Assembly (NCBI GenBank): GCA_046582535.1
Contig: JAYGEF010000098.1
Location: forward strand, 1 to 32,605
DNA from: Alphaproteobacteria bacterium
GTDB lineage: Bacteria; Pseudomonadota; Alphaproteobacteria; JAAXGF01
Direction: 5' to 3'
DNA length: 32,605 bases
The notes under the pieces are model-generated. The model was not told the origin of the DNA, ran no database searches, and was given only the letters and a program-made list of their open reading frames with translations. Both the position numbers and the translations under genes were made by a program. Shown here piece after piece: positions 1-32,605 of this stretch. Positions within the stretch are counted from its first letter, which is position 1, and each line of letters opens with the position of its first letter.

Positions 1-82
1 CTTCTTTCTTTCAGCCCGCGACCGCGGGTCGCCAACCGTTTGGCGGGAGGCCGCGTGCCGCTTGAACGCGCTTTCCAATTAA

Positions 83-108
83 GGCGAAATTCGGCTCAGA
101 ATTTCGCC
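83..108 (-). terminator. Candidate hairpin overlapping the SDR stop codon
   Basis: Perfect 10-bp inverted repeat GGCGAAATTC (83-92) / GAATTTCGCC (99-108). The 6-nt loop contains the stop codon at 96-98. On the minus strand the hairpin is followed by TTAATTGG, which is only weakly U-rich. Confidence 0.3.
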
Positions 109-920
109 GCGTCCGGCACCGGGTTGACCTTGCGCAGCCAGCGGATGGTGTCGCTGGCCGCCTTCTGGCCGCCGGCCACCAGCAGGGTCTCGCCCGAGGT
201 CCAGTCGGCGTCGTCGGAACACAGGTAAACCGCCGCGCCGGCGATGTCCTCGGCGGTGCCGATGCGGTTGATCGGGAAGAATGAGGCGCGATCGGCGCGA
301 GCGTCGTCGTCGGCGATGTGGCGGGCCACCAGCTTGGTGTCGATGAGCGACGGCGCCACCGCGTTGATGCGCACGTTACGGCGGCCGAACTCCACGGCCA
401 TGGTGCCGGTCAGGCTGATCAGCGCCGCCTTGGCCGAGCCGTAGACACCTACGAGCGGGGCCGGGAAGACGCCGTCGATGGAGACGATATTGCAGATCGC
501 GCCGCCACCGCCGTCCGCCATGTGCTTGACCGCCGCCTGACACATGAAGAACGGCACCCGCACGTTGAGAGCGTAGACCGCGTCGAAGCCTTCCGGCGTC
601 GACTCTTCCAGCGGGCCGAGCCCGCCGGGCACGCTGCTGCCGCCGCCGGCGTTGTTAACCAGCACGTCGAGCCCGCCCATGGCCTCATAACCCGTGGCGA
701 TAAGCCCCAGCCCCTGGTCCATGTCCGACATATCGGCGGTGACGACCCAGGCCTTGCGGCCCAGGGCCTCGATCTCGGCGGCGACGGCGTTGAGCTCGGT
801 GTCGGTGCGCGACGCCAGGGTGACATCAGCGCCCTGACCGGCCATGGCCTATGCGGTGGCCCGGCCGATGCCCCGACCCGCGCCGGTGACGATGACCTTT
901 TTACCTTCGTATGAAAACAT
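96..920 (-). pseudogene. Short-chain dehydrogenase/reductase (SDR) interrupted by an in-frame TAG at 849-851
   Basis: The listed ORF (96-845) lacks the Rossmann motif. Reading the same frame upstream gives MFSYEGKKVIVTGAGRGIGRATA-TAG-AMAGQGADV, starting from the ATG at 920. TGAGRGIG is the SDR cofactor-binding motif. The rest carries typical SDR blocks (NNAG, YGSAKAA). Confidence 0.7.
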
Positions 921-1007
921 GTCGTGCACTCCCAAAATTGATTGCCAGCTTTGACTTTGGTAACCGTTTTCGATCCGACCAGGCAATCTCTAAGTAGCCC
1001 GTTGGAC

Positions 1008-1475
1008 CTATTCGAGTTCCGCGACACAGGCTTCGAGCTTGGCCAGGGTGGCGGTCAGCGCCTGACGCTCGCCGGGGGCGAGGACGGCGGTCAGGGCAGC
1101 TTCAAGATCGAGGGCCTGGGGCACGATGCGGCGGTAGGTACGGCGGCCCTTGGGCGTCAGGCGCAGCAGGGTCGAGCGCTGGTCCGCGGGGTTGGCACCT
1201 TTGCGCACATGGCCGGCGGCGACCAGACTGGCCACGGCGCGGCTGACCTTGACTTTGTCCATGGCGGTGCGCTGGCACAGTTGGTTGGCGGTCAGCGGGG
1301 CGAAATTGCCGAGCACCGCCATGACCCGCCACTCGGGGATAGCCAGCCCGAAAGCCTCGGAATAGCGCCGGGCGAAGGCCTGGCTGATGCGGTTGGTGAC
1401 GATCGACAGGCGATAGGGCAGAAAGTCGTCGAGAGCGAAATCCGCAACCCCGCCGTCACCACTGTGTCGCGCCAT
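1008..1475 (-). CDS. MarR-family transcriptional regulator
   Basis: 155 aa with a winged-helix pattern (LTANQLCQRTAMDKVKVSRAVASLVAAGHV...DQRSTLLRLTPKGRR). It is divergent from the dioxygenase operon. Confidence 0.85.
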   Translation of the reverse strand: MARHSGDGGVADFALDDFLPYRLSIVTNRISQAFARRYSEAFGLAIPEWRVMAVLGNFAPLTANQLCQRTAMDKVKVSRAVASLVAAGHVRKGANPADQRSTLLRLTPKGRRTYRRIVPQALDLEAALTAVLAPGERQALTATLAKLEACVAELE

Positions 1476-1502
1476 GGGTAAAACCCCGTTTGCCTGTTGC
1501 GG

Positions 1503-1522
1503 ATAGTTTCATATGAAACTAT
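1503..1522. promoter_or_regulatory. Perfect 20-bp palindrome, candidate MarR operator
   Basis: ATAGTTTCAT|ATGAAACTAT is self-complementary. It lies 28 nt upstream of the marR-like start and 45 nt upstream of the ATG at 1567, and it is A/T-rich in a GC-rich context. Confidence 0.6.
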
Positions 1523-1566
1523 AACATCTTGAACCACCGTTGTTGAAGCACAAACGGGAGCTGCCC

Positions 1567-2694
1567 ATGCGCCGTGACATTCCGGTTCAGCGGATCGAGG
1601 GCCGGGCCTCGCGCCAGGCCCACGCCGACATTCCCGAAGGCACTTATGAGCGCGAGCTCGGCCGCGAGGGTTTCTTCGGCCCGGCGTCGCACATGTATCA
1701 CCGCCACCCGCCCACCGGCTGGTCGTCGTGGGAGGGGCCACTGCGGCCCCGGGCCTTCGACCTCAACAGTATCGTCGGCACTCAGCCGTCGCCGTGGGAC
1801 GCGGCGCCGGTGTTGGCCAACCGCCACCTTCGGGTCCGCCTGTGGCGGGCGCCCGAGCGCATGGATCATCTGGCGCGCAACGGCGACGGCGACGAGCTGA
1901 TGTTTGTCCACCGGGGCGCCGGATCGTTGTTCTGCGACTACGGTCATCTCGACTTCGAGACCGGCGACTACATGGTCATCCCGCGCTCGACCATGTGGCG
2001 CATCGAGACCAGCGAGCCGGTGACGGCGCTGCTCATCGAGGCCACCAACAACGGCTACAGCCTGCCCGAGAAGGGCATGGTCGGGCGCCACGCGGTGTTC
2101 GATCCCGCCATGCTCGACGCCCCCGCCATCGACCAGGCGTTCCTCGACCAGCAGGACGAGGAGCCATGGCGCGTCGTGGTCAAGCGGAGCGACGCCCTGT
2201 CGACCGTGAGCTATCCCTACAACCCGCTGGACGCGGTCGGCTGGAAGGGAGATCTCTCGCCGGTGCGCCTCAATGTGCGCCATATCCGGCCGCTCATGAG
2301 CCACCGCTACCACGTGCCGCCGTCGGCCCACACCACCTTCGTGGCCGACCGCTTCGTGGTCTGCACCTTTGTGCCGCGGCCGTTCGAGACCGACCCGGGC
2401 GCCCTCAAGGTGCCGTTCTTCCACAACAACGACGACTACGACGAGGTCATCTTCTATCACGAGGGTGATTTCTTCAGCCGCGACAACATCGACGCCGGCA
2501 TGATGACCTTCCACCCGGCGGGCTTCACCCACGGCCCCCACCCCAAGGCCCTGGCCAACCGGCTGGTCCCAGCCAAGGCGGCGACCGACGAATATGCTGT
2601 TATGATCGACGCCCGCGACCCCCTGGAGATTGCCGGGGCGGCCAGCGCCGTGGAGATCGACGGCTACGCGGAGAGCTGGAAATCCGGCGACTAG
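1567..2694 (+). CDS. Homogentisate 1,2-dioxygenase-family (HgmA-like cupin) ring-cleavage dioxygenase
   Basis: Motifs GREGFFGPASHMYHRHPP, GDELMFVHRGAG...GDYMVIPR and FFHNNDDYDEVIFYHEG...FHPAGFTHGPHP parallel the HGO metal-ligand region. The ATG at 1567 follows GGGAG; the ORF-track TTG at 1540 is less likely. Confidence 0.7.
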   Translation: MRRDIPVQRIEGRASRQAHADIPEGTYERELGREGFFGPASHMYHRHPPTGWSSWEGPLRPRAFDLNSIVGTQPSPWDAAPVLANRHLRVRLWRAPERMDHLARNGDGDELMFVHRGAGSLFCDYGHLDFETGDYMVIPRSTMWRIETSEPVTALLIEATNNGYSLPEKGMVGRHAVFDPAMLDAPAIDQAFLDQQDEEPWRVVVKRSDALSTVSYPYNPLDAVGWKGDLSPVRLNVRHIRPLMSHRYHVPPSAHTTFVADRFVVCTFVPRPFETDPGALKVPFFHNNDDYDEVIFYHEGDFFSRDNIDAGMMTFHPAGFTHGPHPKALANRLVPAKAATDEYAVMIDARDPLEIAGAASAVEIDGYAESWKSGD

Positions 2695-2729
2695 GGCCAC
2701 ACTTAAAAAAACAAACTAGGCGAGACACC

Positions 2730-3683
2730 ATGTCAGAGAAGAAATTCGCATCCCAGAACGACCTCGAGGCTAAGACCATCAGCTTCACCGAACTGGCCCC
2801 CGGCGCCTACGCCTATACCGCCGAGGGCGACCCCAACAGCGGCATTATCGTCGGCGATGACGGGGTCATGGTGATCGATGCCCAGGCCACCCCGATGATG
2901 GCCCAGGACGTCATCGACCGGGTCCGTCAGGTCACCGACAAGCCGATCAAATATGTCGTGCTGAGCCACTATCACGCGGTGCGGGTGCTGGGCGCCTCGG
3001 CCTATGGCGCCGAGCACATCATCGCCAGCCAGGGCACCTACGAGCTGATCGTCGAGCGCGGCCAGCAGGACTACGACTCCGAGGCCCAGCGCTTCCCGCG
3101 CCTGTTCCAGGGCATCGAGAGCGTGCCCGGCCTGACCTGGCCAACCCTCACCTTCGAGACTTCCATGACGCTCTGGATGGGCGACCGGGAAGTCCGCATC
3201 GCCCACCTGGGACGGGGCCATACCAAGGGCGACACGGTGGTCTGGCTACCCGACGACAAGGTGTTGTTCAGCGGCGATTTGGTGGAATACGGCGCCACCC
3301 CCTACACCGGCGACGCCTACCTGTCGGACTGGCCGGTGACCCTCGACGCGGTCCAGGCGCTCGGCGCGGAGAAGCTGGTGCCGGGCCGCGGCGACGCCCT
3401 GACCACCACGGCGGAGATAGCCGACGGCATTGCCGGCACCCGCGCCTTCATCGCCGACATGTTCGGCGCCGCCAAGAAGGGTGTCGAGGCCGGCCACGAT
3501 CTCAAGCAGGTCTACGACGACGCCTACGCCATATTGGCGCCGAAATACGGCGACTGGGTGATCTTCGATCATTGCATCCCGTTCAACCTGTCCCGCGCTT
3601 TCGACGAGGCCGGCGGCACCCGCGACCCGCGCATCTGGACCGCCGAGCGCGACATGGAAATGTGGCGCGCCCTGCAGGCCTAG
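2730..3683 (+). CDS. MBL-fold metallo-hydrolase family protein with a degenerate HxHxDH motif
   Basis: VMVIDAQATP...YVVLSHYHAVRVLG...GRGHTKGDTVVWLPDDKVLFSGDLVEY is a typical beta-lactamase-fold layout. Motif 2 reads HYHAVR rather than HxHxDH. Confidence 0.75.
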   Translation: MSEKKFASQNDLEAKTISFTELAPGAYAYTAEGDPNSGIIVGDDGVMVIDAQATPMMAQDVIDRVRQVTDKPIKYVVLSHYHAVRVLGASAYGAEHIIASQGTYELIVERGQQDYDSEAQRFPRLFQGIESVPGLTWPTLTFETSMTLWMGDREVRIAHLGRGHTKGDTVVWLPDDKVLFSGDLVEYGATPYTGDAYLSDWPVTLDAVQALGAEKLVPGRGDALTTTAEIADGIAGTRAFIADMFGAAKKGVEAGHDLKQVYDDAYAILAPKYGDWVIFDHCIPFNLSRAFDEAGGTRDPRIWTAERDMEMWRALQA

Positions 3684-3689
3684 TCGTCC

Positions 3690-5273
3690 ATGGCCAGGAG
3701 CTTCGACTACCGCGCCTACCCCTACGACCGTTCGCCGGACCAGGACGCTGCCGCGCCGGTCCGCCATGCGGTGGTGGTCGCCGGCGGCGGTATGGTCGGC
3801 CTCGCCTTCGCTGTCGATATGGCCCAGCGCGGGATACCGGTAGTGGTGCTCGACGACGGCAACCAGGTCAGCATCGGCTCGCGGGCCATCTGCATCTCGA
3901 AACGCAGCCTGGAGATCTTCGACCGCCTGGGCATTGGCGAGCGCTGCATGGCCAAGGGCGTGACCTGGAGCAAGGGCAAGGTGCTGCGCGGCGACGATCT
4001 GCTTTATGAATTCGACCTGCTGCCCGAGCCCGGCCACAAGCGCCCGGCGTTCATCAATCTGCAGCAGTATTACGTGGAAACCTATCTGGTCGAGCTCCTC
4101 CATGAACTCGAGGCGGGCGAAGTGCGCTGGCACAACCGCCTGGCCGGGATCGACGACCGGGGCGATCACCTGGCCCTCACGGTGGAGACCCCGGACGGCC
4201 CCTATGAGCTCCACTGTGACTGGCTGATCGCCGCCGATGGGGTCCGCAGCACCGCCCGCGATTGTCTCGGCCTGGCGTTCAGCGGCGAGACCTTCCATGA
4301 CCATTTCCTGATTACCGACGTGGTCATGAAAAGCGATTTCCCCACCGAGCGCCGGTTCTGGTTCGACCCGACGTTTCACGACGGCGACTCAGCCCTGCTC
4401 CACAAGCAGCCCGACGACGTCTGGCGCATCGACCTGCAGCTCGGCCGCCAGGTCGACCGCGCGGCGGAACTGGGCGAGGCGGCCATCATGCCGCGCCTGC
4501 GCGCCATGCTCGGACCCGACGCCGAGTTCACCATCGACTGGTCGAGCCTCTACACCTTCCAGTGCCGCCGCCTGGAGCGCTTCCGCCATGGCCGGGTGCT
4601 GTTCATGGGCGACGCCGCCCATATCGTGTCGCCCTTCGGCGCCAGGGGCGGCAACGGCGGCATCCAGGATGTCGACAATCTGGGCTGGAAGCTGGCCGCC
4701 GTGTTGGGCGGCGCCGCGCCCGACAGTTTGCTCGACAGCTACGACGCCGAGCGCATCCCGGCGGCCGATGAGAACATCCTCAATTCGACCCGGGCGACCG
4801 ACTTCATTGCGCCGAGGAACGACGCCATGCGGCTGTTCCGGCGCGCCATCCTCGACCTCTCGCGCGATCATCCCTTCGCCCGGGGTTTCGTCAACAGCGG
4901 CCGGCTGTCCCTGCCCCACGCCTATGACGAGTCGCCACTCAGCACATCTGATAGGGACGACTTCACGGGGGTTATGACGCCCGGCGCGCCGGCGCTGGAC
5001 GCGCCCCTGGGCGACGGCTGGTTGCTCGACCGCACCCTGGCGGGTTTCACCCTGCTGTGCTTCGGCGATCCCGGCGACGCCATACGGGCCTTGCCCGTTA
5101 CGGTGGAAATCGCCGATCATGGCCAGGACATGATCCATGAGCGCTATGACAGCCGACCCGGCACGGTCTATCTGCTGCGGCCCGACCAGCACGTGGCGGC
5201 CCGCTGGCGTTCGCCCGACCGGGCCACGATCGAAGCCGCCATGGACCGGGCTTTGGGACGGCGCCAATCATGA
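3690..5273 (+). CDS. FAD-dependent aromatic monooxygenase (PheA/TfdB/MhpA-like)
   Basis: GxGxxG motif VVVAGGGMVGLAFA. The DG and GD motifs are AADGVRSTAR and GDAAHIVSPFGARGGNGGIQDVDNLGWKLA. There is a C-terminal thioredoxin-like extension. Confidence 0.85.
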   Translation: MARSFDYRAYPYDRSPDQDAAAPVRHAVVVAGGGMVGLAFAVDMAQRGIPVVVLDDGNQVSIGSRAICISKRSLEIFDRLGIGERCMAKGVTWSKGKVLRGDDLLYEFDLLPEPGHKRPAFINLQQYYVETYLVELLHELEAGEVRWHNRLAGIDDRGDHLALTVETPDGPYELHCDWLIAADGVRSTARDCLGLAFSGETFHDHFLITDVVMKSDFPTERRFWFDPTFHDGDSALLHKQPDDVWRIDLQLGRQVDRAAELGEAAIMPRLRAMLGPDAEFTIDWSSLYTFQCRRLERFRHGRVLFMGDAAHIVSPFGARGGNGGIQDVDNLGWKLAAVLGGAAPDSLLDSYDAERIPAADENILNSTRATDFIAPRNDAMRLFRRAILDLSRDHPFARGFVNSGRLSLPHAYDESPLSTSDRDDFTGVMTPGAPALDAPLGDGWLLDRTLAGFTLLCFGDPGDAIRALPVTVEIADHGQDMIHERYDSRPGTVYLLRPDQHVAARWRSPDRATIEAAMDRALGRRQS

Positions 5274-5479
5274 CCCACGACACCTCACCCCGTCTGACCA
5301 GCCCCGATGATGTCTTCGAGGCCCTGATCGAGGCCCAGGCCGAGTTGAGCGCCGAGGACGCGGACTTGTTCCGGGCCCGGCTGATACTGCTGCTTGCCAA
5401 CCAGCTCGGCGACGACGAAGCTGTCAAGGCAGCCATCGCCGTAGCGCGCAAAGGGCTGGTGGAAGCCGGCGAGAACTAG
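5270..5479 (+). CDS. DUF2783-like small protein
   Basis: 69 aa. DDVFEALIEAQAELSAEDADLFRARLILLLANQLGD matches my recollection of DUF2783. There is an ATGA start/stop overlap with the monooxygenase (5270-5273). Confidence 0.6.
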   Translation: MTHDTSPRLTSPDDVFEALIEAQAELSAEDADLFRARLILLLANQLGDDEAVKAAIAVARKGLVEAGEN

Positions 5480-5492
5480 GGGGGTTCAACCG

Positions 5493-6479
5493 ATGACCGT
5501 GATTGACGTCCACACCCATATGCTGTCGCTCGACTGGCTCGAACAGCTCGGCATCCACGGCAAACCCCATTACGAGGTCAAGGCGACCAAGGCGGGCCAG
5601 CAGACCATTCACATGTTCGGCTCACCGTTCATGACCCTGTTCAAGGAGATGTGGGACTACAAATCGCGCATCCGCAATATGAACAAGGCCGGCGTCGATA
5701 CGGCCATCGTCTCGCTGACCTGCCCCAACGTGTTCTGGGGGCCGGCGGCGAGCAGCAAGACCGCGGCCCGCATGGTTAACGAGTGCACGGCAGCGGCCCA
5801 GGAAAAATACGGCGACCGCATCCGCTGGTTCGCCTCGATCCCGTGGCAGCACACCGAGTTCGCCCGCGAGGAACTGGCCTGGGCGGTAGAGCGCGGCGCC
5901 GTCGGCGTCATGGTGCTGGCCAACATCGCGGGCAAGGACCTGACCGACCCGCTGTTCGCCCCGGTGTGGGGCGACATTGACCGCCGGGCGCTGCCGGTGC
6001 TGGTCCACCCCACGGCGCCCCAGGGGGTGGCCGATCTGCACATGGATGAATATGGCCTGGTGCCGCCGGTGGGTTTCATGGTCGACACCACGGTGGCGTT
6101 CTCGCGGATGATCTTCAACGGCTTCCTCGACCGCTACCCCAACCTCAAGCTGATTGCCGCCCACGGCGGCGCTACCCTGCCCTATCTCGCCGGCCGCCTG
6201 GATATGTGCCACGAGCGCATCCCGGCGTGTTCCGAGCACATCAGCGACAAGCCGAGCGAATACCTGCAGCGCATCTGGTACGACAGCGTGGTCTACGCCC
6301 GCGAGGCGCTCGACCTCTGCATCAAGGTCGCCGGCGACCCCGAGCGGGTGCTCTACGGCTCCGACTACCCGCACAACATCGGCGACATGGCGGGCATCCT
6401 GGCCCGGGTCAACAGCCTTAAGAAGGCCGACGCCAAACGTATCGCCGGCAAGAACGCGGAGCAGTTGTTTGGGTTGTGA
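5493..6479 (+). CDS. Amidohydrolase-2 family protein (ACMSD/LigW-type decarboxylase or hydratase-like)
   Basis: The N-terminal VIDVHTHM metal motif, internal HP and AHGG histidines, and C-terminal GSDYPH are typical of PF04909-type enzymes. Confidence 0.8.
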   Translation: MTVIDVHTHMLSLDWLEQLGIHGKPHYEVKATKAGQQTIHMFGSPFMTLFKEMWDYKSRIRNMNKAGVDTAIVSLTCPNVFWGPAASSKTAARMVNECTAAAQEKYGDRIRWFASIPWQHTEFAREELAWAVERGAVGVMVLANIAGKDLTDPLFAPVWGDIDRRALPVLVHPTAPQGVADLHMDEYGLVPPVGFMVDTTVAFSRMIFNGFLDRYPNLKLIAAHGGATLPYLAGRLDMCHERIPACSEHISDKPSEYLQRIWYDSVVYAREALDLCIKVAGDPERVLYGSDYPHNIGDMAGILARVNSLKKADAKRIAGKNAEQLFGL

Positions 6480-6515
6480 CCTATAATTAAGTAAGGCGTC
6501 CGCTTATTTATCTAA

Positions 6516-7730
6516 TCAACGTTCGAACGCGCCCTCGCCGCGGATTGCGGCGGCGATTTGGCGGTGGAAGTTGGCCGTGCCGTCGTCCCAGAACGGCGCC
6601 AGGCGACCGCCGTCGTAGGCGTCGCAACCGCGGCCCTGCTGCAAGCGATGGCAGATGTCCTCGTCCTCGGCGTTGATGGCGGCAAAATCCCCATAGACGG
6701 TTTGCCGGGACGCCTCGTGCTCGGGCGCCGCCGCCGCATCGCCGACAAAATAGAACCACATATGCATGATGCAACGGTCCGCCCCCTGGGGCTCGAACAT
6801 GACGAACTGGAGATTCCCCGGGGAGACCACCATGGTCGCGTTGGGAAACAGATTGGCGGCGTGCTGCGCCACGGCGAGGTCCTCCGCCAGCCCCGGCTGG
6901 GACGGCAGGTCGTCGAAGGTGGCCGAGGAGAACAGCCGGTAGGGGCCGTTCAGCGTATTCGAGATTAGCATGTGAACCCCATCGGGATGGGCGGTGGAGC
7001 GGTCCTCGGGAACGTAGACCTCGTGCAACGCCGGATGGACCTTGAACACATGATAGGTGTCGCAGAAATTCTCCACCGCGAGCTTCCAGTTGCAGCCGAA
7101 CTCGAAGGCGTCGTGGTGGGCGAGGCGAAAGTTCGCCAGATCCCAACATTCAAAGGCCGAAATCACCGGCGCCATGTAGTCCTCGAAAGGCGGCGCCTTG
7201 CCGTCGAGGTTAACGAACACCCAGTCGTGCCAGGTGGCGCTGCGCACCGCGAACAGGCATACCCGGTCGCCATCGCCGCCGTTGTTGTCGCCCCGGTCGT
7301 GCTTGTCCGAACCGTGATAGTGGGGCCGGGCCTTGAGATCGCCCTCCAGTCCGTAGGACCAGGCGTGGTACGGGCAGGTCAGCACCGCCGTTCGGTGCAT
7401 GTCCTCGATAACCAGCCGCACGCCCCGGTGCGGACAGACGTTCTGAAAAACACGGATTTCATCGTCGCGGCCGCGGGTCATGAACAGCGACCGGCCGGCC
7501 ACTTCGATTGGTTTGACGTCGCCACGGTCGGGCAGGTCGCTGGCCGGGCCGGCGAACACCCAGGCGCGCGAGAACACATACTTGTTCTCGAGATCAAGGA
7601 ACCCCTGGGTCGTAAAGGCTTCATTGGGCAGGCCCCGCGCGAATGCGGTTTCGCGGCTCATGGCCTCGACGATGTCATCCGACACCGCCGCAAAGGCACC
7701 GCTCGCCCCGTTGCTCTGGATTGTCGTCAT
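6516..7730 (-). CDS. Rieske [2Fe-2S] aromatic-ring-hydroxylating oxygenase alpha subunit
   Basis: Rieske motif CPHRGVRL...CPYHAWSY. The catalytic domain has DTYHVFKVHP. GGAGG lies upstream of the ATG. No beta subunit or reductase is adjacent. Confidence 0.85.
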   Translation of the reverse strand: MTTIQSNGASGAFAAVSDDIVEAMSRETAFARGLPNEAFTTQGFLDLENKYVFSRAWVFAGPASDLPDRGDVKPIEVAGRSLFMTRGRDDEIRVFQNVCPHRGVRLVIEDMHRTAVLTCPYHAWSYGLEGDLKARPHYHGSDKHDRGDNNGGDGDRVCLFAVRSATWHDWVFVNLDGKAPPFEDYMAPVISAFECWDLANFRLAHHDAFEFGCNWKLAVENFCDTYHVFKVHPALHEVYVPEDRSTAHPDGVHMLISNTLNGPYRLFSSATFDDLPSQPGLAEDLAVAQHAANLFPNATMVVSPGNLQFVMFEPQGADRCIMHMWFYFVGDAAAAPEHEASRQTVYGDFAAINAEDEDICHRLQQGRGCDAYDGGRLAPFWDDGTANFHRQIAAAIRGEGAFER

Positions 7731-7818
7731 AATCGAACGCCTCCAATCGCTATCACTTGCAAACGTCAGTCGAGTTTACCTACCAGAAGCCGGGGGGTGG
7801 TTTCCTCGACCGCCGCCA

Positions 7819-8064
7819 TCAGGTCATCCGCGACGTGGGTATGCGCTTCTTGGTCTTGCCATAGCGCTGCTTCATCCAGTCGTTGAGTTCGTCATTGGGG
7901 CGGCGGTCATAGCCGGCATCGACCTCGGAATCGACCACCAGGTCACGGATCGAGCCAAGATGCTCGGCAAACTCCTCCCGGCCGCTCTTGATCGCGTGGC
8001 TCATGGCGTCGGCGATCATGTCGACCAGTCGGCGATGACTTTCCGGCTTGCTATCGTCACTCAT
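7819..8064 (-). CDS. Hypothetical small protein (81 aa)
   Basis: A strong SD (AGGGGAGG) precedes the ATG, and third positions are GC-rich like the neighbouring genes. I recognise no family. Confidence 0.5.
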   Translation of the reverse strand: MSDDSKPESHRRLVDMIADAMSHAIKSGREEFAEHLGSIRDLVVDSEVDAGYDRRPNDELNDWMKQRYGKTKKRIPTSRMT

Positions 8065-8128
8065 GGGGCGAACCGCCTCCCCTTATTATCCTTCGCCCTA
8101 GCAGGCTACAGCGTCCCGCCGCGTAAGA

Positions 8129-8515
8129 CTAGAGCAGCGGGTAGGAGCCGTCCTCGTCGTGGGTTTCGCCGCCGACCAGGGGCGGTGTGAAGACACAGAT
8201 TACACGCAGGGGCGTAATGGCGTTGAGCCGGTGCTTGTCGTGCTTGTCGAGCACATAAATCGTGCCGGGCTGTAGGTCATGAACCTCGCCGGTGGCCATG
8301 TCCTCGACCGTGCCCGTGCCCTCGATGACCAGGTTGGCCTCGATGTGATTTTTGTAATGCAGAATCTTGTTGCCGCCGGGCCCGACGGTAATGTCCGACA
8401 CGGTGAAGCCGACGCCGTCTTCTCGCAGCAGGTAGCGCAGCACATGGGAATTGCCGCCGGACAAGATGGTGTCGCCCTTGCCGCCTTCGACGTCCTGTTT
8501 GGTCTTCACAATCAT
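8129..8515 (-). CDS. ectC: Ectoine synthase-like cupin (solitary EctC-type protein)
   Basis: 128 aa. MIVKTKQDV...LLREDGVGFTVSDITVGPGGNKILHYKNHIEANLVIEGTGTVE...PGTIYVLDKHDKHRL...VICVFTPPLVGGETHDEDGSYP is collinear with EctC. No ectA, ectB or ectD is present in the window. Confidence 0.8.
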   Translation of the reverse strand: MIVKTKQDVEGGKGDTILSGGNSHVLRYLLREDGVGFTVSDITVGPGGNKILHYKNHIEANLVIEGTGTVEDMATGEVHDLQPGTIYVLDKHDKHRLNAITPLRVICVFTPPLVGGETHDEDGSYPLL

Positions 8516-8551
8516 GATCAGTCCTCCTCGGGTAAAAAATGATAGTTCATA

Positions 8552-8588
8552 CCAACGATCATTATGAGTGACTCATAATGATCGTTGG
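8552..8588. promoter_or_regulatory. Perfect 37-bp palindrome (18-bp arms) upstream of the ectC-like gene
   Basis: CCAACGATCATTATGAGT g ACTCATAATGATCGTTGG has exact reverse-complementary arms. It lies 37-73 nt upstream of the ectC-like ATG and contains CATAAT/CATTAT hexamers resembling -10 boxes. Confidence 0.6.
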
Positions 8589-8633
8589 CAAACGCGCCAG
8601 TCTTGGTCTCAACGGTGGGCGTCGCCGACCGTC

Positions 8634-8711
8634 CGGCGGGAGCCCCAGTCTGTTGCGTACAAGAATGGGCGCTTGAACGCCCATCGGCCATGTTTTTGGC
8701 CGATGGTATTA
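8634..8711 (+). repeat. Copy A of a roughly 80-bp element, inverted partner at 9219-9299
   Basis: Shared blocks with the reverse complement of copy B are CGGCGGGAG, CCCAGTCTGT, TACAAGA, TGGGCG, TGAACGCCCATCGG and CCGATGGTA. It contains the hairpin CCATCGGCCA(8681-8690)/TGGCCGATGG(8697-8706). Confidence 0.7.
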
Positions 8712-8792
8712 GCTTAGCCCATCCGTTGACCTCGGGCGAGGCACCCCGCATGCTGACCGCCGCGCGAACAACACTGTGGAGAGCGGAACGCC

Positions 8793-9221
8793 ATGAGCGG
8801 ATTGATCGAGACCTATCGCGGGGTGGTTTACCCCTGGCAATGCGACCATCAGGGCCACATGAACACCAAGGAATTTGTCGGCTGCTTCGATGCCGCGTTC
8901 TGGCACCACCTGACGGCCATGGGCTTCACCCGGGCCTATCTCGACGGCAACAACTGCGGCTTCGCCGACGTCAAGGATACCCTGGAGTACAAGGCGGAGG
9001 TCCCGGTCAGCGCCCGGATCATCGTTGAGAGCGGCCTCATACGGGTCGGCAAATCATCGATCATCGCGCGCCACATCATGAGCGACGTGGAGACCGGCGA
9101 GGTCTCGGCCACATCGGAAAAGATCACCGTCTACTTTGATCTCGAAGCCCGCGCTTCGGCGCCCATCCCCGACGAAAAGCGTGATGTTCTGGAAAGCTTC
9201 ATCGTCCCGTTTGACGACTAG
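8793..9221 (+). CDS. Hotdog-fold acyl-CoA thioesterase (4HBT/YbgC-like)
   Basis: 142 aa. YPWQCDHQGHMNTKEFVGCFDAAFWH matches the 4HBT N-terminal catalytic region. GGAGAG SD lies upstream. Confidence 0.75.
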   Translation: MSGLIETYRGVVYPWQCDHQGHMNTKEFVGCFDAAFWHHLTAMGFTRAYLDGNNCGFADVKDTLEYKAEVPVSARIIVESGLIRVGKSSIIARHIMSDVETGEVSATSEKITVYFDLEARASAPIPDEKRDVLESFIVPFDD

Positions 9222-9299
9222 TACCATCGGTCATAAAGAATGTCCGATGGGCGTTCACATCGCCCAATCTTGTATTTACACAGACTGGGACTCCCGCCG
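9219..9299 (-). repeat. Copy B of the roughly 80-bp element, inverted relative to copy A
   Basis: The reverse complement reads GCGGCGGGAGTCCCAGTCTGTGTAAATACAAGATTGGGCGATGTGAACGCCCATCGGACATTCTTTATGACCGATGGTACTA. It starts at the thioesterase stop codon. Roughly three quarters of positions match copy A by hand alignment. Confidence 0.7.
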
Positions 9300-9446
9300 C
9301 ATAAGCGGCGACGCGCGGTCGCGCTTGCCGGCGGTCACAAACAGTGACCGCTGGTATGAGTCAGGCACGATTCCCATTGCGTCCGGTGAAATCCGGTGGT
9401 TTTGTAGCGCGCCCGTAACCGCTTCCACTCACCGCGAGACACCGCT

Positions 9447-11456
9447 TTGCCAACACTTCTGGGTATCGACACCGGCGGCACCTATACGGACGCCGCCCTC
9501 TTCGACACCGACAAGGGTGTCATTCGCTCGGCCAAGTCGCTGACCACCAAGCACGACCTTGCCATTGGCGTGCGCGGCGCGGTGGACGGCGTGCTCGAGG
9601 ATGATCATCCCGACGTCCGTCTGGTGTCGCTGTCGACCACCCTGGCGACCAACGCCATTGTCGAGGGTCAGGGCAGCCCGGTCTGCCTGCTGATGATCGG
9701 CCATGGTCCCGAAGCGCTCGACCGGGCCGATCTGCGCAAGGCCCTGGACGGCGACCCGGTGGCCTTCATCGACGGCGGCCACTCGCCCTCGGGTGATGAG
9801 CAGATGGAACTCGACCTCGACGCCGCCCGGGCGGCCATCGAAGCCCACGCCGACAATGTGGACGCCTTCGCCGTGGCCGGCTATTTCGCGGTGCGCAACC
9901 CGGCCCACGAGCAGGCGGTGCGCGACCTGGTCTTTGAGCTGACGGGCAAGCCGGTAAGCTGCGGCCATGACCTGTCGTGGCGCCTCGATGCTCCGCGCCG
10001 CGCCCTGACCGCGGTGCTCAACGCCCGGCTCATCCCGGTCATCCAGCAGCTCATCCACGCGGTCCACGGCATCATGGCGGAAAAGGCTATCAAGGCGCCG
10101 CTCATGGTGGTCAAGGGCGACGGCTCCCTGGTTAGCGAAGACACCGCCCTGGCGCGTCCCGTGGAGACCATTCTGTCGGGCCCGGCGGCCAGCGTGGTCG
10201 GGGCTCATCATCTGTCCGGCGAAAACGACGTTTTCGTGGTCGACATGGGCGGCACCACAACCGACATCGCCTTGCTCAAGGGCGGCCGCCCGGTGCTCAA
10301 CGTAGAGGGCGCCACGGTCGGCGGCTGGCGTACCATGGTCGAAGCGGTGGCGGCCCACACGGTCGGCCTCGGCGGCGACAGCGAAGTCTGGTTCGACGCC
10401 GGCCCGGCCCTGGCCATCGGCCCCCAGCGGGTGGTGCCGATCAGTCTGCTGGCCCATGAACACCCCGGCATCATTGAGCGCCTCCACGCCCAGGCGGCGC
10501 GCGAACCGGCTCACGACAACGACGGCCGTTTCGCCCTGCGCCTGCGCAATCTCGACGGCGGCCGGGCCAACCTGACCGCCACCGAGACGCGGCTCTGGGA
10601 GGCCATGACCGACGGCCCGGTGGCCCTTGAAAAACTGTTCGCCGGCGACCATCCGGAGCGCTCGCTCAAGCGTCTGGTCAGGCGCGGCCTGGTGGTCACC
10701 GCCGGCTTCACCCCGAGCGACGCGTGCCACGTGCTGGGCCACCACAAGAGCTGGTCGGTCGAGGCGGCGGGTCTCGCCGCCACCCTGTGGGCGCGCCGGG
10801 CCGCCGCCTACGGCATTGCCCCCGACGGCGATATCGAGGCCTTCGCCGCCCAGGTCATGGAAGGCGTGGTGGCGCGCTCGGCCGAGGCCATCATCGCCAC
10901 CGCCCTGGCCGAAGGCGACCACGTCAAGACCATTGCCGGGGATGGCCTGGGCCGCCACTTCTTGGCTCAAGCCCTGGCCCCAAAGCATGACGACGACGGT
11001 GGGTTTCTCGATATCGCCCTGACCCTGCGCCGCCCCCTGGTGGCCATCGGCGCGCCGGCGGCGACCTATTATCCGGCGGTCGCCGAGCGCCTCAATACCC
11101 GCCTGGTGGTGCCGACCCACGCGGAGGTTTCCAACGCCGTGGGCGCGGTCGCCGGCGGCGTTACCCAGACCGTCAAGACCCTGATTACCACCCCCGACGA
11201 AATGCGCTACCGCATGCATGCGCCCAGCGGCGTCCAGGAATTCGCCAACCTGGAGCAGGCTGCCGAGGCCGCCGAGCAGGAGGCCCGGACCCTGGCCGAG
11301 GCCCATGCCCGCGACGCCGGCGCCGTCGAGGTGCGGGTCGAAGTCGAGCGCAACGACACCATCGCCAAAGGCAAGGACGGCTCCCAGGTGTTCATCGAAA
11401 GCGAGATCATCGCCACCGCCCTGGGCCGCCCCCGCCTGGGCGAGGCCGACGCCTGA
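9447..11456 (+). CDS. Hydantoinase/oxoprolinase-family (HyuA-like) protein
   Basis: 669 aa. N-terminal [17 protein letters not shown] and second ATPase motif [14 protein letters not shown] place it in the ASKHA-fold Hydantoinase_A family. The TTG start is as listed. No HyuB partner is present. Confidence 0.75.
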
Positions 11457-11496
11457 GCAGACTGACTGTTCGCCGGCTATCGCGTATAAAGAGCTC

Positions 11497-12258
11497 ATGC
11501 CATTCGATACCAGCAAGAAACTGTCCATCCTGGTGCCCTACCGCGACCGGCCGAACCATCTGAAAAAGTTCGTGCCCCACATGCTGCGGTATTTCCAGCG
11601 TGACAAGATCGACCACTGCATCGCCTTCGACATCACCCTGGTGGAGCAGGGCAACGAGCTTCAGTTCAATGCCGGGTTGTTACGCAATATTGGGTTCCTG
11701 CTGACCCGGGAAGCCGACTACCACTGTTTCCACGATGTAGATTTCCTGCCGATCTGGGCCGATTACAGCTACCCCGACAAGCCAACGCGCATTGTTTGGT
11801 ATCGCGTACAACACCGTCCCGTCGCGCCCGGCAGCAATCGCCTCATGTATACCAATCGGGAGACTTTCTTTGGTGGCGTCGTGATGTTTCGCCGCCAGGA
11901 TTTCGAGGTGGTGAATGGTTATTCCAACGCGTATTGGGGTTGGGGCGCCGAAGACGACGATTTGCGTAAGCGCTGCCTCGCGGAGGGTCTCGACATCGAG
12001 CATCGCGACGGAACCTTTCAGTTCATGCAGCATGTCAGCCGGGGCTTCGACAAGGAAGGCGAATCCACACCCGAATCCCTGGCCAACCAGGACGTGCTGC
12101 GCCACAAGACCAAGTTAATCGAGGAGCCCGCCGGCCACCGTGACGACGGTCTGAACACGGCGCGTTACACGGTCACCAGGCAGGGCCGAATTCCGATCAA
12201 AAATCGTCCCGTGAACGTGGGCGAAATCCAAAAAATCACCGTTAATTTTGATGGATAA
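11497..12258 (+). CDS. GT7-type beta-1,4-galactosyltransferase-like glycosyltransferase (soluble, 253 aa)
   Basis: From the ATG at 11497: LSILVPYRDRPNHL, FNAGLLRNIGF, CFHDVDFLP (DxD), FFGGVVMF...VNGYSNAYWGWGAEDDDL, and DGLN...Y...KITVNF. This is collinear with metazoan B4GALT catalytic-domain blocks. The longer listed ORF (11218) overlaps the hydantoinase gene and is rejected. Confidence 0.8.
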   Translation: MPFDTSKKLSILVPYRDRPNHLKKFVPHMLRYFQRDKIDHCIAFDITLVEQGNELQFNAGLLRNIGFLLTREADYHCFHDVDFLPIWADYSYPDKPTRIVWYRVQHRPVAPGSNRLMYTNRETFFGGVVMFRRQDFEVVNGYSNAYWGWGAEDDDLRKRCLAEGLDIEHRDGTFQFMQHVSRGFDKEGESTPESLANQDVLRHKTKLIEEPAGHRDDGLNTARYTVTRQGRIPIKNRPVNVGEIQKITVNFDG

Positions 12259-12295
12259 CCGCGCCACACAGCACATTCCTGGTCACCGCCATGCC

Positions 12296-13988
12296 CTATG
12301 AACGACGCATTATCGAGTACCGCATGGTTTCGCCCTTACAGTCGATAATGATGAAACCGGCCGGTCCCATGTGGCGGCCGCGCATCATGGGCCCTGGCAG
12401 GGTGACGATGGGCAGCCCGCAGGCGGTCGAGTCGAAGGTCGAGTTGTGGCCCGACCACAACAGGGTATCGAGCAGGACATCGGCCTTGCAATTGAATGCC
12501 AGGAAGTCCTGGTGGACCATGCGGGGATGAATGACGAGGCGGGCCTCGGCGTCGGTGAAGGCCTTGGCCAGGCGACGGTGGAACTGCTCGGTCACCGCCG
12601 TGGTGCGGTCGGCAACGAACCAGAACACGCTCTTGGGCACCGCCTCGGCGATGCGCACGAAGAGCTGATCGTGCTGGGGAAGCCGGGTGTAGAGATTGTG
12701 CGAGCACAGAAAGACCGTCTCGCCCCGGCGCTTCGTGCGCTTGACCTCGGGAACCTTGAGGGCCGGGTAGAAATTGGCCAGATTGGGCAGGCGCACCAGA
12801 GTCTCGGTGTAGTGGTCGTCGGCGTCGTCGGGTTCCATCAGATCGCTGCTGAGATAATAGTCGATGGTCGGCAGACCCGAAGTCACCGGATGGCCGCCGG
12901 CGACGCACTGCACCGGCGCCAGACGCAGCGCGCCCAACAGCTGCATGTCCGGATGCATGCCGATATCGAGATAGACCAGCACGTCGAGCTCGCTTTTGGC
13001 GATCATGGCGGCACGTTGGTCGTTGTCATGGAGGTTGTCGTGAAAGGCGTCCGAAGCGTCCTCTACCGCCTTGGTCGAATCGTCGGACCGGGTGCCCGTA
13101 TAGAAGGTGTGGATCTCGAAGCGGGCGCGGTCGAGGCCGGTGATCCAGCGGCCATGGGTCTTGTAGACCGAATGCCAGTAGAGAAAATAGGACACGAAGC
13201 CGACGCGAATCTTGTCGCCCGGTTTGCGGCTCCGCGCCGGCGCGGCTCGTTGTGCGCCGGGAGAGGCGGCGCTGGCGATACGGTGGAGCAATTGGCCGTA
13301 GAGGGTCTGCTCCTCGATGTCGTTGCGGACCTGGAAGCTGAGATAGAAATTGGTCATCAGGGTCACGGCATTGGCAGCTTCCCGGGCCTTGGCCGGGGTG
13401 CTCACGTCGAGTTCTTCAAGCAGGGTCTCAACCCCTTTGCGCCAGCGCGCGCGGTGGCGGCCAATATCGGCCTCGCTGTCATAGATCACCGGCAGGGTCA
13501 GATCGGCGCCCCATTTTGCGACCATGGAGTTGGGACTCAATTCAAGGGCACGACTGTGGGCGACCAGGGATTCGTCGGTTCGCCCGAGATCAAAATAGGC
13601 CAGGCCCAGGTTCGTGTCGCCTGTGACATATCGGGCTTGAGCGCGATGGCGCGCTCGTAGGCCTTCAGTGAGGCTTCACCTTTGCACATTTGGCGCAGGT
13701 CATTTCACAGGTTGTTGTGGAACAGCGGCACATTGGGACGTCGCTCGATGGCCTGGCTGATGAGTTTCACCGCCAAGGGGTATCGGCTCACCTGATGGGC
13801 GACCATGCCGAGCAGATGCAACGCCCGGGGATGCCGGGCACGACCTTGAGCGCCTGGCGGTACGCGGCTTGGGCCTTGGGCAGACGTCCGGCACGGAAGT
13901 GAGGAAGGCCGGCCTCGACCAGCCGCCTCGCCTCGACCGCCTTGGGGTCGGGCTGTTTTGGCTGATTTGGATTGTTAGGCGTGGCCAC
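12296..13988 (-). pseudogene. TPR-GT41 (OGT/SPINDLY-like) paralogue with a disrupted TPR region
   Basis: The C-terminal 414-aa ORF is collinear with the gene at 14086-15852. The TPR part is recoverable only across three frames. There is a frameshift near 13823-13836 (GIPG then RALHLLG), an in-frame TGA at 13705-13707 (FHNNL-stop-ND), and a frameshift near 13620-13640 (KPDM then VTGDTNLG). A candidate ancestral GTG start is at 13988. Confidence 0.75.
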
Positions 13989-14085
13989 TGCCGCAGGCCT
14001 TGACGAGAAATTCTTCCAGGGCGCGGATCGGCGTCTCGTCGCCGAAGATGGCGGCGCGCCGGCTGGCAACCTGCTTGGCCATGCG

Positions 14086-15852
14086 CTAGCGAAAGCGGCC
14101 GTCCTTGCCGAACCGGACGGCGATGGCCACGTAATCGTCTTCGTCGCTGGCGATCGTCTCGTCGATACCCATCATGGTAAGGATGGCGTAGGTGTGGCGC
14201 GCCCGCATCATCGGCCCCGGCAGGGTTACCACCGGCAGGCCGCAGGCCATGGCGTCGAAGGTCGAATTGTGGCCCGACCACAAAATGCTATCGAGCAATA
14301 CGTCGGCCTGGCAATTGAGCGCCAGAAACTCAGCATGAGGCCGGCGGTCCTGGATTACCACCCGGCCATCGAAATCGAGATTGGCGCGCCCGAAGGCCTT
14401 CGCCAGGCGCGCCCGAAACTGTTCGGTGACGGGCCGGGCACGGTCGGCGACAAACCAGAAATTGCTGTTCGGGACTTGCTCGGCGATGCGCACGAACAGC
14501 TTATCGTATTGCGGCAATAGCTTGAACAGGCTTTGGGAGCAGAGATAGACCACCGCCTTGCGCCCGGTCTGGGGTTCGATTTCCGGGACCTCGGGCAGGG
14601 GATAGCAGTTGGCCAGATTGGGCAGGTTGACCAGTTTTTCGGTGTAATGGGCCTGGGCGCCCTTGGGCTCCATAAGCTCGCTCGACAGGAAGTAATCCAT
14701 GGTCGGCAGGCCGCTGGTCACCGGATGGCCGCCGGCCAGGCACTGCACCGGTGCCAGGCGCAACGCGCCCATGAGCTGCATGTCCGGATGCATGCCGATA
14801 TCGAGATAAATCAGCACATCGAGCTTGCTCTCACGGATCATGGCGATGCGCTGGCGGTTGCTGTGGAGGTTGTTATGAAAGGCGTCGGCGTTGCGCTTGA
14901 CGTTCTCGGTGGCCGCGTCGAAGCGACGACCGGTATAGAGGACGTGGACCTCGAAACGCGACTTGTCGAGACCGGTAATCCAGGCGCCATGGGTCTTGTA
15001 GACCGAATGATGGTAGAGAAAAAACGACACGAAGCCGACCCGGATGCGTTCCCCCGGACCGATTACCTGGGGCTCCAAGGTGGCCGGCACCTTGGGATAG
15101 GCGGCGCTGGAAATACGATCGAGCAATCCGCCGTAGAGTTTTTGCAGGGCGACATCGTTGCGGCCCTGGTAATTGAGGTAGAAGTTGGTCATCAGGGTGA
15201 CCGCCAGCTCGGCCTCGGCAGCCTTGGCCGGCGTCGACAGGTCGAGATCATCAGTGAGTGCCTTGACCCCCTCGGACCAACGCTTGCGGTGGCGATCGAT
15301 GGCGGCTTTCGAATCATAAAGCGCCGGCAGGGTCAGCCGGGTGTTCCATTTGGCCAGCACCGAATCCGGCTTGAGCGCCAGCGCCTGGCCATGGGCGGCG
15401 AGAGACTCGTCAATCTGACCAAGCTCGAAATAGGCGATGCCCAGGTTGGTATAGGCTTCGGCCATTTTCGGGGCGAGGGCAATGGCTCGCTTGTAGGCGA
15501 CCAACGAGGCTTCGCGTTTGCCCAGCTGACGCAGGGCGTTGCCCAGGTTGTTGTGGAAAACCGCCACCCGGGGCCGGCGCTTGATCGCTTGACTGATGAA
15601 TTTGACCGCCGCGCCCGGCCGCCCTGTCTTGTGGGCGATCACTCCCAGCAGATGCAGCGCCCGTGGGTGACCGGGCACCACCTTGAGGGCGGCGCCGTAC
15701 GCCTGCTGCGCCTTGGCCATGCGGCCCGCGTCATAATGGGCGATGCCGGCCTCGACCAGTTGCCGTGCCTGAATCATTCGGGGATCCGGCTTTTTTGCCG
15801 GTTTTGGCTGATCTGGTTGGTTCATGACGCGAGAGTGTATATCACTGATCAT
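14086..15852 (-). CDS. TPR-repeat protein with a GT41 (O-GlcNAc transferase / SPINDLY-like, COG3914) catalytic domain; ends at a probably premature TAG
   Basis: The N-terminal TPRs include AKAQQAYGAALKVVPGHPRALHLLGVIAHKTG and AYKRAIALAPKMAEAYTNLGIAYFELG. The GT41 blocks are IRVGFVSFFLYHHSV, LDVLIYLDIGMHP, RLAPVQCLAGGHPVTSGLPTMDYFLSSELMEP and LDSILWSGHNSTFDAMACGLPVVTL. An alternative ATG lies at 15825. After the TAG (14086-14088) 36 further in-frame codons look like the family C-terminal tail. Confidence 0.8.
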   Translation of the reverse strand: MISDIHSRVMNQPDQPKPAKKPDPRMIQARQLVEAGIAHYDAGRMAKAQQAYGAALKVVPGHPRALHLLGVIAHKTGRPGAAVKFISQAIKRRPRVAVFHNNLGNALRQLGKREASLVAYKRAIALAPKMAEAYTNLGIAYFELGQIDESLAAHGQALALKPDSVLAKWNTRLTLPALYDSKAAIDRHRKRWSEGVKALTDDLDLSTPAKAAEAELAVTLMTNFYLNYQGRNDVALQKLYGGLLDRISSAAYPKVPATLEPQVIGPGERIRVGFVSFFLYHHSVYKTHGAWITGLDKSRFEVHVLYTGRRFDAATENVKRNADAFHNNLHSNRQRIAMIRESKLDVLIYLDIGMHPDMQLMGALRLAPVQCLAGGHPVTSGLPTMDYFLSSELMEPKGAQAHYTEKLVNLPNLANCYPLPEVPEIEPQTGRKAVVYLCSQSLFKLLPQYDKLFVRIAEQVPNSNFWFVADRARPVTEQFRARLAKAFGRANLDFDGRVVIQDRRPHAEFLALNCQADVLLDSILWSGHNSTFDAMACGLPVVTLPGPMMRARHTYAILTMMGIDETIASDEDDYVAIAVRFGKDGRFR

Positions 15853-15902
15853 TGATATAACCCTGCTTACGAGACAAACATTTTGCGGGCGCGAACCAAC
15901 CT

Positions 15903-16892
15903 ATGAAGGCACTTGTGACGGGAGCGACCGGCTTTGTCGGCTCGGCGGTGGCGCGAAAGCTGGTCGCCGCCGGCCACCAGGTGCGCACTCTGGTGCGGCC
16001 GACCAGCGACCGGCGCAATCTTGAGAACCTGGCGGTTGAGGCGGTGGTGGGCGACTTGCGCGATCCGGCTTCCCTGGCGGCGGCCCTTGCGGGCTGTGAT
16101 ACGCTATTCCATGTCGCCGCCGACTATCGCCTGTGGGTACCCGACCCGGAAACCATCTACGCAGTCAACGTCGATGGCAGCCGTGCTCTGATCGAGGCCG
16201 CCATGAGCGCCGGGATCGAGCGCATCGTCTATACCTCCAGCGTCGCCACCCTGGGGCTCAACCAGGACGGCACCCCGGCCCATGAAGATACCCCGGTGGC
16301 GCTGGGCCATATGATCGGCCACTACAAGCGCTCCAAATTTCTCGCCGAGCAGGCGGTCCAGAGTCTGATCCAGGGCCACGGCGCCCCGGTGGTCATCGTC
16401 AATCCGTCGACCCCGGTGGGGCCGCGCGACGTCAAGCCGACCCCGACCGGGCGGATGATCGTCGAGGCGGCGGCCGGGCGCATGCCCGCCTATGTGGACA
16501 CCGGCCTCAACCTGGTCCATGTGGACGACGTGGCCGAGGGTCACCTGCTGGCGATTGACCATGGCGTGGTCGGCGAGCGCTATGTGCTCGGCGGCGCCGA
16601 TATGACCCTCGAGGCCATTCTCTGCGAAGTCGCGCGGATTACCGGCGGCCGGCCACCGCGCCTACGCCTCGCCCACAACCTGATCATGCCCCTGGCCGTG
16701 GCCGCCGAAGCCTGGGCCCGGCTGAGCGGCGCCGAGCCCTTCGCCACGGTGGACGGCCTGCGCATGGCCAAGAAGAAAATGTTTTTCACCTCGGCCAAGG
16801 CCGAGACGGCGCTGGGCTACAAGCACCGGCCGGCGGCCGAAGCCCTGGCCGAAGCCATCGCCTGGTTCCGCGCCAACAATTATCTCGACTGA
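15903..16892 (+). CDS. hpnA: Extended-SDR NAD-dependent epimerase/dehydratase, hopanoid-associated sugar epimerase (HpnA)-like
   Basis: MKALVTGATGFVGSAVARKLVAAGHQVRTLVRPTSDRRNLENL...GDLRDPASL...FHVAADYRLWVPDP...YKRSK matches my recollection of the HpnA family. Extended-SDR membership is certain; the hpnA call is less so. Confidence 0.7.
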   Translation: MKALVTGATGFVGSAVARKLVAAGHQVRTLVRPTSDRRNLENLAVEAVVGDLRDPASLAAALAGCDTLFHVAADYRLWVPDPETIYAVNVDGSRALIEAAMSAGIERIVYTSSVATLGLNQDGTPAHEDTPVALGHMIGHYKRSKFLAEQAVQSLIQGHGAPVVIVNPSTPVGPRDVKPTPTGRMIVEAAAGRMPAYVDTGLNLVHVDDVAEGHLLAIDHGVVGERYVLGGADMTLEAILCEVARITGGRPPRLRLAHNLIMPLAVAAEAWARLSGAEPFATVDGLRMAKKKMFFTSAKAETALGYKHRPAAEALAEAIAWFRANNYLD

Positions 16893-17860
16893 TCAACTAA
16901 CGCGGCGGCTTCGGCGATAAGGCCGGCGTCGATGTCGGTGCGGTGGGCGTTGTGTCCCAGGTGACGGCGCCAGGCGCGGGCGCCCGGGCGACGCTGGTAG
17001 AGACCGAAGATATGCCGGGTCATGCGATGCAGCGGCACCCCGCCCTGGTGGTGGCGCCGGGCGTATTGAACAAACCCGTCGATCACCGCGCGGCGGCTGG
17101 TGGCGGTCTCTTCAGTGCCGAACACCTGTTGCTCGATCTCGGCCAGGAACCACGGGTTGCCGTAGGCTTCGCGGCCGATCATCACGCCGTCGAGGCGGGC
17201 CATGGCCTCATGGACCGTCGCCAGACTGGTGATGCCGCCATTGAGGATTATCTCGAGATCGGGAAAATCGTCCTTGAGGCGATAGACCAGGTCATATTGC
17301 AGGGGCGGTATCTCGCGGTTCTGCGTGGGGTCGAGGCCGTCGAGGATGGCGTCGCGGGCATGAACGATGACCGTGCCGCAGCCGGCCCCGGCGACCGTGG
17401 CAACAAAATGCCGCAGGTTGTCGTAGCCGTTGCGCGTATCGATGCCGGTGCGGCACTTGACCGTGACCGGCAGGCGGGTGGCCGCCATCATGGCCGCGAC
17501 GCAGCGCCCCACTAGATCGGGATCAGCCATGAGGCAGGCGCCGAAGCGGCCCGACTTCACCCGGCTCGACGGGCAGCCGACGTTGAGGTTGATTTCGTCG
17601 TAGCCCCGGTCCTCGGCGATCTCTGCACAGAGCGCCAGCTCAGCCGGATCGCCGCCGCCAAGCTGCAGCGCCAGAGGATGCTCGGCGGCATCGAAACCGA
17701 GCAAGCGGTCGCGGACCCCGTGAATGATCGCCGGGGTGGTGATCATCTCGGAATAGAGCAGCGCCCTGGGTGCGATCAGACGCAGGAAATAGCGGCAATG
17801 GCGATCGGTACGCTCCATCATGGGCGCCACCGACAAACGCCGGTCGATTGGCTCGCTCAT
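16880..17860 (-). CDS. dusA: tRNA-dihydrouridine(20/20a) synthase DusA
   Basis: LSVAPMMERTDRHCRYFLRLI...LYSEMITT...HPLALQLGGGDP...YDEINLNVGCPSSRV..GRFGACLM is collinear with E. coli DusA. Confidence 0.9.
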   Translation of the reverse strand: MSEPIDRRLSVAPMMERTDRHCRYFLRLIAPRALLYSEMITTPAIIHGVRDRLLGFDAAEHPLALQLGGGDPAELALCAEIAEDRGYDEINLNVGCPSSRVKSGRFGACLMADPDLVGRCVAAMMAATRLPVTVKCRTGIDTRNGYDNLRHFVATVAGAGCGTVIVHARDAILDGLDPTQNREIPPLQYDLVYRLKDDFPDLEIILNGGITSLATVHEAMARLDGVMIGREAYGNPWFLAEIEQQVFGTEETATSRRAVIDGFVQYARRHHQGGVPLHRMTRHIFGLYQRRPGARAWRRHLGHNAHRTDIDAGLIAEAAALVDQSR

Positions 17861-18125
17861 GGGATTAATCCGCTACCAGACATATCGCTCCTACCAATTT
17901 TATAATCGCAGTTATTGACTAAATGTTAACAGAGTTATGCTTCCATTGCATGACTGGCGTGCAGCCTTATAGCTTGTCCAAACCCCCGGAATAACTACAT
18001 TTGCTGCAACGCAACATGAGGCGCCTGAGAGACTGGATACCACGTCTTTCCAACGGCTCACCAGCAACAACCATCATCGCCATACCGGGCACCAATCCGG
18101 AAGACGAGTTAGAGGAAACAAGACC

Positions 18126-18269
18126 ATGTACAACGTCATTGAATCGATCCGCCGCTGGCACCGCCACAACAACACCGTTGCTCAGCTGCACCGGCTCGAC
18201 GACCGCATGCTGGCCGACATCGGCCTGGATCGCGGCAACATTGCCGAGGCGACCCGCCGCCTCCGCTAA
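18126..18269 (+). CDS. DUF1127 domain micro-protein (47 aa), not in the ORF track
   Basis: MYNVIESIRRWHRHNNTVAQLHRLDDRMLADIGLDRGNIAEATRRLR carries the DUF1127 signature L..L.D..L.DIGL.R..I. A strong terminator follows. Confidence 0.75.
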   Translation: MYNVIESIRRWHRHNNTVAQLHRLDDRMLADIGLDRGNIAEATRRLR

Positions 18270-18288
18270 GCCCTCGGGTCATAGCGAA

Positions 18289-18325
18289 AACGGACGGCGG
18301 CCCTTCGGGGTCGCCGTTCGTTTTT
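18289..18325. terminator. Bidirectional rho-independent terminator between convergent genes
   Basis: 15-bp stem AACGGACGGCGGCCC / GGGTCGCCGTTCGTT (two G-U pairs) with a TTCG loop. TTTTT follows on the plus strand and TTTTCGC on the minus strand. It sits between the DUF1127 stop (18269) and the minus-strand stop (18331). Confidence 0.8.
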
Positions 18326-18330
18326 GTGCT

Positions 18331-19206
18331 CTAGCGAAACGCACCGAGACCATAGAGCCGCCAGATCAGACCCGGCGCCGCCAGTAACGGATGGCGGCGC
18401 TGCCAGGGCGTCGCCGTGACGGCAATGCCCGAATGGCGCTCGACCTTCCACAACGCATAATCCACCGCGCCATCAAACGTGAAGGCCGCCTTGATCAGGC
18501 GAGCCACGTTCAAAGCCTTGCCCGCCGCCCGGCGCAGCCACCATGGCGCCCCGCCGCCGCCCGCCAACGCCAGGGGCGTCAGGCGATCGTAGCGGGCGCG
18601 GTCGGCCTCGTAGAGTTGCCCGGCCCGGCCCGGGGGCTCGGGGCGCAGCTCGGCCCGGTAGGTCTCGGCAAAGGCCCGGGGCCACAACACCTCGGGCCGT
18701 GTTTCGTCCGGCAATAGCCGCCGGGTCACCGCCATCAGGGTTGTCACCGCGTCGGCCTGGGCCGCCGCGACCCGACGGCGCGCGTCGTCATCGGCGCTGT
18801 AGACAAGCCGCGCGGGCTGGGCGAAGCGGGCCCAGATCATCGGCTGCAGGGTCCCGGGCAAGGCTCCTTCGGCAAACTGATCGAGGCTCATCACCGCGTA
18901 TTTCACCCGCACCACCGCACCCTCCCAGGGCGTCTCCAGGTAGAACACGTTGGGCGGCAACAGCCGATTGGCGGCGGCGGCGAACCGGTTTTCATAGGCC
19001 TCGCCGTAGCGCCCGACCAGCACATAGAAGTCGAGCACGCCATGGGGGTCATCGTCGCGCAGGCAGGAGCCGTAGAACACCAGCGCCCGCACCGCATCGC
19101 CATGGCGCCCACGCACCACCTCGGCGGCGGCGCTCACCCACGGCCGCACCGGGGTCGCGGCCTCCTGGGCCAGCATCTCGATCAGGTCGTGGCGGGGCTC
19201 AGCCAT
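18331..19206 (-). CDS. Uncharacterised protein, possible Tam41/Mmp37-like phosphatidate cytidylyltransferase fold
   Basis: 291 aa. VFYGSCLRDDDPHGVLDFYVLV, NVFYLETPWEGAVVRVKYAVMSLDQF and IWARFAQPARLVY resemble, by memory only, the Tam41 blocks GYGSGVF / IDxIxGV / VYFNP...VKYGVVS / GRLQKPVKIL. Confidence 0.4.
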   Translation of the reverse strand: MAEPRHDLIEMLAQEAATPVRPWVSAAAEVVRGRHGDAVRALVFYGSCLRDDDPHGVLDFYVLVGRYGEAYENRFAAAANRLLPPNVFYLETPWEGAVVRVKYAVMSLDQFAEGALPGTLQPMIWARFAQPARLVYSADDDARRRVAAAQADAVTTLMAVTRRLLPDETRPEVLWPRAFAETYRAELRPEPPGRAGQLYEADRARYDRLTPLALAGGGGAPWWLRRAAGKALNVARLIKAAFTFDGAVDYALWKVERHSGIAVTATPWQRRHPLLAAPGLIWRLYGLGAFR

Positions 19207-19212
19207 GACACC

Positions 19213-20160
19213 TCAACAACGCAGGAACCGCAGCCGGCGGTCGGCTTCTAGAACCGCGGCCTCGGCCGGGTCCGGGTGGACAATCTGTCCGTCCAGAATC
19301 ATCGGGCAGTCGCCGCGGATGGTAACCCGGTTGGCGCAGCGGCTGCGATAGCCGGCCGCTTCCATCCACGGCCGCGGCCGCCCCCGCAGCATGGGCACCA
19401 GGGCGCGGGCCAGGCGGGCCGGCGGAAAGTCGATGGTGGTCAGGCGCAGCGCCCCCGGCCCATGGCCCCAGAACGGCCTGACGCCGAGAAGCAGGCGGTC
19501 GAGGGTGGTCGCCATGACCAGCAGAAAGCTGCCGCCCCGGCCGGCGCCGTCGTCAATCGCCAGGGTCATGTCGTCGCCACGATAAATGCCGTCCTCGCCG
19601 CCCCGGCGGATCAGGGCGCGGAGCAGGCTCGAGGCCAGGGAAAGCCCGACCACCGCGCGGCCGGTGGCGCCCCTGGGGTGGTACTTGGCGCGGGCCAGCA
19701 TGGTGCCGCGATAGAACGCGGCGGTGCCGAAGAACATACCGTGCAACGCCGCCGCGCCGCCGCCGGGATGAAGCGTCAGCACCGGATGGTCCATCGCCGT
19801 CAGGGGCGCACCGGTAAGCAACCGGGTGAGACCGTCCACCGGCCGGCCCTTGAGGCCGAGGTCATGGGCAATCAGGTTGGTTCGCCCGGCCGGCAGCAAG
19901 GCAAGGTCCGGCGTGCGCGCGAAGTCATGACTATTGAGAAGCGCGGTCATCACCCCTTGAACCGTGCCGTCGCCACCGTTGACCACCACCTGCTCGATGC
20001 CGCGCCGGGCAAAATCGGCCAGGGCCGTGGGCAGGGCCGACATGTGCTCAAGCTCCACATGGGCCACCGTGGAGTCCTGGGCCACGGCTTCGCGCACCGC
20101 CGCCAGGTCGCGCAGATTGCGGTGGCTGTACGGGTTGCTGATGACGCCGATGGCTGTCAT
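19213..20160 (-). CDS. Diacylglycerol-kinase-catalytic-domain lipid kinase (YegS/BmrU-like)
   Basis: From the ATG at 20160: MTAIGVISNPYSHRN...VVVNGGDGTVQGVMTALL...LALLPAGRTNLIAHDLG gives the DAGK_cat GGDGT and P.G..N motifs. The longer listed ORF would overlap lptG. Confidence 0.75.
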   Translation of the reverse strand: MTAIGVISNPYSHRNLRDLAAVREAVAQDSTVAHVELEHMSALPTALADFARRGIEQVVVNGGDGTVQGVMTALLNSHDFARTPDLALLPAGRTNLIAHDLGLKGRPVDGLTRLLTGAPLTAMDHPVLTLHPGGGAAALHGMFFGTAAFYRGTMLARAKYHPRGATGRAVVGLSLASSLLRALIRRGGEDGIYRGDDMTLAIDDGAGRGGSFLLVMATTLDRLLLGVRPFWGHGPGALRLTTIDFPPARLARALVPMLRGRPRPWMEAAGYRSRCANRVTIRGDCPMILDGQIVHPDPAEAAVLEADRRLRFLRC

Positions 20161-20167
20161 GGCGCTG

Positions 20168-21247
20168 TTACCGGCGCTCGCCATAAAACCCCAGAGCCGC
20201 GCCGGCGGCGGCAAAGGCCAGGCTCGGCGCCCAGGCGGCAAGGACGGGCGGCACCAATCCGGCCTCACCCACGGCCAGGGCAAAGCCGTCGAACACGAAA
20301 AAACAGAAGCCGATGGCGATGCCCAGGGTCAGAGTCGTGGCAGCGCCGCCGTGGCGCTGGAAGCGCTGGCTCAAGGGCACAGCGATAAGCACCATCAGCA
20401 GCGACGCCAGAGGCACGACAATCTTGCGGTTGAACCAGGTCTCATAAACGTAAAGCGGCCGGCTGCCGAACTCCGGCGCCCCCAGGTAACGCCAGACATC
20501 GCCCAAGGAGAGCTCGCGGGGATGGGCCATGAGAGTCGATAACAGGTCCGGCCGCAAGCGTCCGGCCCAGGGCAACCGGGCGATGGTCTCAACCGCGTTG
20601 GCGGCCACGTCATAGCGGGTCACGTCGTAAAGCACCCAGGCGCCGGCCTCGAGCACCACCGTGGCGGCGTCGATGCGGACGGTGAGAATGCCCGCCACGT
20701 CGCGTTGGAAAATGGTCACGTCCGTCAGACGAGCGCTGTCGCCGGTGTCCAATGTGCCGAGGCGAATGACGTCGTTGCCCTCGCGGAGCCAGGTTCGCCG
20801 GTCGCTCTCAGCCATGGCGCCGCTCTCCGCCGCAGCGCCATAGTCGGCCGCCGCCCAGGCGCGGAGCTCGGCGGCGGCCGGTGGCACGGCCGCGTCGTCG
20901 AGCCAGAAGTGAGCCGCGCCAAGCAGCCCGACCGCCGGTAGAAACGCCAGCACAAGCCGCCACGGCGATACCCCGGCGCCGAGCATGACGACGATCTCGC
21001 CATGGCGGACCAAGCTGACCAGGGTGAGCAGCGCGGCAATGAGCACGGAGAACGGCAACAGCTTGGAGACGATGACCGGCAGGCGCAGGGCAAAATAGCG
21101 CCACAGCGCCAACGCCCCGTCACCGGCCACCACCTCGTCCGCATGGGCCATCATGTCGAGCAGGGATGCCAGGGCCACCAGCCCGGCCAGCATCAGGGCG
21201 AAACGGGCCACGAACAGCCGGTTGAGATAGCGCGCGAACAAAGCCAT
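20168..21247 (-). CDS. lptG: LPS export ABC transporter permease LptG
   Basis: The start MALFARYLNRLFVARFALMLAGLV (ATG 21247) overlaps the lptF stop (TGATG). This is YjgP/YjgQ-family topology with a periplasmic middle domain. Confidence 0.8.
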   Translation of the reverse strand: MALFARYLNRLFVARFALMLAGLVALASLLDMMAHADEVVAGDGALALWRYFALRLPVIVSKLLPFSVLIAALLTLVSLVRHGEIVVMLGAGVSPWRLVLAFLPAVGLLGAAHFWLDDAAVPPAAAELRAWAAADYGAAAESGAMAESDRRTWLREGNDVIRLGTLDTGDSARLTDVTIFQRDVAGILTVRIDAATVVLEAGAWVLYDVTRYDVAANAVETIARLPWAGRLRPDLLSTLMAHPRELSLGDVWRYLGAPEFGSRPLYVYETWFNRKIVVPLASLLMVLIAVPLSQRFQRHGGAATTLTLGIAIGFCFFVFDGFALAVGEAGLVPPVLAAWAPSLAFAAAGAALGFYGERR

Positions 21248-22410
21248 CAGCCGCGCCGCGCCCCATCGCGTCTCATCGTCGCCATGGCGAGACGTTCCAC
21301 GATGCCGTCCACCGGATTGACCAGCCCGCCGGCACTGGCCTTGGCGAACAGGGCAGTGCTGGCAGCGGCAAACAGCGACAGCGGCAACCACAGGCCGAGC
21401 CACGGCGAAATATGGCCGAGCGCCACCATGGAGCCACCAAGCTGGAGAATCTTCTGGTACAGCACCAACGCCACCAAGCCGGCAACGATTCCGTAGGATC
21501 GCCGTGCCCGGCCGCCGCCAAGCCCCAGGGGAATGGCCAGCAGGGGCAGGAAAAGCATGGTCACCGTGCGCACCAGGCGGCCGTGAAATTCGGCATCCAT
21601 GGTGGCCATGGTGACGCCGGCCGGCGGCTGGTACCGGGCCGACCACAGCTCGGGCGAGGTGAGTTCGCGCTCGTCCTTGCCCCGCATCCTGTAGGACACC
21701 GAGCCGGCCGCGCCGATCGGCCGGCTAAGCTGATCGAAGGCCAGGCTGGTGATGCCGCCGCTGCCCATGCGAACCGTGACGCCGTCAACCAGATACAGCA
21801 CCGAGCGCATATGCTCGGTGGACGGCTTGAGAGCGCCACTGCGCGCCGTGGTGATGACCGAGCCGCCGGCCGCGGTTTCCTGATAGACGAACACCCGGGT
21901 CAGGCGCCGGCTGCCGACGCTGACCTGCTCGGCCATGAAGGTCATGCCGTCGGCCTCGACAAAGGCACCGTCTTCCAGGGCCGAAGCCAGGGAGGCATGG
22001 CCGATGGCATGGACCAGAGCACGGTAGCCATAGCGGCTGTAGGGCTGGACATAGGCGAAGATGACGGCGGTAACGATGGTCAGCACCACCGCCAGACCCA
22101 TGACCGGTACCAGCAACCGGGGCAGGGCGACGCCGGCGGCGGCGAAGGCCACCAGTTCACTGTCGCCGCTAAGCCGGTTGAAGGCCAGCAGCACGCCGAT
22201 AAAGAACGCCGCCGGCAGGGCGATACCCAGGTAATGAGGCACCAGGCTCATCATCATTTCGAAGACCCGAAGCATGGAGGTATCGCCGGTGGCCGCCAGA
22301 TCCATGATGCGCAACATACGCTCAAGCAACAGGGCGGCCAGGGCGACGCCGATGGTCGCCAGCAACGGCACCAGTATCAAACGCAGGAGGTAGCGGCCAA
22401 AAACCGTCAT
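21247..22410 (-). CDS. lptF: LPS export ABC transporter permease LptF
   Basis: The start MTVFGRYLLRLILVPLLATIGVALAALLLERMLRIMDL (ATG 22410) is the YjgP/YjgQ-family N-terminus. It is the first gene of the pair. Confidence 0.8.
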   Translation of the reverse strand: MTVFGRYLLRLILVPLLATIGVALAALLLERMLRIMDLAATGDTSMLRVFEMMMSLVPHYLGIALPAAFFIGVLLAFNRLSGDSELVAFAAAGVALPRLLVPVMGLAVVLTIVTAVIFAYVQPYSRYGYRALVHAIGHASLASALEDGAFVEADGMTFMAEQVSVGSRRLTRVFVYQETAAGGSVITTARSGALKPSTEHMRSVLYLVDGVTVRMGSGGITSLAFDQLSRPIGAAGSVSYRMRGKDERELTSPELWSARYQPPAGVTMATMDAEFHGRLVRTVTMLFLPLLAIPLGLGGGRARRSYGIVAGLVALVLYQKILQLGGSMVALGHISPWLGLWLPLSLFAAASTALFAKASAGGLVNPVDGIVERLAMATMRRDGARRG

Positions 22411-22546
22411 GAATAGTCCGCCAGTGGAGCGGCCACGGTCGCGAAAAATTCCTTGACCCGAACGCGTCGGTAAACGAGTTTCACCACCACTTCGCTGGTC
22501 GGTCGCGGATCGGCCATGGCCACTTATACCAAGGAGCGGCACTTCA

Positions 22547-23017
22547 GTGTTGAAGGATTTGACCGCCCTGCGCCATGGGGCGCTGACAGCCATCGTTCTT
22601 GCAGTATTGGCCATCGGTAGCAATGCCATGGCCGCCTGCCAGTCATTGGACGGCGAGATCGAAGTCCGGGTCGATGCGGTGCGCAGTGCGTCGGGCAGTA
22701 TCGTCGCCGTGCTCTATGGCGACAACCCGGCGGATTTCCTCAAGAAGGGCAAGCGCCTCGACAAGGTCTTCGAACCGGCCCGGGAAGGGCTGGTCAGCGT
22801 CTGCCTGACGGCGCCCGCCCCCGGGATGTACGCGGTGGCGGTCTATCACGACGAAAACGGCAACAAAAAATTCGACAAGACCTGGATCGGCCTGCCCGAC
22901 GAGGGTTACGGGATCTCTAATAATCCAAAAATATTTTTGTCGGCGCCGGCCTTCGACGAAGCCAAGTTCGAAACGCTCAACGGACCCACAGTGATCGATA
23001 TTGTGGTCGGCTATTGA
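22547..23017 (+). CDS. DUF2141 domain secreted protein
   Basis: Signal-like N-terminus (AIVLAVLAIGSNAMAA). GSIVAVLYGD...AVAVYHDENGNKKFDKTWIGLPDEGYGISNNP...P.FDEAKF matches the DUF2141 pattern. GTG start after AAGGAG. Confidence 0.7.
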   Translation: MLKDLTALRHGALTAIVLAVLAIGSNAMAACQSLDGEIEVRVDAVRSASGSIVAVLYGDNPADFLKKGKRLDKVFEPAREGLVSVCLTAPAPGMYAVAVYHDENGNKKFDKTWIGLPDEGYGISNNPKIFLSAPAFDEAKFETLNGPTVIDIVVGY

Positions 23018-23056
23018 GCCTAGAGCGGCGCAAGCCAACTCGGGTAGAATAGGGAT

Positions 23057-25480
23057 ATGTCAGTTCTGACCCGCGATGATGCGACCACGGCGGATCGGCC
23101 GCAGGCCCGGGACGGCCGTATTCCCGGCATGCGGACGCGGCCCGACTACCTGGTCCTCGGGGTTCGCGACGGTGTCAGCCCCAGCCCCAAGCCGCCCGTG
23201 CGCATCTTCCTCGGCACCGAGCCGTCGCAATTCCGGGCGGAACGCATTTTCGTGTGGTCCATCGAACAGGTGCGCGACCCGGCGCGGGTCTACGAAATCC
23301 ACCTGATGTCCGATCTCGCCGGCTTTCAGCGCCTGCTGTGGCTGACCGGCTTCACCAACTACCGCTTCGCCATTCCCCATCTCGCCGGGGCCAGCGGCCG
23401 CGCTATCTATAATGACGTCGATCAGATCTACCTGAGCGACCCGGCCGAATTGTTCGACCTCGACATGGCCGGCCACGGCTATCTCGCCATTGACGGCGCC
23501 AAACCCGACACCTCGGTCATGCTCATGGACTGTGAGCGCATGGCCAAGGTCTGGCCCCTGGAAAGCGCCCAGCAGGGCCGCAAAAACCGGCTTATGGCCG
23601 AGGCCCGCGCGGTGGCGGGCCTTGGGGGTCCGCTGCCGCCGGAATGGAATGCCCGCGATGAGGAATACAGCGCCGGGCAATCGAAACTACTCCACTACAC
23701 TGGCCTTCATACCCAGCCGTGGCGGCCGTTTCCCGAACGCTTCGTCTACTTCCGCAATCCCGTGGGCGCGGTGTGGGATGACCTGGAGCGCGCCGCCGAC
23801 CAGGTCCGCTATCAGATCTACGATCTCGATCGGCCGAGCGCCCGCTGTACGGATGTGGCGGCCCGCCTGGCTGACGCCGGTAGTCACCCGGTCACCGCCT
23901 ACGATGACGTTGATGACCTGGTGGCGGCGAGCGAAGCAAATTCAGTGCTTGAGTTCGGCATGGGCGTTGCCGCGCCGGTGTTCGATTTCGGCGCCGACAT
24001 CACGGTCCACCGCCATGACCCCGCTCATGCGGACTCCAACCCGCCGCCGGCGCGTTACCATGGGGTGGTCTGCCGCGGTGGTTTGAGCCTGCTGCCCGAC
24101 GCCGATGTCAGCTGGATCATGGCGGCGTTGTTCGCCCGCGCCGAGCGCTTCGTCCAGGCCACCATCACCGAGTTGTCGGGCCACTTGACCCTGGGCGACG
24201 GCAGCCGATTGAAGACCTGGCGCCGCGTGCCATCGTGGTGGTTTGCCCTCATGGAGGCCTGCGGCGCGCGCTATCCCGATTTGACCTGGCGGGTGAACAT
24301 TCATACCCGCCGCCACGGCATCTATACCCGCCACGGCGGCCGCAGCCATGGCACGCCGACGGTCTGGGTGCTGGACGATGGCAAGCCGGGCCACACCACT
24401 CAGTCGGTCGGCCTCGCCGAGGCCCTGGGCTGGCCCTACGAAATCAAGACACTGAACTTCACGGCCCTGGCCGGTCTCGGCACCGCGCTGCGCAGCCGGC
24501 TCGGCGCTACCCGCCTCGGTGTCGACTGCGCCGCCTCGGCCGAACTGGCGCCGCCGTGGCCCGATGTGGCCATCGCCACCGGCTGGCGGCCGGCCCCGGT
24601 AACCCGCTGGATCGGCGAGCAAAGCCGGGGCCGCACCCGCACCATCCAGTTGGGCCGCAAGGGCGGCCGGGTGGCGGATGTCTACGACATCGTGGTCGCC
24701 TGCGGCTATTTCCAGTTGCCCCTCCATCCCCGGCGCATCGAGACCTCGGCGCCGCTCAACCGGGTTACCGCCGCCAGCCTCGACGCGGCAGCGGCGGCCT
24801 GGCCCGACCTCTATGATCAGATGGCAAAGCCCCGCATCGCCCTGTTGTTCGGCGGCTCGAGCCGGCGTCACGATATCGCGCCCGAACTGGCCCGGCGCAT
24901 CGGGACCGAGGTCCGTGCCTTTGCCGATCAGGCCGGCGGCTCGATCTTCGCGGTGACCTCGCGGCGCAGCGGCAAGGCCGCCAGCGATGCCCTGGCCGAG
25001 GGATTCGGCGACGCCCTGGGCGAGACCGCGCGGATCGATCGCTGGCGCGACAATCGCCCGGACAACCCCTATCTCGCCTGCCTCGCCCTGGCCGATGTCA
25101 TCGTCGTCACCGGCGAAAGCGAATCCATGGTCGCCGAGGCTGCCGCCTGCGGCAAACCGGTCTACATCTACCCGATTCCGGAAAAGCCCCTGGGCTTCTG
25201 GACCCGCATCGAATCGTTCATTGTCGGCATTGCCCTGACCCGGCGTTATAACCGGCGCGGCACCCTCAAGCCCCAGCGCGGCCTGCGACGGTTCTGTGCC
25301 CGGCTCATCGGCCGTGGTCTGGTCCAGCCGCGGCGCAACCTGGACCTGCTTCACGAGGCGCTGATCGCGCGCGGTATGGCCAAGTTTTTCGGCCCGCCCC
25401 TGGAGACCGGCAAGCGCCCGGCGCTGCACGAGGCCGACGAGGTCGCCGCCGAGATACGCCGGCGGCTGAACCTGTCATGA
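23057..25480 (+). CDS. 807-aa multidomain protein: N-terminal GT8-like glycosyltransferase, central methyltransferase-like segment, C-terminal ELM1/DUF1022-like domain
   Basis: GT8 is supported by YRFAIPHL...AIYNDVDQIYLSDPAELFDLD (DxD) and LLHYTGLHTQPWRP (resembles H..G..KPW). The central part has VLEFGMG...GVVCRGGLSLLPDADVSWIMAALF (class-I MTase-like, weak). The C-terminal part starts VWVLDDGKPGHTTQSVGLAEALGW and ends in a GT-B-like ADVIVVTGESESMVAEAAACGKPVYIY. Confidence 0.65.
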   Translation: MSVLTRDDATTADRPQARDGRIPGMRTRPDYLVLGVRDGVSPSPKPPVRIFLGTEPSQFRAERIFVWSIEQVRDPARVYEIHLMSDLAGFQRLLWLTGFTNYRFAIPHLAGASGRAIYNDVDQIYLSDPAELFDLDMAGHGYLAIDGAKPDTSVMLMDCERMAKVWPLESAQQGRKNRLMAEARAVAGLGGPLPPEWNARDEEYSAGQSKLLHYTGLHTQPWRPFPERFVYFRNPVGAVWDDLERAADQVRYQIYDLDRPSARCTDVAARLADAGSHPVTAYDDVDDLVAASEANSVLEFGMGVAAPVFDFGADITVHRHDPAHADSNPPPARYHGVVCRGGLSLLPDADVSWIMAALFARAERFVQATITELSGHLTLGDGSRLKTWRRVPSWWFALMEACGARYPDLTWRVNIHTRRHGIYTRHGGRSHGTPTVWVLDDGKPGHTTQSVGLAEALGWPYEIKTLNFTALAGLGTALRSRLGATRLGVDCAASAELAPPWPDVAIATGWRPAPVTRWIGEQSRGRTRTIQLGRKGGRVADVYDIVVACGYFQLPLHPRRIETSAPLNRVTAASLDAAAAAWPDLYDQMAKPRIALLFGGSSRRHDIAPELARRIGTEVRAFADQAGGSIFAVTSRRSGKAASDALAEGFGDALGETARIDRWRDNRPDNPYLACLALADVIVVTGESESMVAEAAACGKPVYIYPIPEKPLGFWTRIESFIVGIALTRRYNRRGTLKPQRGLRRFCARLIGRGLVQPRRNLDLLHEALIARGMAKFFGPPLETGKRPALHEADEVAAEIRRRLNLS

Positions 25481-26199
25481 GTTATCTCGACTTCAGCCGC
25501 CTCGACGCCATCGAGACCGCCGCGTTCCAGGGCCAGTCGCCCTATCCCTGGCTCAACCCCCAGGGCCTGTTGACCGCCGACGGCTTCCGCCGCCTGACCG
25601 ATACCCTGCCCGACGTCAGCCGCTTCGAGCGGGTCTTCGACAAGGCCCGGGCCCATGGCCAGCGAAGCCACGACCGCTACACCCTGGAATATCACAAGGG
25701 CCTTGATCTGCCGCCGGCCTGGCGCGATTTCATGGCCGAAATGGAGAGCGAGCGCTACCAGCGCTTCATCCGGCGGTTGTTCGGCCGCGGCCGGCTTCGT
25801 CTGCGTTATCACTGGCACTACACGCCCACCGGCTGCTCAGTGTCGCCCCACTGCGACGGCCGCGACAAGCTCGGCTCGCACATCTTCTATCTCAACACCG
25901 CCGACGACTGGCGGGCGGAATGGGGCGGCGAGACCGTGGTGCTCGACGATGGCGGCCGGTTCAAACGCTCATCGGCGCCGGCCTTCGAGGACTTCGATAG
26001 CGCCGTCGCCGCCGAGACCATGGACAACCACAGTTTCATCTTCGCCCGCCGGGGCAACTCGTGGCACGGGGTGCGCGAAATCGACTGCCCCGAGGACCGC
26101 TTGCGCAAGGTCTTCATCGTGGTGGTCGAGGACCGCATTCTCGGCTTGCGGCGACGGATGATGGATCGGTTACGCCACCCATGGTCCGTGGGTGGCTGA
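25477..26199 (+). CDS. 2OG-Fe(II) oxygenase, prolyl-4-hydroxylase-like superfamily
   Basis: SPHCDGRDKLGSHIFYLN...WRAEWGGETVVLDD...NSWHGVREI...RLRKVFIV gives the H-x-D, distal H and basic residue. ATGA overlap with the upstream gene (25477-25480). Confidence 0.6.
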   Translation: MSYLDFSRLDAIETAAFQGQSPYPWLNPQGLLTADGFRRLTDTLPDVSRFERVFDKARAHGQRSHDRYTLEYHKGLDLPPAWRDFMAEMESERYQRFIRRLFGRGRLRLRYHWHYTPTGCSVSPHCDGRDKLGSHIFYLNTADDWRAEWGGETVVLDDGGRFKRSSAPAFEDFDSAVAAETMDNHSFIFARRGNSWHGVREIDCPEDRLRKVFIVVVEDRILGLRRRMMDRLRHPWSVGG

Positions 26200-27430
26200 C
26201 GTGACCGCAGACGTTCCGCCAACACCGGGCGAGCACATTGCGTTGTTCGCCCCGGTGCTCAACGACAGCGGTGTCGCGAAGGTCATGACCACTCTCGCTG
26301 ACGCCTTCGCCGCCCGCGGCTACCGTGTCGATTTGGTGGTAGGCCGAATCGAGAACAATGGAACCCACCGGCTGCTTGGCGGCGCGAACATGGTCCAGGT
26401 GGCGCAAAGCTCGCTTGCACGAGGCTGGTTCGACGCCGCACGCGCCGACCCAGGTGGAATCGGCACCCTGATCCACGCCGTGGTGCGTTCGGGCAAGCCA
26501 GGGTCCAGGTTGCGTTATTTGCCGGGCCTCATCACCTATTTGCAAACGGTACGGCCGACCGTCGTTGTCTCGGCCGGTACCGTCGCCAATCTGATGGCTC
26601 TGTGGGCACGTGGTCTCGCCGGCGTTTCGACCTGGGTCGTCGCCTGCGAACACAACAACCTCAGCGGAAAGGTGCGTGGCGGGCGTGTTCGTGGCACAGG
26701 CAGGCTACGCGTCGTCGCGCGGTTGGTTGGCCGCGTGTACGACCGCGCCGACTCCATCGTTGCCGTATCCGACGGTGTTGCCGACGATTTGGCGGTGGTG
26801 GCCGGGCTTTCGCGCGAGAGGATCGCGACAATCCCCAATCCGGTGGTCACTCCCGATCTGCTCGCGAGCGCACGGGCGCCACTCGAACACCCCTGGTTCG
26901 CGCCTGGCGAACCGCCGGTATTGCTGGGGGTCGGACGGCTCGTTCCAGCCAAGGATTTCGCGACTCTCCTCAAAGCATTCGCACAAGTACGGGCAGCGCG
27001 CGGCGCGCGGCTTTTGATCCTTGGAGAGGGTGCCGAGCGGGCGGCGCTCGAGGCGCTCGCCGATGAGCTGGGGATCGGCACGGATGTGGCGTTTCCGGGG
27101 TATGTGGCAAATCCCTACGCCTATATGTCGCGCGCCGCAGCGTTCGTACTGTCGTCCCGCTGGGAGGGACTGGTAAGTGTTCTCATCGAGGCGATGGCCT
27201 GCGGCTGCCCAGTTGTAAGCACCGATTGCCCGAGCGGTCCGTTCGAAATCCTAAACGGCGGCGCCCTTGGGCCGCTCGTCCCCGTCGGTGACCATGCCGC
27301 GCTCGGTGTCGCCATCTGCGCCACGCTCGACGGCCCGTCCGACCCCTCGCGCTTGCGCGCGCGTGCGCGCGCGTTTTCGCTCGAAACAAGTGCTGTGCGC
27401 TATCTGGAAGAAATCAATGGAGCCCGCTGA
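26192..27430 (+). CDS. GT4-family (group 1, GT-B) glycosyltransferase
   Basis: GVGRLVPAKDF..LLKAF, LLILGEG and SSRWEGLVSVLIEAMACGCPVVSTDCPSGP (E-x7-E). The GTG start is at 26192 or 26201 and overlaps or abuts the upstream stop. Confidence 0.85.
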   Translation: MADVTADVPPTPGEHIALFAPVLNDSGVAKVMTTLADAFAARGYRVDLVVGRIENNGTHRLLGGANMVQVAQSSLARGWFDAARADPGGIGTLIHAVVRSGKPGSRLRYLPGLITYLQTVRPTVVVSAGTVANLMALWARGLAGVSTWVVACEHNNLSGKVRGGRVRGTGRLRVVARLVGRVYDRADSIVAVSDGVADDLAVVAGLSRERIATIPNPVVTPDLLASARAPLEHPWFAPGEPPVLLGVGRLVPAKDFATLLKAFAQVRAARGARLLILGEGAERAALEALADELGIGTDVAFPGYVANPYAYMSRAAAFVLSSRWEGLVSVLIEAMACGCPVVSTDCPSGPFEILNGGALGPLVPVGDHAALGVAICATLDGPSDPSRLRARARAFSLETSAVRYLEEINGAR

Positions 27431-27514
27431 TTTGGACGCCGCCGGACGCCAGGGTACGCGACGGCCGTCACTCATGTTCCCAGCTTGGCGCGACATTCGG
27501 ATGGGAGCCGCGCC

Positions 27515-28462
27515 ATGACCCAAATGCGAAACATCTGCGTCACCTTCCTCGGCGCTGGGCGGAGCGGCACCAGCCTGTCGACCCGGGGCCTGGCCGCCGT
27601 CGGCGTCGATCTTGGCGACCGCCTGCGCCGGGGCTGGGGCAAGAACCCCACCGGCTTCTTCGAGGACCGCGATCTGTTGGCGCTCAACCAGCGGCTCAAG
27701 CACACTCTCGGCATTCGCGGCGACAGCGTGCGGCTGATCGCGGCCGAGGAATACGACAGCCCGGCCATCGAAGCCTTGCGGCACCAGGCCATCCACACCA
27801 TCCGCCGCCGCTTCGGCCAGTGCCCGCTGTGGGGTTACAAGTACGGTCGCACCCTGCGGCTGATGCCGTTCTGGGAGCCGGTCTACGACGCCCTTGATCT
27901 CGACATGCGCTATCTGGTGGCGATCCGCAATCCGTTGAGTGTCGCCGCCTCGCGGGGCAAGCTCGACCCTCGGCGCGGGGTCCAGGAAACCGCCGATCAC
28001 GAATGGCTGGTCAATGTGGTGCCCCATTTCGCCCGAGCCCGGGGACGACCCATGGCGGTGGTCGATTATGATCGCCTGATGATCGATCCCCGGCGCGAGT
28101 TGGCCCGCATGGCCCGGAACCTCACCCTGCCCGATCCCGACCCAGCGGCCATCGACATCTATTGTAGTGAATTCCTGCGTCCCGGCATGCGCCACACTCA
28201 CTTCTCGGTGGCGGACCTCGATGACGGGCGAGTCGACCCTCTGGTGCGCGACGCCTACCGCTGGCTTGACCGCCTGGCCGGCGCCGAGATCACCGCTGAC
28301 GACCCGGCCCTGTGGGACGACTGGGCGCGTATCGCCGCCGCCGTCGAGGCCATGGGCCCAAACCTAGCCGAAATCGACCGAGCCGAGGCCGCCCGCCGCT
28401 GGGCCGAGCGCGGCCCACGCCAAGCCTACCAGTGGCTACGGCGGAAAATGAGAGGTGGCTAG
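27515..28462 (+). CDS. Sulfotransferase-family protein
   Basis: From the ATG at 27515: 5'-PSB-like loop FLGAGRSGTSLS and 3'-PB-like VAIRNPLSVAASR. The listed TTG at 27485 is also possible. Confidence 0.65.
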   Translation: MTQMRNICVTFLGAGRSGTSLSTRGLAAVGVDLGDRLRRGWGKNPTGFFEDRDLLALNQRLKHTLGIRGDSVRLIAAEEYDSPAIEALRHQAIHTIRRRFGQCPLWGYKYGRTLRLMPFWEPVYDALDLDMRYLVAIRNPLSVAASRGKLDPRRGVQETADHEWLVNVVPHFARARGRPMAVVDYDRLMIDPRRELARMARNLTLPDPDPAAIDIYCSEFLRPGMRHTHFSVADLDDGRVDPLVRDAYRWLDRLAGAEITADDPALWDDWARIAAAVEAMGPNLAEIDRAEAARRWAERGPRQAYQWLRRKMRGG

Positions 28463-28611
28463 AAGATCGTGTAGATGAAGGGCGCCACCGCCGAGCCCTC
28501 GGCGAGCACGATCAACATGCCGAGCAGGCTGACCACCACCAGAATGGGAATCATCCAATACTTTCTGCGCGTCCGCATGAAGGCCCAGAGTTCGACGAAC
28601 AGGTCGATCAT
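28459..28611 (-). CDS. DUF5989-type small membrane protein (50 aa), not in the ORF track
   Basis: MIDLFVELWAFMRTRRKYWMIPILVVVSLLGMLIVLAEGSAVAPFIYTIF has one TM helix and the conserved C-terminal GSAVAPFIYT.F motif I recall for this family. Its TAG (28459-28461) overlaps the sulfotransferase TAG (28460-28462). Confidence 0.7.
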   Translation of the reverse strand: MIDLFVELWAFMRTRRKYWMIPILVVVSLLGMLIVLAEGSAVAPFIYTIF

Positions 28612-28636
28612 CGGCGTGAGCTCTCGAAAATAGCGG

Positions 28637-29512
28637 TCATTTGATTGCCCAGCCGACGGCTATCTTGAACGACCGCTTCAAATTGAATCGGTAAAACCCT
28701 GAGCGACTCGTCCGTGAAGTATGCCATAGCAACCATGGCAAAAGAACGAGCTTGTCGAACAACGATAGCCCGCTTGCCTGATAAATTCTTATAGTGAACA
28801 CGAGGTAACGGGCCATAAACCGAAATCGAGCACCGAGCGAAGCCGGTCTATAGAGTTGACTCGACGTGTCCGTCACCTCGCTATAAAAATGTGCCTCGGG
28901 AACACCGCGGATCAAATCGCCGAGAATAAACGGCAGCAGCATCAGGCGGTCCGACGCCCATACATAGCCGAATTCGGTTGCCACCTCCTGCACGGCGCGA
29001 AGCCGTGCGGTGCGAAAAAGGCCATAGATCCACACAGCTTCCGGTCGCCGCAACAATGCAACGATGCGAGACCGGCGCGCCCGTTCAGCAAAATCCGGGC
29101 ACGGCCGGGTGGCGTTGCGAGACTTCGGCGATCCGTCCATCTCCACACGAGTGGCGTTTGCACAGGCCAGCGCGCAATCGCGATTGGCGTCGAGCATGGC
29201 GTATAGCCGATCGAGATAGTTTGGGCTCAACCAGTCGTCGCAAGCGTGCCACATAAAATAGTCGGTCTCGGCCAGGTCGAGCACATAGCTGAAATTGCCC
29301 AAGGCGCCGATGTTCTCGTCATGGCGATGGACGGTCACACGAGAATCCCGCGCCGCCCAGGCGTCGAGCGCCTCGGCGGTCCCATCGGTCGAGCCGTTGT
29401 CGGCGGCGATGACCACGAAGTCGCCGCGCGTCTGGGCCTCAAGGCCGGCGATGGCGCGGTCGAGGGTGGCGGCGCCGTTGTAAACCGGCATGCCGACGGT
29501 GATGCGGGCCAC
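28637..29512 (-). CDS. GT2-family glycosyltransferase
   Basis: ITVGMPVYNGAATLDRAIAGLEAQTRGDFVVIAADNGSTDGTAE is the GT-A N-terminus, followed by a DxD-like ACDDW. The GTG start overlaps the upstream TAG by 1 nt. Confidence 0.85.
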   Translation of the reverse strand: MARITVGMPVYNGAATLDRAIAGLEAQTRGDFVVIAADNGSTDGTAEALDAWAARDSRVTVHRHDENIGALGNFSYVLDLAETDYFMWHACDDWLSPNYLDRLYAMLDANRDCALACANATRVEMDGSPKSRNATRPCPDFAERARRSRIVALLRRPEAVWIYGLFRTARLRAVQEVATEFGYVWASDRLMLLPFILGDLIRGVPEAHFYSEVTDTSSQLYRPASLGARFRFMARYLVFTIRIYQASGLSLFDKLVLLPWLLWHTSRTSRSGFYRFNLKRSFKIAVGWAIK

Positions 29513-30279
29513 TAGGAAATTCGCCGCAGATAGGCGCCCGGCCAGTAGGTGATGGGCCGGTTGAGAGCGCTGTCGTTGAACTGGAAGCCCGGCGTTTCGA
29601 CCGCGAAATCGTCGCGCTCAGCGGCGAAGTCGCGGGCCGCCTCGGTGGGGTTGTCGGAAACCCAGGACGCCTCGCCGCCGGGGACCTGGGCGAGTTCGCT
29701 CATGATGCCGTCGGTTGCCACCAGATAGGACCCCATGGTGACCAGCGAGGCATAGAGCCGGCACTCGGCGAGCACATGGTCGCGGCTGTGATTGGAATCG
29801 AGAATCACCAGCACCTTGTCGCCGGGTTCGATGCAGCGCGACACCTGGTCGAACACCCCGGGGTCGGTCGAGCTGCCCTCGATCAGGGTGATGCGCGACG
29901 CCAGGCGGTGGCCTTCGATGGCCTGGCGGTTGGCCACCCGGATATCGATGTCGACGCCGACCACACGGCCATTACTCCCAGTCATTCCCATGGCCTCGAA
30001 CAGGCTGGCATAGAAGATCAGCGAGCCGCCCCGGGCGATACCGGTCTCAACGATGACATCGGGGCGCAGGTTGGACACCACCTCCTGAATACGCAGCATG
30101 TCCTCGGGCAACTGGATCACCGGCAGGCCGAGCCAGGTGAAAGTATAGGAATAGCGTTGCGCCCAGCCGACCTTGACCCACAGGTCCGAGAGCAGCTCGA
30201 AGGCCGGCTTGCTGTACAGCGGCACCTCGCCATCGCTGGTGGCGATGGTCTCGGTGTCCGTATCGATGGTGATTTTCAT
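29512..30279 (-). CDS. CmcI-family (cephalosporin hydroxylase-like) SAM-dependent methyltransferase
   Basis: FTWLGLPVIQLPEDMLRIQEVVSNLRPDVIVETGIARGGSLIFYA...VVGVDIDI...VLVILDSNHSRDHVL is collinear with PF04989-type proteins. Confidence 0.8.
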   Translation of the reverse strand: MKITIDTDTETIATSDGEVPLYSKPAFELLSDLWVKVGWAQRYSYTFTWLGLPVIQLPEDMLRIQEVVSNLRPDVIVETGIARGGSLIFYASLFEAMGMTGSNGRVVGVDIDIRVANRQAIEGHRLASRITLIEGSSTDPGVFDQVSRCIEPGDKVLVILDSNHSRDHVLAECRLYASLVTMGSYLVATDGIMSELAQVPGGEASWVSDNPTEAARDFAAERDDFAVETPGFQFNDSALNRPITYWPGAYLRRIS

Positions 30280-30289
30280 GGGTCTCTCT

Positions 30290-31456
30290 TCAGGTCAGGT
30301 CGATCAGGTCCAGCGCCGCGCCGGCCGCGCCGACCATGGCTTCGATTTCGGGACGATAATTGGGGTTTGTCAGCACCGCTACGTCGACGCCGCGATCGAG
30401 CGCCTCCTGGAGGCCGACGATTTTATGGCCGCCACCGGCAATGTAGCCGCCCTGCTTGTTGGGGTTGATGTCGATGACACAGTCGAACCTGTCGCCAACC
30501 GGGTCGAGCAGGTTGGCCAGGGTGACGCCCTTGGCCCCGGCCCCCCAGATGGCGGCGCGGCGGCCCGCCGCCAGGGTGCCGAGTTCATGGTCGAGGCGCG
30601 CCAGGGTCGTCGCTTCCCGGGCGCCGAATTGGGCGGCGGCGGCGGCCAGCGCGCCGGCATCGATCGGGGGCGCCACGGCGTCATCCGCAAGGCGGGCTTC
30701 GAGCCAGAGGTACTGGCCACCGAACACATGGTCGACCCGGGCGACGGTGAACCCGGCCGCTTCGAACGCCGCCGTGAGCGACGATGCGGTGAAGTAGTTG
30801 CAGTGCTCGTAGAACAAATCCCAGATCGCGTCCCCGGCCATGATCCATTCAAAACCCGGGGTCTCGAAATAGACCCTCGCGTGGCGCGAGTTGGCCAGGG
30901 CCAGGCGCACCGTGTTGAGCATGGCCACCGGATCGGGCACGTGCTCGATGACGTGGCGGCAGACCACCACGTCGGCGACCTCATGGGCGCAATCGGCGTC
31001 ATAGAACCGGCGTTCGAAGCGCAGCCGGTCTTCGGCCGCCGGGCCGCCATAGCTGGGGTCAAAGCCGATCCCGGTATTGTCCAGGGCCGGGTCGTCGACC
31101 AGGCGGCGCAGGAAATAGCCGTCACCGCAGCCGACATCGACAATCCGGCGCCCCCGCACTCCGTCGTCGTCCAACAGGCGGCGCACCAGACCATCCACAT
31201 AGTCACGAAACGCCGGCGAATGGGTCTGCGCGTTGTCGTATTCGGCGCCGTAGGACAGGCGACCGCTATCGAACGCCCGATTGTGGACGAAGCCGCAACC
31301 ATGGCAGGCGACCAGGACCAAATCTCCACGGGTCACCGCGCGGGCTGCCGCGCGGTCGGCCAGCAGGGCGTTCTGATGCACTGGCACACCCTCGCGTCGG
31401 ACAAATTCCATGGGATCGGGCGCGCCACACAAGGGGCATGACCATGGCCCGCTCAC
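30290..31456 (-). CDS. NDP-hexose C-methyltransferase-like class I SAM methyltransferase (Zn-ribbon N-domain plus C-methyltransferase C-domain)
   Basis: CPLCG...CHGCGFVHN is the zinc ribbon, VDVGCGDGYFLRRL is SAM motif I, and the C-terminal AIWGAGAKGVTLANLL...VIDINPNKQG is Rossmann-like as in TylC3-type enzymes. The GTG at 31456 forms a GTGA overlap with the upstream stop. The GTG at 31474 is also open. Confidence 0.7.
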   Translation of the reverse strand: MSGPWSCPLCGAPDPMEFVRREGVPVHQNALLADRAAARAVTRGDLVLVACHGCGFVHNRAFDSGRLSYGAEYDNAQTHSPAFRDYVDGLVRRLLDDDGVRGRRIVDVGCGDGYFLRRLVDDPALDNTGIGFDPSYGGPAAEDRLRFERRFYDADCAHEVADVVVCRHVIEHVPDPVAMLNTVRLALANSRHARVYFETPGFEWIMAGDAIWDLFYEHCNYFTASSLTAAFEAAGFTVARVDHVFGGQYLWLEARLADDAVAPPIDAGALAAAAAQFGAREATTLARLDHELGTLAAGRRAAIWGAGAKGVTLANLLDPVGDRFDCVIDINPNKQGGYIAGGGHKIVGLQEALDRGVDVAVLTNPNYRPEIEAMVGAAGAALDLIDLT

Positions 31457-32340
31457 AACGTCGCCCGCCACCACGCCACCGTGTCCGCCAGGCCGCTTTC
31501 GAGGTCGTAGCGTGGGGTAAAACCGACCTCGCCGCGCAATCGCGATACATCGGCCACCAGCCGGGCCGGAGAAGGCGAACTTTCACCCGCTGAAATGTCC
31601 ACGCCAATCATCCGGGCGACATCGGTGATGGTCACGCCCTTGCCCGAGGCGATGTTGACCGGCCCCGCAACGTCCGAGGCGAGCAACGCTGCGAACGCGG
31701 CGCCGGCATCGGCGACGTGGAGAAAGTCGCGCATCGCCGCGGGGTCGTTGAGGGTCGCCAGCTCGCCCGCGAGCATGGCGCGGATAATCGACGGCACCAA
31801 CCGGGCTTCGCCCTCATGGGGACCGTAGAGCAGGAACAGCCGGCCCCAGGCCAGGCCCAGGCCGCTGGCGCGTGCCTCGCTACTGGCCGCCTCGAAGGTC
31901 GCGAGCTTGGCCTGGCCGTAGGCCGTGGCCGGCCGGCGTGGCGTCTCGGTTTCGTGACAATCGCCGTAGCCCAGCGCTTCGGTCGACCAGTCGTATTCGG
32001 CACAGCTTCCGGCCAGCACCGCGCGGCCGCCGCCGCTGTGGCGAAACCGGCGCAGCAGGTCCAGGGTGGCCTCGGTCCAGGCCGGGTTCGAAGGCGCCGA
32101 CCAAAAATAGCCGTGGCGGGTTTCCCAGGCGAGATGAAGCAGATGGCTCGGCCGCACCGTATCCAACAACGCCACGCGCGCCGCGCCGTAGAGCAGGTCG
32201 GCCCGGTGCCAGACGACCGTATCATCAGGGGGCGGGGTGCGCGCCGCCGCGTGAACCGTGAACCCCCTGGCGGTCAGGGCGGCCACCGCCTGGCGGCCGA
32301 CGAAGCCGCCGGCGCCGGTCACCAGCACCGTGCCGCTCAC
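31453..32340 (-). CDS. Extended-SDR NAD(P)-dependent sugar epimerase/reductase
   Basis: From the GTG at 32340: SGTVLVTGAGGFVGRQAV (TGxxGxxG) and the catalytic YGQAK. GTGA overlap with the RmlC-like stop. The upstream part of the listed 376-aa ORF is out of frame with the real RmlC-like coding region. Confidence 0.8.
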   Translation of the reverse strand: MSGTVLVTGAGGFVGRQAVAALTARGFTVHAAARTPPPDDTVVWHRADLLYGAARVALLDTVRPSHLLHLAWETRHGYFWSAPSNPAWTEATLDLLRRFRHSGGGRAVLAGSCAEYDWSTEALGYGDCHETETPRRPATAYGQAKLATFEAASSEARASGLGLAWGRLFLLYGPHEGEARLVPSIIRAMLAGELATLNDPAAMRDFLHVADAGAAFAALLASDVAGPVNIASGKGVTITDVARMIGVDISAGESSPSPARLVADVSRLRGEVGFTPRYDLESGLADTVAWWRATL

Positions 32341-32605
32341 CGTATGAAATCCGGCAGGGCGGCGTCGCGCTCGGAAATTACCTCGGGCTCGAAGGGCCAC
32401 TCGATGGCGAAGGCCGGGTCGTTCCAGCGCACGCCGCGGGCCAGGTCGGGGACAAAGGCGGCGCCCATGAGGTAATAGACCTCGCTGTGGTCCGCGAGGG
32501 TCAGCAGGCCGTGGGCGCAGCCCGCCGGAATATAGAGGGCGCGATGATTGTCGGCGCTGAGCTCGGCCCCGACCCATTGGCAATAGCTGGCTGAGTCCGG
32601 GCGCA
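32337..32605 (-). CDS. dTDP-4-dehydrorhamnose 3,5-epimerase (RmlC)-family cupin; 3' part only, 5' end outside the window
   Basis: A frame not reported as a separate ORF gives ...YCQWVGAELSADNHRALYIPAGCAHGLLTLADHSEVYYLMGAAFVPDLARGVRWNDPAFAIEWPFEP...stop. This matches the RmlC C-terminal half. Confidence 0.75.
   Translation of the reverse strand, partial: RPDSASYCQWVGAELSADNHRALYIPAGCAHGLLTLADHSEVYYLMGAAFVPDLARGVRWNDPAFAIEWPFEPEVISERDAALPDFIR

Follow-up and report, generated by a model that had tools for sequence, protein, structure and literature searches.

The 32,605-nt stretch of alphaproteobacterial DNA analysed here (the window) contains an 807-aa open reading frame that joins three modules, followed by a gene for a 240-aa 2OG/Fe(II) oxygenase (Table 1). 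Both reading frames were found as a preliminary description had given them, and the overlap between them is genuine, since the junction reads ...ctg tca TGA overlapped with ATG agt tat... (ATGA at 25477-25480). The 807-aa translation contains all four motifs quoted in that description (residues 119-123, NDVDQ; 213-222, HYTGLHTQPW; 296-302, VLEFGMG; 437-460, VWVLDDGKPGHTTQSVGLAEALGW), and the GT4 and sulfotransferase-like genes lie 3' of the oxygenase, where it had placed them.

Table 1. Features of the window, with coordinates, strand and basis of assignment.
Feature	Coordinates	Strand	Basis or remark
291-aa protein in CpgC position (Tam41-type 'phosphatidate cytidylyltransferase'-like)	18331..19206	-	Position, homologues
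DAGK_cat lipid kinase, CpgB-like, candidate ceramide kinase	19213..20283	-	PF00781 E=1.5e-13
LptG-like permease	20168..21247	-	TIGR04408 258.2 bits, cutoff 240
LptF-like permease, divergent from fusion operon	21247..22410	-	TIGR04407 222.3 bits, just under cutoff of 230
DUF2141 protein	22547..23017	+	PF09912 E=2e-30; 39 nt 5' of fusion
807-aa three-module glycosyltransferase fusion	23057..25480 (including stop)	+	ATG start, ORF call
Module 1, GT8/GT24-like GT-A with DxD (residues ~25-260)	23129..23836	+	Foldseek, invariant motifs
Module 2, degenerate class-I methyltransferase-like domain (residues ~261-432)	23837..24352	+	Sub-threshold family matches
Module 3, ELM1/DUF1022 (GtrOC1-type) GT-B (residues ~433-807)	24353..25477	+	PF06258
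240-aa 2OG/Fe(II) oxygenase, PasI/PolD-like	25477..26199	+	ATG start; PF13640
GT4 glycosyltransferase	26192..27430	+	Glycos_transf_1 E=2.9e-32, Glyco_trans_4_4; 8-nt overlap with oxygenase
Sulfotransferase-like (cluster c27)	27485..28462	+	Sulfotransfer_3, sub-threshold
GT2 glycosyltransferase, convergent	28637..29512	-	Glycos_transf_2 E=2e-23
Two methyltransferase genes	29512..31474	-	
CmcI/rhamnosyl O-MT-like	29512-30279	-	PF04989 E=1.3e-67
Methyltransf_23 with C-methyltransferase C-terminal domain	30290-31474	-	PF13489 E=5.4e-25, PF08484
NAD-dependent sugar epimerase/dehydratase	31453..32583	-	PF01370 E=1.5e-32

The identification of module 3 as an ELM1-like GT-B domain is strong. In particular, PF06258 matches the window protein with E=3.9e-55 (187.5 bits, cutoff 27) and is found in 36 of 36 relatives, and Foldseek searches with the fusion return the GT-B proteins EarP, TreT, UGTs and WecB, with EarP as the nominal top match at a TMt of only 0.42. 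The module contains the invariant motif VTGxSESM..E and is 35% identical to a stand-alone ELM1 paralogue that adjoins the fusion elsewhere; relatives of the fusion carry the NCBI name 'ELM1/GtrOC1 family putative glycosyltransferase'. For module 1, the proposed GT8 identity is upheld by fold and motifs but misses the Pfam threshold: unlike classical GT8 enzymes, the window protein scores only 15.2 bits against PF01501 (cutoff 24.3), and 14 of 36 family members match at E<=0.1 (best 1.5e-4). Foldseek matches of GT-A type comprise LgtC (1g9r, TMt 0.51), 3tzt (TMt 0.58-0.60), WbbM (6u4b), GlyE and UGGT. The homologue alignment reveals invariant residues N119, D120, D122, Q123, H213, T215, Q220, P221 and W222, which form the motifs N-D-x-D-Q and H..T....QPW. 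Module 1, like the GT8 enzymes LgtC, WaaI/J and plant IPUT1, has a GT-A fold with a DxD motif, shares with GT8 retaining enzymes a C-terminal motif of the H-x-x-G-x-x-x-P-W type, and is predicted to provide a metal-dependent, retaining GT8-like site. Classical GT8 enzymes presumably have a lysine where the 807-aa family has the invariant glutamine Q220.

Module 2 resembles a methyltransferase in fold, as had been suggested, but is degenerate. No Pfam methyltransferase family matches the window protein; across the family, Methyltransf_23/25/12/11 match only below threshold (E 0.002-0.2) and only at profile positions ~45-120, the motif II-III part, and hhalign aligns the module with the window's own methyltransferase at P=0.003 over 18 columns at motif II. 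The glycine-rich SAM loop (GxGxG) is unconserved in the family alignment, strands beta1-beta2 are absent from two family members, and the module accompanies module 1 in stand-alone proteins of 430-450 aa. Module 2 is probably a non-catalytic scaffold. The AlphaFold model of the fusion has a pLDDT of 85.3 and a pTM of 0.85, and the protein has no transmembrane segment (maximum KD19 = 1.34). The fusion is probably a soluble or peripheral cytoplasmic enzyme with two predicted glycosyltransferase sites, each with its catalytic motifs intact.

The fusion is real and ancient, and chance cannot account for its uninterrupted ORF. The three-module architecture is shared by more than 120 full-length homologues (47-92% identity), relatives are encoded in 348 species-level genomes of Nitrospirota, Binatia and Proteobacteria, and an intact ORF of ~800 aa is present in 78 of the 80 loci fetched for a census of gene neighbourhoods. 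The comparative data already refute an artificial union of separate genes by misassembly or frameshift, a case raised in the preliminary description: some genomes do carry split versions, but these share a single operon (in loci L090/L091, a stand-alone N-terminal half, a Wzx-like flippase and a stand-alone ELM1), the same uninterrupted ORF recurs in independent loci from many assemblies and phyla, and the AlphaFold model is confident over the domain junctions. The searchable literature contains no characterised member of the fusion or oxygenase family, in agreement with the view that architecture and pairing were uncharacterised, and the gene pair is not a well-annotated LPS-core module.

The downstream protein had been described as a P4H-type oxygenase; its 2OG/Fe(II) assignment holds, and its closest relatives among solved structures are not prolyl hydroxylases. 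It matches 2OG-FeII_Oxy_3 (PF13640) at 28.1 bits (cutoff 27), its family has an invariant HxD...H triad (H125, D127 and H197), an invariant R210 and many other invariant basic residues, it has no hydrophobic stretch, and its model has a pLDDT of 90.9. The best Foldseek matches are PasI (9ei7, TMt 0.79) and PolD (9blq), with TMt 0.73-0.79 and E ~1e-12, and the prolyl hydroxylases Tpa1, P. putida P4H and PHD2 are weaker matches (about 0.6-0.7). In a PDB sequence-profile search, only PasI (1.9e-9) and PolD (8.8e-5) are significant, and no prolyl hydroxylase appears at E<=1. PasI and PolD, alpha-ketoglutarate dioxygenases of high-carbon sugar nucleoside antibiotic pathways, have phosphorylated sugar acids as substrates: the PDB title for PasI names 5-amino-6-hydroxy-octosyl acid 2-phosphate as the compound in the crystal, and PolD is proposed to act in cleavage of the octosyl acid C6'-C7' bond. 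Although closest by fold and profile, they are only ~21% identical to the oxygenase, no nucleoside-antibiotic or PolH-like radical-SAM gene is found near the oxygenase loci, and the oxygenase family is tied to glycolipid clusters. The family has more than 2,100 members (57-89% identity), and its place beside the fusion is conserved: a homologue lies 3' of the fusion on the same strand in 40 of 80 loci, comes right after a stand-alone GT8-like half in L085, and has dPGM as its partner in 22 loci as well as in L082.

The census reveals that the conserved neighbours of the fusion are genes of sphingolipid synthesis, head-group activation and export. Serine palmitoyltransferase (Spt; census representative, 660.7 bits against NF047599, cutoff 500) lies immediately 5' of the fusion in 27 of 30 Nitrospirota loci, which are phylogenetically non-independent, and in 8 of the 29 loci from Proteobacteria or other groups. 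Also recurring are a fatty acyl-AMP ligase (779 bits), a CerR-like SDR, a fatty-acid hydroxylase and the bCerS-like GNAT family c9, together with cytidylyltransferases, CDP-alcohol transferases, phosphoglycerate mutase, MsbA-like exporters and LptF/G. The 19 Binatia-like loci have no Spt within 8 kb and contain NTP_transf_3 (17), an MsbA-like ABC exporter (17), CDP-OH_P_transf (15) and dPGM (15). Locus L084 combines in a single block Spt, LptF/G, GT2, the fusion, ELM1, the oxygenase, a sulfotransferase-like gene, ABC exporters, GNAT and NTP_transf_3. These neighbourhoods match the experimentally defined cluster of Caulobacter crescentus (CC_1152-CC_1168), which contains spt, acp, cerR, aas, bcerS, cpgA-D, lptC2/F2/G2 and a flippase and makes the ceramide phosphoglycerates CPG and CPG2. 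Specifically, the two have in common Spt, acyl ligase, CerR-like SDR, GNAT, a DAGK-type kinase, a Tam41-like protein in the cpgC position, CDP-OH_P_transf, NTP transferases, LptF/G and exporters; CpgD prefers D-2-phosphoglycerate, which gives the cluster-encoded phosphoglycerate mutase a role. In contrast, the Caulobacter cluster as described has no GT8-like, ELM1-like or 2OG-oxygenase gene, and CPG and CPG2 are unglycosylated, whereas the fusion clusters have between two and five additional glycosyltransferases as well as a sulfotransferase-like gene.

The window itself has no Spt, acyl ligase, GNAT, dPGM, NTP_transf_3 or CDP-OH_P_transf gene, and its sphingolipid link rests on the cpgB/cpgC-like pair, LptF/G and the family-level association. 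The genes cpgC-like, cpgB-like, lptG and lptF lie directly upstream of the fusion operon and diverge from it. The CpgB-like kinase, whose true start is probably internal (near 20184), forms with the 291-aa gene a pair conserved in 8 loci, which lies next to Spt in three of them (L028, L072 and L078). The 291-aa protein has no Pfam or NCBIfam match; among its 4941 homologues, one from Dongia soli (UniRef name 'Phosphatidate cytidylyltransferase') takes the cpgC slot of a complete Caulobacter-type cluster, between DAGK_cat and Spt-ACP-CerR-like-acyl ligase genes, with DAGK_cat in the position of the window kinase, and CpgC (CC_1161) has been described as Tam41-like (PMC11324152 S1 Text). The window LptF-like gene falls into one BLAST cluster with the LptF gene located after Spt in L004; window LptF and LptG score near the canonical LPS models and may therefore simply be the LPS exporter. 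Published work gives Lpt paralogues a sphingolipid role only as a proposal. Of the remaining genes, GT4 has homologues in at least 10 related loci, the DUF2141 neighbour is found only in the closest relatives (L001-L003), and the sulfotransferase-like gene recurs near the oxygenase, with homologues in 14 loci (46-90% identity); the window protein and its relatives match Sulfotransfer_3 over the full length but below threshold (E 0.09, 0.002 and 5e-4), and the translation of the window gene contains the motifs RSGTS and RNPLSVAAS.

We considered whether the pair could instead serve LPS/LOS core assembly with export via MsbA and LptFG, in which lipid A-core would receive an alpha-hexose from the GT8-like module (cf. 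WaaI/J/LgtC) and a Kdo-type or uronic-acid residue from the ELM1-like one, with the oxygenase modifying a core sugar as KdoO does. This is unlikely, yet it draws on the sole bacterial ELM1-like protein with experimental data: Acinetobacter baumannii 2903 (GtrOC1), which genetic evidence places in LOS core assembly. The addition of KdoIII/GlcNAcA onto Kdo2-lipid A requires 2903 along with LpsB, and structure prediction for 2903 shows similarity to GT-B enzymes, WaaA among them. Like module 3, 2903 belongs to PF06258; it is required genetically for a glycolipid core step, in concert with a second glycosyltransferase. Its place in glycolipid assembly fits a sphingolipid reading, and its action on Kdo2-lipid A, not ceramide, counts against one; unlike module 3, which is fused to a GT8-like half in sphingolipid-type clusters, it is a single-domain protein of a lipid A-core locus. 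LptF/G and MsbA-like genes often adjoin the fusion, LpxO-like and lipid A acyltransferase genes lie close by in L084, NeuB-like and CMP-sugar synthetase genes lie downstream in Nitrospirales loci, and GT8-fold enzymes, LgtC for instance, act in LOS synthesis. However, lpx, waaA, kds and heptosyltransferase genes are absent from the window and not recurrent in the census, the tightest recurring neighbours are Spt, acyl ligase, CerR-like SDR, GNAT and cpgB/cpgC-like genes, and no family of Kdo-hydroxylase type is among the Pfam matches of the oxygenase at E<=0.1.

Less probable still is a bifunctional polymerase of capsule, exopolysaccharide or O-antigen, in which two glycosyltransferases would alternate on a disaccharide repeat (cf. 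WbbM, K4CP), while the middle domain would serve as spacer and a nucleotide-sugar precursor would be the target of the oxygenase. Two-glycosyltransferase fusions with a non-catalytic spacer are typical of polymerising enzymes, WbbM is among the fold and sequence matches, and the window's 3' genes (GT4, GT2, sugar methyltransferases, epimerase) resemble a glycan cluster, but Wzy/Wzz, ABC-2 transporter and initiating phosphoglycosyltransferase genes do not recur near the fusion, its conserved partners are lipid-synthesis genes, and ~50% identity over 800 aa between phyla favours one fixed acceptor over variable polysaccharide chemistry. The hydroxy-amino-acid-linked protein glycosylation originally proposed, in which the fusion would glycosylate a proline or other residue in a target protein once the oxygenase had hydroxylated it, is highly improbable. 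The oxygenase does belong to a P4H-type Pfam family and has weaker fold matches to prolyl hydroxylases, and EarP is a protein-modifying GT-B enzyme; but the profile search and best TM-scores point to PasI/PolD, EarP matches no better than generic GT-B, no conserved candidate target protein lies nearby, and the proposal finds no support because the conserved neighbours are lipid genes.

We consider it moderately likely that the fusion and oxygenase form the conserved core of a module that assembles the head group of a sphingolipid in the bacterial outer membrane; most likely they decorate this head group rather than glycosylate proteins. Plant IPUT1, a GT8 enzyme, glucuronosylates inositol-phosphoceramide to GIPC (PMC9317492), which shows that a GT8 enzyme is able to glycosylate a phosphosphingolipid head group; the analogy to the fusion would be functional only. 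From the observed architecture, conservation, fold assignments, catalytic motifs and gene neighbourhoods, we infer a lipid acceptor, donor sugars, an order of steps and an oxygenase substrate. In particular, ceramide would be made by Spt, ACP, acyl-ACP ligase, CerR-like reductase and bCerS-like GNAT, and phosphorylated or extended by cpgB-like, cpgC-like and CDP-alcohol-type enzymes; the fusion would glycosylate it at the inner face of the cytoplasmic membrane, and the neighbouring GT4, GT2 and possible sulfotransferase would modify it further; the translationally coupled oxygenase would oxidatively tailor an anionic head-group moiety (sugar acid or phosphoglycerate) or an activated precursor; and an MsbA-like or Wzx-like exporter would flip the product, which cluster-encoded LptF/LptG would carry outward. 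The product may be a complex, possibly sulfated, glyco/phospho-sphingolipid.

The 807-aa fusion is encoded by one uninterrupted ORF, and direct reading of its junction with the oxygenase gene gives ...ctg tca TGA / ATG agt tat.... Both ORFs, their ATGA stop/start overlap, the four motifs quoted in the preliminary description, and the downstream GT4 and sulfotransferase-like genes are all present as that description had them (see the table). Module 3 (residues ~433–807) matches PF06258 (ELM1/DUF1022; "ELM1/GtrOC1 family putative glycosyltransferase") over residues 444–709 and profile positions 1–257 of 304, at 187.5 bits against a Pfam cutoff of 27 (E=3.9e-55), and the same family is matched in 36/36 fusion relatives. 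An AlphaFold model made from 36 homologues (pLDDT 85.3, pTM 0.85) predicts a GT-B two-Rossmann fold for this module, with Foldseek matches in the PDB to EarP, TreT, plant UGTs, SpnP, and WecB. Score, relatives, and fold matches together bear out the ELM1-like GT-B domain named earlier.

Module 1 (residues ~25–260) matches PF01501 (GT8) over residues 100–143 at 15.2 bits, under the Pfam gathering threshold of 24.3, and GT8 is matched at E≤0.1 in 14 of the 36 fusion relatives (best E=1.5e-4). The N, D, D, and Q of its DxD motif, N119-D120-V-D122-Q123, are invariant in the 36-sequence alignment, and the model suggests a GT-A fold, with Foldseek matches to the GT8 protein 3tzt (TMt 0.58–0.60), LgtC (0.51–0.52), WbbM, GlyE, and the UGGT catalytic domain (GT24). 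The GT8-like assignment stands by motif and predicted fold and misses the family threshold. Residues H213, T215, Q220, P221, and W222 are likewise invariant, in a loop modeled at pLDDT < 50. In the GT8 C-terminal motif HxxGxxKPW, the His is a metal ligand and the Lys is directed to the diphosphate; the fusion family has an invariant Gln at the expected position of this Lys. A single-sequence PDB search with the fusion gave no match, a PDB profile search gave WbbM weakly (E=0.5) and otherwise spurious uS2 matches, NCBIfam holds no model for the fusion or the oxygenase, and the fusion lacks a transmembrane segment.

Module 2 (residues ~261–432) has no Pfam methyltransferase match in the window protein. 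Among the 36 relatives, methyltransferase models (Methyltransf_23/25/12/11) are hit in 2 to 6, always sub-threshold (12–19 bits against cutoffs of 21–30, E 0.002–0.2) and in the motif II–III region only, and alignment with the window's own methyltransferase spans 18 columns (P=0.003). The glycine-rich motif I, the SAM loop, is variable (LEFGMG, LEYRWS, LTLRLN, VHYDFV, and others), and the region is missing in two members. The modeled order of secondary-structure elements is compatible with a Rossmann-like sheet ending in an antiparallel beta6–beta7 hairpin. Of the weak class-I methyltransferase-like segment described earlier, the motif II–III traces remain; the SAM motif is unconserved and no model scores above threshold; the module is probably a degenerate, non-catalytic methyltransferase-like scaffold. 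From the domain matches and the unconserved motif I, the architecture reads as a GT8-like GT-A domain, a degenerate methyltransferase-like scaffold, and an ELM1-type GT-B domain.

An origin of the fusion by assembly error or frameshift is excluded by its spread: an ORF of ~800 aa is intact in 78 of 80 fetched loci, more than 120 homologues are full-length (47–92% identity, 97–100% of the query covered), and a scan of one genome per species found a relative in 348 genomes. Most carriers are Nitrospirales, Binatia, or MAGs of Alpha-, Gamma-, and Deltaproteobacteria, and the closest relative in the scan is from an uncultured alphaproteobacterium (locus L001, 91% identity); an exact-sequence lookup with the window protein gave no match. 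An exhaustive search with the N-terminal half alone returned 993 relatives, most of them fusions of 750–840 aa and some of them stand-alone proteins of 430–490 aa that end directly after the middle domain. The fusion is thus kept widely in related genomes, and split versions also occur in one operon; specifically, in loci L090 and L091 the N-terminal half and a 345-aa ELM1 protein are separate genes that share an operon with a Wzx-like flippase, and this arrangement supports functional coupling of the two halves. Elsewhere, a stand-alone half (L086, L087) lies in a housekeeping context, with genes for cytochrome oxidase assembly (SURF1) on one side and threonine synthase on the other, and lipid and glycan genes are absent nearby. 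A stand-alone ELM1 paralogue, often located between fusion and oxygenase in proteobacterial loci, gives those clusters two ELM1-type domains.

The oxygenase matches PF13640 (2OG-FeII_Oxy_3) at 28.1 bits against a Pfam cutoff of 27. The HxD...H iron triad (H125, D127, H197) and the basic 2OG-binding residue R210 are invariant, and many basic residues are kept. The model (pLDDT 90.9) is predicted by Foldseek to be a DSBH fold (probability 1.00), with PasI as best match (TMt 0.79, E=2e-12), followed by PolD (range for the two, 0.73–0.79); PasI (1.9e-9) and PolD (8.8e-5) are also the only matches in a PDB sequence-profile search. The prolyl hydroxylases P4H, PHD2, and Tpa1 are weaker fold matches and are absent from the profile matches at E≤1, so that the "prolyl-hydroxylase-like 2OG-Fe(II) oxygenase" of the preliminary description is supported as a 2OG/Fe(II) enzyme, and its prolyl-hydroxylase likeness finds little support. 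PasI was crystallised with 5-amino-6-hydroxy-octosyl acid 2-phosphate, and PolD has been proposed as the alpha-KG dioxygenase in C6'-C7' bond cleavage of octosyl acid. Unlike PasI and PolD, the oxygenase has no nucleoside-antibiotic context (PolH radical SAM etc.), its neighbours being glycosyltransferases, phosphoglycerate mutase (dPGM), and lipid genes. A KdoO-type Kdo hydroxylase was considered and rejected: Pfam lists no Kdo-hydroxylase-type family for the protein at E≤0.1.

More than 2,100 proteins, none of them named, belong to the oxygenase family. A homologue (50–90% identity) lies downstream of the fusion on the same strand in 40/80 loci, directly abutting it in ~14, separated by one gene of ~790 bp in ~18, and by the stand-alone ELM1 paralogue in 4. 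The ~790-bp gene encodes a 2,3-bisphosphoglycerate-dependent phosphoglycerate mutase (315.8 bits with NF010713, cutoff 305) that is tightly paired with the oxygenase; on a Nitrospirales contig, the pair lies ~16 kb downstream of the fusion. Locus L085 has the oxygenase immediately after a GT8-like half that stands alone, with no ELM1 domain. Neither family has a member characterised in the searchable literature, in agreement with the earlier remark that the pairing was not recognised as a characterised system.

Across the 80-locus census, the neighbours of the fusion are lipid genes, not protein-modification genes. In particular, serine palmitoyltransferase (Spt) adjoins the fusion in 35/80 loci and in locus L084 (the representative in proteobacterial locus L004 scores 660.7 bits with NF047599 against a cutoff of 500). 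In Nitrospirota (30 loci), the order is GNAT (cluster c9, for which NCBIfam has no model), fatty-acid hydroxylase, HIT, fatty acyl-AMP ligase (779 bits), CerR-like SDR, Spt, and fusion, with Spt adjacent to the fusion in 27/30; 3' of the fusion are a TIGR04396 surface-carbohydrate protein, a GFO/IDH oxidoreductase, a NeuB-family synthase–cupin fusion, a HAD phosphatase, and a PseF-like cytidylyltransferase. This nonulosonic-acid-type pathway directly downstream of Spt and fusion hints at an ulosonic-acid-bearing sphingolipid in Nitrospira. The 19 Binatia-like loci carry NTP_transf_3 (17), CDP-OH_P_transf (15), an MsbA-like ABC exporter (17), and dPGM and oxygenase after the fusion (15 each), with no Spt within 8 kb. 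The 29 loci from Proteobacteria and others mix the Nitrospirota-type and Binatia-type gene sets in differing orders and are therefore independent observations. Examples are L004 (Spt, LptF, LptG, FA hydroxylase, GNAT, NTP_transf_3, fusion, oxygenase) and L061 (ligase, SDR, Spt, fusion, oxygenase). In L084, a single block holds LptG, LptF, Spt, GT2, fusion, ELM1, oxygenase, a sulfotransferase-like gene, and ABC exporters, together with NTP_transf_3, a GNAT (PF00583, 30.6 bits), a lipid A acyltransferase gene, and an LpxO-like gene. Locus L028 (CAXQPB010000161.1) is labelled Nitrosopumilus sp., an archaeon, yet carries a bacterial cluster (Spt, cpgC-like gene, kinase, NTP_transf_3, ABC, fusion); mis-binning of the MAG is probable.

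Coordinates and assignments of features in the window and in loci from other genomes (L numbers)
Feature	Position	Strand or orientation	Remarks
ORF, 699 aa	9429-11528	-	no Pfam match
ORF, 669 aa	9447-11456	+	
GT7-type and two GT41 genes	11218-15852		
HpnA	15903-16892	+	TIGR03466, 522 bits (cutoff 368)
291-aa protein, cpgC-like	18331-19206	divergent from fusion operon	no family match including NCBIfam; cluster c54
DAGK_cat lipid kinase, cpgB-like	19213-20283	divergent from fusion operon	E=1.5e-13; cluster c61
LptG	20168-21247	divergent from fusion operon	TIGR04408, 258.2 bits (cutoff 240)
LptF	21247-22410	divergent from fusion operon	TIGR04407, 222.3 bits (cutoff 230)
DUF2141			glycosylation operon, right flank
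Fusion	23057-25480	+	glycosylation operon
Oxygenase	25477-26199	+	glycosylation operon
GT4	26192-27430		glycosylation operon; overlaps oxygenase gene by 8 nt
Sulfotransferase-like, ~325 aa	27485-28462	+	glycosylation operon; Sulfotransfer_3 sub-threshold, full profile
GT2, two methyltransferases, epimerase		convergent	set after operon
Sulfotransferase-like	L001:14010-15008; L084:10784-11770		
Stand-alone GT8-like + methyltransferase-like half, 446 aa	L086:8001-9341; L087:3962-5302		43% identical
Stand-alone ELM1 paralogue, ~390 aa	L070:6963-8141; L084:8807-9967		PF06258, E=2.8e-59; 11 other loci
dPGM paired with oxygenase	L027:10430-11227; L082:9236-9991		21 other loci besides L027
Nonulosonic-acid-type pathway genes (Nitrospirales)	L047:13023-14606; L038:15323-16039; L021:10479-11873		examples

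The window itself has no Spt by tblastn and is also without the ligase, GNAT, dPGM, NTP_transf_3, and CDP-OH_P_transf genes. The pairing of its kinase with the 291-aa protein is conserved in eight related loci, three of which (L028, L072, and L078) read NTP_transf_3, kinase, 291-aa homologue, Spt. Among the 4,941 members of the 291-aa family, the one from Dongia soli is named "Phosphatidate cytidylyltransferase" in UniRef, the Tam41-type call reported for CpgC. In Dongia soli, CDP-OH_P_transf, DAGK_cat, and the 291-aa homologue are followed by convergent Spt, ACP, CerR-like, and AMP-binding genes, in a cluster that also carries LptF/G, two NTP transferases, and two ABC exporters; the homologue occupies the cpgC slot of this complete cluster. 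Because of this slot and the kinase/291-aa pairing, the left flank of the window is a cpgC-like, cpgB-like, lptG, lptF module, the cpgB and cpgC likeness being one of family match, pairing, and gene position. In the right-flank operon, the sulfotransferase-like protein, for which NCBIfam has no model, follows the oxygenase in at least 14 loci; its PAPS-loop-like RSGTS and RNPLSVAAS motifs and its Sulfotransfer_3 matches would imply a sulfated glycolipid.

Several further features of the window were recorded. The lptF stop and lptG start share one base, 21247, with start codons as placed here, and the kinase ORF overlaps the end of lptG (20168–20283), its longest-ORF TTG start at 20283 being probably too far upstream. 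The window's NAD-epimerase, a CerR candidate that clustered with a Nitrospirales gene, was rejected as such and is the hopanoid-associated sugar epimerase HpnA; it lies ~1.4 kb from the cpgC-like gene, which places a second membrane-lipid pathway gene nearby. A GT7-type gene (beta-1,4-galactosyltransferase-like; PF02709, PF13733), of a type probably uncommon in bacteria, lies beside two GT41 (O-GlcNAc-transferase-like) genes, one with TPR repeats. Where the GC content of the window is highest (70%), two long ORFs overlap on opposite strands.

The gene set around the fusion matches the Caulobacter sphingolipid cluster CC_1152–CC_1168, which comprises spt, acp, cerR, an acyl-ACP synthetase, bcerS, second copies of LptC/F/G, a flippase, cpgA (PgsA/CDP-OH_P_transf), cpgB (a DAGK/LCB5-type ceramide kinase), and the nucleotidyltransferases cpgD and CC_1153; its CpgC is Tam41-like and without a Pfam domain (PMC11324152). 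As described, the Caulobacter cluster has no GT8-like, ELM1-like, or 2OG oxygenase gene. CpgD makes CDP-glycerate with a preference for D-2-phosphoglycerate, so that a phosphoglycerate mutase encoded in the cluster makes sense. The CpgD paper notes that a dedicated 2-phosphoglycerate supplier is still missing; the oxygenase-paired dPGM may be that supplier. For bacterial ELM1-like proteins, the only experimental work that we found is on A. baumannii 2903: addition of KdoIII/GlcNAcA to Kdo2-lipid A requires this protein together with LpsB, and the predicted structure of 2903 resembles GT-B enzymes including WaaA, the evidence being genetic and structural similarity. Nothing in the searchable literature links ELM1 or the fusion to sphingolipids or Nitrospira. 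A functional precedent, with no claim of family membership, is plant IPUT1, a GT8 enzyme that glucuronosylates inositol-phosphoceramide (PMC9317492).

We propose that the fusion most likely adds two successive sugars to a ceramide-based acceptor (perhaps ceramide, ceramide-1-phosphate, or a lipid like ceramide phosphoglycerate, CPG) at the cytoplasmic face of the inner membrane. The GT8-like site would act as a metal-dependent retaining transferase and the middle domain as a scaffold. The ELM1 site would be of GT-B type, and the sugar that it transfers is possibly acidic or ulosonic, judging by A. baumannii 2903 and by the CMP-sugar genes found at Nitrospirales loci. For the oxygenase, the probable reaction is oxidation of an anionic moiety of the head group or of the activated precursor of that moiety; the protein is soluble, resembles PasI and PolD, carries many basic residues, and is associated with dPGM and with the GT8-like half. 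Tentatively, as a reading somewhat short of probable, fusion and oxygenase could be the signature enzymes of an undescribed outer-membrane lipid class in which an oligosaccharide, maybe sulfated, methylated, or ulosonic, is carried on a ceramide-phosphate (CPG-like) anchor. Such a lipid, equivalent in bacteria to the GIPCs of plants and fungi or a sphingolipid-anchored "LPS surrogate", would be made by nitrifying Nitrospira, Binatia, and many uncultured Proteobacteria; the ELM1 fold would serve to glycosylate lipid head groups, and among 2OG oxygenases the PasI/PolD-like enzyme would be the first known to modify the head group of a sphingolipid.

The main alternative, a role of the fusion in LPS/LOS core synthesis, is unlikely in our estimate; it draws on the ELM1 precedent in A. 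baumannii, on the near-canonical scores of the window's LptF and LptG, and on the lack of a nearby Spt gene at the Binatia copies. A function as polysaccharide polymerase is less likely than the LPS/LOS core role and we regard it as improbable. Hydroxy-amino-acid-linked protein glycosylation, the model of the preliminary description, finds little support and is very improbable, given the lipid-gene neighbourhoods of the fusion, the lack of any conserved protein target gene near the oxygenase or fusion in the neighbourhood census, and prolyl-hydroxylase matches weaker than those to PasI and PolD. What had been observed in the sequence was thus borne out, and its interpretation only in part.

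The fusion would count among the glycolipid head-group glycosyltransferases of bacterial sphingolipid clusters. Alpha-linked glycosylceramides, if made by the GT8-like half, could matter for CD1d/NKT-cell immunology. In Caulobacter, the head-group chemistry of bacterial sphingolipids is only now being elucidated, with several steps still lacking enzymes, and the sphingolipid-based reading would tie two large, uncharacterised families (>1,700 fusion relatives and >2,100 oxygenase relatives) to this pathway. It names gene sets for reconstitution (Spt, ACP, CerR-like reductase, bCerS-like GNAT, cpgB-like, cpgC-like, and fusion with or without oxygenase), assigns to the bacterial "mitochondrial fission ELM1" fold a function that can be tested, and predicts complex glycosylated sphingolipids in lineages of environmental importance.
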